Virus record (IMG/VR): IMGVR_UViG_3300049048_000052 | Span: 1 to 64,000 of that record | Strand: one strand, 5' to 3' | Length of the DNA stretch: 64,000 nucleotides | Shown here: one piece after another, positions 1 through 64,000 of the stretch | Position numbering within the stretch: position 1 is the first letter of the stretch | Layout: each line of letters begins with the position of its first letter | Translations under genes and position numbers: made by a program | The notes under the pieces: generated by a model | The model's database searches: none | Told to the model about the DNA's origin: nothing | The model's input: the letters and a program-made list of their open reading frames with translations, nothing else

Positions 1-639
1 GAATGGAGCATCACTCGTTGGAGCTGAGGATAGTACTCTCTCGATATTGGGGTTCTGTAGGTTGTTCTTGAAGGTTTGTAAGCTCTTAGGTACATAAGTA
101 ATACCTTCAGCAACACCTTCCCAACGTACAGCAGCAACCCTTCTACCAGGCATAATACCTAGGGAGACAGAGTCAACCTTACAACGCTGCAGTTCATACC
201 TGCCTTGAACCTGAGGGTTCTTGAGACCAGCCTGACCAGTCTGAGCTTGGGTAACAACGTTAGCATTACCGTAGTTAGCAAAGGGAGAGATCTGTCTAGA
301 ACCTAGTCTATACTTTTGGCCTTCGCTCTGAGCATAGTTAGTATCTAGGTCATTAGCATTCGCGTCGAATGCAATCTGAAACCTAGGACCTCGGGTAATC
401 ACCTGGTCCCTGGCAATCCTTCTAAGACCAAAGGTACGCATGACAAAGCTCATATCAACTAAGCCTTGTTCAAGCACCCAGGCAATCTGGATTTCACCGT
501 TTAGATAGATAGGAACTCTTTGTCCTAGTTCCAAGTAGGTTTCCGTAGCATCTCTAATAGAGAGGGTAAGAGACTGGAATCTACCGAAGAAGGCAACGTT
601 ACCCTCAACAGAATCTTGTGCCCATACTTCAAAGTCAAA
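1..639 (-). CDS. Tail tube protein, exon 2 (runs off window start)
   Basis: Not in the ORF track. Open frame of 213 codons, FDFEVWAQDSVEGNVAFFGRFQSLTLSIRDATETYLELGQRVPIYLNGEIQIAWVLEQGLVD.... Joined to exon 1 it gives DPLQG|FDFEVW, the DPxxxFxF start typical of gp19-like tubes. Lies downstream of the sheath gene. Confidence 0.8.
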
Positions 640-877
640 CTAGTTGTTAACGTAGAGGCTCTTTATCCTCTACTTCTCATAGTTTCCTATGAGTCCAGAC
701 TATATCATAGTAACCTAATGGTTACCGCCCCCGCTCGTGCCAACTTATCCTGTTCTAGGTATTGTTGGTAGTCGTTGAACCTTACTCCCATCCCGGAGAG
801 TCTTGGCTGCTGATTGCCATATCTATGTAGACTTAGGGTCCCAGCAGTTCAAGGGCTTTATACAGAGCCTTAACTTA
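640..877 (-). mobile_element. Group I intron (no internal ORF) in tail tube gene
   Basis: Minus strand has P (GAACTGCTGGGA), Q (AATCAGCAGCC), R (GTTCAACGACTA) and S (GATATAGTC) elements in order. Exon 1 ends in U and pairs with the guide GCTCTGTA (U.G at the splice site). The intron ends in G, and its removal restores the frame. Confidence 0.92.
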
Positions 878-937
878 ACCCTGTAGTGGATCGATACCCA
901 CGTTGTTGACCGGAGCCTTATACAGGTCTAAAGCCAT
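878..937 (-). CDS. Tail tube protein, exon 1 (MALDLYKAPVNNVGIDPLQG)
   Basis: ATG at 937 after AAGGAA SD-like sequence; 20 codons, then an in-frame TAA inside the intron. Confidence 0.85.
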
Positions 938-1031
938 TTTAAATGTTCCTTTTAATAAAGTTAACTATTATATACCAGGGGTATTAGGTATTAGTGTAGA
1001 TAGAACTAGACCTATAACTCTAAATCAATAA

Positions 1032-1841
1032 ATGACATATATACAATCTATAACAATAAGGGCATGCCCCTCCTGCAATAGCGAGGATACCGTATTAAAA
1101 GGTAGAACCCCTGATGATAGACAGATCTTTAAATGTAAAGCCTGTGGTAAGAAAACTACTGAGAATAAGAGAGTCAGAGGTAGTAGGGTATTCAATCTAT
1201 CAGAGTTGCTACCCTTACACCTTAAACTTCATACTAACCTGAATAATGGGGAGCTATATAGCTTAGGCGTCTTAATAGCTGATGGGTCTATATCCAAGAC
1301 AGGCCAAATGAGTATAACCCTCCAAGAAAGGGACCAGGATATATTAACTACTATAAGAAAATGTCTGTGTATAGATAACCAGGTTAGGAGTGTGGACTGT
1401 TACTACTCCTATAAAGGAAAGAAGATAACTAAGAGCTATAAGAGATTAACCTGGGCCAATAGATACTCCACTAAATTCTGGGAGTACTTTGGTCTCATAA
1501 ATGGTAAGACTGGTAATGAGCAGTGGTTACCTTATATGAATAACACACACTTTGTTAGAGGCTTTTTAGATGGGGATGGGGGTATGTGTATAAGTAGAGG
1601 GTATATAAGACTATACTTCTCATGCCCCTGCTTAAACTTTATAGGTAAGTTACGTCTATATATAAACGAGCTTATTAAGAATATGGGTAGTATGACCTTC
1701 TCTAAAGGCTGCTATAACCTTCAGTATCATGGTGAGCATGCTTTAAATTTAGCCTCAATCCTTTACAAAGGTAGTGAAGGTATTAGATCAGACCGTAAAT
1801 ATGAAATCTATTATGATTACCTCATAGGTAACTACAAATAA
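1032..1841 (+). CDS. Free-standing LAGLIDADG homing endonuclease with N-terminal Zn ribbon
   Basis: Two LAGLIDADG helices (YSLGVLIADGSI, FVRGFLDGDGGM) plus CPSC..CKAC InsA-like zinc ribbon. Confidence 0.88.
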   Translation: MTYIQSITIRACPSCNSEDTVLKGRTPDDRQIFKCKACGKKTTENKRVRGSRVFNLSELLPLHLKLHTNLNNGELYSLGVLIADGSISKTGQMSITLQERDQDILTTIRKCLCIDNQVRSVDCYYSYKGKKITKSYKRLTWANRYSTKFWEYFGLINGKTGNEQWLPYMNNTHFVRGFLDGDGGMCISRGYIRLYFSCPCLNFIGKLRLYINELIKNMGSMTFSKGCYNLQYHGEHALNLASILYKGSEGIRSDRKYEIYYDYLIGNYK

Positions 1842-1866
1842 AAAAGAGGGTCCATATGGACCCTCT
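1840..1866 (-). terminator. Intrinsic terminator after sheath gene
   Basis: AGAGGGTCC-ATAT-GGACCCTCT followed by a T run on the minus strand. Confidence 0.75.
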
Positions 1867-1888
1867 GTCTGATTAACTTAGTTAAGGA

Positions 1889-4384
1889 CTAGTCCCCGAT
1901 CTGTATACCGCCAGTACTATTACGTACTAGGGTGATATAGATATAATCTGCAGCATATACAGGTAGGAAGCTAATTTGCACATTCAGTCTACCTGCTAGG
2001 TAATCTTCCTGCGTATTGTTAGAACTATCAATAACAGCAGGTAGGTAATTGGCCAGCTGACCGCCTCTAGTTAGAGAGCTTAGATAAGCATTGATAGAGG
2101 TAGCAATCTGAGACCTTAGCAAGGGAGTATTGGTCTCACTCTTATATTGCTGTAGGTTCTGGAATAAGTCCTGACGGATCAGGTCATATATTCTTCTAAT
2201 AGCCACCTTCTCAAAAGCGGTACCTGAGGATAACGTTCTACCGTTAATAAAGTAGAAGCCAGCCTGAGTTTGATCAAGGGCAAGGATTTCTAGTCTTGCA
2301 TCCGTATACAGTTGGAGGCTCGCCTTAGAGTTAAAGCGGGTATCTACTTCAAATATAGACTGGACAGGACCTGCAGTGGTTCTAGCATTGGGACCTACTT
2401 GTACAGGTATAACTGCTAGCTTACCTGCGTATAGACCATCAGGGGCCATACCAAATCTAGTAGCGTTAACCTGACCTGCATAGGTAGACCAACCTGTAAT
2501 CATAACACCTCTCTTAGAGTCAAAGCCAGAGGTTTCTTGTCTAGCTACATTAGGTGACAATCCAGGTCTTGTATTAGTAATAGCAATCCTTAGACCTTCT
2601 AGTTCATGGGACTTATCTGCCTGATTTATAAGTCTCTGCTTGACAGCCCTAGACTTATACTGACCTGCAGCTAGTATGATATGAACTGGATACTCAGCCA
2701 TAGTGTCTATAGCTTTAATGTAATCAGCATCAGTAATATCTGGACCGTCAAATCCATTCTCAAGAGTTATCTCTCTTAGGTAATCAGGGCCGTAGTAGTT
2801 AGGATGTGCTGGATCTGTGGGATCCGTAATAGTGGTGTCAGGAGGCGCTATCCTTTGGGGCGAGCTGTATAGTAACTGAGCATTATAACCATCAGGGTTA
2901 AAGTACTTAGGTACAAATACGCCTCTTATTAGAACTGAAGTAGATAAAGCATTAATGAAACCATTTTCATCAATGGCCCTATCCTCAGCTAAATCTATAA
3001 CATAGTTCTCAGGTAGTTGAGCAGGGTTATACTTATCCCCATTAGTATCCTCAACAGTTAGACTGAAAGAGCTAGCAGTTAAAGGATATACACTAACCTT
3101 TAATGAGTTACCCCAACCTCCTACAGAGGCTGCGGCTAACCTAAGAATAGGTAGACCGTTCATATTATAGAACTCTCTAAAGGCAGTTCTAGGGCCATCC
3201 TCACCACCACTCATAAAAGTAGTGTTAGCGGATGTGAATGAGGTAACCGATAGACCTGAAGAATTAGAGAAACTGAATGTAGCTGTACCAGAGCCTGCGC
3301 CGCTATCAAGGGACTTATTAAGGGTGATAACCCCAGTGCTAGTATTAACAGACTGCACTAAAGTATTACTCTGTAGAACACCACTAATGTTAGTGGTTAC
3401 AATAGCACCTGGGCTAATGTAACCTGCATTACTAGTAGGTGTAACGGTTATAGTGGTAGTAGAATTAGAGTAGTTATAAGAAGCACTAGAGCCCACGGCC
3501 CCATCAGGAACCTGAAGCTCAAAGTAATATGAGAAGTTGTTACCAGCATTACCTACATAGGCTTCCTCAAGATAGAAGCTTATCCCAGTGTCGTCATCCC
3601 TTCTCACAATATCACCAAAGGGTGAATTGCCTGATAGAGTATTCATTAAGGCGGTACTAACTTGGCTAGTGGTAGCGTCCTTAAATATAGGCGTTTGGAA
3701 CAAGAAGCTCTGTACCCTAACGGACCACTCTTGATTTAACACTAAGGCTATATCAGATGTTTGTGTGATAGTACCGAAGATCAAGGATATACCCTGGGAT
3801 ATAGCCTTAGCCACACCCTTATCCGTGGATAAGCCTACACTAATAGAAGTGCTGACCGCAGACCAATCAATATTGGGATCTCCAAAGACATCAGGAATGT
3901 CTAGCAAGCTAATAAACTGATACTTAACAGTAGCAGTAGTAGAGTTTATAGCGGTAACCTTGAAGTAGTATCTACCTGCATCAGTACCAGTATAGCTGCC
4001 TGTGGTAAATATAGGGGTTTTAAGTACTGTACCGTATCTTGGGTAGGCCTGGCCAACATACTTGACATTGGTGGTTAGGTTGTTAGGCTTAGAGGCGACA
4101 CCTGCAAATACAACGGAGCCAAAAGCTTCCTTGGCTAAGCCCATAACTCTGACTATGCCAAAGTCTACTGCACCTTGATCAAAGGCTGCTTGGACTGCCA
4201 TGGATCCCTTAGCTAGATCGCTACCGAATCTATGGGCAAAATCCATAAAGTCGTTTACATAGTTGAATTGGTTAGCGGGCCCCTTAGTGAATTCTCCCAC
4301 CACCCCAATCCTATTCCTAAGTCCGAACCTGATTGGGTTGGTTCCGACATTCTGTTCGTTAAATATGATATCGGGGATTAACAT
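1889..4384 (-). CDS. Tail sheath protein
   Basis: N-terminal GVVGEFTKGP..DF..RFG and C-terminal IRRIYD..NTPLLR..IDSSNNT.ED..GRLNVQI sheath signatures. Confidence 0.93.
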   Translation of the reverse strand: MLIPDIIFNEQNVGTNPIRFGLRNRIGVVGEFTKGPANQFNYVNDFMDFAHRFGSDLAKGSMAVQAAFDQGAVDFGIVRVMGLAKEAFGSVVFAGVASKPNNLTTNVKYVGQAYPRYGTVLKTPIFTTGSYTGTDAGRYYFKVTAINSTTATVKYQFISLLDIPDVFGDPNIDWSAVSTSISVGLSTDKGVAKAISQGISLIFGTITQTSDIALVLNQEWSVRVQSFLFQTPIFKDATTSQVSTALMNTLSGNSPFGDIVRRDDDTGISFYLEEAYVGNAGNNFSYYFELQVPDGAVGSSASYNYSNSTTTITVTPTSNAGYISPGAIVTTNISGVLQSNTLVQSVNTSTGVITLNKSLDSGAGSGTATFSFSNSSGLSVTSFTSANTTFMSGGEDGPRTAFREFYNMNGLPILRLAAASVGGWGNSLKVSVYPLTASSFSLTVEDTNGDKYNPAQLPENYVIDLAEDRAIDENGFINALSTSVLIRGVFVPKYFNPDGYNAQLLYSSPQRIAPPDTTITDPTDPAHPNYYGPDYLREITLENGFDGPDITDADYIKAIDTMAEYPVHIILAAGQYKSRAVKQRLINQADKSHELEGLRIAITNTRPGLSPNVARQETSGFDSKRGVMITGWSTYAGQVNATRFGMAPDGLYAGKLAVIPVQVGPNARTTAGPVQSIFEVDTRFNSKASLQLYTDARLEILALDQTQAGFYFINGRTLSSGTAFEKVAIRRIYDLIRQDLFQNLQQYKSETNTPLLRSQIATSINAYLSSLTRGGQLANYLPAVIDSSNNTQEDYLAGRLNVQISFLPVYAADYIYITLVRNSTGGIQIGD

Positions 4385-4401
4385 TATTTCTCCGTAATTA
4401 C

Positions 4402-5121
4402 TTATTCATTAATGGTCAGGTTGGCTTCTATGTTGGTGACAGGAACATCAAACCTATCCCTCCAACCTCTACTGATATACCCATCTAGCCTTACCAGTAG
4501 CTCAGCCTCGTGGAAGTAGACATTCTTGTCCTTCTCCCATCTACCAGCTTTTAGGTTGGCATATAGGGCCTCAAAGGAGTTGCAGCGTATGGGCATAAAT
4601 CTCTTATAGACAGGATCGCTAACAACTAGTCTTAGTATCTCCAGATACTCGCCTAGTATGTTCACTGATGGATTAATGATTAATGGTACCTCTTTTCTTG
4701 CGTTGGATGTAAGCAAGACTTGTGAGTAATCAAGAGGGGCCTCGGCCCAAGTACTGACAGTTTTACCATCATCTACAGGTACCATAACACTATTATGCTG
4801 TAATCCTATGACTATGTTATAGACAACATGGTCCTCATTACGAGTCTGTCCTATATTGTAAACCTCATACATAGCACTGACCCTATTGGTACCAGGAGCT
4901 AAGGGGGCGCCATCTGAGGAGTAGTATCCAAAGACAGAACATAGAAGACCCTCATCAAAGTAAAGGCCTGGGAATGTCTTATACCTATCTATAAACACTT
5001 GTTCCCCAGTCTCTGGATGGTAGACTGGGGGGTTAATAATAAGAGGGTGGTTAGCTATATAATCAACCAATGCCCTACAGAGATAGGGTATGGACGGAAC
5101 TGGAGGTCCTATGTCTACCAA
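4402..5121 (-). CDS. Probable tail terminator/completion protein
   Basis: Position directly before sheath; size; no motif recognised. Confidence 0.45.
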   Translation of the reverse strand: MVDIGPPVPSIPYLCRALVDYIANHPLIINPPVYHPETGEQVFIDRYKTFPGLYFDEGLLCSVFGYYSSDGAPLAPGTNRVSAMYEVYNIGQTRNEDHVVYNIVIGLQHNSVMVPVDDGKTVSTWAEAPLDYSQVLLTSNARKEVPLIINPSVNILGEYLEILRLVVSDPVYKRFMPIRCNSFEALYANLKAGRWEKDKNVYFHEAELLVRLDGYISRGWRDRFDVPVTNIEANLTINE

Positions 5122-7196
5122 GGGGGTATCCTCCTCTTCTCTATAGTATTAAGGAAGTCCATCTTGTCATAAACATGTTGCAGTCCCGATGACTTCTTAT
5201 GTTTAGTTAAGGAGGCACTACCACTGAACTTAGTTAATAGTTCCTCAGTCTGGTCCGTAGGAGATTGAGTAGTAGTCCTGGCCACCTTAGCATCCACCGA
5301 TACCGATCTGGGCTTATTCTTATAGGGAGTCTTCTCTTCTATGGGGGTGCCAGTGGCTATCTCTAAACCAGCAGGTACTTGGGTAATATCTACTACCACC
5401 CTCACTTCCTCTTTAGTAGTCTGGAATGCGACTATCTCTACAGCATGAGGATAAACAAGGACACCTAAGGTATCACTAGCCTGACTTACTGTATACAAAG
5501 AGTTAAGGAATGCTAAGGCTACGTCCTCAGCAGAGGCATCAACTAGATCTATACTCCAAGGTGCAACCACTGTCGAATTACTAGAGGATACCCTAGCACT
5601 AAGAGTGCCTGTTACAGGTGCTCCTGTAAGTCTAAAGTAGAAGGTGTTAGGGATAGGTATATCCTTCTCCTTAACTGCAGGATCTGTAGTAGATCCTGAG
5701 CCAACCCTACTACCTGTTGTAGTCTTAACAGTACCCTTCTCTACCCCTATGATTAAAGAGTGAGGACCCCTCCTATCTAAGAAGGTATAGTTAGGTAATA
5801 GACCATATAAAATACCATCCACATAATCCTTACTAGTCGGTAGGGACCTATAGTTAATCAAGTCATTATGACTGTTATATAGAACCTTCCATACTGTGTT
5901 ATTAGTGTAGGGATTGGCGCCGCCAGAACTAACCGTATTAGCACAATAATAATCTAGGCCATCATAGGTAACTATAGATTTAGCTGCATAGGAGGTAGCT
6001 GAGCTCCATATACCCTGATAGCTACTACCCGTTGTATTAAATCTGCTATTAGCTATGGCAGTCTTACTAACAGTAAAGAATCTAACTATTATTAGCTCTG
6101 TACTGATAATGGCTGACATCCTCCTAGCATCAAAACGCAGGGAGCATAAGTTGGTCAGCATTCTGAAGCTAGCTACCTTCTTATCGTAGATACCTGTAGG
6201 ATCTGAACTATCAGAATCATACAGCTTCCTCTTAATCATAGAGATAGATGTTAAGCTAGTCGGCTCCACGTTAGGAGAGACTAATACATTAGAGTCATAA
6301 AATGTGACAGCCTCGTTAAGGGCATCTGAGAGGAGCTCTATGATGTCCTCAGCAGTTGAACCATCAGGTATACCGAAGGCTCCCTCAACAGGCTGCAGAA
6401 GCTCACTGGAACCTATCTGTGTGGATATATTAGTGGTGCTACCTGTAACTATAGTGTTAGTGGTGTCTAGTGTATTAGTAGTACTGGTAGTAGCCTTAAA
6501 TCCTCCCTCATCTGCATGGGTAACATAATACCAACAGAGAGCTATCTCACTGGGATCTATATTAAGACTATCTAATAACTTAACGTTAGAGTTAGGGTAT
6601 ACCTCCTCAATCCTAACTATTTGATCAGGAGGATTCAAATTAAAGTATGTAGCTGGTAAGCTAGTGGAGTCTATACCCAAGGATATATATAAGGTGGAGG
6701 CACTAGTACCACCTGCACTCAGTATAGCGGCAGCAGGCGCCTTGGTTTGTGTATATAACTTAGTTATCTCTGCTAAGTCATTAAGTGCTCCCTCTTCTAT
6801 CTGTTTAGCTGAGGTGACATTCTTAATATCATCGTCTAATGGTATAGATCTAATAAGTATAGCTGCGGTGAGTGCTGCCGCCACCCTAGTGATACCTTCA
6901 GAGAAAGGACTATCAGTTGATATCATCAACGTGATAACCCTCTGGTATAGGGCTACTATATCCGTAGGGTTAGTAGGATCTGAAAATAGATATGTGTTAT
7001 CCAGGTTCTTAGCCGCAGAAAGAATCAAGCCTATCCTAGGATAGGCTTGAGTTTGTGCTGTATTTATTATCTGGAGGTCCTTTGATGCTCTTAGTAGAAC
7101 ACTATAGGACCTAACCATATCAATGAAATCAGCCTGCTGCGCCTGGAGGAAGCTCTTAATATCAGGATTACTGCTGAACCCTCCAAAGCTATTCAT
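5115..7196 (-). CDS. Neck/head-tail adaptor-like protein with a carbohydrate-binding-like module
   Basis: N-terminal region resembles Mu gp36-like adaptors (ITRVAAALTAAILI..KQIEEGALNDLAEI). Internal WSSATSYAAKSIVTYDGLDYYC..NP..W resembles CBM5/12. Confidence 0.5.
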   Translation of the reverse strand: MNSFGGFSSNPDIKSFLQAQQADFIDMVRSYSVLLRASKDLQIINTAQTQAYPRIGLILSAAKNLDNTYLFSDPTNPTDIVALYQRVITLMISTDSPFSEGITRVAAALTAAILIRSIPLDDDIKNVTSAKQIEEGALNDLAEITKLYTQTKAPAAAILSAGGTSASTLYISLGIDSTSLPATYFNLNPPDQIVRIEEVYPNSNVKLLDSLNIDPSEIALCWYYVTHADEGGFKATTSTTNTLDTTNTIVTGSTTNISTQIGSSELLQPVEGAFGIPDGSTAEDIIELLSDALNEAVTFYDSNVLVSPNVEPTSLTSISMIKRKLYDSDSSDPTGIYDKKVASFRMLTNLCSLRFDARRMSAIISTELIIVRFFTVSKTAIANSRFNTTGSSYQGIWSSATSYAAKSIVTYDGLDYYCANTVSSGGANPYTNNTVWKVLYNSHNDLINYRSLPTSKDYVDGILYGLLPNYTFLDRRGPHSLIIGVEKGTVKTTTGSRVGSGSTTDPAVKEKDIPIPNTFYFRLTGAPVTGTLSARVSSSNSTVVAPWSIDLVDASAEDVALAFLNSLYTVSQASDTLGVLVYPHAVEIVAFQTTKEEVRVVVDITQVPAGLEIATGTPIEEKTPYKNKPRSVSVDAKVARTTTQSPTDQTEELLTKFSGSASLTKHKKSSGLQHVYDKMDFLNTIEKRRIPPW

Positions 7197-7199
7197 ATC

Positions 7200-7781
7200 T
7201 TAAAACTCCATGATAAGTATGGACTCGATAGTCTCTTCTTTATTGGTGTAATCAATACCGTATTCCTGGGCCAGGTCTTTTATCTTCCTCACAGAAAGAG
7301 CGGATAGTTCCTTGGCTCTCTTGGCTATAGCCTCAATCTTCTCATCAGCTACCTCTTCAAGCTTAACTTCCTCTACAGGCTCATCTGCAGGTAGTGCACG
7401 CTCAAGATCAGTAGCCTCGATCTTATCAGGTATGGATATCTCAACCCTATCAACAAAGGTATTGATAGGAGGATCCTGTGGAGGGACAATAAAGCTGTCC
7501 TCAGGCAGAGAAGTAGGATGTTCAATAACTTCTTCATATTGCTCCCCTACCGGAGTAAAACCATTCTCATCACTTACTTCTTTAAGCAAGGCGAGGCCTA
7601 CTTGGTCCTCATCTATGTAGATGAAATCTCGGTAGGGGAATAAGTTAGATAGTAAGTATTTGAGCTCCTCTCTTTCCTCAGACTTATTAATGTCTAGGTA
7701 GTAATCCTCATGGGCTGTAAGCCATATGTCCTTACTTCTAAACTGAAGTCTGAAAGGTGTTCCAACTTGTATTCTAATCAT
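7200..7781 (-). CDS. Virion-module protein with C-terminal HeH/Rho-N-like motif
   Basis: ELSALSVRKIKDLAQEYGIDYTNKEETIESIL after an acidic linker. Confidence 0.5.
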   Translation of the reverse strand: MIRIQVGTPFRLQFRSKDIWLTAHEDYYLDINKSEEREELKYLLSNLFPYRDFIYIDEDQVGLALLKEVSDENGFTPVGEQYEEVIEHPTSLPEDSFIVPPQDPPINTFVDRVEISIPDKIEATDLERALPADEPVEEVKLEEVADEKIEAIAKRAKELSALSVRKIKDLAQEYGIDYTNKEETIESILIMEF

Positions 7782-7818
7782 AATTCCCCTTGTTTGTGCT
7801 AAAGGTTAGTATAACCTA

Positions 7819-8970
7819 TTAACCACCGATCAGCATATCATAGACATCCGAGACCTTGGTCAGAGCTGAGACAGCACCACCACTTAGGGCAACGTTAACT
7901 CTAACTAGAGCAACTGGATCACCATACAGAGTTAAGGCTGGCTTAGGATTAGGAGACATTGCAGTCCTAGCTATATTGAATGGGTTATCCAAGTAGATAG
8001 GATTGATTCTACCTAGTGCAGAGCTCTGCTCTTTAGCCAGGAACTTATACTGACCCACTTCTCTACCAACATGACCCTCAGGCATAAAGGTTGGGAAGTA
8101 GTACTCGTTGACGGCAACATAGGAAGTACCAGAAGCATTGAAAGGAGCCCCGGTCAGAGGTACAACAACACCATTAAGATCTACTAGAGCATCTTGCTTA
8201 GCGGTGGAGTATCTCTTAGCGGACTGAACCTTCCACAGCTTGCTGTTATAAGCAGTAGCCGCAGCAGACTCTAACATGATCTTCCTTTGAACAGGAATCT
8301 CACCTTGGGTAGCCTTCAACAGGTTAAATGCAGTCTGATCAAAACCAGGCTTAGCCATAACATCAGGTACACCAGAGTTATCTTGGTCATACACTTCAGC
8401 TAGAACAAACTCATAACCAATAGGGGATAGGAGTTTACCAGTGAATCTAGGATCAGATAGCTTCTGGATTTCTTCACTGTAGTAGTTATACACAGTGATA
8501 TCAGAAGTGGTAGCAGTACCCATGAAGATTCTCTTCTGTAGTTCCTGTACACCACCTACGCCAGCAACAGCTGCTTCTACATCAGAAGGTAGGAAGTAGG
8601 ATAGAAGAGCCTCATTGGTGGAGCTCATACCAATCGTATAGTTAACAGGAGGTGTAAGAGCCTCAGCTGCACTTCTGGAAGTGGGTTCTAGATACTTAGG
8701 AACTAGAGATACGATGTAGTCTCTACCGCTTGTTAACAGAGTAACAACAGTAGCAAAATCAAAGGTGTTGGGCTTATGGCTGGTACCGTTGATGGCATAT
8801 TTGGTGCCTTCAATCTCAACGGATCCGCTGGTGCCTAGAGAGAGAACACTACCACTAACAGAGCTGGTAGGCTTGTCCAATAGACCAGCTAATGCATAAG
8901 TCTTAGAACCTACATAATTACCAGGCTTTCTAGCACCTGGTAGAATTTGATGTGAATTAAGTAATCCCAT
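7819..8970 (-). CDS. Probable capsid decoration/cement protein
   Basis: Follows the major capsid gene; biased high-expression codons; no motif recognised. Confidence 0.45.
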   Translation of the reverse strand: MGLLNSHQILPGARKPGNYVGSKTYALAGLLDKPTSSVSGSVLSLGTSGSVEIEGTKYAINGTSHKPNTFDFATVVTLLTSGRDYIVSLVPKYLEPTSRSAAEALTPPVNYTIGMSSTNEALLSYFLPSDVEAAVAGVGGVQELQKRIFMGTATTSDITVYNYYSEEIQKLSDPRFTGKLLSPIGYEFVLAEVYDQDNSGVPDVMAKPGFDQTAFNLLKATQGEIPVQRKIMLESAAATAYNSKLWKVQSAKRYSTAKQDALVDLNGVVVPLTGAPFNASGTSYVAVNEYYFPTFMPEGHVGREVGQYKFLAKEQSSALGRINPIYLDNPFNIARTAMSPNPKPALTLYGDPVALVRVNVALSGGAVSALTKVSDVYDMLIGG

Positions 8971-9157
8971 TATTATTTTCCTTATGGACTAATTGAGGTT
9001 GGTTATCTTCTACTTCAAGTACCCAGACCAACCAACGTAGGATACCCTCATCTACTTCCTGGACCTCATGGTCTCTTTAGTGGGAAGTTATATAAGTAAT
9101 ACTATAAACAGTAAAGTACATAGTAGGATGACCAGCACCCTACTATGTACTCACAGA

Positions 9158-10486
9158 TTAGAATGTGCCGAACTGGATATCACCCAGTACGCCCAGTCTG
9201 GTGTTGATGTCATCAACAGTAGCAACGGTCATATGAGCAACACGGTAAGGATACTTCAGGTAAGGCATACCTGCATTCCCCATCTGCATGTACATACCAG
9301 GAGCCGCAGGGATCTGAGTTTGATCTTGGGTTCTAGTCCATAGACCAGGTGCTCCACCAGATTCTTCAGATACGCAGAACTGCGTTCTACCGATAGGCTC
9401 AGAACCACCATTAACATCAGTGGTAGCAACGAACACGACCTTGTTCTTAGGCCATACTCTCTTATAGATACCATCAACTGGATCTCTGTACATCGTTTCA
9501 ACGGTGTAGATAGGAATACCAGCAAGGGCAATAACGCCATCAGGACCGATACCGATGGCACCAACCATCATACGATCTAGGACATTACCATCAACCATGT
9601 AGCCGCCCCCACCAAGGCCAGCTTCATAGACTTTCTTATCACCAGTAACAGCACCCATCTTAGCAATCAGACCACCCGTTTGTAGTTTGATTTCATTGTT
9701 GGTAGCAATTACTTCTCTAAGTTCAGGGGACATATACATGCCAGTGATCTTAGCTTTGTTGGTCTCTTTAAACCAACGAGCGAACTTCTGTACACAACCT
9801 ACGATATCAGCATCAGGATCCGTCCAGGGAATACCTGCGGTGCTAGGTTGAGGTGTGTTGTAATCAATCAAACCTCTAAACAGGTTAGATTCATTTCTAC
9901 CTCTATAGCCACTGGTAACACCATAATGCCATACGTTATGTGCAGGGATGTTAGCAGCTACTCTTGCGGGAACGCCTGTTCTAGGATCCGTATATTGGAT
10001 ACCACCCAACAGCATCATAGCCCTGAATACGTCCCAGGTAAGATTGTGCTCACGCACCATGCCTTGGGTGATCATAGCGATCTGTTCTTGGGGAGACCAC
10101 TTATCGTTCAGGGTACCTGGTTTCAGTTTGGTGTTGATTTCACCATAGCTAATGAAGGTAGATCTACGAATGTAGAGGGGCTGAACGAAGAAGCTTCTGG
10201 TCGTACCATAGTTGTGACCAAGCACAACGTCAGGCTTACCCATTTCAACCAAGGGAAATATCGTATCTCCGGCTTGGAACTTCTGTTCGATCTTTACAAT
10301 CCTCTCAGAGATTTCTTCATCAGGGAAGAGCTCAGATAGAGGGGTTCTGCCTTCTAGGGGCATGAATGACTTAGCTAGCTCAGTGTAGATAGGCTCACCT
10401 GGGTTAGCATCATTAGATGTGGTTAACCAGGGGCTTACATAGCCACCGAAGTTAGGATTAGGAAGGTCGTTTAATAGTCCTGGCAT
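9158..10486 (-). CDS. Major capsid protein (lambda gpE / Phage_cap_E-like)
   Basis: WDVFRAMMLLGGIQY motif and overall pattern of cap_E capsids; follows protease gene; terminator hairpin AGTACATAGTAGG..CCTACTATGTACT downstream. Confidence 0.85.
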   Translation of the reverse strand: MPGLLNDLPNPNFGGYVSPWLTTSNDANPGEPIYTELAKSFMPLEGRTPLSELFPDEEISERIVKIEQKFQAGDTIFPLVEMGKPDVVLGHNYGTTRSFFVQPLYIRRSTFISYGEINTKLKPGTLNDKWSPQEQIAMITQGMVREHNLTWDVFRAMMLLGGIQYTDPRTGVPARVAANIPAHNVWHYGVTSGYRGRNESNLFRGLIDYNTPQPSTAGIPWTDPDADIVGCVQKFARWFKETNKAKITGMYMSPELREVIATNNEIKLQTGGLIAKMGAVTGDKKVYEAGLGGGGYMVDGNVLDRMMVGAIGIGPDGVIALAGIPIYTVETMYRDPVDGIYKRVWPKNKVVFVATTDVNGGSEPIGRTQFCVSEESGGAPGLWTRTQDQTQIPAAPGMYMQMGNAGMPYLKYPYRVAHMTVATVDDINTRLGVLGDIQFGTF

Positions 10487-10524
10487 ATTTTATATCTCTT
10501 TGTATATTAGTAAATCAGCGAGTC

Positions 10525-11862
10525 TTACTTAACGACTCTCTTTTGAGCTTTCTCAGCATTCCTGCTTATAATCTCTTGGAGACCTGCAGTGACACTGTCA
10601 GTAGCAGCTCTACTGGAGGTCATGCCGAACTGTTGATTATAGGAGATAGCTTCACCCTTAACTAGGTCTACTACTAGATCTGCTAGAGCTTGCACTAGAT
10701 CAACACTGGACTCAGCACCTTCACTATTGGAAAGCTTAATAACAGTGTTAGATAGTTGGGCGGATTCCAGGGCAGTCTTAATCTGACTGAACTTCTGGAT
10801 CTGTACAGGGGCTACACCAGCTTCACTCATAGATCTGAATAAAGCGGTCTCGTTAGCCTTACTTACATTAGTAGAGAAAGCCTGAGCGACTACGTCATGC
10901 TCAGCTATCTTACTCTTTAAGGATTCCAACTCGGCGGTTAGAGTAGCAATAACAGACTGAGCACCCTCTAGCTTCTCTGCATATAGAGACTTTAGGGATT
11001 CAACTTGGTCCATTATAGCTTTCATTACTTCTGTCTGATTTGGTTCATTCATACTGGTTGTGACTGGTGTGGGGGTTTCTATTGCGGGTACCTGAGCGGT
11101 CTCGGCCTGTACAACGGAGGCTACTACTTCAGCTGGTGTTGCAGAGGCTTCAATAGTAGAAGATAGAGCTACCTCTACTTCTTCTACTTGAGGGGCTTCT
11201 GCTTCAACCACCGGAGACTCTACTACCTCTACTGGCTCAACTTCAGCAGGAGCTGCAGCCGTAGGCTCTAAGCCCTCAGTCACAGCATCTTTGTCTTCGT
11301 TTGGCATTTCTTCTAATTCCTGTTTAGGTGTTTCTATTACCGTTGCTGTAGATAAACTAATCACAAAAGGCACAACGTTTTGTGAGCAGTCCTCTACTGC
11401 GGTAGATAGGGCTTGGACTTTCTCACCAAAGGGTATAAAGGGGGCATTGGTAAGGGCTACCCTCAAGAAGGCAGTACCTCTAACCTCTCCTGTATCCTTG
11501 TCTTTGAAGTTACGTACAAATTCTCCACTGGAGTATTCATACTGTCCTTCACTTACCTTATGGTAGGTGTCGTCCTTAACCTCAAAGTCTCCATAAAGGG
11601 TATCACCCTCTACAAAGATATCTTTAGCATTACCTCTTTTACGATGAGAGTCCGTAGACTTGGGATCCTCATCTATATGACCATAAGTGATATAGGGTTC
11701 AAACCCTAACTTATTGTGCCGATGATTGTCAATAATAGTATTAAAGTCTGTGTCCGTAAATGAGACAGTACCATAGTGGTCATGGAACCAGGTACCTTTC
11801 TTAGCTAAGGGCACTCTAACTATATTACCCCCAATTAGCTGGGCACTGTTAGTATTATCCAT
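10525..11862 (-). CDS. Mu-like prohead protease fused to scaffold
   Basis: GTW..GTVSFT..YGH..YEYSSGEF..VALTNAPFI protease core, then Glu/Ala/Pro-rich linker and coiled coil. Confidence 0.85.
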   Translation of the reverse strand: MDNTNSAQLIGGNIVRVPLAKKGTWFHDHYGTVSFTDTDFNTIIDNHRHNKLGFEPYITYGHIDEDPKSTDSHRKRGNAKDIFVEGDTLYGDFEVKDDTYHKVSEGQYEYSSGEFVRNFKDKDTGEVRGTAFLRVALTNAPFIPFGEKVQALSTAVEDCSQNVVPFVISLSTATVIETPKQELEEMPNEDKDAVTEGLEPTAAAPAEVEPVEVVESPVVEAEAPQVEEVEVALSSTIEASATPAEVVASVVQAETAQVPAIETPTPVTTSMNEPNQTEVMKAIMDQVESLKSLYAEKLEGAQSVIATLTAELESLKSKIAEHDVVAQAFSTNVSKANETALFRSMSEAGVAPVQIQKFSQIKTALESAQLSNTVIKLSNSEGAESSVDLVQALADLVVDLVKGEAISYNQQFGMTSSRAATDSVTAGLQEIISRNAEKAQKRVVK

Positions 11863-11865
11863 CTT

Positions 11866-11988
11866 TTAATAGCCGGTTAATCCGTACTTACCAGTATCCT
11901 TATTCTGCATTCTAAGGGGATAGGCTTTCATAGCTTTCTTAGTTGAAGATGCCTTGGGTTTGGCCCTTCTCTTAGACTTTACCTTCAT
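11866..11988 (-). CDS. Small basic protein, 40 aa (MKVKSKRRAKPKASSTKKAMK...)
   Basis: Open frame below the ORF-track size cut-off; stop directly before the protease start. Confidence 0.5.
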   Translation of the reverse strand: MKVKSKRRAKPKASSTKKAMKAYPLRMQNKDTGKYGLTGY

Positions 11989-12117
11989 AGGTGTCTTAGG
12001 ATCTGATATTATTGAGTTCAAAATACAGCTTGCTGAGGCCTATAATGTAGGCTTTTTGCATACCTTTATTAGAGGGGTGGGCTGTATATACTTAGTGTAT
12101 CAGATGAAGGACTTAGC

Positions 12118-12693
12118 ATGATTCCATTAAATATAGGTAGAGACTCTAGAGGCTTACCAACATACCCTACTAGAGAGGGCACTAAACCAGAGGATAGGGC
12201 CAGAATAATAGAGGTTGTAAGACCTGACTTAGCTAGTTGCCTTGATATGGTTGGTATATCCAAGCAGGCTCATTGGAACGTTAAAGGTTATAACTTTATA
12301 GCAATACACAAACTATTTGATGAGATATATGACTATATTGCTGGCACCTCTGATGTATTGGCTGAGAGGATTACTGCATTAGGCGGTACTGCCCAAGGTG
12401 GTGCCCGTTTTGTGGTGGCTAATAGTTATATACCCATGTATCCCGATCAGGCTGTAGGATGCTGTGAACACCTAATGGCTATGGCGGATAGACTGGCTAT
12501 ACTCTCCAATACTATGGCCATGTCCATAGATAAACTAGATCAGATAGGATCAAAGGTTACTAGTAATATATATCAGGATATAGTCCATCAATTGGATAAG
12601 TATCTATGGTTCGTTGAGGCCCATATACAAGCTCCAGAACATAGTGAAGAAAGCTATGAATTGACTGATACTCTAAAATATGACCAGTCGTGA
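12118..12693 (+). CDS. dps: Dps / ferritin-like DNA protection protein
   Basis: KQAHWNVKGYNFIAIHKLFDEI...DVLAERITALGG and DKYLWFVEAH ferroxidase signatures. Confidence 0.93.
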   Translation: MIPLNIGRDSRGLPTYPTREGTKPEDRARIIEVVRPDLASCLDMVGISKQAHWNVKGYNFIAIHKLFDEIYDYIAGTSDVLAERITALGGTAQGGARFVVANSYIPMYPDQAVGCCEHLMAMADRLAILSNTMAMSIDKLDQIGSKVTSNIYQDIVHQLDKYLWFVEAHIQAPEHSEESYELTDTLKYDQS

Positions 12694-12902
12694 ATAAGTC
12701 ACATTCAAGGAAGACATATCCAGCTAATAAAGCTGTACCAGTCGAGGAACTAGAGAAGTATAGGAAAGAGATATTCCGTAGGGATGGGGATACATATATA
12801 AAAACATCTCCTACTCCTGAAATACGTAAATGGATTAAGAAGTTTCATATACGTAAGTCAAGGAGATATTATAGGTATGAAGAAGCCCAAGCTGAATATT
12901 AA
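12690..12902 (+). CDS. Small basic hypothetical protein
   Basis: ORF overlapping the dps stop by 4 nt. Confidence 0.55.
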   Translation: MNKSHSRKTYPANKAVPVEELEKYRKEIFRRDGDTYIKTSPTPEIRKWIKKFHIRKSRRYYRYEEAQAEY

Positions 12903-12910
12903 GAAGCTCT

Positions 12911-13558
12911 ATGATTGAACTTAGTTGTTGTATATGTGGGGCAGCTTATAAAGTTAAACCATACAGAGCTAATAACTCAAAGACCTGTTCCAAGATATGT
13001 AGAGATAAATACCTAGGGCTTATATTTAAGGGTTCTGGTGGGCCCTCCTGGAAGGGAGGTAGTTCTAATCGAACTAAAGAGCATAAACGTTGGTCTGCTG
13101 CAGTAATAGAAAGGGACGGCCGCTGTATAGAATGTGGTGCTAATTCCTTATTACAGGCGCATCATGTAGAACATTTCTCTAAATCTATATCGGCTAGAAC
13201 CGATATTAATAATGGCATAACTGTTTGTGTGAGGTGCCACGCTGATAAACACCCCGAATTACCTCGTGCCTTTGTGTTAAGGGAGGGTGGTAAGTCTATC
13301 AAACTATGCCCTCGGTGTGGAAAGCAGTTTGTAGGTGCAAAGGCTAAACAAGTGTATTGCAGTATCAATTGTAGAAGGGAATCTACAAAGACTGGCCATC
13401 TTATAAGATGTGTTATATGTAATAAAGAAGTCTATAAACAAGCTAGGCACAAAGACTTAGGCAAATGTTGCTCTAGAGTCTGTGCTGGGCAATTAGGTAG
13501 GCTTATCAGATATGGCAAGGAAAAAGAAGGAACTGAACATATCCAAAGCGATCCGTAG
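12911..13558 (+). CDS. HNH endonuclease with CxxC zinc-binding repeats
   Basis: RDGRCIECG..LQAHHVEH..DINNGITVCVRCHADKH, flanked by C..C..CS..C repeats. Confidence 0.85.
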   Translation: MIELSCCICGAAYKVKPYRANNSKTCSKICRDKYLGLIFKGSGGPSWKGGSSNRTKEHKRWSAAVIERDGRCIECGANSLLQAHHVEHFSKSISARTDINNGITVCVRCHADKHPELPRAFVLREGGKSIKLCPRCGKQFVGAKAKQVYCSINCRRESTKTGHLIRCVICNKEVYKQARHKDLGKCCSRVCAGQLGRLIRYGKEKEGTEHIQSDP

Positions 13559-13694
13559 GCCGGGGGCGCTAACTAGAAAGGCTAAGGCTGCTGGTATGTC
13601 TATATCAGAGTATGCCTCTAAACATAGAAAGGATAAAGGGTTGACAGGGCAACAAGCCAGATTCTACTTCACACTTAGAAAGATTAATAAATGA
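13512..13694 (+). CDS. Small very basic protein
   Basis: MARKKKELNISKAIRRPGALTRKAKAAG...; K/R-rich. Confidence 0.6.
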   Translation: MARKKKELNISKAIRRPGALTRKAKAAGMSISEYASKHRKDKGLTGQQARFYFTLRKINK

Positions 13695-13722
13695 CATTAG
13701 GGGCGTAGGCCCCTTTACTTTT

Positions 13723-14136
13723 ATGTATACCTTAGAAGAGTTTTTACTGTTAGATATAGTCAATAGGATAGAGTTGGCTAAGGTTATTAATATAGAGATA
13801 TTGGCTGATGATAAAAGCGAATTATATCTAACCTGGCAAGATAAGCAAGGTAAGGTATATAAGCATGCGATCAAAACTAAGATACTTGGTAATATCGTAC
13901 ATACCTTTGAGACATATGTAGCCACAGAGATGTTAAGACAGGGATATGTTCTAGTACCTATAGAGGGAGGCTTTGAGGTCTATGGAGGTACTGAGATATA
14001 TCAGGTTATGAAAGAAGAATGCACTTGCCCCTATTACATCTACAAGAGGAACAAGTGCATTCACTTGATATTTAAGGATTGGCATATGCAGTATAGACAG
14101 GAGGCCTCTGCATTAAAGAGGAAGTATCACGGCTAA
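13723..14136 (+). CDS. SWIM zinc-finger protein
   Basis: CTCPYYIYKRNKCIHL (CxC-x(n)-CxH). Confidence 0.7.
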   Translation: MYTLEEFLLLDIVNRIELAKVINIEILADDKSELYLTWQDKQGKVYKHAIKTKILGNIVHTFETYVATEMLRQGYVLVPIEGGFEVYGGTEIYQVMKEECTCPYYIYKRNKCIHLIFKDWHMQYRQEASALKRKYHG

Positions 14137-15629
14137 GCAGTCTCTTTAGACTTAGTAGGCCTGGACTTAGACTTAGCTTTAGGGGCAGCACTAACTGGCT
14201 TAGCCGTAGCCGCCTCTTTGATCTTTTTAATATTGGCCTTATCTGCAGCTGTCATTTCCCTTTGAGGTGCAGAGATGATATCTCTATAGTATTGATAATC
14301 TACTTCCTCTTCTAGGTTGAGGCCACCAACTGCTTCTGCTTGGGTTAACACACCTGAGATAGTGGCGACATCAGAGTATCTAAAGGGCTTAGCCGTTATA
14401 GTACCTGAGTCATAAGCTGAGAAGTTATCTCTAGCATCAAAGTTATACTGAATAAGTTGAGCTACGCACTGCTCTAGGAATGAATTGATAACTACCTCAA
14501 AGATAGAGTCAACAAACATATGGAACAGTTCTACTTGTCTTTCAGAGGCGCCCCCAGTACCTAGTCCTTGACTACCATCCTTCATAATGAGGTTGGGTAT
14601 GCTCATACCTCTCATCATATTCTCATCGCACAACTCAATAGCCTGTTGGAATGAGTCAGCGAAGTTATTACCAGTGGTAAGTGCTTCTAGTTTAACCGGG
14701 TGGTCCTTATCTATCTGAGTGAATACAATACCTGTCTCACTCCTCATGTTCTCTAGCTCACGGGCGGCCATCTCGTGTAGAGTGAGATACCTAGTGGTAC
14801 CGTCTAGGTCCTGCATTATCTCATCTGTATTCTGAGGAGGTACTACAGCCCATATAAGAGGCGTACCATATCTATCTAGTGCTATGGCCATCATATCTCT
14901 GAAGGCCTCCTTGAATAGATGATACTTAAGGATGGGAACAAGCACAGAGGTACCGTAAGGGTTATTACCCTCACCACCCAATGAGCAATGGATAACTTTA
15001 GACTTGGGTAGTCTAACCATAGAACCTGTAAAGTTAGGACCTACAGGCCTCTCCTTTGTATAGTAAAGAGGCACAGGTACCCACACACCAGTCAAGTAAT
15101 TGGATGTAGGGATAGCCTCGCCATGGGTTAACCTACCATGTAGATTAAGTTTAAGATCTACTTGACTAGGATGATAACTAATAACGTCCTCTATCCATGT
15201 TTGGTCTATACCATTAGGTCCCTTCTTCTTACCCCATATAATCTCTTGTGTAGAGAAGCCTGACCAGAGACAGTTAACTGTGGCATCATATATCCACTTA
15301 CTAACTCCCTTTAGATTAGCCTGTACAAACTTAGTTATATTCTTATCTGTATGAGAATACTTACCGATCTTAGCTTTAACGGATAGGGCTATCTTACGTA
15401 TCCCATCAAAGATGATAGGCTCGCTGCGTCTAGCATTATCCCAAGCTGCTAACTGATAATAGTGGGGTTTAACTACTGGAGTGAAATATTCACCAGTAGA
15501 GTTATATGCTGTAGCACGTCCCATCTGTCCGAACTCTGCAGGCCTTTTTCTATAGAGGGCTGAGGTTCTTATTGGAGGGGACGTGCTAATGTCTGATGTC
15601 TTTCCCAGGGTTGGGTGTAGGTCTACCAT
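14133..15629 (-). CDS. Portal protein (Mu gp29 / DUF935-like)
   Basis: LPKSKVIH..NPYGTSVL..KYHLFK..MAIALDRYGTP portal signature. Confidence 0.85.
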   Translation of the reverse strand: MVDLHPTLGKTSDISTSPPIRTSALYRKRPAEFGQMGRATAYNSTGEYFTPVVKPHYYQLAAWDNARRSEPIIFDGIRKIALSVKAKIGKYSHTDKNITKFVQANLKGVSKWIYDATVNCLWSGFSTQEIIWGKKKGPNGIDQTWIEDVISYHPSQVDLKLNLHGRLTHGEAIPTSNYLTGVWVPVPLYYTKERPVGPNFTGSMVRLPKSKVIHCSLGGEGNNPYGTSVLVPILKYHLFKEAFRDMMAIALDRYGTPLIWAVVPPQNTDEIMQDLDGTTRYLTLHEMAARELENMRSETGIVFTQIDKDHPVKLEALTTGNNFADSFQQAIELCDENMMRGMSIPNLIMKDGSQGLGTGGASERQVELFHMFVDSIFEVVINSFLEQCVAQLIQYNFDARDNFSAYDSGTITAKPFRYSDVATISGVLTQAEAVGGLNLEEEVDYQYYRDIISAPQREMTAADKANIKKIKEAATAKPVSAAPKAKSKSRPTKSKETA

Positions 15630-15631
15630 TT

Positions 15632-16141
15632 CTAGTACTGTGTGAAGGAAGGTCTAGGTGTACCAGCTAAGAGACTTTGGGCAGGCTTGAGTTCCTCTAT
15701 CTTTCTGTTCATGCCTTCCATGACCTCTTTCTGAGCATCGTTCTGATCCTTAACAAAGGAGTTGATAGCTTGGGTTAGTGCTTCCACCCAAAAGGGGTCC
15801 ATGCTTAAATAGTCCATACCTAAAGGTATATGAGACACATGTGCAGCCCTAACCCAATCGTCTAACCTTGCTTCCTCTCTAAGGTTGGTAGCAACACTCT
15901 CTACCCATTGTCTATATAAAAGAGGAAGATCAGGATCTATAGGTTGTTTAATAAATCTATAGTCAACGAACTCAGTTCTGTTCTCCCAATAGGAGATTAC
16001 ATCTCGGTAATATACAGGAGTGGCAGTCCTACCTTGTAGGAGAAATAAACAACTAGCTAGACACCAGTCCCTTAGTTCTGCACTTGCTTCCCAGATCTCT
16101 TCACTTGTGCAGGCCCGGTAGGTGTTTCTCCCATCATCAGC
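15632..16141 (-). CDS. -1 frameshift extension of tail assembly chaperone (GT-like product)
   Basis: The -1 frame is open from the slippery A AAA AAG (16147-16141) to 15632 and includes ORF 15632-15838. Confidence 0.8.
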   Translation of the reverse strand, partial: ADDGRNTYRACTSEEIWEASAELRDWCLASCLFLLQGRTATPVYYRDVISYWENRTEFVDYRFIKQPIDPDLPLLYRQWVESVATNLREEARLDDWVRAAHVSHIPLGMDYLSMDPFWVEALTQAINSFVKDQNDAQKEVMEGMNRKIEELKPAQSLLAGTPRPSFTQY

Positions 16142-16452
16142 TTTTTTGCTGCTGCCTGTGCGGCTTCCTTAACCTTGTCATCAGGGAAGAAAGCAGACAT
16201 GAAGAACTCAATGAAGTATTGGGTGTCCGTGGTAGACCAATCAGCCATACGCATAATAGGTTCCATTTCCCAATCTCCAGGTACTGGTGCCCCATCAACT
16301 GCGACTAAAGCCTTAGCTGCCATTAGTTCCTCAATAGCATAACCTACTTCTCTTTGTACGGATCTGAATTCTTTAACAGCATTCATTCTATCCATAAAGG
16401 TAGGAGGCTGTACCGCAATGGTTCTACCGGAGGGTAAGGTAACTTCAAACAT
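16072..16452 (-). CDS. Tail assembly chaperone (G-like)
   Basis: Size, acidic-helical pattern (VTLPSG..PPTFMD) and an internal slippery heptamer with an open -1 frame. Confidence 0.75.
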   Translation of the reverse strand: MFEVTLPSGRTIAVQPPTFMDRMNAVKEFRSVQREVGYAIEELMAAKALVAVDGAPVPGDWEMEPIMRMADWSTTDTQYFIEFFMSAFFPDDKVKEAAQAAAKKLMMGETPTGPAQVKRSGKQVQN

Positions 16453-16632
16453 AAATGTTAATCTGTAATGTTCTATATGATTAGTTTAGCCTGTTTGGCT
16501 ATTTATAAGCATAGACGTAAAGTGCTTATGTGAAAAGGGGGTAACTTAGGCATTAATAGTTATTAGCACACAATATAGAATGAAACTATTGTCTTAATGG
16601 TACAAAGAGCAGGATAAGAGGGGAAACCTACT

Positions 16633-19600
16633 TTGTTTTCTGAAGAAGAAGAGAAGCGATCTAGTTTAGAGTTATTGATGGGTAGGCTTAGAGGGGAGGA
16701 ATCATCTGATGATGCCCTAAGTCTAGCGGTAAGGCACCACATCTATTATGGAGGTGGTAGTGATAGCTTCATGGCTAGATACAATAGAATGGCGGATGAG
16801 AACCCCTCAGATGAGCCTAGACTCTTTGGAGATCTAAGCACACTTAGCGGTGAATTTGAACTAGATGAGAACTCTCTGAATCAGAGTATAAGAGAAGTAA
16901 CAGCGTACTCTGCATTCTCATCCTTTGATAAGGATATGCAGAATGTATTAGGTAATGGTGCTAATGCTTTAAAGAGATTACATGGTAGGTTCTACTTTGG
17001 TAGTAAGACCCAGGATGCCACCTTTGCATCTAAGAATGTCTACGACACGATATATCGTCCATTCTCTATAGATGCAGATAAAGAAGGATGGACTATAGCC
17101 CCTGAGAGTCCCTTGCATGGTATGCGGGAACATGTCCTCCAAACTATAGTTGATGCTGATGTTAATAGCGGTAGGGGTAACTTCGTTAATATAAGAAGTG
17201 AACTCAATCGTATGGTCCGGGGTAATCTATCTATTAATAAGAAGAACCTGGCACTTATAGATAAAAATACAGACGAAAGAATAGCAGGTATGATAGGTCA
17301 AAAGACCTATGTTAATAGACCCGGCATAGCGCCCTTCTTATCTATGATTCAGGGTGCTGATACTGAGATTGTTATAGATACTTACCAGTTCCAGAATAAA
17401 GCTATATCAGACTATTTATATAACTGGGTAACTAGAAAGGCCTTAGCAGGTGAGACCCCTAGACTGACGATCAGATTAGCTATGCCTAGGGATAAAGGTG
17501 TTGATAGCGCTACTAGCTATGACATTCTTGGACCTAACCTAATACAAATACTCAAGTTCAAACAATTAAAAGAGCAGTTAAATAATGACTTCCCTGATAG
17601 GGATTGGGATGACCTTATTAAGGTAGAGGTTGAGTCTGATGTACACCACTCTAAAATGTACTTCACTGATAGGGCTGCAGCTATAGGCTCCATCAACCTT
17701 ACTAGTCCTGTAGGATATAATCCTAATCAGGCAGGCTCCAACTATGAAATGATGAGAATATTTCATAGTGTAGCCCCTCAAGCTAGTATGGGGGACCTTA
17801 GGTCTGCTCTTACGGATCTTAAGATAAGACATACCTTAGGACTTAATAAGGAACAGTTAAGAGAAGAGTTCCTTTATAGACAGGTAAAAGATCTTAGGGA
17901 GCAAATGGAGAACCGTGTGAGAGGTTCCTCTATGAACTTCACTAATAGGAGAGGCCAACTAGGAATGGGTGGCGACATCTTTGAGCATCTAGAGAAGACA
18001 GTAGAGATGCTGGATGATCCTAGATTTATTGGTAGTAGATTAGGAGACATAATAGCAGGGGGCACTAAGTCTGATAAGTCTAGGGCTCGGTTTGCTAATA
18101 GGTCTGGTAGACTTGAACTCCATATGATACTAGACCAAGTAATGCTATTGCAGCATGCGGATGGTCTATTCAACACTATGGTGGAAGGTGAATTTGGTAG
18201 GTTCTCAGATGATCAGCTATCTAGGATGGATAGTACTGGAGCTAGGAGGGCAAGATATAAGAGGGTACAAAGTAAAGTATTACGTGCCCTTGCTGATAAT
18301 AGAGCGTTTATTGTAGCTGATGCTAGAAATCTAAGAGAGGGTGTTATAGATCCTCTTATGTTTGGTGCCTATGATGAGAGAACTGGTACTAATAGAGGAC
18401 CCCTAATAGCTAGAGAGGTATGGGAGCAGCACGACTATGACATAGCTAAGCTAGCTAGGAAGGCTACAGGATCAAGTGTTGATGAGAGGGTGTTATCCCT
18501 TAGTAACCAGTTCGGATTCTCTAATGAGACTTCACTCCAAGTACTGGCATTGGCTAGTGGAAATATTAGGGCTGCAGGTGTTCCTAGACAGCACGTTAAA
18601 GCTTATAGCCTGATGGCTAGATTGGATGATAGGAAGGGGGCCCCTAATCTAGTAGCACTAAGCTCCTATATGGGTAGCTCCAACTTGGGTCTATATTCAT
18701 CCCCTATGAGGGGTATTGATGACCTAGGCTCCTCTATGGACTCTGATCATCTTAGCCATGAAATTGGTCTAACTATGATGATGGGTCAGGTTAGATCCAT
18801 GATGGACTTCAATACTACTAGTGAGTATGCACTCAGCAGTAGTCAAGAATATGTTGAGATGCAGAGGTACTTCCTACCTAATTGGAGCTTAGCTATGAGT
18901 CAATTAGGGGTGTCAGCTATAGAGAATAAGAACTTCATGGAGGTCCGTAGCAGGAGTCTATGGGAGGGTAACGTTGATAGTAAATCTCTAGTAGGACTGA
19001 GAGATGGCATCCATAATATGATGCGCTCTATGAAGATAGACGAATCTGTATACAGTATAGGTACTGTAACAGATGGATCTAGCCAAAAGGTTATAGGTCT
19101 AGAACTTAGTTTAGATGCTAGGGCCTTAGCTGGCTTTGGTAAAGGCTTTGAAGGTCTACATGGTGAGAGCCGTAGGATAAGTTATAGATTCACTACCCTT
19201 AAAGGGGCGGGTGCTGATCCTATGGTCTATGCAATAGATCAAGGTAAGATTATTGGCAGATCTTTATTTGTTAATAATAGTGATGTAGAACTACCTATTC
19301 TAGATAGGACTATACAAAGTAAGTCCAGTACAGTACTTAACTCTATAGATAATACTTTAGCCTTCATAGCTACCCTAGCTGCGGAGGTAACACATAGAGC
19401 GCTTATAGATAAACCTCGTAAGACATTTGAATCCTTAGATGGCAAGGCGCAGAGAGTAGCCATAGGAGATTACCTAGCTCGTCTTGCGGGTATTAGAGGC
19501 GGTCAATTAGAGGGTCTTTATAATACTGATGTCCTAACTGATGAACATGCTCTCAAGTTAGCGGAGGAGATTAATAAACGTCTGCTCTATGGTAATGAGA

Positions 19601-22600
19601 GTATGAAGCGTGCAGCAGCATTGGCTGGTATAGATTATTCTCAGCAGGCTAGAGCAAAAGATGTTAATACATTAGTTGCTAGTATACAAAGTCTAGCTAA
19701 GGAAGCTGAAGCTATTGCAGTACACAGGAAATTAGATAAGAGTGGATATCGTAGGGCACAGCTGATAGGTTCAGGTGGTACCTCAATCATAGATCAGATG
19801 ATGTCCATGATTACAGAGAAGGGATATGCTGATCTACTCTTAGACGTAGTTAGTCATACTAATGGTATGGACTATTACAGTTCTATGTCTGCTGATATAG
19901 AAAAGGTTAAGAAAATGCTTATGGAGCCTTTTCTTACTTTTGGTCAGCATAATATATATGGTTCCTCTCAGTCTTACTTTAGATTGGGAGTAAGGGGTGT
20001 GTCTAATGCACCTCAATATAGGGATGCTATAAGTATGGCTAGGGAGGGTAATCCTATGGCCGCCTATGCACTACCTTCCTTAGCACTAACTTATGGACCT
20101 ACTACCAATCTAAGGGCTAATGGGCTTATTAGAAGTATTGCTGATAAGTCATCTATTAACTTTGGAGTGGGAGAGGGCCTAAGCTTCTTTAACACTCCTA
20201 CTCAAGTCGTGGGTGATGTAACCAGTGCTGAGATATTATCGTTCCTCTCTGTAGGTAGTCTTGTAAGAAGAGAGGAAATAGAGAACTATATTAAGTCTGT
20301 AGATCCTAAGGCTAATACTCAGGCTCTACTTAGTAAGGCATTTGGGGATAGTCAGGAGATGTTCTCCTTCACCTTTGATACGGTTAAGAAGGTAGCACAG
20401 GTACCTCAGAGACTTAAGAATGCTGTAGGTGCTAGACCCTTATACGATATAAGTGAGAATGCTCAGAGGGTATTAGAAGATCCTATGAGTGGTGAGGCAG
20501 CTACCTTAGGTAGAGATTATGTATGGAAGCTAAGGGAAGAGCTAAAGCTTCACTTCCGTAGACAGATAAATATAGACCTTGTAACTGATGAGGTAACTAG
20601 AGCAGCCCTTGAGAGGGAGATGGAAAACAAGATAGATGCTCTAGTACAACCTGATATGGATATCGGGGCTTACTTTGGTGGTCAGATAAGAAGGATACTG
20701 TCTCAACCTTTAGCTGAACTCGTTAAGAGGGAGAGAGATGAGATAGAACAGCTCTTAGGTACTGAGGTTAATACTAGTACTATAGGATCTGAATTACTTA
20801 GAGTAAGAATGCTAAGGGCTGATATGTATGGCAGCTCTTATAGAGGTGTTATAGGAGGATCTAGAAGGCATGGTGCCCCAGTGGCCCTCGTACAGCTAAC
20901 AGGCGGTTACTCTGATTACTTCTATGCTAACCCCATGTTTGGGGGGTCCCAAGGTATGAGACAAGGTCTCTTAGAGAGAGCAGAGAAGAGAGTCAAGGCT
21001 TCTATGTTATCTACTGATTGGCAGGAGAAGACAGGTGTTCTTATTCAGCCTGGTTATACTATTAGACTAGATAAGAAGACTGGTACTGCATCAGTATTTG
21101 ATGAGAGGGGTAATTGGGTAAGGGCTATAGATAGCAGGGATCAGATGGATGCTATTGAGAAAGTAGTAGAGAATACTGATATTAATGGCTTACCCTCCTT
21201 TGCCAACGTACAGGCTACATCTAGTAACAGATTGGGTGAGGATAGTGTTGAACTAATATTAAGATTCGAACAACAGAGTCCTGCCTCTGTTGATAAATAT
21301 CAGATGAACTTCGAAGCCACCTATGTAAGAAGTATTAAACCTGGGGGTGGTCGAAGGGTTGAAGGTAACTGGGCCGGTGCGCTGGTTAAGGGCGTAGCTG
21401 TCTTTACTAGACATGATAATGAGTACTCCTTCTTTGGTGGAATACTGGATCAATTGAATCAAATGCCTACCACAACGTTTGGTGGTCAGTTGGACATAAG
21501 GAATGTATTCGGTCTACTTAGCCCTGCTAACCTTAAGTCCTTTGTTTATGGACATGGTGCTGAACTGCTAACTGATAACCGTAAGAGAACTGGCTTGCTT
21601 AATGCCTATAATGATGCTGCGGTTACCAGTGGGAGTGCTGAAGCTGAGAGAGTAAGTAAGAGATTAGCAGCTGCTATACTCTTAGGTTTTGGTACCTCTA
21701 TGATAGAGAGTAGTGCCGAGGCCAATGCTATTAAGCAGAATCTATATAGGGCCGCAGCTCAGGGGGAATTGGGTGAGTACTTCCAAGGTGTGGCAGCAGC
21801 TACGGGACTGCTAGAGTTTAAGGATGAACGTGGTCAGGTTATGGATGCGGCTAGTGTATTTACTAGTGAGGCGTCCTTCAAGGTTGCTCAGACACCTCTA
21901 CTAGCTGCCATTACATCTGAGGATATAATGCAGGCCATTAATGGATCTGGGGGTAGACTGTTTGATAAGTTAAGCACTGCTATTACTAATGCAGCTAAGG
22001 AGGCTGAGGGTACTGGCTATATGGTAGCTGGAGACTTCAGACATCAACAAGCAGGCATATTACTTACAGCGTTAGATATATTTGATCAGCTATCCGTACA
22101 GGTTGATAGGAAGAGAGGACGTAACCTTGTTACTCTGCCTACTGACTTTAATGTTAAGAATGCATCTGTTAGAGCTCAGCTAGCGGCTATAGTAGGTATG
22201 GGCCTTAATGATATGGAGGATGAGACTAAGGTAGAGAATATACTGGGTAGTATGCTTAGTAAGGCACCAGTGTTAAGACTATTCATGGATCTATCTTTCT
22301 CTCACTCTAAGGAACCTGTAAGTACTAAGATGACCGGTAAGCTTGAAATGCAGCACCTCATTAAGCCCCTACAGATGTTAGCGGGTGAGTTTGCTGATAA
22401 TAAGAGCTTGGATAAGATGAGGGTCACCATAGCCAACATGTTCGCTGCTATTAGCCACGGCTCTCTGTATCAATATGTAGCCGCAGGGGACTTACCTAGT
22501 AAGAATACAATTGTAGATATAACTGATCCCTTTGTCAGGACTCCAATGTTCAAACAGAGAATGTTGGGTATATATGGCACAGGGCTACATACGGATAAGT

Positions 22601-25600
22601 TCGAGCAGCTTAGGAAGGAGTACGGACAATATACTGAGGAACTACAAGTCCTCATAAGAGATAAGACAGTATCAGCTGATAGACATGAGGTCAAGGTCAT
22701 AATGACTAAGCTGGCTACTGTACAGGGTCAACTTTTAGAGCTGGCTAGATATTACCAACTGTTTGAGGATAAACCTGCCTCGGTTGGTATATCTAATGCA
22801 GTAGTAGGGGCCATGAATAATCCTAGATTTGGATTCTTTGTGCCCTACATGGAACCTATCATGTCTGAACATGGCGTCATCCTTAAGGTAGATAAGACTA
22901 GAGGTTTCTATAGCTTTATGCCATCTGGAGATGACATAAGACTAATGGGGGCCCAGTTTGGTAATTATATAGACCGTATAGTTCAAGCAACTATAGTGCT
23001 GCAATCAGGCTTTGCTCCTGGAGGACCCCTAGATGATATGTTTACTCGCATGTCTAAGATTAGGGGAAGTACCCATATAGCTATGAGTAATGAAGAATGG
23101 CAGCATCTGGATAGATTCTATAAGACAGCCCTTGAGATGCCTGCCCTATTAGCTGATGCTGCCTCAGGTACTAGGTTACAAAGAGCAACTGGTGCTGCCA
23201 TACCCTTTAGAGGTGGAGTGAGTACCCCTGCGGCCTCTGGTTTAGTACCTCCTGAAATGGTGGTGCTTGCTAGTGAGACATTAGCTAAACATGGCCTTAG
23301 AGTATCTGAGACTAAATGGAGAATGTTAGAGGATACTGATGCAGAGATGTCCAGAACTCATAGCACTCTCCAGAGTCTTGCTTATGAGTCTATGTCTCAG
23401 GCCGATAAGAACATAATAGAGAATAAGAGAAAGTTCCTAACAGGTCAGAGATTCGCATTAACTGAGGGTTTATCTGAACAGGGTACCAAGGGTCTACTAG
23501 ATAGGGCCCTAAAGGAAAGCCGTGAGCTAGCAGAAGACTATAGCAATGCGATGACCTTTACTGACCTGAAAGAAAGACAGAGACATCTAGGTAAGGTCTT
23601 TGGTAGGGCCGATCGTATGGCTAGACGTTTCAGCACTACTGTCTATGATCTGAATAAGAGAGGGGACTCCTTCGCTCAGCTGGCCGCCATCAGTGAGATG
23701 GAAATATGGAAGTCGCAGGCTAGAATATCTAGTCTAGAGGCACAGAACCAGGTAACTCCATTATCAAGTAAGGCTGCTGAAATACTAGATGCTGAAAGGA
23801 ATCAGCTCCGTATGTTTAAGGAGCTACCCTTCTATGTAACCAACTTTACCTTGGGTAGTGCTAACTCTGCCAGGAAAACTATGGAGGTTAGCCACCTAGC
23901 ACTTGAGGGTAAGCTAAGAGGTAATATTGTTAGAAGCATAATGTCTGCTGATATTACTAAGGAGATATTCGAGCTGGATGCAGATCACAGGACAGACTTC
24001 CTTGATTATAAGTTAACTACTCTAATAGATCATCTGGAGACTGCTAATGCTAAGAGGGATAATCCTGGTCCTCATGTGAAAGAAAGTGTTAGAGCTATGA
24101 GGAGTAGCCGTCTAGGAGGTGAGGCGGATTATAATAATCGTTTAGCTAGTAGGCTCGTAGATATTAGGGATAGGGTTAGAAGGGGTGGTACTAAGACGGC
24201 TGATGTCCTGGCTGAGATCAATGCTGCTTATGCTATGTATGACGTAAGTGGCGTATCATCTGCTATAGGCTTCCGTTCTCCTCCCTTTGGTTCTACTGAG
24301 CCCCAATTACAGATACTAGATGTCCTAAGGGATATAGCGGTAGTGAATGAGTATGCCCAAGGTATTGATGGGGGTAGTGGTAGATTAATCCAATACAGTG
24401 GGGCTGATGAGAGAAATGCATCATTGACCCTACTAAGTCCTATATCTATCCTAACTATGAACTTGGGTGACTTTGATGGTGACCCTTATACATTCATATT
24501 CTCTGAGCTACAAGGGTTAGAGCATAAGGTGATGGAGAAGAAGGATAATATTAAGATGCTCCAGTTTAGAAGGTCTAAGTGGAGTAAGGAACTATCACGC
24601 TTAGAACCAGATACCTTGGATTACGAAGATCTGAAGACTAGGGTTGATAATACTGAGAAACAGATCCTAAAGAATGAGGAGGAGATACCAAGGATCAGAT
24701 TAAAGATTAAGGAGATGGATGAACATCTACAAAGAGATATTATAGATAAGGGTGTGGCCCATAAACAGGTCGCGGCCTATATGGGTATCAATGCTAAATA
24801 CTTATTAACTGAGAGTCAGGGTGGTTATCTGGCTGACTCTGATAAATTAGATGCTAATGTCTTGTTCACCTTTATTGAACAGGGTAGAGGTTTGTATCCT
24901 GGTATAGATGATAAATATAAGAGTATCGATACACTCTACAAAGCCTTAGATCGACTCATAGAACCTACCTCCATGAGTGGGCCTATGAACCTTAATATGC
25001 ACCTATCTAGTATAGAAGCCCTAAAGAGTAGGGCCGCTGAGCTAGCTCAGGATATGAGTGATAACAGTGGTGGGGTATACGAACGTATTATCAATAACAA
25101 TGAGGTAGCTAGCGCGGTATTTGCGGAGTTACAGAACTTTGTTAATACTTATGAGGATTCAACCTCAGTTGAGATTGAGGACTACAAGTCAGGCTTAGCA
25201 GATCAGACTGTCAGCATGTACTATAAGATGCTTGGCACTAATGAGTTCCAGAAGATGATGAAGAGGGCTGGGGGAACTCAGATGGAGCTCTCCACGTATG
25301 ACATGCTAACAAAGGTCTTGGGTAAGGCGGGTGGTGATATCCTTGGTAAGACCTATAACTCTATAGTAGGTACTCTATTCGCTGATAGTCCTATGTTGGC
25401 AGTGGGTCATGTACTGACTAGGAGTGATGAGGTTAGCTCTGGGGTTGAGCAATATATAGATAATCTTATAAATACAGGTAAGTTAAGCGGAGATGAATGG
25501 TCTACCGGGGCCGACTTTATAGAGAATATAAAGACTAGTATGTCTAATGCAGAGCAGCTACAGGGATTCATGAAAGATATCCAGCAGCTACTCAGAGATA

Positions 25601-27786
25601 GTATTAAGTTAAAGGGTGGTACTAATATTCTTAGTGCTTTGAGAGATAAGGCTCAACAATATGAGGATCCCAACCTAGACGATGCAGGTAGAACAAGGGT
25701 TCTAAATGACATTGTTAAGGATATAGGTCCAGGACCTGGTCTCAAGTCATTAATGAGGCTTGATAGCTTTGTTAATAATATTAATGGTAGTATCTCTGAC
25801 TTTGAGTTAGCAGATGAGTTTGGAGTGTCCAAACTCGGGGATGAGTACGCATATATAACAGGAACTCTACAGGCAGCTGATCTTATTAATGAATCAGACC
25901 CCACTAAGGCTTATAGGACTAATAAAATGGTAGCCGCCTATAAGACTGTTAGAGATATCCAGCATATGGTTACTGCTTTTAACTTCGAGAGAGGTAGCAG
26001 TAGCAAGCAGTTCATGGATAACTTTATAAGGGTAGAGGAGAGAAGGGGCCAAAAGGATGTAATACTAGATAAGTTTAGAAATAGGAGTAATGCTGAGTTT
26101 GGTGAGTATAGTAGAGCATTAGCATCTTACAACGATGATGATCTTACTCCTAAGCCTAATGATAGCTATGATGATAGATTAACTGCTTTTGAGCAGAAGT
26201 ATGGAGAGTCTGGGCTGCTATTGTTCGCACATATGTATGAACAAAGCAAGGCTGGAACTAGAGGAGTCTTTGGAGAGTTCGGTCAGAACTTACTAGCCTT
26301 TGCACATAAGGATAGTATCAGGAAGACTCTAACTAATGTTATGGAAGGAAGATCAGAGACTATAGCAATGCCTGCCACTATGGATCAGGATATATTCACC
26401 TCTGATATAACCTTAACCCTAATGAACCTGGCCTCTACTAATAAGCTGGATCCTTCAGCCGCAGCCTTATTCTATCAGAGTATGGAAGGTCTCCTTAAGG
26501 TAGGGGGTATAGCATCAGATCCTAAAGATGTGTTGATGAATATCCTATCCTCTACCACTAGGAACAATAATGGTAATGAGGCTGCTACTAAAATAAGTGC
26601 TCAGATAGGGGCTCTTAATATGTTAGAACAAGAGGGCAGTGAGTTTAGACTTACCTTTAGTCAAGGTGGGCAGGAACATACTGCTATCTATAGCAGCCTC
26701 TTGGATTATCTACAGCAGTCCCTTACTGAAACAAGGGCAGGTCTAGAGAGTAAGATGATCCAAAGCTTCGTGAAGACTATTATTAATGATGGAGTATCTA
26801 GTGGTAGAAAGCCTAAGAATGCTAGAGAGTTCGCTACCTATATTCTTAAACCTAAGGGTTCGGATTCAGATACTGAGCCTGATGAGGCTATGATTACTAA
26901 GATAGTTGAGAATATAGAATCTATGTCCGAAGTAGATTCTATATTTAAGGAGAATGTTAGTACTAAACCTGTTCTAGAAGGCAAATATGCTGAGGTAGCC
27001 CGTAAGAGTATTAGTCGTATGGCTAGTGAGGATAAAGCCAATACTATGGACCTAATACTACCGGCATTCTTAAGTATTATGGGTCAAGCCATTGCTAGTG
27101 GATCTGTTGAACCTGAGGCTTTTCAAGATGTTGTTGGTTCTACGTTAGTGGCCGCAGCATACAGTAGACCTAACTTTGGTTCTAGGACTGCTACTGGTTT
27201 TATGGCTAATGTAGGTATAGGAAGTGCATTCAAATTCAGGATGGCAATTAATGAGGCGGGTGGGGATCCTGGTGAAGGCATAACCAGACTTATAGCTAGA
27301 GAACTAACCTTTAACGCAATAAGCGCTTGGGCTGCACCTAAGCTCACTAACCTAATGACTCAAAAGCTATTCGGAGCTAGACCTCAAACCCTAGATAGGG
27401 ATTACCATGAGGGTAGTAGGAACGTAGCAGGTATGATGAGTGGTGCAGTACTATCAGCCGCACTAGGAGTACTAGGAGGTAACGTAGCCTCTGGTGTTGT
27501 AGGAATGATGAGCACTGTACCTACTGCTAATCTAGTGGATACTGCGCTTGATTATATAGCAGTTAAAGCCAGAGCTATAGGAGCTCAAACGTTCCTAGAG
27601 GAATCTGATGCTATTAATATATTTAATGAGGAAGATGGAGAGTCTGTAGATGCAATATACTCAGATGAACCTATATCTTTCTATGGATCTAATCCTCAAT
27701 CCTTAGCAGAGGCTGTATATACGGATAACACTATGGATACTATTGTGGTGGAGCCCGTCAATTTGTTTGAGGATTATGATTCTTAG
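16633..27786 (+). CDS. Giant 3717-aa protein: tandem PLD domains plus two-barrel RNA polymerase centre (candidate virion RNAP)
   Basis: H339xK341xxxxD346..GSIN and H654xK656..GSSN PLD motifs; FRSPP about 65 aa before MNLGDFDGDP (D2613-D2617, nt 24469-24483); TTG start with GAGGGG SD. Confidence 0.75.
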   Translation: MFSEEEEKRSSLELLMGRLRGEESSDDALSLAVRHHIYYGGGSDSFMARYNRMADENPSDEPRLFGDLSTLSGEFELDENSLNQSIREVTAYSAFSSFDKDMQNVLGNGANALKRLHGRFYFGSKTQDATFASKNVYDTIYRPFSIDADKEGWTIAPESPLHGMREHVLQTIVDADVNSGRGNFVNIRSELNRMVRGNLSINKKNLALIDKNTDERIAGMIGQKTYVNRPGIAPFLSMIQGADTEIVIDTYQFQNKAISDYLYNWVTRKALAGETPRLTIRLAMPRDKGVDSATSYDILGPNLIQILKFKQLKEQLNNDFPDRDWDDLIKVEVESDVHHSKMYFTDRAAAIGSINLTSPVGYNPNQAGSNYEMMRIFHSVAPQASMGDLRSALTDLKIRHTLGLNKEQLREEFLYRQVKDLREQMENRVRGSSMNFTNRRGQLGMGGDIFEHLEKTVEMLDDPRFIGSRLGDIIAGGTKSDKSRARFANRSGRLELHMILDQVMLLQHADGLFNTMVEGEFGRFSDDQLSRMDSTGARRARYKRVQSKVLRALADNRAFIVADARNLREGVIDPLMFGAYDERTGTNRGPLIAREVWEQHDYDIAKLARKATGSSVDERVLSLSNQFGFSNETSLQVLALASGNIRAAGVPRQHVKAYSLMARLDDRKGAPNLVALSSYMGSSNLGLYSSPMRGIDDLGSSMDSDHLSHEIGLTMMMGQVRSMMDFNTTSEYALSSSQEYVEMQRYFLPNWSLAMSQLGVSAIENKNFMEVRSRSLWEGNVDSKSLVGLRDGIHNMMRSMKIDESVYSIGTVTDGSSQKVIGLELSLDARALAGFGKGFEGLHGESRRISYRFTTLKGAGADPMVYAIDQGKIIGRSLFVNNSDVELPILDRTIQSKSSTVLNSIDNTLAFIATLAAEVTHRALIDKPRKTFESLDGKAQRVAIGDYLARLAGIRGGQLEGLYNTDVLTDEHALKLAEEINKRLLYGNESMKRAAALAGIDYSQQARAKDVNTLVASIQSLAKEAEAIAVHRKLDKSGYRRAQLIGSGGTSIIDQMMSMITEKGYADLLLDVVSHTNGMDYYSSMSADIEKVKKMLMEPFLTFGQHNIYGSSQSYFRLGVRGVSNAPQYRDAISMAREGNPMAAYALPSLALTYGPTTNLRANGLIRSIADKSSINFGVGEGLSFFNTPTQVVGDVTSAEILSFLSVGSLVRREEIENYIKSVDPKANTQALLSKAFGDSQEMFSFTFDTVKKVAQVPQRLKNAVGARPLYDISENAQRVLEDPMSGEAATLGRDYVWKLREELKLHFRRQINIDLVTDEVTRAALEREMENKIDALVQPDMDIGAYFGGQIRRILSQPLAELVKRERDEIEQLLGTEVNTSTIGSELLRVRMLRADMYGSSYRGVIGGSRRHGAPVALVQLTGGYSDYFYANPMFGGSQGMRQGLLERAEKRVKASMLSTDWQEKTGVLIQPGYTIRLDKKTGTASVFDERGNWVRAIDSRDQMDAIEKVVENTDINGLPSFANVQATSSNRLGEDSVELILRFEQQSPASVDKYQMNFEATYVRSIKPGGGRRVEGNWAGALVKGVAVFTRHDNEYSFFGGILDQLNQMPTTTFGGQLDIRNVFGLLSPANLKSFVYGHGAELLTDNRKRTGLLNAYNDAAVTSGSAEAERVSKRLAAAILLGFGTSMIESSAEANAIKQNLYRAAAQGELGEYFQGVAAATGLLEFKDERGQVMDAASVFTSEASFKVAQTPLLAAITSEDIMQAINGSGGRLFDKLSTAITNAAKEAEGTGYMVAGDFRHQQAGILLTALDIFDQLSVQVDRKRGRNLVTLPTDFNVKNASVRAQLAAIVGMGLNDMEDETKVENILGSMLSKAPVLRLFMDLSFSHSKEPVSTKMTGKLEMQHLIKPLQMLAGEFADNKSLDKMRVTIANMFAAISHGSLYQYVAAGDLPSKNTIVDITDPFVRTPMFKQRMLGIYGTGLHTDKFEQLRKEYGQYTEELQVLIRDKTVSADRHEVKVIMTKLATVQGQLLELARYYQLFEDKPASVGISNAVVGAMNNPRFGFFVPYMEPIMSEHGVILKVDKTRGFYSFMPSGDDIRLMGAQFGNYIDRIVQATIVLQSGFAPGGPLDDMFTRMSKIRGSTHIAMSNEEWQHLDRFYKTALEMPALLADAASGTRLQRATGAAIPFRGGVSTPAASGLVPPEMVVLASETLAKHGLRVSETKWRMLEDTDAEMSRTHSTLQSLAYESMSQADKNIIENKRKFLTGQRFALTEGLSEQGTKGLLDRALKESRELAEDYSNAMTFTDLKERQRHLGKVFGRADRMARRFSTTVYDLNKRGDSFAQLAAISEMEIWKSQARISSLEAQNQVTPLSSKAAEILDAERNQLRMFKELPFYVTNFTLGSANSARKTMEVSHLALEGKLRGNIVRSIMSADITKEIFELDADHRTDFLDYKLTTLIDHLETANAKRDNPGPHVKESVRAMRSSRLGGEADYNNRLASRLVDIRDRVRRGGTKTADVLAEINAAYAMYDVSGVSSAIGFRSPPFGSTEPQLQILDVLRDIAVVNEYAQGIDGGSGRLIQYSGADERNASLTLLSPISILTMNLGDFDGDPYTFIFSELQGLEHKVMEKKDNIKMLQFRRSKWSKELSRLEPDTLDYEDLKTRVDNTEKQILKNEEEIPRIRLKIKEMDEHLQRDIIDKGVAHKQVAAYMGINAKYLLTESQGGYLADSDKLDANVLFTFIEQGRGLYPGIDDKYKSIDTLYKALDRLIEPTSMSGPMNLNMHLSSIEALKSRAAELAQDMSDNSGGVYERIINNNEVASAVFAELQNFVNTYEDSTSVEIEDYKSGLADQTVSMYYKMLGTNEFQKMMKRAGGTQMELSTYDMLTKVLGKAGGDILGKTYNSIVGTLFADSPMLAVGHVLTRSDEVSSGVEQYIDNLINTGKLSGDEWSTGADFIENIKTSMSNAEQLQGFMKDIQQLLRDSIKLKGGTNILSALRDKAQQYEDPNLDDAGRTRVLNDIVKDIGPGPGLKSLMRLDSFVNNINGSISDFELADEFGVSKLGDEYAYITGTLQAADLINESDPTKAYRTNKMVAAYKTVRDIQHMVTAFNFERGSSSKQFMDNFIRVEERRGQKDVILDKFRNRSNAEFGEYSRALASYNDDDLTPKPNDSYDDRLTAFEQKYGESGLLLFAHMYEQSKAGTRGVFGEFGQNLLAFAHKDSIRKTLTNVMEGRSETIAMPATMDQDIFTSDITLTLMNLASTNKLDPSAAALFYQSMEGLLKVGGIASDPKDVLMNILSSTTRNNNGNEAATKISAQIGALNMLEQEGSEFRLTFSQGGQEHTAIYSSLLDYLQQSLTETRAGLESKMIQSFVKTIINDGVSSGRKPKNAREFATYILKPKGSDSDTEPDEAMITKIVENIESMSEVDSIFKENVSTKPVLEGKYAEVARKSISRMASEDKANTMDLILPAFLSIMGQAIASGSVEPEAFQDVVGSTLVAAAYSRPNFGSRTATGFMANVGIGSAFKFRMAINEAGGDPGEGITRLIARELTFNAISAWAAPKLTNLMTQKLFGARPQTLDRDYHEGSRNVAGMMSGAVLSAALGVLGGNVASGVVGMMSTVPTANLVDTALDYIAVKARAIGAQTFLEESDAINIFNEEDGESVDAIYSDEPISFYGSNPQSLAEAVYTDNTMDTIVVEPVNLFEDYDS

Positions 27787-28082
27787 AGCTTTAACTTAGT
27801 CAATAAAGTCTTTATCATCTTGAGGGGTACTATATTAAGACTGGCTACTATAGTAGAAGGATAACCCGGTACCGTGTTTGAGCTTAATTCAAGTAGCTTA
27901 CCTTCCTTGTCATATAGAGAGAATCTGCATTCTACTGTACTCCCTATAGTCTCTTGGGGGAGTTCAAAGTCCTTGAACTCTAGAGGCTCGTTTGCCTTAA
28001 CTAATTGTGCAAACAGTATAGTAGGTAAAATGGTAACTTCGTAGATTAGAATGTAATCTTCTAAGGGATTGGGCCTACTCAT
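27783..28082 (-). CDS. Hypothetical protein
   Basis: Overlapping-operon ORF. Confidence 0.55.
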   Translation of the reverse strand: MSRPNPLEDYILIYEVTILPTILFAQLVKANEPLEFKDFELPQETIGSTVECRFSLYDKEGKLLELSSNTVPGYPSTIVASLNIVPLKMIKTLLTKLKL

Positions 28083-28350
28083 ATATTGACTGACTATCCT
28101 TGTATGTAAAAGAGAATGAGGTTATACCTTTCTGTAATAGTATAGAGGATATTATCGAGGCTATGTCCAAAACATCATGCCAGTCCTCATACTCTATGAG
28201 TAGAACAAAGTACTCCTCATAGTTCTCTTTTACCTCTACTGCTATGTAGGTATCTATATTATTTAGTACCTCTTCTAAAGCAATGGGTAGATCACCAGTA
28301 GACTGAATGTCCTCTACTGTGATATAGGCTTTATCAAATAAATTACTCAT
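28075..28350 (-). CDS. Hypothetical acidic protein
   Basis: Overlapping-operon ORF. Confidence 0.55.
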   Translation of the reverse strand: MSNLFDKAYITVEDIQSTGDLPIALEEVLNNIDTYIAVEVKENYEEYFVLLIEYEDWHDVLDIASIISSILLQKGITSFSFTYKDSQSIYE

Positions 28351-28373
28351 TGTGTATTCGTTTGGTTGTTGTG

Positions 28374-28637
28374 TTATTTGGTGTACCCAATCTTCTTTAG
28401 AATGGAACCTATTAATAATTGTAGTACATATAAGTTAGCGGCCCAGTTATAGCCCACGCCTTTCCTAGTTCTACGTATAAGGGATGTGCGAAAGGTTCTA
28501 AGGTGTATAGATTCCTCTAGATAGAAGAGATCTATAAGGAATTGTATTGTCTCCCTAGGGGTCATTCCTAGTTCACTGGATATACTATCTAGTTTGTCCT
28601 TATATGTATCGGTAAGTGAGATTCTTGTTCTATACAT
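28374..28637 (-). CDS. Possible ribbon-helix-helix (CopG-like) DNA-binding protein
   Basis: RTRISLTDTYKDKLDSISSELGMTPRETIQFLI pattern. Confidence 0.5.
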   Translation of the reverse strand: MYRTRISLTDTYKDKLDSISSELGMTPRETIQFLIDLFYLEESIHLRTFRTSLIRRTRKGVGYNWAANLYVLQLLIGSILKKIGYTK

Positions 28638-28639
28638 AT

Positions 28640-29734
28640 TTATGTGAGGGAGAAGTTTTGACCTTCCCTACCATTATAGTTTTCCATGTACTTAGGAGGT
28701 ACTCCTGTATTCCAGAAGTTGGACATGAGACCTGATTGACCTGGAGGTAACCATAGGGCACTCCCTGTTACCGTAGCAGGATGAACTAATATCTCAGGCT
28801 CTTGATCCATTTCTGCAGGTTGCACTACCCTAGAGACTTCCTTACCAAAGAATTCTACCTTTGCATTGGTAGGGGCAGTAGAAGTAGGTCCGGGCCAGGT
28901 GATTTGTAGGTAGGGCTTATGTAGAGTTATTAGGCCACTAACAGGAACCCCATTAGTGTCAGTTGGGGAGGACTTCATTAGTATGGTAAATGGGTGATCA
29001 GATGTCACCTGGGCCGCTACCGCTTTACCGCCAAATACTTGTATGGAATAGGGCACAGGTAAATTACCCCATTGTTTACATGTAATAGTAAGGGTGTCAT
29101 TAGCAGGGTTACGATTGAAACCTCCAGGAGGTGGTGGACCCGGTGGATCAGCCTCTGGTGTAACTACAGTACTTCCTACTTGAAACCCAGGAGGTCTACC
29201 TGTAGTAAGAGGATCAATACCAGGATCCACGGCTGGCATAGCTATAGGGCAACTAGGATTAGTAGAACGTAATCCGCTAACTTGAAGGATATCATAAGGC
29301 CTGTCCCATCTGACCTCCCCTATCTTCTCACCTGTAAATGAGATGGCTAAGTAGAAACGATTACGGCTATACTCCCACTTGCGGAAGTAGTCATGCGTCT
29401 CAGTATTACTAGAGTAGAACTCATGTTCAGTAAACTTAGTCAGCAGTTGGTAATAATTCGTACCAGCATACTCCTCTTCAAACCTACCTAGATCAACTAG
29501 ATCTAAACGATCGTCATCGTTATTGGTAAACTCAAGGGATGAGAATGTACGTGCATAAGGCGTACCGTCCTGTAGGGCTAATTGGCTGGATACTTCCCAG
29601 TCTGACTTTAGCTGTCCTACATGCACATTAAAGGCGGCCCTGGTCATAGTACTGGGACCACTAGAACTAAAGGAAGGCATCCCAGGTAAACTGGGTTCGT
29701 CTACCTGGGGTAAGCTGAATTTATCTAAGGTCAT
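28640..29734 (-). CDS. Probable baseplate-associated protein
   Basis: Follows PAAR gene; Pro-rich linker and beta-rich C-terminus. Confidence 0.4.
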   Translation of the reverse strand: MTLDKFSLPQVDEPSLPGMPSFSSSGPSTMTRAAFNVHVGQLKSDWEVSSQLALQDGTPYARTFSSLEFTNNDDDRLDLVDLGRFEEEYAGTNYYQLLTKFTEHEFYSSNTETHDYFRKWEYSRNRFYLAISFTGEKIGEVRWDRPYDILQVSGLRSTNPSCPIAMPAVDPGIDPLTTGRPPGFQVGSTVVTPEADPPGPPPPGGFNRNPANDTLTITCKQWGNLPVPYSIQVFGGKAVAAQVTSDHPFTILMKSSPTDTNGVPVSGLITLHKPYLQITWPGPTSTAPTNAKVEFFGKEVSRVVQPAEMDQEPEILVHPATVTGSALWLPPGQSGLMSNFWNTGVPPKYMENYNGREGQNFSLT

Positions 29735-29736
29735 GA

Positions 29737-30006
29737 TTAATCATCTATAAATGTATCTTTTGAGGATGTCATTATCTTACCGCATACCACCTTATCCTTC
29801 CGACGTACTATTGGTCTGCTATCACAGAACCTCCTCTTACTCCCAGTTATAATGGGGCCTGGTACAGTCTTATCTAGAAGACGTGCTAGACCCCTGCTGT
29901 TAACAAAGGTAGTACGAGAGGCAGTGAGCACGGGACCTGATGGTACAAGGGGCTCACATATAGATTGCACCTTATCTAAGAGACGTACAGCACCTAAACC
30001 GAACAT
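29737..30006 (-). CDS. PAAR-repeat tail spike tip protein
   Basis: Three repeats AVRLLD / LARLLD / IVRRKD with GPVLTAS..VN, GPIITGS..CD, GKIMTSS..ID. Confidence 0.8.
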   Translation of the reverse strand: MFGLGAVRLLDKVQSICEPLVPSGPVLTASRTTFVNSRGLARLLDKTVPGPIITGSKRRFCDSRPIVRRKDKVVCGKIMTSSKDTFIDD

Positions 30007-30332
30007 GACTGATCTCCTCTAAGTATAGAGTCAGCCTGCTCCTGCATACTGAGTTGGTCTAGATATTGATCAAGGGTGCCCTCTTGTTTATGGAGGGTAC
30101 AGTCCTCGATGAAAGAAGGATCACAGTTATCAAAGGTAAGAGAACTGTCCATTACTAGGTTACGTGCAGCCTTTATATGGATGTCCCCATTAGCCATTAA
30201 TGAGATGCTGGAGCCCCCTGCCTTTAAGGTAAAGGATAGTTCTTCTGTCCCATCCACTAATATCATCCTCTCTATATGAATAAGCTTGCTTAATATAGTT
30301 AGTAAGTCTAACTGCTGTTGATCTTCTTTCAT
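29994..30332 (-). CDS. Spike/gp5 C-terminal-like beta protein
   Basis: LSFTLKAGGSSISLMANGDIHIKAA resembles VgrG/gp5 beta-helix strands; adjacent to PAAR. Confidence 0.55.
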   Translation of the reverse strand: MKEDQQQLDLLTILSKLIHIERMILVDGTEELSFTLKAGGSSISLMANGDIHIKAARNLVMDSSLTFDNCDPSFIEDCTLHKQEGTLDQYLDQLSMQEQADSILRGDQSCSV

Positions 30333-30376
30333 ATGTACGCTTAATCCCTTTGATGAATGCTTTCCTCTTGTCCATA

Positions 30377-30826
30377 CTAGCCTATGTTGACTATATCTCT
30401 ATGTAAATCGGTTAAGGTCTTATAAGAAGATATGGAGGCTCCCTTGAGGGTAAGACTAGACACACTAGGACTACTGTCGGCGCTAATGGTAAAGCTCTGG
30501 GTCATATTATGTAGCTTGATGACTACATACTTGTTATCCAGGGTTCCAATAAGGAAAGGCTTCTGGTGAGACTCAGGAACTACTAGGGAACCCTGATGAG
30601 GTCCAGGTCCCTTGTTGATAAGACCGTTGGTAAGGATGATAGTGAAGTCCTTAAGATCAAGGATATCTAATACTGAATCATAAGTACTATCCTCATGCTT
30701 AATTAGTAGTGAGGATATAGGTGCATCCCCTTCAAACTGAAAGGAGACAAGCGATATGGGATCCATGTAGAAATGGGGATTCAACATGGGAAATACAGAT
30801 AGGCTTAGGTCAAATGTTTGAGTCAT
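30377..30826 (-). CDS. Hypothetical protein (baseplate module)
   Basis: First ORF of the minus-strand operon. Confidence 0.55.
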   Translation of the reverse strand: MTQTFDLSLSVFPMLNPHFYMDPISLVSFQFEGDAPISSLLIKHEDSTYDSVLDILDLKDFTIILTNGLINKGPGPHQGSLVVPESHQKPFLIGTLDNKYVVIKLHNMTQSFTISADSSPSVSSLTLKGASISSYKTLTDLHRDIVNIG

Positions 30827-31241
30827 AAGATTAAGTGTCTTATATAAAAGGTTTATACTTATTAGATAATATGGATAGAGGGGTATATGTTGGGCCCTTC
30901 TAGCTTCATATTACTGTAAAAATTATATGGTATTTTTATAGATCGTTATTGAGAGGTTTTCTCTATTGGTATAGCCAATAGGGATATAAGGTTTAGCTCT
31001 TGTTTATCTAGGGTAAGTCTTATGTATACCTGAGCTTCTAAAAAGGGGAATTTTTGTTAGGATTCTCTTAGGTATTATGTGGGGGTAGGTACTCCCCCCT
31101 GGGGGGTCGGCCTGATTCATTTATTAGGATAGAGGAATTCGATGGATTCCTTGTATATCCTGATTAATGATTGGGTCAGCATATGAGTAATGGGTCCTCA
31201 CGGGCCCTTTACTTGTAGTGTAACCCTAGGAGGGTACGAAC

Positions 31242-31661
31242 ATGAAGCGTTACCAAGTGACACAAGCACAACTACTCAACCAAGTCTCCCAAGACCTGGC
31301 TGACTGGTGTTGGCTTGAGCCTGGTGCCGACTACCACCAAGGTGAGATCGTCTGGCTGCCAGACACTCACCCTCTGGTAGGTACTGTGGGTAGCTGTCTC
31401 ACTGAAGTTGCTGACCGGGAGCCTGTCTCCTGTGACAGCTTCAGTGACAAGGTGTTCTACTTCGGCATGACCGGAGTAGCACTGGCAGTGGCTGTGCTTG
31501 GTGGTGTAGTTGTACTACACGGCTTGCTCTCCTCTGTACCTACTAACGTAGGGCAGAGCCTGGGCAAGCGTAGCCACTTCTACGCCTCCTTCGTTGACGG
31601 TCAACCAGCCTGTGAGCTGCTTGATCTCAACGGGGATAATATCCCTGACATCTGCGACTAG
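31242..31661 (+). CDS. Membrane protein with C-terminal DxDGD-type calcium-binding loop
   Basis: Hydrophobic GVALAVAVLGGVVVLHGLL segment; DLNGDNIPDICD terminus. Confidence 0.55.
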   Translation: MKRYQVTQAQLLNQVSQDLADWCWLEPGADYHQGEIVWLPDTHPLVGTVGSCLTEVADREPVSCDSFSDKVFYFGMTGVALAVAVLGGVVVLHGLLSSVPTNVGQSLGKRSHFYASFVDGQPACELLDLNGDNIPDICD

Positions 31662-31721
31662 TAGGTGTCATAAGAAAAGGCCTATATGGCCCTTTTCTTA
31701 TGTTTATAGAGGAATACTCTC

Positions 31722-31877
31722 ATGGCTACTCACATCCGTTTCTGCCTGTACGCATTGGTGATTGTGTATAGTACACCTGTGGCTCTGGTCCGTGTGTACT
31801 ATACACACACCTGCTTGGTACAGGTCCAAGTACAAGAATACATCTGCCAAGAGGTAGATGAAGATATGCCTTATTAA
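31722..31877 (+). CDS. Small hydrophobic protein, 51 aa
   Basis: MATHIRFCLYALVIVYSTPVALVRV... with GAGGA SD, between two modules. Confidence 0.55.
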   Translation: MATHIRFCLYALVIVYSTPVALVRVYYTHTCLVQVQVQEYICQEVDEDMPY

Positions 31878-31946
31878 CCCCTCCTAGGACAAAGGGCTCT
31901 CCACAGGGCCCTTTTCTTGTACCTTTTGTCCTAGGAGGGCAAGAAT

Positions 31947-32162
31947 ATGTTTAAGTTTCCTGGTAAGTCTGATAAGTCTTCTCAGTTCAAAGAGGACATG
32001 GTCAAGGTGACCATGGCTGCCGAATTGGCCAACTTAGAGGGGCAGGCAGGGGAGGATTACCTCTTGTTCTGTACTCCAGAGCCTGAGGTTACCTCCGCTG
32101 ATCACCTGCTTGATGCAGGTGCTCCGCCTGCTAAACCTACCGGGTGGAATCCCATAGTCTAG
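31947..32162 (+). CDS. Hypothetical early protein
   Basis: AGGAGG SD, module-flanked. Confidence 0.65.
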   Translation: MFKFPGKSDKSSQFKEDMVKVTMAAELANLEGQAGEDYLLFCTPEPEVTSADHLLDAGAPPAKPTGWNPIV

Positions 32163-32225
32163 GTTAAGTAACAAAAGGGTCAGCAATGGCCCTTTTGTTA
32201 TCTTTAGTCCTAGGAGGACATCACA

Positions 32226-32504
32226 ATGGGTTACATTATCTCTTTGTTCCTTGGTGCTCTGTTGGGTGGTGGGTCTGCTGCTAGCGTTCTCATCATCCGT
32301 CATCGTGCTTCTATGGAACGTATGGGTCTTATGGTAGCGGATACCCGTGCTCAGCTCCGCGCTGAGATCAAATACCGGGGTCTCCTGGTAGAAGAGTCTC
32401 GACACTATAAGCAGTTGGAATACCTTGTGGATAAGCATCTAAATGATGCTGACTCCACTAAGGAGGACCTACATGATGCTTATCGTGAGCGTCTGGGTCT
32501 CTAA
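32226..32504 (+). CDS. N-terminally anchored coiled-coil protein
   Basis: MGYIISLFLGALLGGG.. hydrophobic start, similar to the start of 33057. Confidence 0.65.
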   Translation: MGYIISLFLGALLGGGSAASVLIIRHRASMERMGLMVADTRAQLRAEIKYRGLLVEESRHYKQLEYLVDKHLNDADSTKEDLHDAYRERLGL

Positions 32505-32654
32505 TTAAACTAAAAGGGCCTTCATTGGCCCTTTCTTTATCTTAAATAGCAACAATAAGGGGCTTGTTCCCTTTGAGCTATTCCCTAGGAACATTAACAC
32601 AAAGATAGGCCTAATGGCCTTTTTCTTAGTTGTTAGTCCTAGGAGGACACAGTT

Positions 32655-32993
32655 ATGCCTACGACCTACCTGACCGTAGCTCGCCTTTGCTCTTGGTATC
32701 ATCTCGCCTACCTCCTTGAGGAGCGGGAACAGATCAAGAGTGAGATTGATACAATCAATGGACTCTATAAGAGTCTACATTGTGTTAATGCCCGTAAGGC
32801 GGGTAAGCGATATCAGAGGGAAGTACACCATACTCTGCGCATTGTGGATCGTAAGATCCGCCGTGAGTTAGAAGAATTGGAGTGCTTCTTACTCCACGGT
32901 CGGCTACCAGCACCGCCACCAAAAGGTGTGAATGTGCTGGGTGCTATGAGATTATATATGGATCAGTGTGTAAGCACCTCCGTTAATCCATAG
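32655..32993 (+). CDS. Hypothetical early protein
   Basis: SD, module-flanked. Confidence 0.65.
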   Translation: MPTTYLTVARLCSWYHLAYLLEEREQIKSEIDTINGLYKSLHCVNARKAGKRYQREVHHTLRIVDRKIRRELEELECFLLHGRLPAPPPKGVNVLGAMRLYMDQCVSTSVNP

Positions 32994-33056
32994 TAGATAA
33001 CAAGAGAGGGCCTTCATCGGCCCTTTTCTTGTTCTATAGCCTAGGAGGCTAAGTAT

Positions 33057-33440
33057 ATGATCGGCTACATCATCTCCGCTCTATTGTCCGCTGGCACGGT
33101 GTTAGGGGTAACCCTAACAGTAATCCAGGCTAAGGATGATAAGATTGAGCAGCTACAAAGCATGCTCAATCATGAGGTAAAGATGAAAACCCTAGCTGAC
33201 CAGTTTGCTGAGGTTTGTCTCGATGGTCGAGATCAGGCCCAGCAATGCTCTGATAAGTACTGGGAAGATCTTCAGAGAGCTAACACTCTCCTGAAGAAGT
33301 ACCAGGAGCTTAACGGTGCTAATGGTCGGTTAGAGTCAGCCCTAAGAGAGCGTATTGCTCTCTTGGAGGAACAGCTAGAAACACTAAAGAGTATTCATGA
33401 ATTGGATACTCTCCATGTGAGAAGGCTGGACCTGAACTAA
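33057..33440 (+). CDS. N-terminally anchored coiled-coil protein
   Basis: MIGYIISALLSAG.. TM segment then heptads. Confidence 0.65.
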   Translation: MIGYIISALLSAGTVLGVTLTVIQAKDDKIEQLQSMLNHEVKMKTLADQFAEVCLDGRDQAQQCSDKYWEDLQRANTLLKKYQELNGANGRLESALRERIALLEEQLETLKSIHELDTLHVRRLDLN

Positions 33441-33541
33441 CACAATAAAAGGATTGTTGAGGTGGATCGCTACAGGCTATTCCACTCTCTACAGGAATAG
33501 GACCTCAATGGTCCTTTTATTGTTCTATTGGAGATACTCCT

Positions 33542-33733
33542 ATGTCTATTATTCACCATCCGCCGACTAACACTTTCTTTCTACATGCAAATGGACAGCT
33601 AACTCCACTAACATATCAGGATCTAATCCTGCTCTGTGTTATGTATGGGGTTAGTTGGATTCGGTTGCTCTCTATATATAAGTTGGCAGATGGATTAACT
33701 AATACTAGGTTGCGGTCCAAATACGGACTGTAA
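33542..33733 (+). CDS. Hypothetical early protein
   Basis: GGAG SD, module-flanked. Confidence 0.55.
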   Translation: MSIIHHPPTNTFFLHANGQLTPLTYQDLILLCVMYGVSWIRLLSIYKLADGLTNTRLRSKYGL

Positions 33734-33786
33734 TCTAGATGAGGGCCTAAGGGCCCTCTTATTAGTTGTTAGTCCTAGGAGGACCT

Positions 33787-34086
33787 ATGCAATATAAGAT
33801 CGCCAACATCGACCTGTTCCGCTCCATGACCTCTTGGATGTGCCTGCAGCATCCTTGGGATGGTGGTGAACTGGTGGAGCTGACTGGAGACGAGTTTGAT
33901 CTACTGGTCTACTCTCTAGATCTCACATGGGGTCTAAAAGAGGAGGATGATACCTTCGCTATCTTCCTGGAGGAGATAGATGAGATGATTGCATCTCAAG
34001 AGAAGTATCGCTCTTGTCCTAAGATGCGTGACCATATCCCAGAGCCTATCGACTGGGATGACCTGGATAGCTTGTTAGACTTCTAG
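33787..34086 (+). CDS. Acidic hypothetical early protein
   Basis: ATG after AGGAGG; ends DWDDLDSLLDF. Confidence 0.65.
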   Translation: MQYKIANIDLFRSMTSWMCLQHPWDGGELVELTGDEFDLLVYSLDLTWGLKEEDDTFAIFLEEIDEMIASQEKYRSCPKMRDHIPEPIDWDDLDSLLDF

Positions 34087-34147
34087 GTAGACTAATAATA
34101 GGGCTAGCAATGGCCCTATTATTAGTTGTTAACCCTAGGAGGGTAGT

Positions 34148-34321
34148 ATGGATTACGTTATGATCTGTGATGCTAACGGCATGGTAGATTCTATCCCGGA
34201 TGATGAGACACTTGATAAGACAGTTGATGCCTTGATCAACCCTCTCGAATGGGGTGAGGAGTCTGCCATTAACCGCAACACCATTGCGGCATACCCTCTA
34301 GTTATCAATACTGCTAACTAG
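34148..34321 (+). CDS. Small acidic protein, 57 aa (MDYVMICDANG...)
   Basis: Below the ORF-track cut-off; AGGAGG SD, module-flanked. Confidence 0.6.
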   Translation: MDYVMICDANGMVDSIPDDETLDKTVDALINPLEWGEESAINRNTIAAYPLVINTAN

Positions 34322-34382
34322 GATAAGACATAAGGAGGGCTTTGGCCCTTTTTATGTTCTATTGTCCTAGGAGGACTTCGAT

Positions 34383-34829
34383 ATGTCTACCAAACTCGCT
34401 AAGCTTTACAATGTACAAGCCAAGCTGATGGAGGAACTCAATGAGCTGCAAGGCTTCTTGGGTTGCTTCCATAGCGTGGCTATGCTGCGTAGGCTAGATG
34501 AGCGTGAGGATCTTCTTATAAGTCTGCTCAGGTTAGTCGAGGATAATATCCAGACTGAACTGAACATATTAGATAATATAGATAACCTTGCGGGTATCGG
34601 TGGCAAGGGCGGTAGGATCCACTTCTACGTTAAAGCAGAGGTGGATACTAACGTTGGTGAGATTGAGTATGATGGAGGATTCTTCGGAGACCTCTCTCAG
34701 GATCGTACTCAGTGGTCCCGCTCTAAGCAGGCTAGGCTTCATGGAGGACACAAGTGCCTCAAGAAGTGGAAGCGCTCAGGGCGCTATGCTCGCCGTATGA
34801 CTAACCGTATTGACAAGTACGCCTGTTAG
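34383..34829 (+). CDS. Hypothetical early protein
   Basis: SD, module-flanked. Confidence 0.65.
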   Translation: MSTKLAKLYNVQAKLMEELNELQGFLGCFHSVAMLRRLDEREDLLISLLRLVEDNIQTELNILDNIDNLAGIGGKGGRIHFYVKAEVDTNVGEIEYDGGFFGDLSQDRTQWSRSKQARLHGGHKCLKKWKRSGRYARRMTNRIDKYAC

Positions 34830-34943
34830 TCAACACTAATAAAAGGGTTGTAGTGATCACCACTACAGACTAAGTCCAATTCACCTCAGGACTAGGGCCA
34901 ACTATGGCCCTTTTATTAGTTTACAGTCTAGGAGAGTACTAGT

Positions 34944-35201
34944 ATGCATTGCGATATCCGGAGCTACCAGCAATTACTTTGGGAGAAATCCTATTGTCAT
35001 CGTAAGGCACTGCTATTTTTAAACCTCTGGCACTTTAGGCGTTATGAGGAGGATAGAATAGCGGCAATGAATTACTGCATAATGTGGGGTGAGACACTTT
35101 CTCATATGCAGGAGAAGGGTATGTTAGTAGAACCAACTGACATTGCGATTGATAGTTATAGTATCGATTGCCTGCTCCAATATTGGAGGGAGGAGCAATA
35201 A
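34944..35201 (+). CDS. Hypothetical early protein
   Basis: Module-flanked. Confidence 0.55.
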   Translation: MHCDIRSYQQLLWEKSYCHRKALLFLNLWHFRRYEEDRIAAMNYCIMWGETLSHMQEKGMLVEPTDIAIDSYSIDCLLQYWREEQ

Positions 35202-35281
35202 CTTAATAAAAGGGCTCTATCAGGGGCCCTTTTATTAAGGAGATAGCCCAATACACTACATTCAATGGGCTCAATCATGCC

Positions 35282-35899
35282 ATGTCTATTTCTACTTCTT
35301 TGACTATCAAAGGTGCAGTTGTCGTGGGTAGCGGTGCCCAAGCAGTAACCTTCCTACATCCTAAGACAGGATACCTAGTTAAGGTAGCTAGACCAATTGA
35401 GTGGATGGAGGATCAAGACATCCTAAGGGAGGCCTTACTACAGCTATTAGCCTCTGTAGATGGTATAGCACCTAAGGTATATACTTGGAACAATGATGCC
35501 TTAGAGATAGAGATGGAGTATGTACCCTATAAGTTCATTGAGACAGTGGACAGCTACCTGGCTAATGATAACTGGGGTGCCGTACGCTCTCTATATTATT
35601 GGGCAGGTGTACAACTAGGTAAACTCCATAAGTTGGGGCTAGTCCACCTAGATAGCCATCCTAAGAACTGGATGGTCAACGAGGAAGGTATGCCTATTCT
35701 CATTGACTATGGGTTTGCCCAGGAGACAGATGATGCAACTCTGAGGGTTGTAGATTACACTACCTGTCTCTATGGGGATACCACCAGAGGTAAAGCCTAT
35801 GTAGGTCTACTAGGTATAGTTAATGATTTGGACCAAGAGGATAAGGATGACCTAGAGCAATGTTTTGCTAAGGGTTACCTCTTAGGTAAGGAGGGTTAA
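35282..35899 (+). CDS. Protein kinase-like (Bud32/RIO-type minimal kinase)
   Basis: VGSGAQA Gly loop, VKV lysine, EMEYV hinge, HLDSHPKN catalytic loop, IDYG. Confidence 0.88.
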   Translation: MSISTSLTIKGAVVVGSGAQAVTFLHPKTGYLVKVARPIEWMEDQDILREALLQLLASVDGIAPKVYTWNNDALEIEMEYVPYKFIETVDSYLANDNWGAVRSLYYWAGVQLGKLHKLGLVHLDSHPKNWMVNEEGMPILIDYGFAQETDDATLRVVDYTTCLYGDTTRGKAYVGLLGIVNDLDQEDKDDLEQCFAKGYLLGKEG

Positions 35900-35988
35900 T
35901 GTAAGGGCCTTTGCATGTTACCGTAGGACACATGCTTAATGCCTGACCCTTTTATAATTAATCGTATATATACGAATGGAATGACCAT

Positions 35989-36168
35989 ATGAAGATAAGC
36001 AGACAGGTGTTGGCCTTCCTTAGGATCATTGAGGATCTAAGAGCTAAGGGTATGCCCAGCGAGACTCTAATCGGATATTGCCAACATAAACTGGATAATG
36101 GTGCCCTAACTGAATTAGAGGTAGCTGAGATAAAAGCAAAGATGAGGATGTTAAAAGTAGAGGCCTAA
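35989..36168 (+). CDS. Small hypothetical protein, 59 aa
   Basis: Open frame MKISRQVLAFLRIIEDLRAKG... ending in the next module hairpin. Confidence 0.45.
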   Translation: MKISRQVLAFLRIIEDLRAKGMPSETLIGYCQHKLDNGALTELEVAEIKAKMRMLKVEA

Positions 36169-36226
36169 GGGCCCTTTTCTTATCCTAGATGCAAACAATC
36201 ATCAGTTCTAGGGTAGGAGATGCACT

Positions 36227-37471
36227 ATGAAGACCCTCAAGCAAGCACTGCTCAATGTACTAAGCAATGGTGTTAGCACTCAACAGTGGCAGGCATTGGA
36301 GGACAGGGGTATGAAAGGTTACCAAGAATTTGACAATATCCAGGCCTTGTCTGATAAGGTATCGATCAAGCAGGTAGCAGACATGGTCAAGTTGATAGCC
36401 CAGTCCATTGCCCTAACTTACCTCGTTGAAGGTAAGGGACGTAACATAGTTATCCTGGGTAGAGATCTATGGCCAGTGTACCCACTCTTAAAGAAGAATC
36501 CTTATTGCAGAAATAAGGTGCAGTACTTCTTATTCTCCAGACTACAATTGGGGGATAAGGGTACTCGGGAGCAATGGCTTAAAGAGGTGCCCCCAAACTC
36601 CATTGTGATTGATACAGGGTATGCTGGCAGCATATTCAAGGCTATCAAAGAGTTTGATCCCACTATTGAAGGATGGCTTGTATCTAGTAGGTCCTCTGAG
36701 TTCAAACAAATTAATCTCTTCAAGGCTACGTTGGGTCACCAAGAGATAGTAGAGATTATTGAGAGGGCACCTAAGATCATTGGCCGCTGTGTGGCTATAG
36801 ATCAGGATGGTAAGGCTCGTTGTCCTCAGGATACTAGAGACAACGATGAAAATGGACAATTCTCTGTTAGAGAGGCAGCCCTATGGAATAGAGGGTTAAT
36901 GCTTCACTTAGGACTTGATGCTCGTTGGGGTACATTCAGTGGTATTGTGCCTGAGGATCGGGTGCCTAATAAGTTACATAGCCACTACCTTAAGGTTAGA
37001 TATCTAAGATCTAAGCTTACAGACGTTAATACTAGCCGGGCTCCATTCAGAGCTAAGCTAGATAAGAAATGGCTTGAGCAGTTCATCAGAGCATACCTTG
37101 TACCCTTAGGTATTAAGGACTGTAAGCTAGATGACAAAGCCCAAGCCTCCGTGGGTTATTACAGCTTCGTTGGTAATAATGGAGATGTATTCGACCTAGA
37201 CCTTTGCCCGATAGTAGGTTCCTGGCGACTAATGAAAGGGGGCCATACCACTATATTGAGGTGGAATGAGTTCGATGGTCTAGTGGTGAGGACTCGCCGC
37301 TTTGAAAGTAAGGGGTTCGCCAAAGCATGTGAAATGTTTGGATCCTTAGCTCAGTACACAAAGGAGCTCTACTATAATCCTGACTCCGCAGATGTATACG
37401 ATGATTATGGTCCATATGATGACACCTATGATTATAGTGAGGACTCGGGTGGTGGTAATCTAGAGTTCTAA
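36227..37471 (+). CDS. PRTase-like fold protein
   Basis: ILGRDLWP and IVIDTGYAGSI motifs resemble PRPP-binding-loop proteins. Confidence 0.45.
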   Translation: MKTLKQALLNVLSNGVSTQQWQALEDRGMKGYQEFDNIQALSDKVSIKQVADMVKLIAQSIALTYLVEGKGRNIVILGRDLWPVYPLLKKNPYCRNKVQYFLFSRLQLGDKGTREQWLKEVPPNSIVIDTGYAGSIFKAIKEFDPTIEGWLVSSRSSEFKQINLFKATLGHQEIVEIIERAPKIIGRCVAIDQDGKARCPQDTRDNDENGQFSVREAALWNRGLMLHLGLDARWGTFSGIVPEDRVPNKLHSHYLKVRYLRSKLTDVNTSRAPFRAKLDKKWLEQFIRAYLVPLGIKDCKLDDKAQASVGYYSFVGNNGDVFDLDLCPIVGSWRLMKGGHTTILRWNEFDGLVVRTRRFESKGFAKACEMFGSLAQYTKELYYNPDSADVYDDYGPYDDTYDYSEDSGGGNLEF

Positions 37472-37551
37472 GATGTGGTTAAGAGGGCCCAGTCGGGCCC
37501 TTTTCTTATCCTAGGTAATAATCTATCTGTCCTAGGTTAGGAGATACACTC

Positions 37552-38001
37552 ATGTCCGTATACTATATCATCAACCAAGACAACTCTATCGTTCTGTCTG
37601 TAGGCGACGATGCTCGTTGCGGTGCAATCTACGACCAACAACAAGCAGAAGAGATTGCTGAAGGTTGCTATGATTGGGAAGTTATCTCTTTCCCTGCCTC
37701 ACCTATTCAGGTAACAGAACGGAAGTGGAAGGTTAATATTGTCCTACAGTTTGTAGGCGGTACTGACCGCAAAGAGTTCTTTGTGATGGGTACTTCTGCT
37801 CTAACTGTAGCCGAGCAGTTCAAAACTATTATCTTGAGCCGCTACCATGATTACATCTGGGCTGAGCAAGCACGTACTGCTAAGCCCTACCTTATTGGGG
37901 ATACACATGCACATTTCGAATTGGATTCCAATCGTAAGACCATTACAGTCAATGAGTATAGGGAGCCAGAGTTTAAGTCTGTGCGTGATATCAACTTCTA
38001 G
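37552..38001 (+). CDS. Hypothetical early protein
   Basis: GGAGATACACT leader. Confidence 0.65.
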   Translation: MSVYYIINQDNSIVLSVGDDARCGAIYDQQQAEEIAEGCYDWEVISFPASPIQVTERKWKVNIVLQFVGGTDRKEFFVMGTSALTVAEQFKTIILSRYHDYIWAEQARTAKPYLIGDTHAHFELDSNRKTITVNEYREPEFKSVRDINF

Positions 38002-38083
38002 ATTTGAATGAGTAGATGAGGGCCAGATATCTGGCCCTTTTCTTGTCCTAACACTTACTTTACCTAGGACAAGGAGATACACT

Positions 38084-39277
38084 ATGTCTATTTGTCAGTC
38101 TTGCGTATTCTACTTCAATCAAGACAACCATGGAGTGAAAACAATGTTATGTTCAGGTGGTTTGACTCTAGGAGTAGACAGTTGCTCTGGCTACGATGAG
38201 GGGGAGCCTAATATTCAGGACTCTTACCTTAACAAAGAAGTGATGGCTACTCTCGTGAACCCTGAGCCATCTATCCCAATAAGAGTAGTATCGATATCTG
38301 AGTCTCAAGCTTATGAGCGCCTGCTCTTTAGTTATAATGAGAATGGTTATGAGTGGACACCTATAGATGTCTACAATAACCGCATCGTCATTATTACCAA
38401 CTGTGGTGCCTATGCATGGTACTACCGTAGAGGGGTGGATAATGTATGGACCTTCCAGAGTTATGATGGAGGGGACACATTTGATGCCGTAGGTGATACA
38501 CCTCTACTAGCCTATCTCAGATATGACGGCTTCTGGGACTTTGAGCATGTCAGCTTAGAAAGAGAAACCAATGCCATTGCTATCAGCAGTGAGTTTGCTA
38601 TTGTAGGGTCTCCAGTAGGTTATTTCATTGGGCACCTAGTATTACAAGAGAACCTTACGACCCGTATCTGGGGTCTCATGCCTAAGTGCTTCAGGACTGA
38701 AGATGATGCGTATCGATATCTCCTGGATGACGCGAACAATATTACTGTCAGCAAGATCGAACTGGGCAACTCCTGTGACTCAGACCTGGGTCACTGGGTT
38801 AGAGATCTCCAGTCAATGGAAGATATGGATGATGTAACCATATATCCTATGGGTGATCTATTGGTCGTAGCCAAATGCTTTGCGCCTGATATGGACTGGC
38901 ATGTCATGACTAAGGCCTTTCAGATCGTGTGGAGTATCTCTAACTTCTTCGAGGAGGGATACTACCTCAGCCTGGAGGAGGTAGTGACCATGTACAAACA
39001 AGAGTCCCTACTTATACCTTGTCCATCTGTAGATTGTCCAGAGTATATGAAGGAGTTAGGGACTCTGTTCCCTAACCTTGAGTTTACATTCGAGGATGTA
39101 ACTGGGGATGGTCAGATCTATGCTACTTACAGCACAGATGAGACTATATTCTCTATTACTTCTCATGAACCAGGGATGTACTATGCCAGATTACATACTC
39201 CTGACGGTAATGAGGATCTTGAGAGTGATAGTCTGACAACTATTGCTGAGCACTACCTTGCTTACTTTCTGAGTTAG
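38084..39277 (+). CDS. Acidic hypothetical protein with N-terminal Cys cluster
   Basis: MSICQSCVFY..C..C; GGAGATACACT leader. Confidence 0.65.
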   Translation: MSICQSCVFYFNQDNHGVKTMLCSGGLTLGVDSCSGYDEGEPNIQDSYLNKEVMATLVNPEPSIPIRVVSISESQAYERLLFSYNENGYEWTPIDVYNNRIVIITNCGAYAWYYRRGVDNVWTFQSYDGGDTFDAVGDTPLLAYLRYDGFWDFEHVSLERETNAIAISSEFAIVGSPVGYFIGHLVLQENLTTRIWGLMPKCFRTEDDAYRYLLDDANNITVSKIELGNSCDSDLGHWVRDLQSMEDMDDVTIYPMGDLLVVAKCFAPDMDWHVMTKAFQIVWSISNFFEEGYYLSLEEVVTMYKQESLLIPCPSVDCPEYMKELGTLFPNLEFTFEDVTGDGQIYATYSTDETIFSITSHEPGMYYARLHTPDGNEDLESDSLTTIAEHYLAYFLS

Positions 39278-39570
39278 CAAGGTGTCCTTAGTTAATCCCT
39301 GAGAACACAGGGCTAATGCCAACAGGGGGCCTTCGGGCCCTCTTATTATGTAATGAATATATACTTGCCCTTCTATTGAGTCATGGGGCTAATGGGGAGA
39401 TACATTCTCCCCTTCTTATTCTTATCTAAGTTATATATCTGTCCTTTGACTAGGGACATTATAGGGAGCACAACTCCCTTCCTTATTTTAATTGTTGTAT
39501 CTCCGTACGGCTCATAGGGCCCTTTTATTATCCTAGGCACTATTTCTAATCCTAGGTTAGGAGATACACT

Positions 39571-40122
39571 ATGTCTAACTGCATCAACTGTGTTCATTTC
39601 ATTGAGCGGGCTACTTCAACTGGTAATGTCTTAAGGATGTGTAGGGTTAATGCCACCTTACATGATATTAACTGCACTAAAAAGGTTACAGGACCAGTGA
39701 AACCCATAAAGGGCCCAAGTCAGAAAGCGCTAGCAGCTACTGTATTGGAGTCTCTTCTGGGTTGGAAGGGAAGTAGCCTAGCTGCCAATCCTGCATCTAC
39801 GGACTCTAAAGTTAAAAGTAGTAGTGAGGCTAGAGTCCTGGCTAAGAAGCAGTACTATGCTAGTAAGGCTATGACTTTTAATACCTTTGATAGTCTAGGC
39901 ACCTTTACCAAACTTCTAAAACCTATCTTCCGAAGTCTAGGTGGTGATTGGCAATGTGGCTGCAGCAAGGATGGTACTGGCTACTACGCTAGGGCTGGTA
40001 ATATAATCATCTCCTATACTATAGCTAGTTATCAACCATGGCTCTACCTAGTGGAGGGGAGCGGTATCGCTGAGTCTTTTGAGACTTTTATACAACTCAA
40101 GCAGCGTGTATTGGGTTACTAG
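39571..40122 (+). CDS. Hypothetical protein with N-terminal Cys cluster
   Basis: MSNCINCVHF..C..C, same pattern as 38084. Confidence 0.65.
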   Translation: MSNCINCVHFIERATSTGNVLRMCRVNATLHDINCTKKVTGPVKPIKGPSQKALAATVLESLLGWKGSSLAANPASTDSKVKSSSEARVLAKKQYYASKAMTFNTFDSLGTFTKLLKPIFRSLGGDWQCGCSKDGTGYYARAGNIIISYTIASYQPWLYLVEGSGIAESFETFIQLKQRVLGY

Positions 40123-40246
40123 TCCCTAAGTTGTAAGTGGGGCCCGAGAAGGCCCCACTTACAACTACTGTATCTCCTGGCCCATTGGCCCTTTTATTAT
40201 CCTAGGTAACACTTTACCTATCCTAGGTTAATGGAGATACACTATC

Positions 40247-40966
40247 ATGGCTAACAACTCTACCTCTTCCTCTATCGTTCGCGCATTCTCTGCTAAGTTG
40301 AACATCTGCCAACGTCGTGCTACGGGTGCTAAGGGCGGTAACCTGGGTACTGTTACCAAGGGCTACATCCGTACCTCTCCTGTTTCCACCTGGATTCAAT
40401 GGTCTCCTATGGAGGGCAACCTGTTCCTGGGTGAGCAAGAGGTAACCCCTCAGCAACTGCATGAACTGTTCCGTTTCCCTAATGGGGTACAGCTGATTTT
40501 CAAGCTTGATCTGAAGAATGTGACGCTCATGCAGGACGGGGCTGTTATCATGCCGCTTGGTTCTGATATTGAGGACCAGAAGGCCAATATGATTGATATG
40601 TTGGATGATACTAGCGTGCAGTCTATTACTGTGCGTTGGACATCTAAGCTTATCTTCAGCCGTAAGCAAGAGGCTTACATCGGGAGTGCTGGTGATCTCC
40701 GCTTGCCTCAGGTAGTTTACATTGAGCAGGCTACTATTGAGCTCAACTCTGAACGTGTAGAGATTGGAGGGGATGCTGTAGAGCATGTGGAACTCATTGA
40801 AGCTATCGCTGCCCTGCAATCTAAGAAGCCTACTCGTAAGGGTTTGGCACGTGTGCAGGAGCGTATGGTGAACATGGATCCAGGAGTTATTACTCCCTCT
40901 AACGTGAGCAGCTTTGCTGAAGGCATGCCTTCCGAATCCCCAGAGGACATCATGAATATGATGTAA
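40247..40966 (+). CDS. Hypothetical protein, paralogue A upstream of RNAP
   Basis: AKLNICQR..G.KGG..WIQW shared with 41030; ends EDIMNMM. Confidence 0.75.
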   Translation: MANNSTSSSIVRAFSAKLNICQRRATGAKGGNLGTVTKGYIRTSPVSTWIQWSPMEGNLFLGEQEVTPQQLHELFRFPNGVQLIFKLDLKNVTLMQDGAVIMPLGSDIEDQKANMIDMLDDTSVQSITVRWTSKLIFSRKQEAYIGSAGDLRLPQVVYIEQATIELNSERVEIGGDAVEHVELIEAIAALQSKKPTRKGLARVQERMVNMDPGVITPSNVSSFAEGMPSESPEDIMNMM

Positions 40967-41029
40967 TCCTTACTTAATAAAAGGGCCATATGGCCCTTTT
41001 ATTGTCCCGTACCTAGTTATTCAACGGGA

Positions 41030-41743
41030 TTGGAGATTCAAATGTACATTGCAACACTCAATATCTGTCAGCGTGGTAAATGGGGATTGAAGGGCGGCAA
41101 GCGTGCCGTCATCACTAATGGTGCCATTATGCGTGGTGAGCCTCGTTGGTGGATTCAGTTCATTCCCACTGATGGCTTCATCTATAAGGATGAGTATCTA
41201 ATCAGTCCTGTAACTGATTGGATGCATACGCTATTAGCTGATGATGAGCTGAGTCTTATGTTCCGGGTTGGTGCCGATAGCGCTGACTTTATTACCCCTG
41301 ATGGTAAGAAGCATATGCTATATAGTCGTGAGGACCAAGAGAACTTCATGCTTGAGGTTCTTGAGGATCCTAGCATCACGGCGATGCGTATCGAGTGGAA
41401 CTGTAAGCTGTTGTTCAATAGCAATACAGACATTACCACTAATGGTCATGAATCCATGGTGGCCGAGATCTGTGAGGCTACTGTATATCTTCTTGAGGCC
41501 ACTCGCTTTGAGAATGATAAGACTGAGGTAGCACCTGAGGAACTGGATGATGCGACTAAGCCATTCTTAGTTCCTAAGGGTGAATCCAAGGGTCTGTCTG
41601 GGGTACAGAATAATCTCAGTCGTGCTAAGCGTAAACGCGCCGAGAGAAAAGAGAGACACCGGGCAGTTAAGGCTGGTACGGTACTGGACGATGATATTGC
41701 TAGTGTAGCTGAGGCTGCAGAGAGCATCATCGATATGATGTAA
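41030..41743 (+). CDS. Hypothetical protein, paralogue B upstream of RNAP
   Basis: ATLNICQR..GLKGG..WIQF; ends ESIIDMM. Confidence 0.75.
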   Translation: MEIQMYIATLNICQRGKWGLKGGKRAVITNGAIMRGEPRWWIQFIPTDGFIYKDEYLISPVTDWMHTLLADDELSLMFRVGADSADFITPDGKKHMLYSREDQENFMLEVLEDPSITAMRIEWNCKLLFNSNTDITTNGHESMVAEICEATVYLLEATRFENDKTEVAPEELDDATKPFLVPKGESKGLSGVQNNLSRAKRKRAERKERHRAVKAGTVLDDDIASVAEAAESIIDMM

Positions 41744-41818
41744 TACCTATATACAAAATAGGACAATAAGGGGGCCATCGGCCCTTTTATTGTACACTCC
41801 CTTTATTGGAGAACCACT

Positions 41819-44800
41819 ATGTCTGCTATTGACTTCTCTCGTTTGACCGTGCCCGCTACTGCTAGCCAGGAACAGATCAGTGACCTGATCGATTGTCTGG
41901 GTGAGTTAGGTTACCAGGTGGTACCTGGACCTGACTTTAGAGTGGATGCGTCTGATGTCTTTATGCCCTTTAAGGGTGTGGAGACGGATGACGTAGCCTT
42001 GCTGGCTTACGCTCTAAGTACAGTGCTCAGCGGTCTCGGTATTGGTCTGCCTGAAACGGCAGCTGATGAATACGAGGCTGCCGCTGATGTTGATGGCCTG
42101 GTCCAGTATGTCCGGGCTATGTTCGATAACCCTAGTCAAGAGGAAACAATGGAAGAAGTCATTGAAGTTCAGGATCCAACTCCCTCCGTTAAGGTTGTTG
42201 GTTCTACTAAGGAAAACTTGCTCCCTCCAATTGTGTGGGAGAATCGCCCCATCGCTGAGATGAATGATATCATCTGTCGCTCTATGGGCACCAACTGGGA
42301 TAAACCTCTACCTTCTTGGGTACGCCTTGCTACTGCCTTTACGCATATTGGCCGTACTATTCTACCTACTGAATGGTTAGAAGGGGGCCGTATCGACCGC
42401 AGTCATAACTATGTCCGTACTGATGGCCGTTCCATTCTGAAGGCTATGTACAAGTTGGGTGTACCTCTCGTTGGTACCTCTACCAAGGTTAAGTTCTCTG
42501 AAGGTCAACCCATTGAGACTGTGGAACCCTGCCGTTTCAATGTTACCTTCACCACTCGGGATAACACCTACTTCGTTATCCCTGAGATTGAATCTGTTGT
42601 GGATGAAATGCCTCCACTCTTTGATGCAGAGCGTATGTCTCATGGCATGGTTAATTATGTCCATGAGGTAGTAAGTGCACTGGATGATGAGACCCTCCTG
42701 CAATTCTGGGCTAAGTTCATTCCTAACTCTAGTCTCAATGGTCGTGAGCTCACCTTCAGCCCTAGCGGTGTCTCTCAATACACCAATGTAATTGTTCGCT
42801 TGCCTGAGGCTGAGGACGAGCTGATTAGTGTTAGTACTGGTCGCACTCGCTATGTCAATCCTGTAATGGATGTTAGTGGTATTGTTGTATCTGGCCGCAC
42901 CATCCTGACCATGATGCTCATGAGTCTCGTAAATGAGGCCGAGTATTTGATTACTCAATCACGTGTAGATGGATACCTGAACCTGCTCTCTAATATGTGG
43001 GTACCCGCTGAGAATTATGGGGCCTTCAAGAAGAGTGGTGAGGCCATCCATAAAATCTACAACAATAGGGAGCTCCCAGTGGGCATGTATTGCACTCTGG
43101 GTATCCGTTATCCCTTCATTCACTTAGTGAATGTTAGTGCTGCCGCTAATAACGGTATCACTTCCTCTCGTCATATGGTAGAGGAATTCATCAAGAAGGG
43201 TATTGCTGCACTGCCTCACAAATATGGCACCTTTGGCAAGGCTGTCGTATTTGGTGCAGGGGTAAACGCCATGGGTATGGCGATCGCCCGTAATGAATAT
43301 GGCAACTATGTTGTCAATAACCTGGAGACTGATGAAGCATGGCAGCGCATGATCATGCGTACTGTCCTGGATGCATCTAAGCCTTCCAAGTTCTTCAACC
43401 GTCCCTGGACGTTCTTTGGTTCTGTCTTTGCTGATGGTACTGAGGACTTCCCGCTTGAGAAGTCTAAGCTCCATATGATGACCTATCATCCTGTGGATAA
43501 GGAAGGTACCGAGTTTATCAATGAGGCGGTCTATGTTCGCGGTGTGCGTCGTAAGATCTGTTATACCAATAGCCTCCTGACTCATGGCTCTGGTGTTGCT
43601 TCTGTTAACCCCAGCCGCCAAGCCATCCGTTATTCCGTTGGTAAGTCTGAGGCTGATATGATTAATGATTACAGCATCCCTCCTACATTCCGTAAGGTAT
43701 TTGAGAAGGATGCTGAGACTCGTAATGGGGCAGGTATGAACTCTGACTGGCTGCAGATTGTAGCTGAGAAGCTTCAAGAGAAGGCTGATCGTATTGTCGA
43801 TGAGGCCAAGGCCACCGGTAAGGTATTTCATGATGGGGATGTCGTAATGACTCTCTTTGCTGATCTGCCTGATTATAAGCGTGATCTGGTTGTGGTTACT
43901 GCACCTAACCAGGATATCTATCTGGAACGTGCTGAAGTAGTACGTGTGGCAACTACTAATGCTGTACGTGTGCGCTTCTTTACTCGCTTTGAGGGTGAGG
44001 ATTATATCCTTAAGCTGCGGGGTCCCGGTGTTAAGTTCACTACTCAGTTGGATGATATCACTTTCCTGAGTGGTTTCAGTGATTGGGATCTGTTCCTCAA
44101 CATGGAGTGCACTAAGGGCGAACTCGCTCAACTGTACATGTATGCTGAGGCCGTCGGTGAATGTATCTACTATCCTGATACCGGTTTATTGGAGCATGTT
44201 GCTACTGGTAAGGTAGAAGATTTGAAGGATGTTGGCGCTCCTTTCTACAAGTGGGTTGCAGACAATACCGCTAAGGAGGTTATTGAGCGTAAGGTATCCA
44301 AGGAGTACTTGGAATACATTGCCGAATGCCATCCTGGTCTGGTTGCCTTTACTGAGGACGATGTTACCAATAAGTCTGATATTGTTGTCAAGGCTGATCT
44401 GGGTCATGACTATCTTGTCCATGAGACCATCCAATGTCTTGTGGGTGATATGCTCTTCATGGTGGAGATCTCCACTCCTCGTGAGAATACTAGCCCTGCT
44501 GGTCTTACTCTGGAGCAGCTTGCCCTACTCGAGGGTGTCTATGCTGACTTGGCACTGGCATTCATTCACCTGTCTAAGGAGTTCCACTCCGGTATCCAAG
44601 GTATGGCTAAGCTGATCTTGGGTAAGTTGCCCTCTCAGGATCAAGTACCCTACCTTAACCTCATTGAGGCTGGGGATGTAGTAAACCGCGTCTCCCGGAC
44701 CGATAAGGGTATCCTCATGGGACGTCGCCTGATGCAGGCGCTTAAGAAGGAGTTTCCTAAGGGCTTTGTGCTCTTCAGCACTGACAGCTTTGGAGTCTAC

Positions 44801-46660
44801 TATGACTTTGATTCCATGTCCCGCTTTATGGCATTCTCTGGTGAGAGTGGTGCCTCTGGGGCTGCTGCTGATATCTCTCAGCTCTTTCATCAACTGGGTA
44901 TGCCTGCTGATAAGCGTTCTGCTCGTTACTGGCCTGCATCTATCCATGCACTTAACGTCAGTGCTCAGAATCTGATCACCGCTTGGGTTACCCAGATGGG
45001 TGGTGAGGAAGGTAAGGGCAGCAAGGTGCTCTCCCGTTTAGGCCGTACTGCTAAGATTGGCAGCAACCTGAAAGTTAAGACTGTCCATGTTATGGGGGGT
45101 GTTAGCGAAGGTAAGTTCATCACTCGTCCTGCTTATATGCAGGGACTTCCTGTGATGGGCTTGAATCCTAATTGTGCCAGTGTTAAGCGTCTGGGTATTA
45201 AGGCGGGTGATGTAGTCATGGCGGGTCGTACTCCTATGGGCTTCCCTGTCTTCTGCTATGCAGACGTACATCCTTGCTATGCTATTGCACATGGTTACCT
45301 CTTGGCTAACGTCTGGGCCTGGTGTAACGAGGGTGACGGTGATGGTGATCCTATGGCTATCTTCAATGTGACTGGTATCATTACTGAGGATAATCAGTGG
45401 CGTTACAATCGTAAGATTGAGCTGCGTGAGCTGAGCATCAAGGCGGCTGAGTCTGGTGACTTTACCAAGGCTAAGTCTTTAAGCACTCAAGCTGAATCTA
45501 TCAAGGCTCTGCCTCTGCCTACCTATGAGAAGATGGCTGCCCTGAATAAGGGTTATCTCTCTCTCGGTGGTTATGCTGCTATCTATGGTAGCCCTCGTAA
45601 GCATCCCTTTGCTGAGTTCTGTTCTCCTGCTGATAAGTGGTCTAAGAAGCTGCTTAATCTGGATGTGGATAAGATGATGCCTGGGCATTATCCTGCTGAC
45701 GAGAAGGCAATGAAGAAGGCTACTCGTAAGTCTCTGATCACTGATATCCCTGTGATGGACTATCTCAATGCCAATGATGCAGTAGCTAATCACTATCGTA
45801 TCAATGTTGGTATTGGCTACGGGGTTGCCTCTGCTCTGGCATTCCTGTTGGCGGATCGTCGTCGTAAGGCTATCATTGAAGCCAGTAAGAAGGCTATTGC
45901 TGAGGGCCATGATGTAGAGATCTACAATGGCGGTATGCAGCTGTATATTAATAGCGATGAGGCTGATAACTTCATCCGTCTTCAACTGGCTAAGAATGAG
46001 GAGCTGGTTAACCTTACCCGTGGTACGGTATTGGCCTGGCGTATGCTGTATGAAGGCTATGGTCTGGCTGGTGTCTCTGATGAGGCAACCATGGCATTCC
46101 GTATCCTCGATGTAGCGGCTCGTTCTAATGACCGGCGTATTGCTGTAGTTACTGTGGATGGTCAACCGCGCGTTGAGTATCCTAACTTCAAGCCTGAAGC
46201 AGGTACTGTGGCTACTCAGCCTGTGCTGAAGAATGGGGCTGCCTATCTAACTAGCTTCATCTTTGAGAAGTCTCCTGAGCTCCGTCATTCTATGCTCGGT
46301 GGGGTGAATGAGCTTATTCGTGCTCGCTCTCTGACGGTAGCCATCCGCGACATGGAACGTGGTCGTGAGCCTCGTACTATGCGCCATACCACCTTTTCTG
46401 ATGTGGTAATTGCAGGTGCGTCACGTCGTCTGGGTCAGGGTCAGTTTGGTGTGCAAGAGCAGACCGACTTCTCTGATGAGGGGGACAATGAAGCACACTC
46501 CATGTTTGAGCTGTTGGAAGGTATCCGTTGTGCTAATGGTGGTGCTTATCCCGTTCATAGCAACGTGGTTAAGTACTATCTGAGTATTGGTGCCTCCATC
46601 ATGTACAGCATGGAGATGCACGCTAAGACCAAGCGTGCTGAGATGAATCAGGGCTACTAA
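41819..46660 (+). CDS. Single-subunit two-barrel RNA polymerase (YonO/crAss-like, non-virion)
   Basis: GRTP (R1137), then CNEGDGDGDPMAIF (D1173-D1177) matching beta' RxP..NADFDGDQMAVH; K732..K739 in LKLRGPGVKF resembles the beta lysine pair. Confidence 0.85.
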   Translation: MSAIDFSRLTVPATASQEQISDLIDCLGELGYQVVPGPDFRVDASDVFMPFKGVETDDVALLAYALSTVLSGLGIGLPETAADEYEAAADVDGLVQYVRAMFDNPSQEETMEEVIEVQDPTPSVKVVGSTKENLLPPIVWENRPIAEMNDIICRSMGTNWDKPLPSWVRLATAFTHIGRTILPTEWLEGGRIDRSHNYVRTDGRSILKAMYKLGVPLVGTSTKVKFSEGQPIETVEPCRFNVTFTTRDNTYFVIPEIESVVDEMPPLFDAERMSHGMVNYVHEVVSALDDETLLQFWAKFIPNSSLNGRELTFSPSGVSQYTNVIVRLPEAEDELISVSTGRTRYVNPVMDVSGIVVSGRTILTMMLMSLVNEAEYLITQSRVDGYLNLLSNMWVPAENYGAFKKSGEAIHKIYNNRELPVGMYCTLGIRYPFIHLVNVSAAANNGITSSRHMVEEFIKKGIAALPHKYGTFGKAVVFGAGVNAMGMAIARNEYGNYVVNNLETDEAWQRMIMRTVLDASKPSKFFNRPWTFFGSVFADGTEDFPLEKSKLHMMTYHPVDKEGTEFINEAVYVRGVRRKICYTNSLLTHGSGVASVNPSRQAIRYSVGKSEADMINDYSIPPTFRKVFEKDAETRNGAGMNSDWLQIVAEKLQEKADRIVDEAKATGKVFHDGDVVMTLFADLPDYKRDLVVVTAPNQDIYLERAEVVRVATTNAVRVRFFTRFEGEDYILKLRGPGVKFTTQLDDITFLSGFSDWDLFLNMECTKGELAQLYMYAEAVGECIYYPDTGLLEHVATGKVEDLKDVGAPFYKWVADNTAKEVIERKVSKEYLEYIAECHPGLVAFTEDDVTNKSDIVVKADLGHDYLVHETIQCLVGDMLFMVEISTPRENTSPAGLTLEQLALLEGVYADLALAFIHLSKEFHSGIQGMAKLILGKLPSQDQVPYLNLIEAGDVVNRVSRTDKGILMGRRLMQALKKEFPKGFVLFSTDSFGVYYDFDSMSRFMAFSGESGASGAAADISQLFHQLGMPADKRSARYWPASIHALNVSAQNLITAWVTQMGGEEGKGSKVLSRLGRTAKIGSNLKVKTVHVMGGVSEGKFITRPAYMQGLPVMGLNPNCASVKRLGIKAGDVVMAGRTPMGFPVFCYADVHPCYAIAHGYLLANVWAWCNEGDGDGDPMAIFNVTGIITEDNQWRYNRKIELRELSIKAAESGDFTKAKSLSTQAESIKALPLPTYEKMAALNKGYLSLGGYAAIYGSPRKHPFAEFCSPADKWSKKLLNLDVDKMMPGHYPADEKAMKKATRKSLITDIPVMDYLNANDAVANHYRINVGIGYGVASALAFLLADRRRKAIIEASKKAIAEGHDVEIYNGGMQLYINSDEADNFIRLQLAKNEELVNLTRGTVLAWRMLYEGYGLAGVSDEATMAFRILDVAARSNDRRIAVVTVDGQPRVEYPNFKPEAGTVATQPVLKNGAAYLTSFIFEKSPELRHSMLGGVNELIRARSLTVAIRDMERGREPRTMRHTTFSDVVIAGASRRLGQGQFGVQEQTDFSDEGDNEAHSMFELLEGIRCANGGAYPVHSNVVKYYLSIGASIMYSMEMHAKTKRAEMNQGY

Positions 46661-46704
46661 TCTGATCTAGTAAGGGGGCCTACGGGCCCTTTTACTAGTG
46701 TTTG

Positions 46705-46881
46705 ATAGGGCAGCGAAAGCCATATAACATGAAGGAGCGGTAATCCTCTAGTGAGTGTCGGTTAAAGGTTATAGAACCGAAGGAGCGGTCCCGTAAGGGA
46801 TGCAGCGAAAGGTGACTAGGCTGAAGGAGCGGCTTACTATGATTATGCAGCGAAAGTGTTATAGGTGAAGGAGCGCCTATT
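46705..46881 (+). ncRNA. Candidate structured RNA with tandem bipartite motif GCAGCGAAAG..TGAAGGAGCG
   Basis: Motif A at 46710, 46802, 46847; motif B at 46730, 46779, 46822, 46866; GTAA tetraloop hairpin; ends can pair. Confidence 0.55.
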
Positions 46882-47014
46882 ATTCATTACTCCCTATCTT
46901 TTTGGCCAGCCGGTTTGATATGGTGTTATGGATTATCTTGTACTATCTACTTTCACCTACTTAGATGACTATCTAGGTCTATCCACTTTGACTAAGTAGG
47001 ATTGTAGGGGGTTT

Positions 47015-47299
47015 ATGCCTGAAGATAACTCACTTCTTAACCAGTGTGGCGTAGAATGGCGTTCATTCGTTATTGGATGCTATGCTAGCGATTCCTATGT
47101 TCTTGATATCTGTCTCTATCCTATAGGGGACATTATGATGATCCAGATTGATTATGACTTAGGTCTTATCTGGATAGTAATGGAGTCACCAACCACTTTT
47201 GTGTGGAAGGAGGTGGTGTATCAGGAGGATATAAGAGGGACATCCCCTTTGGTAGCCTATGAGCACTATCTAGAGTACAGATCTACTCTCACTAGATAA
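47015..47299 (+). CDS. Hypothetical protein
   Basis: ORF with GGGG SD-like sequence. Confidence 0.5.
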   Translation: MPEDNSLLNQCGVEWRSFVIGCYASDSYVLDICLYPIGDIMMIQIDYDLGLIWIVMESPTTFVWKEVVYQEDIRGTSPLVAYEHYLEYRSTLTR

Positions 47300-47429
47300 G
47301 TGAATCTCACACCTGGTTATCTGTTTATAGATGCCAGACTGGGAGATTCAGCTATCTCCTCAGCGTGGGTGGGGTCCAAACCCCTCACCTGTTCATGTTC
47401 CGATAACATTGTTTAGGACATTAATTACC

Positions 47430-48272
47430 ATGACTCAAGCACAAGAAAAGGCACCTACCTCTGCTAATGCGGCCCAAGAGGTCATTGGCATGTACGAAAA
47501 GATGATCGGTGAGATTAAGGATAAGCCTGAGGTGAAAGATCGGGGCATTATCATCTTAGAGCGCAACGTGTCGTCTCAAAGTCGCCTCTCCAACAGTGGC
47601 TCCGCTGCTCAGCGGAGCTTCATTTATCAGGCGGGTATGAACCGTCCTGGGGTAACCCCTGAAGATCAACGTCCCCAGATTATTGGGACGTGTATGGGCA
47701 ACAGCAAGTTGTATTTGTCCACTATGGATAAAGATTTCAACTTGGGCGATGACGTCGTTGAAGTAGATGAACTGCGGCCCCTATCTGTTTCTGTGGACCT
47801 GGCCCCTGAGCAGGCCGATAAGCTCAACGAGTATGTCGAAGAGCATAAAGGTGCTCGGGCCCTGCGCATCATCATGCACGTGAGCATGTATGCACGGATG
47901 GTAAGACTAACGCGGCAGCAACTGAGCATGTTCCTGTCTCAGTATGCACCCGATAGTGAGGCCTTCAAGAAGGCCAAGGGTGAGTTGGAAAACTTGGTGG
48001 TAAGTATCCCTGATGCTTATATTATCGACATCGAGCCAGCGCGGGGTTTCTCAGATACCTCCTTTGCTGGAGTCAGCAAAGCGGATATGCTGAAGCAAGC
48101 CCGTTCCTCTTGGGCAACTGGTCTGAATGCCTCTCGTGAGCGGACTAAGATCTTCGCCCAACAACAGAACGAAATGGCGCTGGCTCAGGGTAGCGATACC
48201 GACCAGGACAACCTGGGCACTGATGGTACCCCTGCTGTGCAGTCAGTTGAAGATGTTGCTAACATGATGTAA
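47430..48272 (+). CDS. Possible SSB/OB-fold-like protein with acidic tail
   Basis: Likely start at ATG 47430; high-expression codons; tail DTDQDNLG..VEDVANMM. Confidence 0.5.
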   Translation: MTQAQEKAPTSANAAQEVIGMYEKMIGEIKDKPEVKDRGIIILERNVSSQSRLSNSGSAAQRSFIYQAGMNRPGVTPEDQRPQIIGTCMGNSKLYLSTMDKDFNLGDDVVEVDELRPLSVSVDLAPEQADKLNEYVEEHKGARALRIIMHVSMYARMVRLTRQQLSMFLSQYAPDSEAFKKAKGELENLVVSIPDAYIIDIEPARGFSDTSFAGVSKADMLKQARSSWATGLNASRERTKIFAQQQNEMALAQGSDTDQDNLGTDGTPAVQSVEDVANMM

Positions 48273-48285
48273 TGGTCTGTTAGCT

Positions 48286-48807
48286 TTGAGGGCTCCTTTG
48301 GGGGCCCTCCCTCTCTTCATATTGATTGTATTAACAAGCAGGATCGCTATCATGTCTAATGGTTGGGGTAAATTGTTGAGTCTATCCACTGAACTGAAGG
48401 CTATAGAGCTAGACAGGAGGATAGTACTGTTCGGGGCCTACTTTGTTGCCATCCTTAAGGATGGAGGTAGAACAAAGGAGGAGGCTATGGAAGTTCTGGC
48501 TAAGTTCATGGTTGTAGCCAGAAGGGACGGTTTTATCAAGACAGTTCATAGATCTGTCGCCTATGAGATGGGCATCCTATATTTAACTTTAGATCACCCT
48601 CTATGGGAGGATCCTATTTGTAAAAAGGCTATGCGGATGTGCGCCCTGTTCATGTTGGACGGGAAGACAGCTATCCAACTACCTGAACTAGTATTGGTTC
48701 GGGCTCAGACTATAGCCAAGCAGAAGTATATGACCCGACTATGGGCACTCCTGCCGATTGTTGAACATCCCGTCTCATCTGAGAATGTTTTGACTGTGGA
48801 TGAATAG
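48286..48807 (+). CDS. Hypothetical protein (start may be 48352)
   Basis: ORF track; AGGA before ATG 48352. Confidence 0.55.
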   Translation: MRAPLGALPLFILIVLTSRIAIMSNGWGKLLSLSTELKAIELDRRIVLFGAYFVAILKDGGRTKEEAMEVLAKFMVVARRDGFIKTVHRSVAYEMGILYLTLDHPLWEDPICKKAMRMCALFMLDGKTAIQLPELVLVRAQTIAKQKYMTRLWALLPIVEHPVSSENVLTVDE

Positions 48808-48809
48808 AT

Positions 48810-49262
48810 TTGAATCTCCAGGGCTCAGCGGACATTAGATCTGTGGGAGCCCTTTCATATTTGTATAATAGCCCTGTCTCTGTTAAGGCAGGGCTATTCA
48901 TTTCATTATATTTGATCGTTATGTTAAATCTGATTGATAAACTCCAAGAGATTGATACCACCCAGGATAGGATGGATATCTTAAGGAGAGGTGCATTCTG
49001 GGTCCATTGGGCCAATAGTCTTAGTCTTGGTGAAACCGAGATAGTCACTATGATCATCGAGGGAGCGCAGGAAGAGGGTGTGGATATCCACAGGTACCTT
49101 ATTGAACATCCTGAACTCATTGATGAACAGAGGGACTCCTTCCTTATTAATGGAACACCAGGGATGGTGCCCATGCATGAGGTAGAGAAGATTGCTATAG
49201 AACACTTCGTAGTGAAGAGTCTATACAGAAGGTATCTTGATTACTTATATAGTAAAAGTTAG
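48810..49262 (+). CDS. Hypothetical protein (true start probably downstream)
   Basis: The 5' part overlaps a hairpin. Confidence 0.5.
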   Translation: MNLQGSADIRSVGALSYLYNSPVSVKAGLFISLYLIVMLNLIDKLQEIDTTQDRMDILRRGAFWVHWANSLSLGETEIVTMIIEGAQEEGVDIHRYLIEHPELIDEQRDSFLINGTPGMVPMHEVEKIAIEHFVVKSLYRRYLDYLYSKS

Positions 49263-49317
49263 AGATAATGGGGACCCTATGGTCCCCTATTCCATCTTCG
49301 TTAACCTAGGAGGGTTT

Positions 49318-50211
49318 ATGCCAAGATCCAAGAGCAGTGTTCAAAAAGCTAGCAGATCTAAAGTTGCCACAGAGAAGCACAATATTCTCTTTGGTAAGCC
49401 GCATAAGTATAAGCCGATATTCGTGGGTTTGGAGCGTAGGCTTATCAATGGCGTGGAATGTATGGTGGGATATCATGAGTCTGCTACTGGTAGACTTGTG
49501 TTGAACTACTGGGCAGTACATGCGGATCGAGGTATGAGGATGGAGCCTGGTTGGATTCCCTTACCTAATAAGGATGCCCGATGGTCTGACTTGAAGTATG
49601 AAGGGCGTACAAGGGTGCTACTGCAGATTGAACAATGGAAGACTGAGGGTGTGATAGAACCAGAAGAATGGTCTGATGGTCAATCTACAGTAGTCAGACG
49701 TGAGAAGGATGCCAGCGATAGAATTACCATCTGGGATCCCGCTGTTATGGTAGCTCTAGATAGTAGAGATCTATTGAATGAGTTCATCAAAAGCTGCAGC
49801 ATGTGTACCCTGGTAGAGGGAGCATATCTTATCTTTGCCGATTGGATGACTCAGAAGCAATTGAAAGAGTTTGATCTTAGAAGGATGTCCTGGCTGAAGG
49901 ATAACATGGACGGGATCAAAGAGGGCGTCTTTAGGTTTGCAGAGCAGTGTGCCTCTTATGTGGCAGAGGAAGGATATGGGGATAAGATCGTAGCCTCAGT
50001 AAGGGATACCTTTGCTGAGTACTTCCTTAGTCAACTGGAGACTTATCACTTACCTTATATTGAACCAAGTCTTGAAGAAGAAGGGTTCAATCAGGATGTG
50101 AAGAGTATCCTGCAAACTAAAGGACTGGATTACTTTGCTAGGTACTATCCAACCACTCTACACTTAGGCCCAGATATGACTCATATAGATTGTTCATCTA
50201 TGTACAAGTAG
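49318..50211 (+). CDS. Hypothetical protein
   Basis: ATG after CCTAGGAGGG. Confidence 0.65.
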   Translation: MPRSKSSVQKASRSKVATEKHNILFGKPHKYKPIFVGLERRLINGVECMVGYHESATGRLVLNYWAVHADRGMRMEPGWIPLPNKDARWSDLKYEGRTRVLLQIEQWKTEGVIEPEEWSDGQSTVVRREKDASDRITIWDPAVMVALDSRDLLNEFIKSCSMCTLVEGAYLIFADWMTQKQLKEFDLRRMSWLKDNMDGIKEGVFRFAEQCASYVAEEGYGDKIVASVRDTFAEYFLSQLETYHLPYIEPSLEEEGFNQDVKSILQTKGLDYFARYYPTTLHLGPDMTHIDCSSMYK

Positions 50212-50257
50212 TATCTCCCAACCGTCCCTTCTATTAATGGAGGGCGGCCTGAGGGAT

Positions 50258-50460
50258 ACAAGGGGAATGAATACTCTACGGAGGAAGTACCCTATATCCA
50301 CTGCTGGTAGACCAGGTATAGTCTACAAGGGATAAGGTGCGTATGGCACTAGCTATTATGTATAGCACTCTACGGAGGGTGCCGTAGGTAAGGTCCTGAT
50401 TCCCGCCAACTAACCATTGATACCTATGCTAGGTGGTTAGGGTAATGAGCATAGGAAAGG
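50258..50460 (+). ncRNA. Candidate structured RNA with H-type pseudoknot upstream of tRNA-like gene
   Basis: Two cTACGg tetraloop hairpins; 8-bp stems 50409-16/50432-39 and 50422-29/50447-54 cross. Confidence 0.55.
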
Positions 50461-50462
50461 TA

Positions 50463-50548
50463 GCAACCACGGTCCAAACGGTAGGGACACTTAGGGAGGT
50501 ACTATGTACTGACTCTAGGAGATCTGGGTTCGATTCCCAGTGGTTGCA
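50463..50548 (+). tRNA. tRNA-like gene with 20-nt expanded anticodon loop
   Basis: GCAACCA/TGGTTGC acceptor, GTCC/GGAC D stem, CTGGG-TTCGATT-CCCAG T arm; anticodon not assignable. Confidence 0.7.
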
Positions 50549-50569
50549 TTATTAAACCTAGGAGGGTTT

Positions 50570-50791
50570 ATGACATATCAGTTCAAGGATGTTCATGGTG
50601 GGGACATTGCACGTATTGGGTGCTTCAAGGGTTTGAAGCAGGTTGGTTACTACCGTCAGACTGTACTAGGTGATAAACCTTGGGTCGCAGTGTTGTACGG
50701 TCCCATAAGTAACCAATTCTCAGATAGTCAGGACTTCCTTACTGAGGAGGAAGCTCAGAATTGGTTGAAGGAACGGTCTAAGTATTACTAG
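50570..50791 (+). CDS. Hypothetical protein
   Basis: ATG after CCTAGGAGGG. Confidence 0.6.
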   Translation: MTYQFKDVHGGDIARIGCFKGLKQVGYYRQTVLGDKPWVAVLYGPISNQFSDSQDFLTEEEAQNWLKERSKYY

Positions 50792-50857
50792 GAGAGGGTA
50801 GATATTAGTTAGTATCTCCCAACTCTCCCTCTCTTAGTAGAGGGGAGCCTGGGGTAT

Positions 50858-50929
50858 ACAGGATTAGTTCAGTGTTAGCAGAACATCCCCTCTAAAGGGA
50901 CAAGATAGGTTCAATTCCTATGTTCTGTT
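50858..50929 (+). tRNA. tRNA with CUA (amber) anticodon, atypical
   Basis: TCCC-CTCTAAA-GGGA anticodon arm (4 bp), ATAGG-TTCAATT-CCTAT T arm; D loop lacks GG. Confidence 0.65.
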
Positions 50930-50940
50930 ATACCCTACTC

Positions 50941-51009
50941 ACAGACCTAACTCAAGTGGAAGAGTACCCACATTGTCGGGTAGTATGGGTTCGAATCCCA
51001 TGGTCTATA
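50941..51009 (+). tRNA. Degenerate tRNA-like gene
   Basis: ACTC/GAGT D arm and ATGGG-TTCGAAT-CCCAT T arm intact; anticodon arm irregular. Confidence 0.6.
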
Positions 51010-51042
51010 ATTGTCCACTTAAATTGATTAAAGGAGTCTGTC

Positions 51043-51501
51043 ATGGTTACTACTCAAGAATTAGAGGCCGCAGGAGTGCAGGTTCACACTGCAGAGGCTA
51101 AAGTCCTCAATACCTGCCCTCATAATATCAACATCTTCCCTGAAGATGCCTTCATTAACCTGAAGCAGATCAACCCAACAACCTGGGTGGCCGATGGGGT
51201 TAAGGAAGAAGCACCGCTGTTGGCTTTCTATCCTTCAAGTGGTTCCAGTCTGCGCATTGGAGTAGAGTCCAAACCTATCGGCTCCATTGCTGGTGTTCCC
51301 TGTTACCGGGCAGTATATGGTGAGCTCTCTGGTCTCCCTGAGGAAGAGTATGACGTGATTATCACATCTCTTCCTGCGGTCAGCAATGCTAAGCTCAAGG
51401 GTCTGGCGATCGCTGAGAAGCTATGCTCACCTCATCAAGTGGTGCGTCTCTCAACTGATACCAGTGTCATCCTCGGCTGTACTGGGTTACAGTTCCAGTA
51501 A
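51043..51501 (+). CDS. Conserved-looking phage protein (NTCPHNINI..GLP..VR..ILGCTGL)
   Basis: AGGAG SD; the pattern recalls a widespread uncharacterised phage family. Confidence 0.65.
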   Translation: MVTTQELEAAGVQVHTAEAKVLNTCPHNINIFPEDAFINLKQINPTTWVADGVKEEAPLLAFYPSSGSSLRIGVESKPIGSIAGVPCYRAVYGELSGLPEEEYDVIITSLPAVSNAKLKGLAIAEKLCSPHQVVRLSTDTSVILGCTGLQFQ

Positions 51502-51519
51502 TTAGCCCTTAAGTGGGTA

Positions 51520-51591
51520 GCAGATATAGCTCAAAGGTAGAGCATATGGACGTTTGTTCATAAGATGTAGGTTCGACCCCTACTATCTGCT
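51520..51591 (+). tRNA. tRNA-like gene with 8-nt anticodon loop (Asn GTT-derived?)
   Basis: GCAGATA/TATCTGC acceptor, GCTC-AAAGGTA-GAGC D arm, loop ACGTTTGT, GTAGG-TTCGACC-CCTAC T arm. Confidence 0.7.
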
Positions 51592-51623
51592 TTGTTAAAC
51601 ATATTGATTGAAGGGAGTCCGTT

Positions 51624-51941
51624 ATGAAGGTTGATTGTTTACCTGGGTTCACATTAAGGGATGCTGTAGCTGGAGAGGATCAGTCCTTTAGCGTAGAGCA
51701 AGCTATGAAGGTGCTACATCCTCGTATATTTGAGCTATTGGTACAGAGTGTAGAACACACAAGGAAGAGGGCCCTGGAGAATGAGGTGAACTGGGCAGGC
51801 CTAAGCCCGTATGTGAGAGTGGAGATGCTTAAGGGTTTCCTTGCCTCACGTATCTCTGTCCTATTAGATATGGGAGTGGATCCTAGTGGGGCCCTGCCTA
51901 TCATCTGCTTCGTTGTGGCCTGGGTTGAGGATGTGGAGTAA
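51624..51941 (+). CDS. Hypothetical protein
   Basis: GGGAG SD. Confidence 0.6.
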   Translation: MKVDCLPGFTLRDAVAGEDQSFSVEQAMKVLHPRIFELLVQSVEHTRKRALENEVNWAGLSPYVRVEMLKGFLASRISVLLDMGVDPSGALPIICFVVAWVEDVE

Positions 51942-51979
51942 TCCACCTATTGTTAATAGCTATATACAAGGAGATGACC

Positions 51980-52222
51980 ATGAACCTAGAAGCACGATAT
52001 CCACAACACTGCCCTCATGATGGGGCAGTGATTGATCCTGATGGATCAAAATGTTATCAGGGTGAGGAGATCTGGGATATCTTCCCAGCTGATAATCCTA
52101 TGGCTGACTCATTGTACCAAGCGTCCTCCGCCTGGTGTGTAAGGAATAATGTGGCCATGCTGGTGGCTGATGATTATTCAAGTCCTGAGGACTATGGGTA
52201 TCCTGATTCTGACCTTCGTTGA
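51980..52222 (+). CDS. Hypothetical acidic protein
   Basis: AGGAG SD. Confidence 0.6.
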   Translation: MNLEARYPQHCPHDGAVIDPDGSKCYQGEEIWDIFPADNPMADSLYQASSAWCVRNNVAMLVADDYSSPEDYGYPDSDLR

Positions 52223-52230
52223 GGTATAGT

Positions 52231-52422
52231 ATGCCAACGTTTGAGGAATTCAAAGCAATGGTGAGGGCCCACTTGAAACAGGAGGGTCTATGGTCTGAGG
52301 ATATGGAGGCTGGCTTCAGTGAAGATAGTCAGGATGTAGGCTACCGGTGCTACCAACTAAGGTGGGGTAATATCAATTTGGCCTATAACCAAGTCTCCGA
52401 TAAGATAGACTTTGTGGAGTAG
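52231..52422 (+). CDS. Small acidic protein, paralogue 1
   Basis: FEEFKAMVR..EGLWSEDME..FSE shared with 52425. Confidence 0.65.
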   Translation: MPTFEEFKAMVRAHLKQEGLWSEDMEAGFSEDSQDVGYRCYQLRWGNINLAYNQVSDKIDFVE

Positions 52423-52424
52423 CC

Positions 52425-52631
52425 ATGCTTAGCTACGAGGACTTTCAGTCTATTGTCCGTCAGGATATGATGGACCAGGGTAGATGGAGTGAGGATCTAG
52501 AGTCTTGTTTCAGCGATCTCAGTGATATGGTAGGGCATCCATCCTATCAGTTCTATGCGCCCAATGTAGCATCAGCTATGTATGGGTATGACCGAGGTAT
52601 ATGGTTGTATGGTGAACCTGGAGGAGATTGA
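52425..52631 (+). CDS. Small acidic protein, paralogue 2
   Basis: YEDFQSIVR..QGRWSEDLE..FSD. Confidence 0.65.
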   Translation: MLSYEDFQSIVRQDMMDQGRWSEDLESCFSDLSDMVGHPSYQFYAPNVASAMYGYDRGIWLYGEPGGD

Positions 52632-52996
52632 TTATGCGTTTGTTCCTTTGTTTAGTGTTGGGTGCCCTGTGTGCTCCTATGTTACCTGTTGCACCTACAT
52701 TAGCCGGTGCCTTCCCCTGTGAGACTAACAAGACCCTAAAGCAGTTCAACTATGTGTGGGTGGGTCTGGGTACTAGTAAATGGGAGAGGGTAGAGGCTGC
52801 GGTGATGAAGGCCTTTGATAGACGCTTCCCTGATGCCACTAACCGACCCAGTGTGGCCTACTGTTCTCGTACAGTAGACGGACTAGCATTCTATAACTTT
52901 GCCAGTGCAGCAGAGCGAGTAGAATGGGAGTCCATTGCTCATCGGGCTGCTAATAGTGTTGAGCAGGGTACACCTGTTCTCAACATTCGTCATTAG
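52628..52996 (+). CDS. Secreted/signal-peptide protein
   Basis: MRLFLCLVLGALCAPMLPVAPTLA signal-like N-terminus. Confidence 0.6.
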   Translation: MIMRLFLCLVLGALCAPMLPVAPTLAGAFPCETNKTLKQFNYVWVGLGTSKWERVEAAVMKAFDRRFPDATNRPSVAYCSRTVDGLAFYNFASAAERVEWESIAHRAANSVEQGTPVLNIRH

Positions 52997-53053
52997 TTTG
53001 GGGGGAGGCCCCTTGGTCTCCTTATTCATATTAGATATACATAGGGGAAACTA

Positions 53054-53350
53054 ATGGAAAGTCCAGCAAGTATTACTGTCTCTGCCTCCTGGCTCTTCAG
53101 GAGCAAAGCTGTCAGCATGTGGAGTACTGACTTCGAAGAGACTGCTGAGTATGTCATGCTTAGCTCTAGTAAGGGGGTATTCCAGTTACTCAAAGATGGT
53201 AAGATCTGCGATGTAGAAGAAGTATTCAATAGCCGTCCTGGAACTGCCCTGTATAAGGGTAGTGTCTATAAGATTAAGTCTGGGTACTTCTTTGTTGGAG
53301 TTGCAGAGGGGGAGGGTATTGAGACCCCTGTTCTATTGATTGTGGAGTAA
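53054..53350 (+). CDS. Hypothetical protein
   Basis: ORF with GGGG SD-like sequence. Confidence 0.55.
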   Translation: MESPASITVSASWLFRSKAVSMWSTDFEETAEYVMLSSSKGVFQLLKDGKICDVEEVFNSRPGTALYKGSVYKIKSGYFFVGVAEGEGIETPVLLIVE

Positions 53351-53357
53351 TCCACGG

Positions 53358-53432
53358 GCCCACCATGCATATATGGATAATGCACTACCTCTGAACAAGG
53401 TAGGTTTTCAGGTTCGAATCCTGAGGTGGGCA
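53358..53432 (+). tRNA. tRNA-Phe(GAA)-like, atypical (C37, 6-bp anticodon stem)
   Basis: GCCCACC/GGTGGGC acceptor, CTACCT-CTGAACA-AGGTAG, TCAGG-TTCGAAT-CCTGA. Confidence 0.75.
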
Positions 53433-53980
53433 TAGACTGATAGGGAGGAACGGGCCTTGAGCCAACGTATTCCTATTAGTTGAGGGTGGTAAGGACCCTA
53501 CGATGGTTCTTATTGCTCAAGCCTAGGTCGTAGTGACGTACTTCCTAGCTAGGCCCAGTAAAGTTTGCTAGGTTTGATAAATGGGTCGAAGTACAAACCT
53601 AACTGCAGGGATATGCCGCCCTGTTAGTCTTTGACGGGGGAAACCCGCATTGAGTAGTACAACCAAGTAGGGAGCACCACCCCCTAGGAGGAATAGGCAA
53701 GGTATACGTCTGCTCATATCTATTGTGGTGATAGGTATGGGCGCATGGTCCCTACGTTAAGGGGTACCACTCTCTTGATGAAGAGACGTTTCCTAGTTCG
53801 TAAACTAGGTGGTGGAGTGCCTTCCGTGGGGACGCTGTTCTCATTGGCTAGTGCCCCTCAGGTCTACTATGGGAAACCATAGGGTAGCTATAACCTTGAC
53901 GATACTCGAAAGAGTTGGGGCAGGGCTATGGACTTATTAGCTACAAGTACAGAGGGGAAGGGGTCATAGCCTTCCCCTAT
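53433..53980 (+). ncRNA. Candidate large structured ncRNA (about 550 nt) downstream of tRNA
   Basis: ORF-free, GC-richer; about a dozen hairpins including GAAA-capped stems and a terminal AGGGGAAGG/CCTTCCCCT stem. Confidence 0.65.
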
Positions 53981-54110
53981 AATTAAAACTTATAAATAAT
54001 TAGAAAGTCTTTGTCTTGACCCTATAGGAAAAAGTTGCCTTTATCTCTTAAATGAGGTAAATCATAGGTAACTATACCTAATAAATGAGCTCCATCAATA
54101 AGTAGAGCTT

Positions 54111-54467
54111 ATGGATATGAAGGATAGAGACAATGATAGGGTGAGTCAGGAATGGGCCACAAGGTTAGTACTATTGAGAGATGGTATTAGTATTAGGCCC
54201 ATAGATGTATTAACCGGACCCAATAGGGAATGGAATCCTGCTGTATGGAGAGCACTGGAGAATAGGATAGATGGTAGTGGTGTGGTCCTAATGGACTGTG
54301 TCGTATCGTTTATGGATGCCTGGTGTGAGAAGTATAGTGAGGATGAGGTGGCTAACCTAAGAGCTATGGGGACTGTGATGACCCCTACTTTAGGTGAAGG
54401 ATGGTATGAGTGCCAACTATGGTGCCATCTCATCTTGAAGGCGGGTGATGTATTTAAGTTCCTATAG
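54111..54467 (+). CDS. Hypothetical protein
   Basis: ORF track. Confidence 0.55.
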   Translation: MDMKDRDNDRVSQEWATRLVLLRDGISIRPIDVLTGPNREWNPAVWRALENRIDGSGVVLMDCVVSFMDAWCEKYSEDEVANLRAMGTVMTPTLGEGWYECQLWCHLILKAGDVFKFL

Positions 54468-54597
54468 ATAGAGAGGGATTGGTTGAGATAGTGTATCTTA
54501 TTTAGGATGATGGGGTGTATCCCTCCACTTCATCATCCTAATTCTTCTTTAAATTGAACTTTACCCTTTTAACCTATTGATTGATGGAGAAGTACGT

Positions 54598-54855
54598 ATG
54601 AGCAGTAAGACTCAGAGTGCAAAACTAGACGCTAGTAACTATGAGCTAGTAATGAACTCTTGGGTGCCAGGGCAGCCTGCCACTCGTGTATGGAAGGGAC
54701 CCGATGGTACTGAGGTAGAGATTCAGCAACAACTGAATCAGGTCCAGGTGAAAGTTAATGGTAATAAACTCAGTATCCCTACTCGTGTGACGACTGAGTT
54801 ACCAGAGCTTATGAGATCTTACAAAGCAGCATTTGAGAATGCCCTGGGGGATTAA
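54598..54855 (+). CDS. Hypothetical protein
   Basis: ATG after GGAG. Confidence 0.55.
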   Translation: MSSKTQSAKLDASNYELVMNSWVPGQPATRVWKGPDGTEVEIQQQLNQVQVKVNGNKLSIPTRVTTELPELMRSYKAAFENALGD

Positions 54856-54941
54856 TGGTGGTAGCAAGACCAGTTCTAAGGGGGCGGCCCCCTGATCATA
54901 CTCCTGAGCCCCCTCGTATTTTACAGGGGTTCAGTAGAGAT

Positions 54942-55451
54942 ATGAACCTATTTACTAGTATCTTCATTGATGCTGGTAATATGTTTCATGCTCAGCAGAA
55001 GCAGGGATGGTTCTTCGATCCTAAGAAGATCATTAAGTACGCTGTACCTGACGAACATTATCTAGTGAATGCTTGGTGGCATACTGCCATTAAGGATGAA
55101 CAGGATAACATTCTGTTCAGGGATGCTTTAACCTCCATGGGTTATAGTGTTATGACTAGACCCCTTAAGGAGTACTATGACCCTCGTCGTGGTATCACTA
55201 CCCAACACGGCAATTGCGATGTGGATATCGTAATTGATATGGTGAATACATGGGGGCAATATCAACATGCGGTGGTCTTTACAGGTGATGGTGACTTCCT
55301 TTATGCATTTGAGCAGATGCATGAGAGGAACATAAAGGTAACGGTGGTAGGTGCAGAGGGTATGATATCTAGGGACCTACGGAGTGTGCCCTGGATTAAC
55401 ATTGTATACCTGGACCAAATAAAGGAGCATATTATCAAGATTCGGTACTAA
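54942..55451 (+). CDS. NYN-domain (LabA/DUF88-like) protein
   Basis: IFIDAGNM, CDVDIVIDM, VVFTGDGDF, VTVVGAEGMISRDLR motifs; WFFDP..LKEYYD is typical of cyanobacterial LabA-family proteins. Confidence 0.88.
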   Translation: MNLFTSIFIDAGNMFHAQQKQGWFFDPKKIIKYAVPDEHYLVNAWWHTAIKDEQDNILFRDALTSMGYSVMTRPLKEYYDPRRGITTQHGNCDVDIVIDMVNTWGQYQHAVVFTGDGDFLYAFEQMHERNIKVTVVGAEGMISRDLRSVPWINIVYLDQIKEHIIKIRY

Positions 55452-55659
55452 GGCTGGAGGGGGTAGTTACCCCCTTCATACTTGTTGTCTACTTAATTGA
55501 ATAACCATGGTGGTAGGTAAACCACCTAAGAGAAAGCTTCCTGGGGGTCTCTGCCTCATTAGTGGTGATCATAGTCACCATAAGCTCTTAGCCGGTGTGT
55601 TGAGAGGTTAACAGAGGGCAACTCAAACAAACCCTAGTCAATTAAAAGAGGACAAGACA

Positions 55660-56289
55660 ATGACGAACCAAATGCCTGCACAACAAGCTGTACAGAACGT
55701 TGGCTACACCAACGAGTTCGATAGCCTGGACAACTATGCCCCCGGTCAGATCTTCCGTGTGGATGCCTATCTGATTGATACCAAAGGTGATGCTGCGAGC
55801 AACAGTATCCTGCGGATGTATCCTGTGGCTCCCTCGCACATCGATCCCCGGTTGGTCCTGTCCGTTGTGCCTATCTACATCACCTGCACCGTTGAAGAAT
55901 GGCGTCAACGCAATAACTATGAGGACGGGGATACTATCTCCCTCTTCGTACGTAAGGGCACCATCAATGCCCGTGTTGACCTGGCTTCTCCTGCTGCCGT
56001 CCAGAAGGAAATGAAGCGTCTGGGTTACACCGACGTCAATCAGTTCCCCTACTACCCCGTGCGTATCAAACCTCAGAATGAGGAGACCAAAGGCATGACC
56101 GAGGAAGAACTGAAGGTCCGTGCTTACACTGCGGTGAACGGTAACACTGTTCGTACTGCTCAGCGGCAGGGTCTGAAGGGTGAACAACTGGTGGCTGCGG
56201 TGGCTCAGCGGGATACTGTGGCTGCCCAAGAGAAGGGTGTCAAGGCTGCACTGCTTGGTGTGATGAACCTCGCTAAGTCGATGTTCTAA
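55660..56289 (+). CDS. Highly expressed hypothetical protein, possibly OB-fold
   Basis: Extreme host-like codon bias; beta-rich core; GAGGA SD. Confidence 0.7.
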   Translation: MTNQMPAQQAVQNVGYTNEFDSLDNYAPGQIFRVDAYLIDTKGDAASNSILRMYPVAPSHIDPRLVLSVVPIYITCTVEEWRQRNNYEDGDTISLFVRKGTINARVDLASPAAVQKEMKRLGYTDVNQFPYYPVRIKPQNEETKGMTEEELKVRAYTAVNGNTVRTAQRQGLKGEQLVAAVAQRDTVAAQEKGVKAALLGVMNLAKSMF

Positions 56290-56354
56290 CGGTTAGGTAA
56301 ATAGATGGGGGCCCTTCAGCCTCCATCTATTTATTCTAATTAACTGGATTGACA

Positions 56355-56723
56355 ACAATGATTGACGTAAGAAACGTAGAGACCACTGGCACGATTAAAG
56401 AAGAGTATGAGTACTACGTAAGATGTAGACTCTTATTTCCTGTACTCAGGTCAATGGTTGAGGATTGGGAGGCCCTACAGGATGAGATGGTAATCATCAT
56501 GGAGAGCCAGGGTATATATGGATTAATTATAGAAATGAGTAGGCCCACTAGGGCTGAGATCTCCAAACACAGGGAGGTATGTAAGTTATTAGTAAATTAT
56601 ATACAAGCTGGTGACCCTACCTTAGAGGTCCTATTAGATGATGATCTAGTAGAAGAGGCAGAATCATTTGCCTCCACTCTAATGGTAGATCGTTTGGAGA
56701 GACTCCTACAAAAGAACATATAG
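56355..56723 (+). CDS. Hypothetical protein
   Basis: ORF track. Confidence 0.55.
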   Translation, partial: TMIDVRNVETTGTIKEEYEYYVRCRLLFPVLRSMVEDWEALQDEMVIIMESQGIYGLIIEMSRPTRAEISKHREVCKLLVNYIQAGDPTLEVLLDDDLVEEAESFASTLMVDRLERLLQKNI

Positions 56724-56755
56724 TTCAAAACTGCATTGAAGGGAGTTCCTGTACT

Positions 56756-57475
56756 ATGAACGAGATACCATTGGGTACGGATGCTAAGGGGGTGTATTAC
56801 TGGTTAGTTCAGACTAAACAGGGTGTTAAGGTTATGGCTAGAGACCGTAAGGGTAATGTGAAGGGGGCTGAGCATGTGCCCACTGAGTTACTCAGTGGAG
56901 GCTTAAGGCTACAGGATCTAACTACTAGGGCACAAACTCTGTGTGACTCTCTCTATGAGAGTGACGACTTCTATAGCATGGCCAAGGAGGTCCTAAAACT
57001 AGATACAGCAATCCGTGCTGAGCTAGGGTTAGATCGTGCACCTAATATCAGGGATACCTATAAAGCGGCCCTTGAGAAGGTACGAACTGTAGCCATGCAC
57101 CTTCTGGGTATTGCTATCACTAAGGGTATTGCTAATGAGACGGGCTGCGGGGATATGGAGAAGATGCTGAGGTGTCATAAGAGTCTATTGGCACTCACAG
57201 ATAATCTAAAGGGCTTCTCTCCTCCCTTAGACCCAGATTTGATTCAAAAGTATCTGGCATTCTTATCCGGTATTCGGGATAAGATTATCGACTGGGTTGA
57301 CATACCTCTGTCCCCAGATGAGAAAGTACAGATAAGGGAGATACTGAAGCAGTACATCAGACTGGTAGGTGTCCTTGCCCAAAGGAACAATGCGGTGAAT
57401 CAACACCAGGTTGAGTACCGTTGGGTTAAGGAATACATAGAGAACGGTGGGGATATTAACCAGATCCCCTTGTAA
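56756..57475 (+). CDS. Hypothetical helical protein
   Basis: GGGAG SD. Confidence 0.6.
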   Translation: MNEIPLGTDAKGVYYWLVQTKQGVKVMARDRKGNVKGAEHVPTELLSGGLRLQDLTTRAQTLCDSLYESDDFYSMAKEVLKLDTAIRAELGLDRAPNIRDTYKAALEKVRTVAMHLLGIAITKGIANETGCGDMEKMLRCHKSLLALTDNLKGFSPPLDPDLIQKYLAFLSGIRDKIIDWVDIPLSPDEKVQIREILKQYIRLVGVLAQRNNAVNQHQVEYRWVKEYIENGGDINQIPL

Positions 57476-57587
57476 TCAGAATAGTGGAGCTTTAAGGAGC
57501 CCTTGGTATGAGAAGTGATGCTCTTATACCATAAAGTGAGTAGAAGGGTTTAGCATCAACTCTTCTTCTACCTCTTAATGAGGTATA

Positions 57588-57661
57588 GCTATAGTGGTGT
57601 TTGGAGAACACATGGGTCCGAATGTGGACTCAGGAAGCGGGTGCGACTCCCGTCTATGGTT
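57588..57661 (+). tRNA. tRNA-like gene with 7-bp anticodon stem and 6-nt loop
   Basis: GCTATAG/CTATGGT acceptor, TGGGTCC-GAATGT-GGACTCA, GCGGG-TGCGACT-CCCGT. Confidence 0.55.
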
Positions 57662-57751
57662 ATTGACCCAAACGTACCCTCCTAGGACTAAAGGCCAGGG
57701 TCCCTTCGGGGACCTAATATTTATCTGTGGTTTAATTGATTAAGGGAGTTA

Positions 57752-57946
57752 GTGATGGCACTAGATAAGATTGCTGAGGCTGAGAGTCTATTAGCACGGG
57801 CTAATGAATTGCAGGTACATGCTAATGCTTTACCTGATAGAGTGAGAAACCTGAAGGCGCATGCTTTAAAGATTCTAGAGACGGAGTATGTAGCTCTGGG
57901 TTTACAGATTGAAGCTCTGAGAAAGCAGTTGGGTAAGGATGGGTAA
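57752..57946 (+). CDS. Small coiled-coil protein
   Basis: GGGAG SD. Confidence 0.55.
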   Translation: MMALDKIAEAESLLARANELQVHANALPDRVRNLKAHALKILETEYVALGLQIEALRKQLGKDG

Positions 57947-57970
57947 CACCGTTCTAACTGATTGATACAA

Positions 57971-58043
57971 CCAAGGTTGGCCGAGCGGTTGAGGCAGCAA
58001 ACTCATAATTTGCCCTAGGCAGGTTCAACTCCTGCACCTTGGA
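57971..58043 (+). tRNA. tRNA-CAU (Ile2 or Met), canonical
   Basis: CCAAGGT/ACCTTGG, GCAAA-CTCATAA-TTTGC, GCAGG-TTCAACT-CCTGC; no encoded CCA. Confidence 0.92.
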
Positions 58044-58071
58044 TTCATTGATTGTCTAGTAAGGTAGATAA

Positions 58072-58464
58072 ATGGATACGAATGAGTTAAGGGTGGGCCT
58101 CATTGGGGCCCTTAATAGGTTAAATAAGCAGGAACTATATAGAAGGTTAGCTATCTTCTATGGCGTTTTTGTAAGAACAGCAGAGGATATGAGAGGGGCC
58201 TATCTAGCGGTCTCTGAGATTGAGGAGATGGCCTATAGTATCAATGATCCTACCTTAGGAATCATGGTACTAATAGGTATCATGGATGGCACTATGCCCA
58301 TACCAAGCTACATGAAGGATAACAAGGATGCCCTATTAGAGGGTATTGTCTATATCGTATATGGGGACCCTCTATATGAGGCATTAGTCCCTGAGGACGA
58401 CAGAGAGAGAGCCAAGATTAAATCTATGGAGCTCTTCATGGATGACATGAATGCTAAGCTATAG
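58072..58464 (+). CDS. Hypothetical protein
   Basis: ORF track. Confidence 0.6.
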   Translation: MDTNELRVGLIGALNRLNKQELYRRLAIFYGVFVRTAEDMRGAYLAVSEIEEMAYSINDPTLGIMVLIGIMDGTMPIPSYMKDNKDALLEGIVYIVYGDPLYEALVPEDDRERAKIKSMELFMDDMNAKL

Positions 58465-58580
58465 CACATTATACTAAAGTCTTATTTCTTATTTATATAC
58501 ATTGGTTCGATTGGTTGGTTATATATATAGTTAATTAATATACAAACTACTAGTAATGCAGCACTTTAGGGATAAAGGAA

Positions 58581-59153
58581 ATGAAAGGACGCTGGTTACT
58601 GGGCTCGTGTGTCTTACTGGGGTTACTATGGGCTAGTCCTAAACCCCAGGCAAAGACATTGAAGGATTACTGTGGTCCTAAGAATGGGGCCTATCTGGTC
58701 AAGGGTGAAGTACGAGAGGTTAAGGTAGGTAGCAGTAATAGGGCACAGGTTACGGTCGTTAACAAGGATCAGACCAGGTGCCCTATTACTGTGTTCCTGA
58801 GGATAGATGATGTTAAGTTCAGGGTTGGTGATGTAGTCCAATTCCAAGTGGATAAGTCTGGCCTTAACTGGACTAACATAAGGGGCCTCAAGGTTAATCC
58901 TGTAGGTGGTACCGGGCTAGATGGTAAGGATAGCGGTAATTGGCTTACCTCCCGTATGAGTACTAGGGACCTAGTTGATTCCTTGGATCCTGAGTACTAT
59001 ATGGTGGATATGACCTGGGATGCCTATGGCTACCGTTACACCACCTTACTTATACCTAAGGGCATGGCATGGAAGATGGAGAAGGAGGCAGTCTATAAAC
59101 TCTACTTTGGTGGAGATAAGATTGTCACTACTATTGAGAAGGAGGGGAGCTAA
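58581..59153 (+). CDS. Signal-peptide protein with OB-fold-like beta core
   Basis: MKGRWLLGSCVLLGLLWA leader; coupled (TAATG) to the next gene. Confidence 0.6.
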   Translation: MKGRWLLGSCVLLGLLWASPKPQAKTLKDYCGPKNGAYLVKGEVREVKVGSSNRAQVTVVNKDQTRCPITVFLRIDDVKFRVGDVVQFQVDKSGLNWTNIRGLKVNPVGGTGLDGKDSGNWLTSRMSTRDLVDSLDPEYYMVDMTWDAYGYRYTTLLIPKGMAWKMEKEAVYKLYFGGDKIVTTIEKEGS

Positions 59154-60334
59154 TGTTTACTATTGGTTTATTAGTAGGGGCGGCCATGGGTGTTATCCAT
59201 GGTTACTTCCCTACTATTGGTGTTACCTTTACCCTAGTAGGTCTCTACATTGGTACCATGAATCTAGATATGGGTCTAGGTTACCTGGTAGCTGAGAGTA
59301 CAGTCTCTGGTATTGGGAAGGTAATTGGAGAAGGAGTGGGTGGCCTCAATGCTGTCCATAATCCATACTTTGCTAGTAGGGGACTCCAAGGTTCACTAGA
59401 GCAAAGAGTAGAGGGTGCCAAGGATGGTCTCTATCAGTACATGATTAGTAAGGGTGTTGCCGTAATGGGTGGTATCGGGCTTGTCATGTTTGGTCTACCT
59501 TATATGACAGTAAAACCAGGGGAGGCCATTGTGCTCTGCTCAGGTGGTGTAGGAGTACTCCTCATTAGCTGGCTAGTCTTCACGGTTAAGGATAAGCTGG
59601 CCTTCTTTGTAATCGTAGGTAGTACGGTGGGTGCCGCCATTATCACTATTAAGGCTGGTGGTATTGCCCCTATGTATTCCTTATTCACTGCCATCTTTAG
59701 TATTGGTGGCCTCCTAGTAGATAGGAGTAAGACAATAGTAAAGGGTAAGAAGTGGGTTATGGTTACTAAGGAGAAGGAGCCCCTTGATGCTAGTTGGGCT
59801 ATGTTCGCTGGCGCCTGTTCTGCATTCCTCATTGGTATACCCAATACTATTATGCTGAGCCTTAGTGCTACTGATGAAGTAGCTAAGACAGAGAGGACAC
59901 TCTATGTTGAGGGCTGTATTAGTGCGGGGGTAAGTGAGGGTATGGGCCTCGTACTCTTCTTAGTAGCATTTGGTAGTAGAGATGCACTCTCTTCTACTAT
60001 GAGTCTACTAGTGGACGGTCTTGATGTTGGTCAGAGTCTGGTAATTCTGGCTGCCTCATTGATCCTCATGTGGTTCACCTTCATGAACCTAAGTGAGAAA
60101 TGGATATACCATCATCTACTAGGTAAGATGACAGGTGAGAATAAGTGGGTCAAGAGGATAAGCATAGCGGTAAGCTTTGCCACTATGGTCCTCATCAGTG
60201 GTCCCTGGCTTAGCATACTATTGGTAATCATGGGTGTATTCCTACAGAAGGCGGTGATACGTCACTATGTACCTGAGGAGACTATCCTTGCTATGCTCTG
60301 TGTCCTACCCTTCATTCTATTCTGGATGGGGTAA
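59153..60334 (+). CDS. Multi-pass membrane protein (possibly TctA/DUF112-like)
   Basis: Roughly ten hydrophobic segments; GAAMGVIHGYFPTIG and FLIGIP resemble TctA GxxPG loops (weak). Confidence 0.55.
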   Translation: MFTIGLLVGAAMGVIHGYFPTIGVTFTLVGLYIGTMNLDMGLGYLVAESTVSGIGKVIGEGVGGLNAVHNPYFASRGLQGSLEQRVEGAKDGLYQYMISKGVAVMGGIGLVMFGLPYMTVKPGEAIVLCSGGVGVLLISWLVFTVKDKLAFFVIVGSTVGAAIITIKAGGIAPMYSLFTAIFSIGGLLVDRSKTIVKGKKWVMVTKEKEPLDASWAMFAGACSAFLIGIPNTIMLSLSATDEVAKTERTLYVEGCISAGVSEGMGLVLFLVAFGSRDALSSTMSLLVDGLDVGQSLVILAASLILMWFTFMNLSEKWIYHHLLGKMTGENKWVKRISIAVSFATMVLISGPWLSILLVIMGVFLQKAVIRHYVPEETILAMLCVLPFILFWMG

Positions 60335-61100
60335 TTTGGTAGTACATCTGCTCTATCTGGAGACTAACAATAGTAACTTTGGTAGTACATTTGTACAATG
60401 TGGAGACAACTATTTGTTTAACAGGGGGAACCCTGTTTTATTTGAAAGGGGGTTTTAATAGGACAGCATATACTCAGACAGCCCCAGGGATCCCTAGGAT
60501 TCCTTTTATTAGATAGACAGCATACTTTTAAACACATAGGACAGCATACAGTATATAAGGGTATACTTTTGGACCCATACGAAGACAAGGGTTGTACAAA
60601 AGGGGGACCAAGGGGTTTACATTTGTTTACAAAAGGAGTCCTTTTGGCCAATTATTAAGGAAATATTAAATGCTCTGAATTGGCCCTAAAATGAGCTACA
60701 ACGAACGAAGGGTATTCCACGTATGATTCCTCATACATAGGGTATACAAAGGTGTTCCAAGGGCAAACAAGGCCTCCAAACAGGTGACCAAAAAGGAGCC
60801 TTTTGGGGCTCTTTTTTCACATTATAGATATGGACTTCCATTTCTTACACTCTCATATACGAAGGGGAATCCTTATGTATACAGGGGGGGGCATACATAT
60901 ATACGTACCTCTTATAATTAATTAGTAAGTAAGACAGTAGGGCTTAAGCTGAGCAAGGATAATCCTTACCCCATACTTACTAAGGCATGATTAATAATTA
61001 TCTTAACTACTTAATAGGGGCGGCCCTACTATGGATGTTAGCCTCATTATTCGTCATCATCTTTTTATTGATTGGTCTTGACTTATCAAATTAAACAAGG
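60335..61100. repeat. Non-coding region with direct repeats (possible origin or packaging/terminus region)
   Basis: TTTGGTAGTACAT at 60335 and 60378; GACAGCATA at 60462, 60516, 60540; several inverted repeats. Confidence 0.5.
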
Positions 61101-61103
61101 ACT

Positions 61104-61781
61104 GTGAGTTCAATGACTGCATGTATATTGTATGGACGGCAAGTATCTAGAATTATATGTGTACAAGAGATAGAGAGTAGGGCGGCCCGTGAGGGGGTTC
61201 CTGCTTCCTCTTTGCTTCCTCGGTTTGGCAGTATTCACTTCATTGTGAACTACGTACAAATTGGGGGCACCATATATAGTCTAGACAAGTTTAGTGGTGC
61301 GCCTTTAGCCTCCCAACTAAGAGGCGAGAGCATCAGTTCTGAGCGTCTTATCCTAGAGGTATCTACCATTATAGATACGGATAAGGTTACTGTCCGAGGA
61401 CTTAAGTCCTATAATGTTGACACCTGTCCTCTTATTGAGGCGCACCAACATATCAATGGTCTTAACTCTAATGGGACTCTATATGCCCTTACCTTATCTG
61501 AGATGCCTATTCTACGTAGGGGTCATATCAGCAAGGTAGTGAGCCAGGTGAATGATGAAACTAATAAGAGGGAGCGTATCCTTTCTTATTTCATTAAGAC
61601 CATAGCTGATAATGTAAGTGTAGAGGCCATGGATGGGGCCGATGAGTTAGATATCAGCCAAAGTGTTAAAGAAGGTTATATACCTTCTAGGGTGGTGCGC
61701 CTTCTTGCTTCTCCTTTCTCTCGTCTATTAGATGAGGTAACTGGGGAGACAACAAAGTCTATATCTTTAACTTCTAACTAA
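61104..61781 (+). CDS. Hypothetical protein
   Basis: ORF track. Confidence 0.55.
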   Translation: MSSMTACILYGRQVSRIICVQEIESRAAREGVPASSLLPRFGSIHFIVNYVQIGGTIYSLDKFSGAPLASQLRGESISSERLILEVSTIIDTDKVTVRGLKSYNVDTCPLIEAHQHINGLNSNGTLYALTLSEMPILRRGHISKVVSQVNDETNKRERILSYFIKTIADNVSVEAMDGADELDISQSVKEGYIPSRVVRLLASPFSRLLDEVTGETTKSISLTSN

Positions 61782-61842
61782 TTTCATAAGTCAATATTCT
61801 CTATGTAATATGGGGGCGCCCTTGGCCCCCTTGAGGTAATCA

Positions 61843-62193
61843 ATGGACATAATGAGAGCAGTCTCTCAAATGGTTAAAGTAGATGACATAACCAGAGTAA
61901 TGAGACTGAATGGCTACAAGGACTATGAAATAATGCGCTACCTAATAGTAGATAGGGGGCTCCTTAGGGGGTCCTATGGTCTAATAGAGGGTAGCATATA
62001 CCACTACTACCTATCAGATAGGGAGCCTGAATTCATCTACATAGTAAATGAGAAGAACAAGAGTAGCGTTGGTCTACATATACCTACGCTATCTAGAATC
62101 ATGGGTTCCTTATCTGAATTCTATTGCTTAGATTACATGGAATCTTCCATAGAACCACTACTAAAAAGGTGGCAAGCAATGATCAAAAAGTAG
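61843..62193 (+). CDS. Hypothetical protein
   Basis: GAGG SD. Confidence 0.6.
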   Translation: MDIMRAVSQMVKVDDITRVMRLNGYKDYEIMRYLIVDRGLLRGSYGLIEGSIYHYYLSDREPEFIYIVNEKNKSSVGLHIPTLSRIMGSLSEFYCLDYMESSIEPLLKRWQAMIKK

Positions 62194-62243
62194 AATTGCA
62201 GGGTTGGACATTAGGGTTGCATTAAATAGGCACAGAATGACAT

Positions 62244-62534
62244 ATGAAATGGCGGCAGGATAGGGAGGGTGAGTGGAGGGCAGACCTAATGTCTGGTACT
62301 CTAAGTCAGATCCTACAATGTAAATCTATTACCATTAAAGTAAGGAGAAAGTCTCCCTTATTACATGGGACAGCATATTGGGTTGGTCTGTATGCTCATG
62401 AGCTTATATATGGTTATGAGTATATAGATGGCAATGATATGAATGCTAGGGTTACTGCGGTGGACCTTGTTAGACGTTATGTTAAACACTTGCTCACTAG
62501 TGTTGAGCAACTAATATCTGTAGTAGAGGATTAA
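62244..62534 (+). CDS. Hypothetical protein
   Basis: ORF track. Confidence 0.55.
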   Translation: MKWRQDREGEWRADLMSGTLSQILQCKSITIKVRRKSPLLHGTAYWVGLYAHELIYGYEYIDGNDMNARVTAVDLVRRYVKHLLTSVEQLISVVED

Positions 62535-62576
62535 ACAAGGGGCCAATAGGCCCCACTCAAAACAAAGGAGGGAGTT

Positions 62577-63338
62577 ATGAGTGACTTCGGTATAGGGCCA
62601 GCTAGCCTTATAAAGGATGTCGATTGGTGCAAGAATATACTGGCTATGCCAGGGATAGACTTTGATCTATGGGCCAAGTGGAACGGGGCGGAGGCATCAA
62701 TAGATGGCCAAGGTAGAACAGTAACCACTGAGAGTTATATGCCTACTCTAACCGTCAAGACCTCGCCCTTTAGTATTGCCTATGAGGCCCATCCTAACCA
62801 TTACCGGAAGCTGAACGTACTATCTGTGACCAGTGAGGTTATAGGTCTAGTAGATTATCAGCTACAGCCGAGGGGCGGTATTGAGAAAAAGTATAAGAGG
62901 AGTAAAGTTTACTACCTTATCACACCAGCTGGTGTCATTGCTTACTTGTTATGTTTACCAGGCCCTAAGGGAGATACTCTAAGGAGTATGCTTAGCCCTA
63001 AGGGTAATCTTACCTCTGATGAGAGGTGGGAGTTATTGGGTATAAGTGCGGAGCCTCCAGTTGTGAGGACTACGCCTAAGAAAGAGAAGCCGACACAGGC
63101 TAAGGCTGCATTAGTTGAGACCGCACCCCTTAAACCTCACAGTAATCCTATTATCGCAGGGTTAATGGCGGAGAGACAAAGGATCGTTGAGTTGGAAGCA
63201 GGTCTGAATCATCAGGTTGGTTTATTAGAGGACAGACTGACCCTATTAAAGAGTCAGGTTGCCCATGCAGCAGAGAAGAAAGAGGCCTTAGATAATCAAA
63301 TAACTGAGGCACTCATAATGTTGGGTGAGCTTACTTAG
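62577..63338 (+). CDS. Antirepressor/Bro-like DNA-binding protein with C-terminal coiled coil
   Basis: YYLITPAGVIAYLLCLPGPKGDTLR resembles the Bro-N/Ant terminal helix pattern. Confidence 0.45.
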   Translation: MSDFGIGPASLIKDVDWCKNILAMPGIDFDLWAKWNGAEASIDGQGRTVTTESYMPTLTVKTSPFSIAYEAHPNHYRKLNVLSVTSEVIGLVDYQLQPRGGIEKKYKRSKVYYLITPAGVIAYLLCLPGPKGDTLRSMLSPKGNLTSDERWELLGISAEPPVVRTTPKKEKPTQAKAALVETAPLKPHSNPIIAGLMAERQRIVELEAGLNHQVGLLEDRLTLLKSQVAHAAEKKEALDNQITEALIMLGELT

Positions 63339-63532
63339 GTAAGATGGGGTATCCACTACTGGTTACACCCTTAATCTTAGGGATGCCAGGTGTAGTCCTA
63401 GCAGGATCCCCCTTCTTACCTTTATTGCTCTTACGGGGCATGCCCGAGTAACCACCTATGTATGACATGACGACTTATTAATGTAGATATCGTCTACACA
63501 CTAACACACCTAGGAAGGGAAGGAATAGGATC

Positions 63533-64000
63533 ATGAACGCAGTAAGAAATCCTCTGTCAGAGATCATCAAGAATCAACAGAGCTGCATGCAGATGTTGGC
63601 AGCCATTAACTTCACCGCATGGGTGGGGTGGGATGGTAAGAAGGTAGTAACTATGCGGGAGGCAGAGGCGGTCACCAGTGGCACCTACCTCAATGTGTTG
63701 GCAGAAATAAAGATGCCCTCTGTCTACACTAGGAAGACCATTGCCTACTATGCAAATCACTATAAGGAAGTGGGTCTGATCTATGTGAACCTAGAGGTAG
63801 CTAAGCAGGTCTATAATCAGACCAAGCCCAAAGATGCTGAGGCTAGACCGCTTCGGTCTGACCACAACCATTTCATTCTGAGGCCCTCGGCCCTAATAGC
63901 CTTTATGCTATCGGCGCCGGGTAGTAAGGCTGATGCACTCAGAAAGTCCTTGGGTATCGCAGAGAAACTAGAGTCTGCAGATAAGTGGGATATGTTGGGG
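63533..64000 (+). CDS. Paralogue of 62577 (truncated by window end)
   Basis: NHYKEVGLIYV..FILRPSALIAFMLSAPGSKADALR..DKWDMLG aligns with NHYRKLNVLSV..YLITPAGVIAYLLCLPGPKGDTLR..ERWELLG. Confidence 0.7.
   Translation, partial: MNAVRNPLSEIIKNQQSCMQMLAAINFTAWVGWDGKKVVTMREAEAVTSGTYLNVLAEIKMPSVYTRKTIAYYANHYKEVGLIYVNLEVAKQVYNQTKPKDAEARPLRSDHNHFILRPSALIAFMLSAPGSKADALRKSLGIAEKLESADKWDMLG

What the first reader, a model, noticed from the sequence alone, without database searches (positions are those of the whole stretch)
31223..34375. Covarying mini-hairpin NNCCT-AGG-AGGNN built into the Shine-Dalgarno sequence
Seen: ACCCT-AGG-AGGGT (31223, 34132), GTCCT-AGG-AGGAC (32207, 32637, 33772, 34364), TAGCCT-AGG-AGGCTA (33037) and TTGTCCT-AGG-AGGGCAA (31926), with variants at 49304 and 50555. 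The outer pairs change together, so the structure is under selection. A 5-7 bp stem with a 3-nt loop is the geometry of N4 vRNAP DNA-hairpin promoters; as RNA it presents AGGA in a loop over the RBS.
Basis: partly seen in the sequence, partly recalled or inferred. Interest (0 to 1): 0.75.

Follow-up and report, generated by a model that had tools for sequence, protein, structure and literature searches.

The report
Covarying mini-hairpin around phage Shine-Dalgarno
A 13-base hairpin that folds the ribosome-binding site of about a dozen small phage genes back on itself is real, is kept by compensatory changes, and recurs in several seemingly unrelated phages; it most likely tunes translation as RNA and is not an N4-style promoter.

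Summary
CCTAGGAGG occurs 13 times in the window against 1.4 expected. Ten copies lie 4-8 nt upstream of an ATG, and the two bases on each side covary to give a 5-bp stem with an AGG triloop (NN-CCU/AGG/AGG-N'N'). The window is the start of a 252-kb soil jumbo myophage distantly related to Ma-LMM01-type cyanophages. Eight copies sit in a run of small ORFan genes, each unit being GC hairpin + U-tract + spacer + SD hairpin + ATG. The same element occurs in strand-biased arrays in at least three other complete large phages and several smaller contigs that share no capsid or array genes with this one. Pooled over 43 units, flank pairs 1 and 2 are paired in 38 of 43 (18-22 expected) and pairs 3-5 are at chance. 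In one lineage sigma70-type promoters lie a variable distance upstream, while the distance to the start codon is fixed. The N4 reading fails: no vRNAP homologue was found, the template-strand loop would be CCT, and the predicted start site would delete the SD. Best explanation: a cis-acting RNA module that gates a consensus SD at about -5 kcal/mol. Function is untested; the closest analogue is the unexplained start-associated sequences of Cluster K mycobacteriophages.

The parts
31223..31235 (+). SD mini-hairpin ACCCU-AGG-AGGGU, 8 nt before the ATG at 31242
31926..31942 (+). SD mini-hairpin extended to 7 bp (UUGUCCU-AGG-AGGGCAA, one G.U), before the ATG at 31947; it can also pair with 31879-31893
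32207..32219 (+). SD mini-hairpin GUCCU-AGG-AGGAC, before the ATG at 32226
32636..32648 (+). SD mini-hairpin GUCCU-AGG-AGGAC, before the ATG at 32655
33037..33051 (+). SD mini-hairpin with 6-bp stem UAGCCU-AGG-AGGCUA, before the ATG at 33057
33772..33784 (+). SD mini-hairpin GUCCU-AGG-AGGAC, 4 nt before the ATG at 33787
34132..34144 (+). SD mini-hairpin ACCCU-AGG-AGGGU, before the ATG at 34148
34364..34376 (+). SD mini-hairpin GUCCU-AGG-AGGAC, before the ATG at 34383
34925..34937 (+). Variant AGUCU-AGG-AGAGU: the inner pair C-G is replaced by U-A (compensated) and one flank is mismatched; before the ATG at 34944
49303..49315 (+). Variant AACCUAGGAGGGU, 4 nt before the ATG at 49318; the first flank pair is A/G
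50554..50569 (+). Variant AAACCUAGGAGGGUUU (predicted 6-bp stem, 4-nt loop UAGG), 4 nt before the ATG at 50570
31192..34911 (+). Array of about 12 small ORFan genes. Each is preceded by a GC-rich hairpin plus U-tract (31192-31207, 31677-31694, 31894-31911, 32177-32192, 32607-32620, 33007-33024, 33499-33515, 33741-33758, 34097-34120, 34336-34349, 34894-34911), then 12-20 nt of T-rich spacer
   Evidence: terminator-like sites 31 against 7.7 expected in 28-40 kb
33530..33540 (+). Alternative SD hairpin GGAG-AUA-CUCC (the SD is in the 5' arm), before the ATG at 33542
37502..37551 (+). Family-2 leader: the U-tract plus CCUAGG pairs with CCUAGG plus the SD (predicted -14.4 kcal/mol, z -3.4), before the ATG at 37552
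38039..38083 (+). Family-2 leader: UUUCUUGUCCUA pairs with UAGGACAAGGAG (-13.7 kcal/mol, z -4.8), before the ATG at 38084
39523..39570 (+). Family-2 leader with two CCUAGG copies 21 nt apart, then UUAGGAGAUACACU and ATG
40192..40246 (+). Family-2 leader with two CCUAGG copies 21 nt apart, then the SD and ATG
41797..41811 (+). CUCC-N7-GGAG hairpin that sequesters the SD of the 1613-aa ORF (ATG at 41819)

Best explanation
The element is a 13-nt RNA mini-hairpin in the 5' UTR, built around a consensus Shine-Dalgarno sequence. An internal anti-SD (NN-CCU) pairs with the 3' half of AGGAGG plus two following bases. The 5' AGG forms the triloop. It is a portable, cis-acting translation-initiation module attached to small accessory genes that are probably early. 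It fixes the local structure at the ribosome-binding site at about -5 kcal/mol, which raises the cost of opening the SD by roughly 2 kcal/mol. It leaves AGG exposed as a possible nucleation site for the 16S tail. The result would be a moderate, uniform gate on a very strong SD, whatever leader or coding sequence surrounds it. Shown: presence, enrichment, position, strand bias, a 5-bp stem kept by compensatory changes, and recurrence in phages that share no capsid or array genes. Inferred: that it acts as RNA, that it acts in cis without a partner, and that its effect is on the initiation rate. Confidence that it is a selected hairpin acting as RNA at the ribosome-binding site is about 0.85. 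Confidence in the specific cis-acting gate mechanism is about 0.5. The overall figure given is a compromise.
For: Enrichment and position: 13 against 1.44 expected. Across four genomes, 43 of 50 copies lie upstream of a start codon, with spacing 4-8 nt (mode 5) and 39 ATG + 4 GTG starts. Covariation: for the window. Pooled over 43 units, flank pair 1 has 37 Watson-Crick + 1 G.U (18.2 expected), pair 2 has 37 + 1 (22.0 expected), and pairs 3-5 are at chance; 14 distinct flank types give permutation p = 5e-5. Different contigs are dominated by different but still complementary flanks: GU/AC, GA/UC, AC/GU. It is not a promoter: in G009 there are 17 sigma70-type promoters against 4.1 expected, with the -10 ending a variable 21-50 nt upstream, whereas the distance to the start codon is fixed. 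Other ways of pairing the SD occur in the same gene block (33530, 41797, family 2) and in relative G003 (z -3 to -6), so RNA-level SD pairing is a theme. Energetics: hairpin MFE is -5.45 +/- 1.1, with 37 of 43 between -7 and -5. Opening the SD costs 5.35 kcal/mol natively against 3.46 with the 5' arm removed, dearer in 38 of 42 units, p = 1.4e-10. The loop AGG is about 85% unpaired. No phage trans-factor is shared: no G000 gene has a homologue in both G006 and G007/G009. Negative controls: 0 copies in five relatives of G000 and 0-1 in five cultured phiKZ-like jumbo phages.
Against: There are no transcript data (no RNA run was listed), so the 5' ends, and hence the presence of the 5' arm in the mRNA of this phage, are not shown. 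The two accessibility measures point in opposite directions: mean per-base accessibility is higher with the hairpin (0.50 against 0.35; 0.49 against 0.34 for shuffled leaders), while whole-SD opening is dearer. 'Gate' against 'presentation' is therefore unresolved. Copies within one genome are related by duplication, so independent compensatory events are far fewer than units. In the pooled flanks G.U (2) equals A.C (2), so wobble pairs do not identify the strand. The wider sense-strand bias (p = 0.012) may reflect composition. A database-wide contrast of paired against unpaired 14-mers was inconclusive (61 against 55 and 23). A -5 kcal/mol hairpin on a 6-nt SD may have little effect on expression.
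Confidence: 0.55

Rival explanations
1. The hairpin is the recognition site of a trans-acting RNA-binding factor that controls the whole gene class. Candidates are a host CsrA/RsmA-type repressor (it binds GGA presented by a short hairpin over the SD and can stabilise a weak SD:anti-SD hairpin) or a RegB-like endoribonuclease that cuts GGAG in early SDs to shut them off.
For: GG of GGA lies in the loop and the A is in the weak closing pair. CsrA sites are GGA in hairpin loops with 4 or fewer contiguous base pairs, and RsmA stabilises an SD:anti-SD hairpin in psl (PMC7652899). [quoted passage not shown] The element marks one gene class: small genes with their own promoters, one of them anti-restriction-like. 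Its sporadic distribution among relatives would fit dependence on a host factor.
Against: No RegB (PF10715) or CsrA (PF02599) homologue was found in any of the four phages (the RegB search had no positive control). No protein is shared by all three lineages. The usual ANGGAN hexaloop is not met, and pairing of the GGA lowers CsrA/RsmE affinity. Flank identity varies freely, which favours structure over sequence read-out. The hosts are unknown.
Confidence: 0.22
2. The pairing has no function of its own. CCTAGGAGG with its flanks is a strong ribosome-binding site copied with its cassette by duplication or recombination (like PeSL-type mobile regulatory cassettes), and the complementary flanks are inherited.
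For: Units fall into sub-families with near-identical spacers (TTAGTTGTTAGT x3; GTTCTATTG x3). Two array proteins are paralogues. Each contig is dominated by one flank type. G009 cassettes resemble PeSLs (PMC4122927).
Against: Inheritance does not explain why at least 8 different flank types stay complementary while positions 3-5 next to them are at chance. It does not explain the inner-pair compensation UCU/AGA at 34925. It also does not explain the same architecture in front of unrelated genes in phages of 39-65% GC.
Confidence: 0.1
3. It acts as double-stranded DNA: an operator for a dimeric DNA-binding protein (inverted repeat NNCCT-N3-AGGNN, or the CCTAGG palindrome), or a site tied to restriction-modification.
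For: CCTAGG is a palindrome. 15 of 16 copies between 30 and 41 kb are intergenic, and in family-2 leaders two copies lie 21 bp apart, which is two helical turns.
Against: One protein would require constant half-sites, yet here the half-sites vary and stay complementary. At 38039 the first site is CCTAAC (palindrome broken) while pairing extends outward. CCTAGG is not enriched overall: 102 against 100 expected. The flanks follow the hairpin register, not the CCTAGG-centred palindrome register.
Confidence: 0.05
4. It is an RNA thermometer of the fourU/ROSE or hsp17 kind: the SD is released when the hairpin melts.
For: The SD is paired with a pyrimidine stretch. Family-2 and G003 leaders pair the U-tract with the SD through G.U pairs.
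Against: The isolated mini-hairpin stays folded in prediction: -3.1 kcal/mol at 45 C and -0.6 at 65 C. It has no internal mismatch or loop of the kind that makes known thermometers melt near 37-42 C (from my own knowledge).
Confidence: 0.04
5. It is an N4-type promoter: a DNA hairpin extruded from supercoiled DNA and recognised by a virion RNA polymerase.
For: 5-bp stem, 3-nt loop, central G on the + strand; a 3717-aa ORF lies nearby.
Against: See the interpretation check: no vRNAP homology; no T7-type RNAP domain found (no positive control); the template-strand loop is CCT; the predicted +1 falls from 2 nt before to 2 nt after the A of the ATG; the motif lies 4-8 nt from every start codon in 43 units; sigma70 promoters lie upstream in G009/G007. 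N4 has three such promoters per genome, whereas here there are 9-14 per genome.
Confidence: 0.02

Closest known systems
Start-associated sequences (SAS) of Cluster K mycobacteriophages (Pope et al. 2011, PMC3203893)
   Same: A 13-nt motif 3-7 nt upstream of start codons. It contains AGGAG flanked by symmetric outer bases (GGG...CCC), has one orientation, 11-19 copies per genome, is confined to non-structural genes, mostly precedes ATG starts, and lies in front of unrelated gene families. Its function is unknown and was still untested in 2025 (PMC12699233).
   Different: The sequence differs (GGGATAGGAGCCC) and so does the host group. SAS outer bases are fixed, so no covariation is available. 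Here the flanks vary and compensate, the stem is 5 bp with a 3-nt loop, and the element occurs in several phage lineages that share no capsid or array genes.
SD:anti-SD occlusion hairpins in bacterial and phage leaders (for example the psl leader stabilised by RsmA, PMC7652899; T4 lysozyme early transcripts, from my own knowledge)
   Same: An upstream pyrimidine stretch pairs with the SD, and stability is near the range where translation starts to be affected.
   Different: Those are single-gene devices, often with a partner protein or an alternative transcript. This one is a minimal repeated module on 9-14 genes per genome, with half of the SD left in the loop.
PeSL composite terminator/promoter cassettes of T4-type phages (PMC2839356, PMC4122927)
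   Same: Repeated intergenic cassettes (stem-loop, then SD, then start codon) flank small variable ORFs in plastic regions. G009 cassettes have the stem-loop overlapping a sigma70 promoter.
   Different: In this window only 17-25 nt separate the stem-loop from the SD, and no sigma70-type promoter is present (17 found against 25 expected). PeSLs are not described as having a covarying SD hairpin.
N4 vRNAP early promoters (PMC4496689)
   Same: A short stem with a 3-nt loop.
   Different: Strand, loop sequence, distance to the start site, copy number and polymerase all differ (see the membership test).
CsrA/RsmA binding sites and T4 RegB cleavage sites
   Same: GGA/GGAG at the SD in a partly constrained hairpin context, marking a set of mRNAs.
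   Different: No such protein is encoded by these phages. The loop is 3 nt rather than about 6, and the A of GGA is paired.

Membership tests
N4-type vRNAP hairpin promoter | A virion RNA polymerase of the N4 gp50 type is encoded | tested here: not met
   BLASTP of the 3717-aa ORF against gp50: best E 0.07, outside the polymerase core. Mini-vRNAP against G000, G006, G007 and G009: nothing (no positive control). PF00940: none (no positive control).
N4-type vRNAP hairpin promoter | The hairpin lies in the template strand, with a 3-nt loop carrying central -11G, -10G and -12A, and conserved -8G/-9C | tested here: not met
   The genes are on the + strand, so the template-strand loop reads 5'-CCT-3'. 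On the other strand the loop is AGG, not GGA. Features taken from PMC4496689.
N4-type vRNAP hairpin promoter | Transcription starts 11 nt downstream of the loop centre, and the leader and SD follow | tested here: not met
   The loop centre lies 9-13 nt from the A of the start codon (spacing data), so the SD would be left out of the transcript. No 5'-end data are available.
N4-type vRNAP hairpin promoter | Three promoters per genome (N4) | tested here: not met
   9-14 copies per genome, one per gene, in arrays in the middle of the genome.
Start-associated sequence (SAS) | A conserved 13-mer containing the SD core, 3-8 nt upstream of start codons, in one orientation, in many copies, on non-structural genes | tested here: met
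Start-associated sequence (SAS) | Consensus GGGATAGGAGCCC in Cluster K mycobacteriophages | tested here: not met
   The core here is CCTAGGAGG. The phage is a 252-kb myovirus with a Ma-LMM01-like capsid protein.
PeSL cassette | Stem-loop, then a sigma70-type promoter (-35/-10), then the SD and start codon | tested here: not met
   Window: promoter-like sites 17 against 25.3 expected, and only 17-25 nt from stem to SD. The feature is met in G009: 17 against 4.1 expected, with the stem-loop over the promoter.
CsrA/RsmA binding site | Unpaired GGA in the loop (typically ANGGAN) of a short hairpin, often over the SD | tested here: inconclusive
   GG is in the triloop, the A is in the closing U-A pair, and the stem is 5 bp. 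No phage csrA was found (positive controls worked). The host is unknown and no binding was tested.
RegB-type SD cleavage site | GGAG in an early-gene SD with a 3' RAYARAA context, and a regB gene | tested here: inconclusive
   GGAGGAC(AAAA) fits in many units. PF10715 was not found, but that search had no positive control.
RNA thermometer | The SD hairpin melts within the physiological temperature range | tested here: not met
   Predicted -3.1 kcal/mol at 45 C and still negative at 65 C. This is prediction only.
Rfam families | A match to any curated RNA family | tested here: not met
   No match better than E = 0.15 and none near its gathering score.

The most novel reading that the evidence does not exclude
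The mini-hairpin is a shared class tag on early or accessory mRNAs. A host-encoded (or still unrecognised phage-encoded) factor reads it to switch the whole class on or off together. The tag has spread horizontally, or arisen convergently, among large phages that share no capsid or array genes and that meet in the same hosts. Under this reading it would be a SAS-like system with a defined RNA structure and a testable partner.
Probability: 0.2. Interest if true: 0.75.

Novelty: new variant of a known kind. Interest (0 to 1): 0.55.

Why it matters
Hairpins that occlude the SD are textbook devices, but they are usually one-off. Here a minimal 13-nt version is reused on 9-14 genes per genome, is kept by compensatory change, and appears in front of unrelated genes in phages of 39-65% GC that share no capsid or array genes. 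That makes it a candidate general building block of phage early-gene expression. It is also a structurally defined counterpart to the still unexplained SAS motifs. It is small enough to test directly with stem-breaking and compensatory reporters, and it could serve as a compact part that fixes the structure at a ribosome-binding site. It also corrects a tempting misreading: stem-plus-triloop geometry alone does not make an N4-type promoter.

Tried and rejected
1. N4 promoter reading: rejected.

2. Transcript mapping: only one DNA run (soil metagenome) was listed and no RNA run.

3. Close relatives for orthologous comparison: megablast against cultured phages found nothing. The capsid-based relatives (48-64% identity over the eight loci; the five searched were 56-64%) carry no CCTAGGAGG. 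The Microcoleus phage My-WqHQDG lacks the design.

4. First SD-accessibility control: it was flawed because shuffling released the terminator arms. It was redone.

5. 'SD occlusion is stronger in this gene block than elsewhere': weak (P_unpaired 0.35 against 0.48, p = 0.04), and not below the shuffled expectation for the mini-hairpins.

6. G.U against A.C as a strand test: the sense strand is favoured overall (p = 0.012), but this is confounded by composition, and the pooled flanks give 2 against 2.

7. Shared trans-factor: none found by tblastn, nor RegB or CsrA.

8. 'GU/AC is a universal optimum': withdrawn. It came from seeding the scan with that type; other seeds found arrays dominated by GA/UC or AC/GU.

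9. 'Stability window' (one G-C flank pair in 32 of 34 units): with only 6 distinct types it is not significant.

10. Database-wide contrast of paired against unpaired 14-mers: inconclusive, and one control is itself an extended SD.

11. Literature search for the motif string: only cloning primers.

12. Rfam: nothing.


Full report
**Context.**
The window is the first 64 kb of a 251,780-bp IMG/VR virus record with 42.6% GC. It is a myovirus: it has a tail sheath, a Mu-like portal and an E-type capsid protein. The capsid protein is 46-48% identical to those of Microcystis phage Ma-LMM01 and Microcoleus phage My-WqHQDG. The only public run listed as holding this DNA is a soil metagenome, and no RNA run was listed. 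The host is unknown. About 70% of the crude gene calls have an SD-like motif of at least 4 nt, so the host probably uses SD-led initiation.

**Observation.**
CCTAGGAGG occurs 13 times in the window against 1.44 expected; no shuffle reached 13. In the whole genome there are 15 copies, 13 of them on the + strand. Eleven copies lie just upstream of a start codon, ten of them in the window. Eight lie between 31.2 and 34.4 kb in a run of about 12 small + strand genes that match no PHROG family at E < 0.001.

Each unit reads, in order:
- a GC-rich hairpin,
- a U-tract,
- a T-rich spacer of 12-20 nt,
- NN-CCTAGGAGG-N'N',
- 4-8 nt, then ATG.

Terminator-like sites are four times enriched in this region (31 against 7.7 expected), while sigma70-like promoters are not (17 against 25). 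The first unit's GC hairpin (31192-31207) lies between the AT-rich divergent region (30827-31190) and the first gene. The hairpin therefore belongs to the cassette rather than to an upstream gene.

**Covariation in the window.**
On 11 aligned units the stem is 5 bp:
- Pair 9-21 is always paired (A-U six times, G-C five times).
- Pair 10-20 shows U-A, C-G, G-C and U.G.
- The inner pair changes once, from C-G to U-A (34925).
- The covariation score is 0.314, against 0.178 for shuffles (0 of 500 reach it) and at most 0.177 for slid registers.

**The element is not peculiar to this phage.**
A scan of IMG/VR with one 15-mer version found three further complete large phages with strand-biased arrays, all with zero hits for the reversed control pattern:

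| Genome | Size | Copies |
|---|---|---|
| G009 | 168.6 kb | 14, all + strand, within 11 kb |
| G007 | 174.1 kb | 8 within 7 kb |
| G006 | 243.4 kb | 10 on the - strand |

How these phages relate to each other:
- G007 and G009 are related to each other: their arrays are syntenic at about 50% amino-acid identity.
- G006 is phiKZ-like by its helicase.
- The G000 capsid protein finds nothing in G006, G007 or G009.
- The G000 array proteins have no homologues in the other arrays.
- G000 shares only 9-12 genes with G007/G009 and one gene with G006, at 21-45% identity over the aligned segments.

Scans seeded with other flank types found further arrays: L267 (39% GC, five copies), L275, L208 (65% GC) and L105. 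The cassettes of L105 look like those of this window. As negative controls, five relatives of G000 have no copy and five cultured phiKZ-like jumbo phages have 0-1.

**Pooled test (43 gene-associated units, four genomes).**

| Flank pair | Paired (of 43) | Watson-Crick expected if independent |
|---|---|---|
| 1 | 38 (37 Watson-Crick + 1 G.U) | 18.2 |
| 2 | 38 (37 Watson-Crick + 1 G.U) | 22.0 |
| 3-5 | 8-12 (6-10 Watson-Crick) | 7.3-12.0 |

There are 14 distinct flank types, and permutation on the distinct types gives p = 5e-5. Arrays in different contigs are dominated by different flank types that still pair: GU/AC, GA/UC and AC/GU. A single DNA-binding protein would require constant half-sites, so the constraint is nucleic-acid pairing. 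The spacing from AGGAGG to the start codon is 4-8 nt with a mode of 5, and 39 of 43 starts are ATG.

**It is not a promoter.**
- In G009 there are 17 sigma70-type promoters against 4.1 expected, 16 of them on the gene strand. Their -10 elements end 21-50 nt upstream of the motif, and several are embedded in 17-bp stem-loops, as in PeSLs.
- The element therefore sits inside the leader at a variable distance from the start site and at a fixed distance from the start codon. This also argues against a role as a 5'-terminal protective hairpin in that lineage.
- One G009 array gene matches an anti-restriction family, which fits early genes.
- The N4 reading fails on every defining feature that I could test (see the membership test).

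**RNA-level pairing of the SD is a theme in this gene block.**
- Other units pair the SD in other ways: GGAG-AUA-CUCC at 33530, and CUCC-N7-GGAG at 41797.
- A second leader family at 37.5-40.3 kb pairs the terminator U-tract and a CCUAGG with a second CCUAGG and the SD. Two of these fold at about -14 kcal/mol, with z -3.4 and -4.8.
- In relative G003 (32% GC), nine units pair the U-tract and an anti-SD with AAAGGAGAAA, with z -3 to -6. The SD is almost fully occluded there: 0.05 against 0.26 for shuffled leaders.
- Sense strands fold better than antisense strands in 20 of 28 units (p = 0.012). Composition may contribute to this.

**What the mini-hairpin does to the SD (prediction only).**
- Its stability is uniform: -5.45 +/- 1.1 kcal/mol.
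- Measured per base, the SD is more open with the hairpin than without the 5' arm (0.50 against 0.35), because the loop AGG is about 85% unpaired. It is also more open than in shuffled leaders (0.49 against 0.34).
- Measured as the free energy needed to open all six SD bases, the hairpin makes opening dearer: 5.35 against 3.46 kcal/mol, in 38 of 42 units.
- I therefore read it as a modest, uniform gate with an exposed nucleation site. These tools cannot decide between 'gate' and 'presentation'.
- It is predicted to stay folded up to 65 C, so a thermometer role is unlikely.

**Trans-acting factors.**
No G000 gene has a homologue in both G006 and G007/G009. No RegB or CsrA family member was found in any of the four phages. 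A host factor remains possible. A GGA presented by a short hairpin over the SD is the classic CsrA/RsmA site, and RsmA is known to stabilise a weak SD:anti-SD hairpin. RegB prefers an unpaired GGA with a constrained fourth G.

**Comparison with the known.**
- The nearest described thing is the start-associated sequence of Cluster K mycobacteriophages. It has the same size, the same position, similar copy number and the same restriction to non-structural genes, and its function is unknown.
- This element differs in sequence and in phage group. It also has variable, compensating flanks that define a structure.
- No paper in the searched library describes it, and no Rfam family matches.

**Verdict.**
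The function remains to be tested. I rate it a new variant of a known kind, of moderate interest.

Noticed in passing
window 31879-31893 and 31925-31939: A perfect 15-bp long-range inverted repeat encloses the terminator hairpin 31894-31911 and buries the whole SD of the gene at 31947. The region 31865-31960 folds at -37.9 kcal/mol. The 5' arm begins 2 nt after the stop codon (31875-31877) of the 51-aa ORF, so a terminating ribosome could open it. This makes it a candidate for translational coupling.
   Followed up: partly
window 37502-40246: A second family of leaders: terminator, TTTTnTTAT, CCTAGG, 13-15 nt, CCTAGG, then TTAGGAGATACACT and ATG. The two CCTAGG copies are 21 nt apart. The tail GGAGATAC is also found at 33530.
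   Followed up: partly
window 50465-50549: A tRNA-like stretch with a perfect acceptor stem (GCAACCA...TGGTTGC) and a T-arm (GGTTCGATTCC), but a long insert. Neither ARAGORN nor Rfam calls it. It ends 6 nt before the SD hairpin at 50555.
   Followed up: partly
window 50858-50929: A tRNA with a CUA anticodon (ARAGORN labels it tRNA-Pyl; Rfam tRNA score 37 bits). This is a possible amber suppressor, which raises the question of TAG read-through in some genes. Two further ARAGORN calls (50941, 51519) have odd anticodon loops.
   Followed up: no
whole genome G000: Several GC-rich 6-bp palindromes are almost absent: CCCGGG 0 (9.5 expected), GCCGGC 0 (6.7), CTCGAG 1 (8.3), CCGCGG 1 (4.2). CCTAGG is not avoided (102 against 100). 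This looks like restriction-site avoidance.
   Followed up: no
window 16633-27786: A 3717-aa ORF matches only the unannotated phrog_31006. It has no Pfam or PDB sequence match and no similarity to N4 vRNAP. The related Microcoleus phage also encodes giant proteins (a 12.5-kb CDS).
   Followed up: partly
L058 (G009 97500-111000), e.g. 7323-7361 and 7756-7793: 17-bp stem-loops whose loop carries the -35 hexamer of a sigma70-type promoter, with the -10 just 3' of the stem. These are composite terminator/promoter units of the PeSL kind. One leader (about L058 5170-5210) contains (CCAA) repeated eight times.
   Followed up: partly
window 32226-32504 and 33057-33440: Two array proteins share an N-terminus (M(I)GYIIS..., a predicted membrane helix, then a coiled-coil-like tail). 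They are paralogues within the array, which is evidence of cassette duplication.
   Followed up: no
L105 (IMGVR_UViG_3300045999_013478): A 17-kb contig with three cassettes very like those of the window (GGGGCC hairpin, T-run, TAGTGATCT spacer, then AAC or AAT, CCTAGGAGG and ATG; only the first has both flanks paired), in front of 44-47-aa ORFs. It may be a closer relative of the array than any capsid-based hit.
   Followed up: no
window 57678-57686 (- strand) and 53683-53691: Two copies of CCTAGGAGG are not followed by a usable start codon. The first has a terminator-like hairpin upstream on its strand and may be a decayed cassette.
   Followed up: no

What the first reader, a model, noticed from the sequence alone, without database searches (positions are those of the whole stretch)
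40247..48272. Three RNAP-flanking proteins share an acidic C-terminal tail ending in -MM
Seen: SPEDIMNMM (40966), AAESIIDMM (41743), SVEDVANMM (48272). The first two are paralogues; the third is otherwise unrelated. Established: acidic tails ending in hydrophobic residues (SSB DDDIPF) are docking motifs, and N4 RNAPs need ssDNA-binding cofactors. Inference: interchangeable specificity factors or SSB-like activators that dock on one site of the 1613-aa RNAP, or a shared degron.
Basis: partly seen in the sequence, partly recalled or inferred. Interest (0 to 1): 0.7.

Follow-up and report, generated by a model that had tools for sequence, protein, structure and literature searches.

The report
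Shared docking tail beside phage RNAP
Three small proteins encoded around a phage's own YonO/QDE-1-type RNA polymerase end in the same selected acidic-hydrophobic tail, which most likely plugs all three into one common partner; this makes them the first concrete candidates for accessory factors of this poorly understood polymerase class.

Summary
ORFs 40247-40966 (A), 41030/41042-41743 (B) and 47331/47430-48272 (C) end in SPEDIMNMM, AAESIIDMM and SVEDVANMM. They are the only 3 of 322 ORFs in this 252-kb jumbo myovirus genome that end in Met. The similarity is in the protein, not the DNA. The 1613-aa neighbour is an RNAP, but a two-barrel single-subunit enzyme of the YonO/QDE-1 class, not N4/T7-like. 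A and B belong to a tiny undescribed family: 9 representatives among 1.8 billion proteins, no Pfam or PHROG match. Wherever context is available, family members lie next to this RNAP. The model shows a confident beta-rich, OB/SSB-like core, a disordered linker and a C-terminal tip. Relatives keep the tip (acidic-acidic-Φ-φ-[D/N/E]-x-Φ-COOH), but its last two residues change between genomes and match within genomes: MM; G/N-V; G-I/M (p 0.0004). C, and a 141-aa ORF in a relative, carry the same tip on unrelated bodies. The best reading is an SSB-Ct-like docking peptide for one shared partner, probably the RNAP. That partner is not shown, because the tail-RNAP complex prediction gave no answer. 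Rival partners are the phage's own beta-clamp or replisome, a host protein, mutual assembly, or a degron.

The parts
40247..40966 (+). Protein A (239 aa), A-type member of the RNAP-flanking family: beta-rich OB-like core (about residues 14-192), disordered residues 194-239, tail SPEDIMNMM
   Evidence: ORF. GGAG ribosome-binding site. AlphaFold model with pLDDT 75.5, core above 85 and C-terminus below 50. PDB matches are weak but almost all OB/SSB proteins.
40937..40963 (+). C-terminal tip of A (SPEDIMNMM)
41030..41743 (+). Protein B (237 aa from TTG; probably 233 aa from the ATG at 41042), B-type member with a Lys/Arg-rich helix before the tail AAESIIDMM
   Evidence: BLASTP against A gives E 3e-20. 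The B-type clade has 91/95 support. In four lineages the B-type gene lies immediately upstream of the RNAP gene.
41714..41740 (+). C-terminal tip of B (AAESIIDMM)
41819..46660 (+). 1613-aa single-subunit two-barrel RNA polymerase (YonO/QDE-1 class)
   Evidence: ESM Atlas look-alikes carry PF05183 RdRP (score 0.94). Core model compared with PDB: P23-45 gp96, QDE-1, bacterial beta/beta', Rpb2, RDR2. VIA Z 12.0 to QDE-1 and 11.6 to Rpb2.
44012..44035 (+). KLRGPGVK (K732, R734, K739): invariant basic residues, proposed equivalent of the beta-type barrel Lys/Arg pair
   Evidence: Invariant across lineages at 25-55% identity. Coordinates checked. The assignment to the beta-type barrel is inferred.
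45227..45349 (+). R1137-T-P1139, then 34 residues, then D1173-G-D1175-G-D1177: the R-x-P and DxDxD metal-binding signature of the beta'-type barrel
   Evidence: Invariant in alignments A3 and A4. The spacing resembles Rpb1 R446/P448 to D481-D485 as listed in PMC2919709.
47331..48272 (+). Protein C (313 aa, or 280 aa from 47430): an ORFan body with the same tip, SVEDVANMM
   Evidence: The low-confidence ESM Atlas model has SSB/OB/YorF neighbours at TM 0.24-0.31, which is a lead only.
48243..48269 (+). C-terminal tip of C (SVEDVANMM)
40983..40996 (+). Terminator-like palindrome AATAAAA-GGGCC-ATAT-GGCCC-TTTTATT after gene A
41772..41784 (+). Palindrome of the same type after gene B
46676..46689 (+). 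Palindrome of the same type after the RNAP gene

Best explanation
Proposed mechanism. A, B and C each end in a short linear docking motif. Its general form is acidic-acidic-Φ-φ-[D/N/E]-x-Φ-COOH; in this phage it is E-[D/S]-[I/V]-x-[N/D]-M-M. The motif sits at the end of a flexible linker. A and B are paralogues of a small new family with a beta-rich, OB/SSB-like core. The family is encoded directly beside a YonO/QDE-1-type single-subunit RNA polymerase. C has a different body with the same tip.

The tip most likely works like the SSB C-terminal tip or the T7 gp2.5/gp4 tails. On that model the terminal hydrophobic residues and the free carboxylate enter a pocket on one shared partner, and the acidic residues meet a basic rim. 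Several factors can then be tethered to, or compete for, one site. The most probable partner is the co-encoded RNAP. The OB-like factors would then help it use melted or single-stranded template, or set its promoter class.

Shown: the motif exists, is under selection, lies on a disordered end, is carried by different protein bodies, co-varies within genomes, and is linked in gene order to the RNAP.

Inferred: that it is a docking peptide, that the core binds ssDNA, and that the RNAP is the receptor.

The confidence of 0.45 is for the whole statement. I put about 0.7 on 'functional shared docking motif' and about 0.35-0.4 on 'the RNAP is the receptor'.
For: Motif and statistics.

The family is tiny. 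A profile search of 1.8 billion representatives found 9 proteins.

Synteny. Every member with usable context lies next to the RNAP gene. In L001 the order is a, b, RNAP, c. In L004 it is RNAP, a 141-aa ORF, then P0008. In L006 and L007 a B-type gene lies directly upstream of the RNAP N-terminus. Ma-LMM01-type phages, whose RNAP is only 25% identical, keep a family member (gp065-like; hmmsearch E 1e-5, hhalign 92.6%) immediately upstream of the RNAP gene.

Tails in relatives:
- L001: VQDIVDGV, EGDIIDNV, TSVAENV.
- Sample SRR20069391: ANDLAGI, SNLIDGI, EGLDGM, plus DEPIEGI on an unrelated 141-aa ORF.
- L007: VEDIIDMM, MDEVADLL.
- Ma-LMM01 clade: DIDINDLLD, ADINGLLD, ADINNILD.
- More distant lineages: DDEFADVDL, EESEVNV, DADDLVII.

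Co-variation. The A-type/B-type duplication predates the split of these genomes (B clade support 91/95). Yet the last two residues are shared by paralogues within a genome and differ between orthologues (permutation p 0.0004).

Structure. In the model of A the core has pLDDT above 85 and residues 194-239 fall below 50. The best PDB matches are phage p2 SSB, SsbA, PriB, T7 gp2.5, TPP1 and Pot1, all OB folds.

Genome context. No canonical SSB (PF00436) was found in the genome. No other ORF in the genome carries the tip.

Expression. In Ma-LMM01, gp064 (the RNAP homologue) and gp065 fall in the same middle expression class, B5 (PMC5780444 supplement).

Open question in the field. Whether YonO needs extra factors to initiate is stated as unresolved (PMC5467207).
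Against: - The one tail-RNAP complex prediction scored 0.15 against a mark of 0.32, which is no answer. Only RNAP residues 534-1450 could be included.
- The OB assignment is weak: best Z is 4.0-4.3. The ESM Atlas shape search instead lists prohead-protease-like models at TM 0.31-0.37.
- The fold of C is unknown.
- Co-variation is imperfect. L007 has MM on one protein and LL on the other.
- Treating the three SRR20069391 contigs as one genome is an assumption.
- Co-variation within a genome fits a host or other phage receptor equally well.
- The phage encodes its own beta-clamp and clamp loader, which are classical hubs for C-terminal tails.
- SPbeta YonO's neighbours have no such tails.
Confidence: 0.45

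Rival explanations
1. The three proteins are the phage's ssDNA-binding proteins for replication and recombination. Their tails recruit replisome components or the phage's own beta-clamp, as the SSB-Ct tip and the T4 gp43/gp33/gp55 clamp-binding tails do. Alternatively the tails contact a host protein such as host RNAP, as N4 SSB does. On this view the position next to the RNAP gene only reflects co-expression.
For: - No canonical SSB (PF00436) is present in a genome rated 100% complete.
- The genome encodes a beta-clamp homologue (177,564-178,748) and a clamp-loader subunit (181,289-182,533).
- In Ma-LMM01, gp064 and gp065 are expressed with the replication genes, in the middle class B5.
- Tails such as I-I-D-M-M loosely resemble acidic/hydrophobic clamp-binding ends (own knowledge).
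- A receptor that differs between phages or hosts would explain the co-variation equally well.
Against: - No replisome-module protein carries the tip. Only the three RNAP-flanking ORFs end in M.
- The replication module has its own candidate SSB, a 374-aa protein with a CxxC...C cluster whose end (EDSPF) resembles the canonical SSB tip.
- The tails lack the Q-L-x-L-F clamp consensus.
- The family is tightly linked to the RNAP gene across lineages whose RNAPs share only 25% identity.
Confidence: 0.2
2. The tails act among the three proteins themselves. They could hold an RPA-like hetero-oligomer of OB proteins together. Or they could fold back onto the basic DNA-binding surface or the Lys/Arg-rich helix as an auto-inhibitory DNA mimic, as in T7 gp2.5 and T4 gp32.
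For: - Three OB-like proteins share one tip.
- B-type members, gp065, gp063 and C all have a Lys/Arg-rich stretch 20-40 residues before the acidic tip.
- Mutual packing would also give matched terminal residues within a genome.
Against: - AlphaFold did not dock the tail of A onto its own core. Residues 209-239 have pLDDT below 50.
- A 7-residue tip is short for a stable bundle.
- The same tip occurs on an unrelated 141-aa ORF in L004.
Confidence: 0.15
3. The tail is a shared sorting or turnover signal. It could be a C-terminal degron for a host or phage protease, or a signal that loads these proteins into the capsid.
For: - C-terminal tags with a free carboxylate and non-polar last residues are a known class of degron (own knowledge).
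- Weak structural matches of A to prohead proteases, whose C-termini target the procapsid.
Against: - The acidic context is unlike ssrA-type tags.
- No conserved His or Ser is present that could make a protease (invariant columns).
- The genes lie in a non-structural block with terminator-like hairpins after nearly every gene, far from the head genes.
- A degron for a conserved host machine would not need lineage-specific last residues.
Confidence: 0.07
4. The shared tail has no function of its own. It was inherited through duplication or gene conversion of a C-terminal segment and is drifting.
For: - A and B are paralogues, and their last 27 nt share 20 positions.
- C aligns loosely with the family's G-L-x-x-V-Q element and basic stretch, so its C-terminal module may have been acquired by recombination.
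Against: - The linkers just upstream cannot be aligned, whereas the tip is kept across RNAP lineages down to 25% identity.
- C differs from A and B at synonymous positions.
- The motif also occurs on unrelated bodies.
Confidence: 0.03

Closest known systems
Bacterial SSB C-terminal tip (SSB-Ct, ...DDDIPF) (own knowledge)
   Same: A folded OB domain, a disordered linker and a short acidic tip that ends in a hydrophobic residue with a free carboxylate. The tip acts as a hub-docking peptide for many partners.
   Different: No PF00436 match. The OB core is only weakly similar (Z about 4). The tip sequence differs (E-D-I-x-N-M-M rather than D-D-D-I-P-F). There are three different carrier proteins, and they are tied in gene order to an RNAP rather than to the replisome.
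T7 gp2.5 SSB and gp4 helicase-primase acidic C-terminal tails ending in Phe, both docking on the gp5/thioredoxin polymerase (own knowledge; 1je5 is among the structural matches)
   Same: Proteins that are otherwise unrelated share an acidic tail with an essential terminal hydrophobic residue, and they use the same site on one polymerase. The tail can also fold back on the DNA-binding cleft.
   Different: In T7 the partner is a DNA polymerase. Here the candidate partner is a two-barrel RNAP and is unproven. The terminal residue is Met, Val, Ile or Leu rather than Phe.
T4 late transcription: the C-terminal tails of gp33, gp55 and gp43 bind the gp45 sliding clamp (own knowledge)
   Same: Transcription factors and a polymerase share a C-terminal hydrophobic/acidic peptide that binds one mobile hub. 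This phage also encodes its own clamp.
   Different: The clamp consensus is absent from these tails. No replisome protein in this genome carries the tip.
N4 gp2 and N4 SSB (gp45), ssDNA-binding cofactors of N4 RNAPII and of host RNAP
   Same: ssDNA-binding proteins serve as obligatory transcription cofactors. N4 SSB acts through its C-terminal end.
   Different: N4's own RNAPs are T7-like, whereas this RNAP is two-barrel. There is no sequence or family relationship.
YonO of SPbeta, P23-45 gp64/gp96, crAss-like phi14:2 gp66 and QDE-1: single-subunit two-barrel RNAPs (PMC5467207, PMC10770324, PMC2919709)
   Same: The fold and the catalytic signature of the 1613-aa protein. It is a phage-encoded, non-virion-type enzyme. 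The Ma-LMM01 homologue is a middle gene, much as YonO drives late genes.
   Different: No Pfam PF05183 hit and no hhalign link to YonO. The protein is about twice YonO's length. Flanking tail-bearing factors have not been described for any of these enzymes, and YonO's neighbours lack them.

Membership tests
Two-barrel (double-psi beta-barrel) single-subunit RNAP, YonO/QDE-1 class | Two DPBB domains forming the active centre | tested here: met
   AlphaFold model of residues 330-1450 (pLDDT 64.5; residues 574-1410 mostly 70-90). The Foldseek top list is almost entirely two-barrel RNAPs. VIA Z 12.0 to QDE-1 (342 residues aligned) and 11.6 to Rpb2.
Two-barrel (double-psi beta-barrel) single-subunit RNAP, YonO/QDE-1 class | DxDxD metal-binding triad, with R-x-P about 35 residues upstream | tested here: met
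   R1137-T-P1139 and D1173-G-D1175-G-D1177 are invariant across six lineages at 25-55% identity. The signature is as described in PMC2919709.
Two-barrel (double-psi beta-barrel) single-subunit RNAP, YonO/QDE-1 class | Conserved basic pair in the second barrel | tested here: inconclusive
   K732, R734 and K739 (KLRGPGVK) are invariant. Their structural equivalence to Rpb2 K979/K987 was not checked residue by residue.
Two-barrel (double-psi beta-barrel) single-subunit RNAP, YonO/QDE-1 class | Sequence-profile membership (Pfam PF05183 RdRP, or a detectable link to YonO) | tested here: not met
   No Pfam hit for this protein or for three relatives. hhalign against YonO gives E 0.49. The profile search against PDB sequences found nothing. 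Only the language-model look-alikes carry PF05183.
Two-barrel (double-psi beta-barrel) single-subunit RNAP, YonO/QDE-1 class | DNA-dependent RNA synthesis | not testable with these tools
   Needs an enzyme assay.
   All structural matches are two-barrel enzymes.
SSB-type OB-fold protein with a C-terminal acidic tip | OB-fold core | tested here: inconclusive
   The best PDB matches are all OB/SSB proteins but weak (Z 4.0-4.3; Foldseek E at least 0.04). The ESM Atlas shape search prefers prohead-protease-like models at TM 0.31-0.37.
SSB-type OB-fold protein with a C-terminal acidic tip | Sequence membership (PF00436 or phage SSB families) | tested here: not met
   No Pfam, PHROG or PADLOC hit for A, B or C. 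PF00436 is absent from the genome.
SSB-type OB-fold protein with a C-terminal acidic tip | Disordered linker ending in an acidic tip with a hydrophobic last residue | tested here: met
   pLDDT is below 50 over residues 209-239 of A. The last 10 residues have net charge of -2 to -3 in 13 of the 14 tails examined.
SSB-type OB-fold protein with a C-terminal acidic tip | ssDNA binding | not testable with these tools
   Needs EMSA or fluorescence titration.
Sliding-clamp-binding C-terminal motif | Q-L-[S/D]-L-F or Q-x-x-L-x-F type consensus | tested here: not met
   The tails were read directly. Only one of about 14 has a Gln, and its spacing does not fit.
Sliding-clamp-binding C-terminal motif | Binding to the phage clamp (177,564-178,748) | not tested
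   The clamp exists.
C-terminal degron (ssrA-like) | Non-polar end (such as LAA) without flanking acidic residues | tested here: not met
   All tails are acidic.

The most novel reading that the evidence does not exclude
The cyanophage-related YonO/QDE-1-class RNAPs work as a holoenzyme. Two or three OB-like accessory factors are tethered to one pocket of the polymerase by a family-specific C-terminal code that co-evolves with the polymerase. Different bodies (A-type, B-type, C, the 141-aa ORF) plug into the same site to switch template or promoter class during infection. These would be the first initiation or specificity factors known for any single-subunit two-barrel RNAP. It would also explain how Ma-LMM01 runs three temporal gene classes without altering host transcription.
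Probability: 0.3. Interest if true: 0.8.

Novelty: new variant of a known kind. Interest (0 to 1): 0.55.

Why it matters
Single-subunit two-barrel RNAPs (YonO, P23-45 gp64, crAss gp66) are thought to resemble the ancestor of cellular RNAPs. How they find promoters, and whether they need factors, is still open; the YonO paper says so explicitly.

This work contributes four things:
- A conserved gene trio or quartet around such an RNAP.
- A new protein family.
- A portable 7-residue tip that gives a precise experimental handle, through peptide pull-down or deletion of 2-7 residues.
- A culturable relative, Ma-LMM01 on Microcystis aeruginosa.

In Ma-LMM01 the homologous RNAP (gp064) went unrecognised. 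The published transcriptome study concluded that the phage has no promoter motifs of its own, and it left open how three temporal classes are produced.

Tried and rejected
- Pfam, PHROGs and PADLOC on A, B and C found nothing.
- tblastn of A and C against 50,697 phage records found nothing.
- The word-index homologue search for C returned only C itself. For the RNAP it returned only one relative.
- PF05183 was searched in the protein, its relatives and the genome, with no hit.
- hhalign of the RNAP profile against SPbeta YonO was not significant. The profile search against PDB sequences was empty.
- hhalign of C against the A/B family, and of the gp063 family against A/B and C, was not significant at E 0.02-0.07. 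C is therefore treated as unrelated, apart from a loosely alignable C-terminal module.
- The 3717-aa ORF was tested as a second (virion) RNAP. BLASTP shows no similarity to the 1613-aa RNAP or to the giant RNAP-containing protein of My-WqHQDG, so this was dropped.
- The complex prediction of tail plus RNAP core gave no answer.
- Sequencing runs: only soil-metagenome DNA holds this phage, with no RNA, so no transcript map could be made.
The close-clade RNAP alignment found nothing in JGI metagenomes.
- A DNA-level repeat or gene conversion as the cause of the tail likeness was rejected on codon usage.
- Tandem Repeats Finder found no array downstream of the RNAP gene. The repeat finder did find roughly 44-46-nt spaced copies there.
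Full report
**Setting.** The window is the first 64 kb of a single 251,780-bp virus record (42.6% G+C) from a soil metagenome. CheckV rates the record complete. It is a jumbo myovirus with a tail sheath gene at 1889-4384(-), a major head protein gene at 9158-10486(-) and a portal gene at 14133-15629(-). Its nearest cultured relatives, and only distant ones, are the Microcystis phages of the Ma-LMM01 group.

**Observation.**
- A and B are paralogues: 28% identity, E 3e-20.
- C is not detectably related to them and has no homologue anywhere searched.
- Of 322 non-overlapping ORFs in the genome, only these three end in Met, all in Met-Met.
- The expected number of MM ends is 0.23, giving P(>=3) = 0.0017. 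The seven-residue pattern E-[DS]-[IV]-x-[ND]-M-M is expected 2.6e-5 times per genome.
- The tails use different synonymous codons. Selection therefore acts on the peptide and not on a DNA element.

**The large neighbour is an RNAP, but not an N4-type one.** Sequence profiles find nothing.
- Pfam gives no hit, including PF05183, for the protein, three relatives or the genome.
- hhalign against SPbeta YonO is not significant.
- The profile search against PDB sequences is empty.

Other evidence is consistent and points to a two-barrel enzyme.
- Language-model look-alikes are PF05183 RdRP-type phage proteins, score 0.94.
- Alignments spanning six lineages at 25-55% identity keep KLRGPGVK (K732, R734, K739), R1137-T-P1139 and, 34 residues later, D1173-G-D1175-G-D1177. 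This is the signature of two-barrel RNAPs as described in PMC2919709.
- An AlphaFold model of residues 330-1450 has pLDDT 64.5, with its core mostly at 70-90. Foldseek matches it to P23-45 gp96, QDE-1, bacterial beta/beta', Rpb2, poxvirus RNAP and RDR2.
- VIA-align gives Z 12.0 to QDE-1 and 11.6 to Rpb2.

The protein is therefore a single-subunit two-barrel RNAP of the YonO/QDE-1 class. The N4 analogy does not.

**The A/B family.** A profile of five members searched against 1.8 billion representative proteins found only nine proteins. They come from four lineages:
- this phage;
- a 27.9-kb Logan contig (L001);
- three contigs of sample SRR20069391 (L004-L006);
- one contig of SRR33230377 (L007).

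Two subfamilies exist. The B-type clade is supported at 91/95 and has a Lys/Arg-rich helix before its tail. Gene order is conserved. A-type and B-type genes lie upstream of the RNAP gene, with the B-type gene immediately upstream, and another tail-bearing gene lies downstream. In the Ma-LMM01 clade, whose RNAP is only 25% identical, the gene directly upstream of the RNAP gene (gp065 and its homologues) is a family member by hmmsearch (E 1e-5) and hhalign (92.6%, E 4.6e-7).

**Fold of A.** The AlphaFold model of A has pLDDT 75.5 and pTM 0.65. It shows a confident beta-rich core (residues 14-192) and a disordered C-terminal region (194-239). Three PDB searches give only weak matches, but almost all are OB-fold ssDNA or RNA binders: T7 gp2.5, lactococcal phage p2 SSB (Z 4.0-4.3), SsbA, PriB, TPP1 and Pot1. 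BFVD holds one clear structural relative, an uncharacterised phage protein (E 6e-9), followed by SSBs and prohead proteases. The ESM Atlas shape search prefers prohead-protease-like models at TM 0.31-0.37. I therefore call the core OB/SSB-like and treat the assignment as inconclusive. No His or Ser is invariant, so an active protease is unlikely.

**The tail in relatives.**
- L001: VQDIVDGV, EGDIIDNV, TSVAENV.
- SRR20069391: ANDLAGI, SNLIDGI, EGLDGM, plus DEPIEGI on an unrelated 141-aa ORF between the RNAP gene and the A-type gene.
- L007: VEDIIDMM and MDEVADLL.
- Ma-LMM01 clade: DIDINDLLD, ADINGLLD, ADINNILD upstream; STNPMD/E downstream.
- More distant RNAP lineages: DDEFADVDL, EESEVNV, DADDLVII, EEPFDMEIS on flanking ORFs.

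The linkers just upstream cannot be aligned. The consensus is acidic-acidic-Φ-φ-[D/N/E]-x-Φ-COOH.

The last two residues are shared by paralogues within a genome (MM/MM/MM; GV/NV/NV; GI/GI/GM/GI) and differ between orthologues. This holds even though the A/B duplication is older than the genomes' divergence (permutation p 0.0004). There are two caveats: the three SRR20069391 contigs are assumed to be one genome, and L007 has MM and LL. This pattern is what a set of peptides tracking one shared, lineage-specific pocket would produce.

**Protein C.** C carries the tip on another body. Its C-terminal 70 residues align loosely with the family's G-L-x-x-V-Q element and basic stretch, so C may have gained the module by recombination. 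The low-confidence ESM Atlas model of C has SSB, OB, YorF and DUF3127 neighbours at TM 0.24-0.31. That is a lead only.

**Who is the partner?** The synteny points to the RNAP. The only complex prediction allowed, RNAP 534-1450 with the last 40 residues of A, scored 0.15 against a mark of 0.32. Context keeps the rivals alive.
- The genome lacks a canonical SSB.
- It encodes its own beta-clamp and a clamp-loader subunit.
- Next to them lies a 374-aa protein with a Cys cluster and an SSB-like end...YEDSPF. This looks like the replicative SSB with a different tip.

No replisome protein carries the MM tip. I read that as favouring a separate, transcription-linked docking code, but it is not proof. 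In Ma-LMM01, gp064 (the RNAP homologue) and gp065 are middle genes of class B5. gp063, the downstream tail-bearing gene, is the first gene of the early cluster, class B1. The published study did not recognise gp064 as a polymerase.

**Mechanism proposed.** The tips are SSB-Ct-like docking peptides that tether two or three OB-like factors to one site, most probably on the RNAP. There the factors would help the enzyme engage melted or single-stranded template, or set its promoter class. I put about 0.7 on 'functional shared docking motif' and about 0.35-0.4 on 'the RNAP is the receptor'. The rivals, with my confidence in each, are:
- a replisome, clamp or host receptor (0.2);
- mutual assembly or auto-inhibition (0.15);
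- a degron or capsid-targeting signal (0.07);
- no function (0.03).

**Novelty.** Acidic-hydrophobic C-terminal docking tails are a known device (SSB-Ct; T7 gp2.5 and gp4; T4 clamp binders; own knowledge). Three things are new here:
- the protein family;
- its fixed association with a YonO/QDE-1-class RNAP;
- the lineage-specific tail code carried on unrelated bodies.

SPbeta YonO's own neighbours have no such tails, so this is a feature of the cyanophage-related clade and not of all YonO-like systems.

Noticed in passing
window 32516-46689 (for example 33008-33023, 37485-37500, 39327-39340, 40983-40996, 41772-41784, 46676-46689): Extended palindromes of the form A-rich/GGGCC-N3-6-GGCCC/TTTT(A/C)TT follow almost every gene in this block. 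There are 13 in the 252-kb genome (0.2 expected), and 11 of them are in the window. Many are followed by one or two CCTAGG sites and then GGAG-ATACACT-ATG. They look like intrinsic terminators around single-gene units, possibly combined with a phage promoter or operator.
   Followed up: partly
window 46703-46876: Four copies of GCAGCGAAAG-N12-GAAGGAGCGG, spaced about 44-46 nt apart, lie in the 354-bp gap just downstream of the RNAP gene. Ma-LMM01 has an annotated 42-bp repeat array at the same position, between gp064 and its first early gene, gp063 (L002 12476-12756).
   Followed up: partly
L002 7195-12216 (Ma-LMM01 gp064) and homologues in L009-L026: Ma-LMM01 gp064, annotated as hypothetical, is a homologue of the two-barrel RNAP. 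It is 25% identical over 1100 residues and keeps the DxDxD and R-x-P motifs. It is a middle-class gene. The published transcriptome paper assumed there was no phage RNAP.
   Followed up: partly
window 16633-27786 (+): A 3717-aa ORF lies next to the head genes. It matches PHROG 31006 (unknown function, E 1.7e-147), has no Pfam domain and shows no similarity to the 1613-aa RNAP. Its function is unknown.
   Followed up: partly
L003 1159-11391 (Microcoleus phage My-WqHQDG): A 3410-aa protein contains the same RNAP catalytic region (27% identity over query residues 1018-1341) fused to a NADAR domain (E 3e-20). This recalls the giant virion-RNAP fusions of P23-45 and the crAss-like phages.
   Followed up: no
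genome 177,059-184,507 (outside the window; L029-L031): A replication module holds a beta-clamp homologue (177,564-178,748), a clamp-loader subunit (181,289-182,533) and a 374-aa protein with a Cys cluster ending ...NNDYEDSPF. The last is a candidate replicative SSB with a canonical-looking tip.
   Followed up: partly
L001 15979-16179, 16755-17051, 17195-17569: Three further small ORFs of the relative's contig end in acidic-x-V (EEDLPDQV, SVEAEGV, GELDIV). In that phage the tail code may extend to more proteins.
   Followed up: no
window 50858-50929 and 51520-51591: Two tRNA genes (Rfam RF00005). The intergenic sequence between 50.2 and 51.6 kb suggests there may be more.
   Followed up: no
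window 35282-35899 (+): A 205-aa ORF has weak matches to protein-kinase and APH families (E 9e-7 and 3e-5). Ma-LMM01 has an annotated 'kinase' (gp062) in its early cluster.
   Followed up: no
window 33766-34086 and 36227-37471: Two other ORFs in the same block have acidic tails ending in Phe (...DDLDSLLDF and ...SGGGNLEF). This may be a second tail type.
   Followed up: no

Follow-up and report, generated by a model that had tools for sequence, protein, structure and literature searches.

The 64,000-nucleotide window analyzed here, a stretch of the IMG/VR virus record IMGVR_UViG_3300049048_000052, encodes a 1613-residue protein that is very probably an RNA polymerase of the cellular two-barrel type, built as a single chain. 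The protein has the fold class and the motifs of such enzymes, and these motifs are conserved throughout its family. We consider it likely that it is a catalytically competent single-chain two-barrel nucleotide polymerase, and most probably a DNA-dependent RNA polymerase that is made after infection. Its gene and the parts that carry this assignment are the following:

41819–46660, plus strand: candidate single-chain two-barrel RNA polymerase, a homolog of Ma-LMM01 gp064; intact ORF of 1613 residues (the target)
44012–44116, plus strand: β-like barrel signature K732-L-R734-GPGV-K739 ... W756-DLFLN ... E763..K766-G, invariant in the family
45035–45373, plus strand: β′-like barrel with LSRLGR...NLKVKT, P..Y...QGLP, GRTP and NEGDGDGDPMAIF; R1137, P1139 and D1173 are invariant
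45752–45901, plus strand: predicted helix of 50 residues (1312–1361) with a near-invariant HY...V...Y, a candidate bridge helix, from the AlphaFold secondary structure (residues 983–1032 of the model) and conservation

The frame of 1613 codons opens with ATG, ends with TAA, contains no internal stop and is preceded by GGAG 8 nt 5′ of the start codon. In the first barrel, KLRGPGVK corresponds to residues 732–739 (nt 44012–44035), and the full KLRGPGVK...WDLFLN signature spans residues 732–761. In the second, GRTPMG contains RTP at residues 1137–1139 (R1137/P1139, nt 45227–45235), while NEGDGDGDPMAIF bears DGDGD at residues 1173–1177 (D1173/D1175/D1177, nt 45335–45349). The distance from the arginine to the first aspartate is 36 residues, compared to 35 in E. 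coli β′ (rpoC). The ORF, RTP, NEGDGDGDPMAIF with its DGDGD and the β-like lysine signature had been pointed out in a first-pass annotation of this DNA; all of them are found at the places it gave, and they are near-invariant in the family.

In two-barrel polymerases, the second barrel contributes two basic residues (Rpb2 K979/K987), and a fourth conserved acidic residue (Rpb2 D837) is located in the β-like part. In the target family, several conserved acidic residues occur upstream (D467 and an aspartate three residues before K521), none of which could be matched to Rpb2 D837. In Rpb1, R446 and P448 form an invariant R-x-P about 35 residues ahead of the aspartate loop (PMC2919709). In the mechanism that we propose, the β-like barrel (K732/R734/K739) would come first and the β′-like barrel (R1137, P1139, D1173/D1175/D1177) second; the catalytic Mg2+ would be coordinated by the aspartate triad, with the basic side chains of the other barrel reaching the incoming NTP. 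The long helix at residues 1312–1361 may serve as the bridge helix, as judged from the model.

The target family comprises 121 representative proteins (clusters at 50% identity) of 1250–3200 residues, among them gp064 of Ma-LMM01. In an alignment of 40 sequences with 23–54% identity, K732, R734, K739, K766, E883, P1111, R1137, P1139 and D1173 are invariant, and G1172, D1175, G1176 and D1177 are conserved in at least 90%; gp064 retains every one of these residues. The most conserved family positions are K.R....K, WDI.LN, GKV.TS..P.L...GLP, R.P and D.DGD, in the right order and with the right spacing. The occurrence of DGDGD instead of DFDGD, which the first-pass annotation had stressed, is real, but the glycine is nothing special, as this second position varies both in the family (consensus DSDGD, also DTDGD and DADGD) and in YonO (DNDGD). 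When 50,697 phage records were searched with the target by tblastn, the matches were confined to the Ma-LMM01 group and one Microcoleus phage, with no similarity to gp64 or gp62 of P23-45. The phage is a myovirus with no database relatives other than cyanophages of the Ma-LMM01 group, in agreement with the earlier assignment of the window to a probable cyanophage myovirus.

The AlphaFold model of the target is of high quality (pLDDT 89.1, pTM 0.88) and predicts a barrel-like strand-strand-helix-loop-strand arrangement around the aspartate motif. In Foldseek searches of the PDB, this model has as its top matches exclusively second-largest RNA polymerase subunits, drawn from bacteria, archaea, eukaryotes and poxviruses: Thermus β (5d4c_M, E=4.4e-3), Pol II (7b7u_B), poxvirus (7aoh_B), Pol III (7d58_B) and archaeal (8rbo_B). 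They have probabilities of 0.92–0.99 over 350–570 columns, with E-values of only 4e-3 to 5e-2 and low global TM-scores of 0.13–0.15. Generic double-psi barrels, such as p97-N, formylmethanofuran dehydrogenase subunit D and TorA, are also listed, and the BFVD matches include poxvirus RPO132 and giant-virus β subunits. The first-pass annotation had suggested a comparison of the predicted structure with known single-chain enzymes; this recovered RNA polymerase subunits and double-psi barrels, but gp64 and gp66, like QDE-1, are absent from the top 50 PDB matches.

Given that many enzymes with no relation to one another contain double-psi barrels (p97-N, molybdoenzymes, RlpA) and that every statistical link to known polymerases is marginal, the target might be a large double-psi-barrel protein of other use, whose motifs resemble those of polymerases by chance. 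We regard this as very improbable. The pattern R.P.{25,50}D.DGD arises in just 21 of 20,000 composition-preserving shuffles of the target (0.1%), several separate signatures occur in the correct order and spacing and coincide with the best-conserved family positions, and the top structural matches are RNA polymerase subunits over 350–570 columns, not isolated barrels. Motifs, conservation, fold match and embedding neighbors all argue for a homolog of single-chain two-barrel polymerases with an intact catalytic signature, as had been proposed.

On the sequence level, the relationship to known polymerases is remote. Searches of Pfam, NCBIfam, PHROG and PDB sequences with the target and the family profile returned nothing informative: Pfam yielded no match to the target at E<=1, nor to any of 34 family members at E<=0.01, and neither Pfam nor NCBIfam detected an RNA_pol_Rpb1 or Rpb2 domain in the target. 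Profile comparisons by hhalign of the target family with 104 YonO homologs were not significant, with an E-value of 0.29 and, when sub-blocks were used, of 0.055 and 0.14; the comparison with YonO alone was not significant either. The full-length alignment with the YonO homologs lost register between the two barrels, and the β-like block of the target is in register with R-LPWV-K-G...WDI of YonO.

The alignments to the multisubunit enzymes are weak and collinear. For the β′ block, the best match within full-length E. coli rpoC covers residues 330–470 (E=0.031) and is collinear over a 21-letter stretch, P.L...CGLP, NRAP and NADFDGD, including the first-half motif GK.V..S..P.L...GLP. For the β block, the best match within full-length rpoB covers residues 1027–1167 (E=0.086), which hold GRHGNKG...VDIVLNP; in the collinear core (rpoB ~1060–1108), K732/R734/K739 align within one or two residues of GRHGNKG, and WDLFLN lies opposite VDIVLNP. 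In embedding space, 67 of the 100 clusters nearest to the target in the ESM Atlas are labelled Pfam RdRP PF05183 (score 0.94, 194 of 256 shared features), and this rises to 85 of 100 with residues 440–1000 alone, from which the DxDGD motif is excluded. This embedding similarity is what suggests a possible link to PF05183 and YonO. As there is no significant match to Pfam, PDB sequences or the YonO profile, we refer to these proteins as a single-chain two-barrel polymerase family that is new and deeply divergent.

The RdRP label of the nearest embedding neighbors also raises the question of whether such a two-barrel polymerase could have another job, as an RNA-dependent RNA polymerase, a primase-like replication enzyme or a PolD-like DNA polymerase. 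QDE-1 is described as both DNA- and RNA-dependent (PMC9508822), two barrels are also common to PolD (PMC10770324), and the replication machinery of Ma-LMM01 is assigned only uncertainly (PMC4889955). However, the characterized phage members YonO, gp66, gp64 and gp96 are all DNA-dependent transcriptases, the best structural matches are RNA polymerase subunits with PolD absent from the top 50 PDB matches, and the gene is found among early/middle regulatory-type genes, not among replication genes. We therefore judge such a role unlikely and retain transcription as the preferred function.

The genomic setting of the target is defined by a series of hairpin-delimited units:

31688–46697, plus strand: about 20 single-gene units, each closed by the hairpin GGGCC-loop-GGCCC TTTTWTTR, from a motif count
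40247–41743, plus strand: two paralogous ORFs of ~240 residues directly upstream of the polymerase gene
41770–41792, plus strand: GC hairpin and T tract (GGGGGCCATCGGCCC TTTTATTG), 37 nt past the preceding stop and 39 nt ahead of the target ATG
46667–46698, plus strand: hairpin with a 14-bp stem and a T tract directly past the target TAA, the final member of the cassette series

The polymerase gene is the final unit of this block. The motif GGCCCTTTTWTTR has 22 matches, compared to 0.23 expected, every one of them within 31688–46697, and terminator-like sites number 44 versus 12.2 ± 4.0 expected. Sigma70-like promoter matches are not enriched, with 26 versus 34.5 ± 6.1 in the window and 6 versus 18.2 ± 4.3 in its closest relative, L002. 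We considered whether the cassettes could be hairpin promoters in the style of N4, but each consists of a hairpin and then a T tract on the coding strand, 25–70 nt past the stop codon, which is the geometry of intrinsic terminators. Recoding of TAG, considered because a tRNA with anticodon CTA is present, was rejected for the window; TAG closes 23 of its 49 ORFs, mostly with another stop close behind.

The target is surrounded by small co-directional ORFans and a kinase, likewise in the relatives L002, L005 and L009. In L002, three copies of the ~240-residue paralog flank the polymerase homolog; these paralogs were not found in Ma-LMM01 or the other loci and have no Pfam or PHROG match. They are the basis on which the enzyme was said to act with cofactors, a role they may have, present as they are only in the closest relative besides. 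The block also holds homologs of Ma-LMM01 early genes, a gp062-like kinase and, further downstream, a gp061-like gene. This is partly in keeping with the early-region location claimed for the target, but in the Ma-LMM01 transcriptome gp064 belongs to the middle class B5 (PMC5780444 Table S3).

From its place as the last unit of a non-structural, hairpin-delimited block and the middle-class expression of gp064, we infer that the enzyme would be synthesized in the cell and take charge of transcribing some of the phage genes, middle and/or late ones, following a first wave driven by the host polymerase or an injected enzyme. Its template, product, promoter specificity and timing, and with them the description ‘non-virion’, the early-region placement and the transcription of late genes, would follow from the same kind of reasoning; a late-gene and host-independent role is suggested by analogy.

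The candidate for an injected enzyme is a much larger protein:

16633–27786, plus strand: ORF of 3717 residues, a homolog of Ma-LMM01 gp080; on its motifs and position a candidate, not an established, virion polymerase

It has two N-terminal HxK (PLD-like) motifs, GFRSPPFG (nt 24274–24285) and NLGDFDGDPYT (DFDGD at nt 24469–24483); RSPP and DFDGD are invariant across 17 giant homologs with 21–43% identity. In the window, in L007, in L008 and in Ma-LMM01, its gene and the neighboring portal gene are divergently oriented, and the position by the portal and capsid genes is conserved. These motifs and this portal-adjacent place suggest that it could be a second, injected polymerase. BLASTP detects no similarity between the target and this protein; in hhalign, the aspartate loops alone align with the target family (E=0.031), and the ESM score is 0.78. 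The AlphaFold model of residues 1950–3080 is unusable (pLDDT 61.7, pTM 0.31, mostly helical, below 50 in the motif region), and a Foldseek search with it gave meaningless output.

Since no barrel is confirmed for the giant, the roles might also be different: the target would be a transcriptase that is itself packaged in the virion and injected, and the giant something else, such as a PLD-nuclease-bearing ejection protein in which DFDGD is coincidental or another metal site. In the relatives P0051, P0056 and P0059, the same polymerase module is found at the C-terminus of ~3000-residue proteins, which are as large as ejected proteins typically are; gp080 falls into expression class B5 just as gp064 does (PMC5780444 Table S3), and no virion proteome exists for the Ma-LMM01 group. 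Yet the target gene, like its long relatives, is found in the company of small non-structural ORFs and a kinase, outside the structural module, the portal-adjacent fixture is the giant, and RSPP and DFDGD are invariant across the giant's 17 homologs. This alternative appears improbable, and we keep to a target that is made in the cell. Going further, Ma-LMM01-type cyanomyoviruses, among them the principal cultured phages that infect bloom-forming Microcystis, might run a largely host-independent two-polymerase program: the giant, as a PLD-bearing head or ejection protein with a DFDGD barrel, would transcribe the hairpin block as it enters the cell, the final gene of this block would provide a second two-barrel polymerase, of a family not recognized before, for the remaining genome, and the highly uniform GGGCC-loop-GGCCC-TTTTATTA cassettes would be enzyme-specific signals, not ordinary terminators. 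We offer this as a tentative and rather doubtful proposal.

Published genome and transcriptome papers describe the Ma-LMM01 group as having no RNA polymerase and as dependent on host sigma70 throughout its three expression classes (PMC5780444, PMC9927357); in the transcriptome, this is ascribed to host sigma70-like promoters via BPROM predictions alone (PMC5780444). For toxic Microcystis blooms, the reference phages are Ma-LMM01 and its relatives. A phage-encoded transcriptase, if confirmed, would mean that their temporal program has to be read anew, and it would bear on bloom marker-gene data as well as on the unusual lack of host-transcription shut-down. To the polymerase field, the family adds a large new group of 121 clusters at 50% identity; as it is too divergent for Pfam and profile searches and yet collinear with β/β′ in its active site, it is useful for understanding the kinship of single-chain and multisubunit enzymes. 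Because Ma-LMM01 is culturable, gp064 and gp080 are directly testable.

Among known systems, the multisubunit β/β′ enzymes (Rpb2/Rpb1) provide the best structural matches, and both barrels of the target are collinear with those of E. coli rpoC and rpoB; there, however, the barrels reside on separate subunits, whereas the target carries both on one polypeptide with no α or ω partners evident. The order of a β-like and then a β′-like barrel is shared by the target, YonO, QDE-1, crAss-like gp66 and P23-45 gp64. YonO of SPbeta and PF05183, the nearest neighbors in embedding space, resemble the target in being single chains with R-x-P, D-x-D-G-D with a variable second position, and K/R...K followed by WDI in the first barrel. 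The profile-profile E-value for this pair is 0.29, with no PF05183 match in the target or 34 family members. At 1613 residues, the target is about twice as long as YonO (839 residues); the stretch that separates its barrels is longer by ~165 residues, and toward the C-terminus it has a long helical region, perhaps with the bridge helix in it. The 3717-residue protein resembles gp66 of crAss-like phi14:2 in that both are very large, have a lone DFDxD-type motif and are proposed to be packaged and injected; this likeness is at the level of motifs, and the giant differs in its N-terminal PLD-like HxK motifs and its myovirus context.

The closest parallel to the whole arrangement is P23-45, which combines a giant polymerase fused to a virion protein with a single-chain non-virion polymerase, and whose authors note that two such polymerases are encoded by many viral genomes (PMC10770324). 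The first-pass annotation knew of no described case of this combination; P23-45 has exactly such a pair, so that the combination is not unprecedented, although it appears to be undescribed for cyanophages. P23-45 gp64 and gp96 have no sequence similarity to the target detectable by tblastn, P23-45 is a siphovirus whose giant is the tape measure, whereas here the giant of a myovirus is PLD-like and portal-adjacent, and gp64 transcribes early and middle genes, leaving the late genes to the host enzyme. Nevertheless, like P23-45, the phage studied here has one probable gene for a single-chain two-barrel polymerase, in a region that is at least partly early, and a DFDGD-bearing giant virion-type protein, and the early region of P23-45 has conserved terminator motifs, much like the hairpin cassettes here. 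By analogy, its program of an injected enzyme followed by a polymerase made in the cell may apply here as well.

The coding sequence at 41819-46660, which the first-pass annotation read as a single-chain two-barrel RNA polymerase, is one open frame of 1613 codons, with GGAG 8 nt 5' of its ATG and TAA as its stop.

Features of the window
1889-4384, minus strand: tail sheath
9158-10486, minus strand: major head protein
14133-15629, minus strand: portal
16633-27786, plus strand: giant 3717-aa protein, homolog of Ma-LMM01 gp080
35282-35899: kinase-like gene in the cassette block
40247-40966 and 41030-41743, plus strand: paralogs of about 240 aa
41770-41792: GC hairpin with a 3' T tract, bordering the target upstream
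41819-46660, plus strand: target, the candidate polymerase
46667-46698: GC hairpin with a 3' T tract, bordering the target downstream
51043-51501: gp061-like gene, downstream of the target

The window belongs to a myovirus genome; the longest contig listed in the database for the target protein has 251,780 bases. Searched against 50,697 phage genomes, the target, the giant 3717-aa protein and the head protein all hit one set of ten records, namely Ma-LMM01 and the MaMV phages of Microcystis, and the Microcoleus phage My-WqHQDG. Because of its structural genes and the confinement of its matches to these ten cyanophage records, the earlier designation as a probable cyanophage myovirus is reasonable. 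At 676-968 (minus strand), upstream of the tail-sheath gene region, a group I intron matches Rfam RF00028 over the full length of the model (71.8 bits).

The catalytic motifs named in the first-pass annotation are present where it placed them: GRTPMG with R1137 and P1139, NEGDGDGDPMAIF with D1173, D1175 and D1177, and KLRGPGVK (aa 732-739), followed by WDLFLN (aa 756-761). The arginine and the first aspartate are 36 residues apart, compared to 35 in E. coli β', and in 20000 shuffled versions of the protein the pattern R.P.{25,50}D.DGD arose 21 times. An exhaustive HMMER search yielded 121 representative family members at E<=0.001, 30 of them at E<=1e-30. Across an alignment of 40 members (23-54% identity), K732, R734, K739, K766, E883, P1111, R1137, P1139 and D1173 are invariant, while G1172, D1175, G1176 and D1177 are conserved in 90% or more of the members; all these positions are also present in the Ma-LMM01 homolog gp064 (1673 aa, 25% identical to the target). 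The stress originally laid on the glycine at the second position of DGDGD is unwarranted, as the second residue varies within the family (S in the consensus DSDGD, elsewhere T, A or G) and is N in YonO (DNDGD). In three long relatives (P0051, P0056 and P0059, from loci L009 and L010), the polymerase module (NNGDSDGDP) forms the C-terminus of proteins of about 2900-3200 aa, one of them with a NADAR domain; their genes lie among small ORFs and adjoin a kinase.

An AlphaFold model of aa 330-1510, built with the family alignment as input, reached a mean pLDDT of 89.1 and a pTM of 0.88. Its top Foldseek matches in the PDB are exclusively second-largest subunits of cellular and viral RNA polymerases (Thermus β, 5d4c_M, E=4.4e-3; Pol II, 7b7u_B; poxvirus, 7aoh_B; Pol III, 7d58_B; Pyrococcus, 8rbo_B; Sulfolobus, 7ok0_B), with probabilities of 0.92-0.99 over 350-570 aligned columns each, at modest E-values and low global TM-scores, as expected for a large multidomain query. 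Small double-psi-barrel proteins, i.e. the p97 N domain, formylmethanofuran dehydrogenase subunit D and TorA, were also found. Among predicted viral structures, the model matched the MaMV-DC homolog (2.7e-40), poxvirus RPO132 (2.1e-3), giant-virus β subunits and a 798-aa uncharacterized protein of Acinetobacter phage vB_AbaM_ME3 (BFVD A0A172Q0S6, E=3.8e-7 over 834 columns), a jumbo phage that a published survey lists among those without an RNA polymerase of their own (PMC7824862).

Of the 100 ESM Atlas clusters nearest to the target, 67 belong to the set with Pfam RdRP PF05183 (score 0.94; 194 of 256 features shared). This family, that of YonO and QDE-1, was assigned to 85 of 100 named neighbors when aa 440-1000 were used alone, leaving out the aspartate loop. 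We also divided the family alignment into blocks and compared each to the full-length E. coli subunits with hhalign. The best rpoC match of the β' block is 330-470 (E=0.031), in register over P.L...CGLP, NRAP, NADFDGD and one further 21-letter stretch; that of the β block in rpoB is 1027-1167 (E=0.086), with K.RG.G.K opposite GRHGNKG and WDI.LN opposite VDIVLNP. Singly, these values are marginal, yet both best matches coincide with the catalytic loci of proteins of 1400 residues. Sequence searches of Pfam, NCBIfam and the PDB gave no match, the sole family match being PHROG 30979, whose function is not annotated; likewise, a profile of 104 YonO homologs did not match the family significantly, with motifs lining up locally. 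A fourth conserved aspartate and a bridge helix are only candidates. By predicted fold and active-site signature, the target is thus a two-barrel polymerase, and we consider its homology to these enzymes very probable; the original proposal is borne out on this level. By sequence criteria, the protein lies outside every described family.

The gene's placement in an early region is fair for its neighborhood, with kinase-like and gp061-like genes, but not for its own timing, because gp064 falls, together with gp080, into class B5 of the Ma-LMM01 transcriptome, called middle (four successive log2 values for gp064: 0, 1.58, 7.50 and 8.05), and the early class comprises gp054-gp063, directly downstream of gp064 (PMC5780444). 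The annotated kinase gp062 of Ma-LMM01 is an early gene. Sigma70-like sites number 26 in the window, no more than expected (34.5 +/- 6.1), and are depleted around the closest homolog (6 vs 18.2 +/- 4.3). The target is likely to be a phage-encoded transcriptase that is synthesized after infection.

The target unit closes a cassette block. Here, GGCCCTTTTWTTR, a hairpin 3' arm with its T tract, occurs in 22 copies (0.23 expected), 20 of them on the plus strand and all within 31688-46697, each trailing a stop codon by 25-70 nt and preceding the next start by 38-60 nt. The cassette, GGGCC-loop-GGCCC followed by TTTTATTA and in many copies by TCCTAGG boxes and AGGAG, ends about 20 consecutive small plus-strand genes; the target unit is devoid of TCCTAGG boxes. 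This uniformity exceeds the needs of an ordinary intrinsic terminator. Similar GGCC..GGCC CTTTTnTTAT hairpins lie 5' of the polymerase homolog in the closest relative's locus, L002. Paralogs of about 240 aa flank the polymerase gene both in the window and in L002 (2096-2818, 3564-4325 and 10541-11269); they have no Pfam or PHROG match and were not found in Ma-LMM01. Directly 3' of the polymerase gene are four degenerate repeats, GCAGCGAAAG...GAAGGAGCG (46700-46880, plus strand), not reported by Tandem Repeats Finder; the syntenic place in Ma-LMM01, between gp064 and the early genes, holds a 42-bp x 6.5 repeat array. Further downstream, ARAGORN detected a tRNA with the amber-suppressor-type anticodon CTA (50858-50929, plus strand; Rfam tRNA, 37.4 bits) plus two further tRNAs whose anticodon loops are unusual (50941-51009 and 51519-51592); despite the CTA tRNA, 23 of 49 ORFs stop at TAG and only one at TGA.

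That the giant protein is a second polymerase is plausible but unproven. It contains GFRSPPFG and NLGDFDGDPYT, and R2548, P2551, D2613, D2615, G2616 and D2617 are invariant in 17 homologs (21-43% identity). An AlphaFold prediction gave no barrel (pTM 0.31; pLDDT 61.7, and below 50 around the motif), an ESM search was weak, and hhalign aligned the aspartate loops alone with the target family (E=0.031). Two conserved HxK motifs near the N-terminus (aa 339-341 and 654-656), a weak PLD-like Pfam match and the BFVD label of the Ma-LMM01 homolog, PLD phosphodiesterase domain protein, suggest that this putatively ejected protein carries a module with nuclease or phosphodiesterase function. The gene is always divergent and adjoins the portal and capsid genes, a position consistent with a packaged protein. 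A few genes 3' of it, two distant relatives encode a PAAR-motif protein (L007, 23718-23987; L008, 26041-26304).

The combination of two polymerases had been thought to be without a described case, but Thermus phage P23-45 already possesses it: the two-barrel polymerase fused into its giant virion protein transcribes pre-early genes that include the gene of a second, single-chain polymerase, their region carries a conserved 26-nt terminator motif, and many viral genomes encode two such polymerases according to the authors (PMC10770324). For the present phage, a full two-polymerase, host-independent cascade seems rather doubtful. In the literature searched, including P23-45 supplements, we found no mention of Ma-LMM01 or Microcystis in connection with such polymerases. 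What appears to be new is the target family itself, the PLD-bearing giant beside the portal gene, and the occurrence of such a polymerase in cyanomyoviruses, contrary to explicit statements that the Ma-LMM01 group has no RNA polymerase (PMC5780444, PMC9927357).
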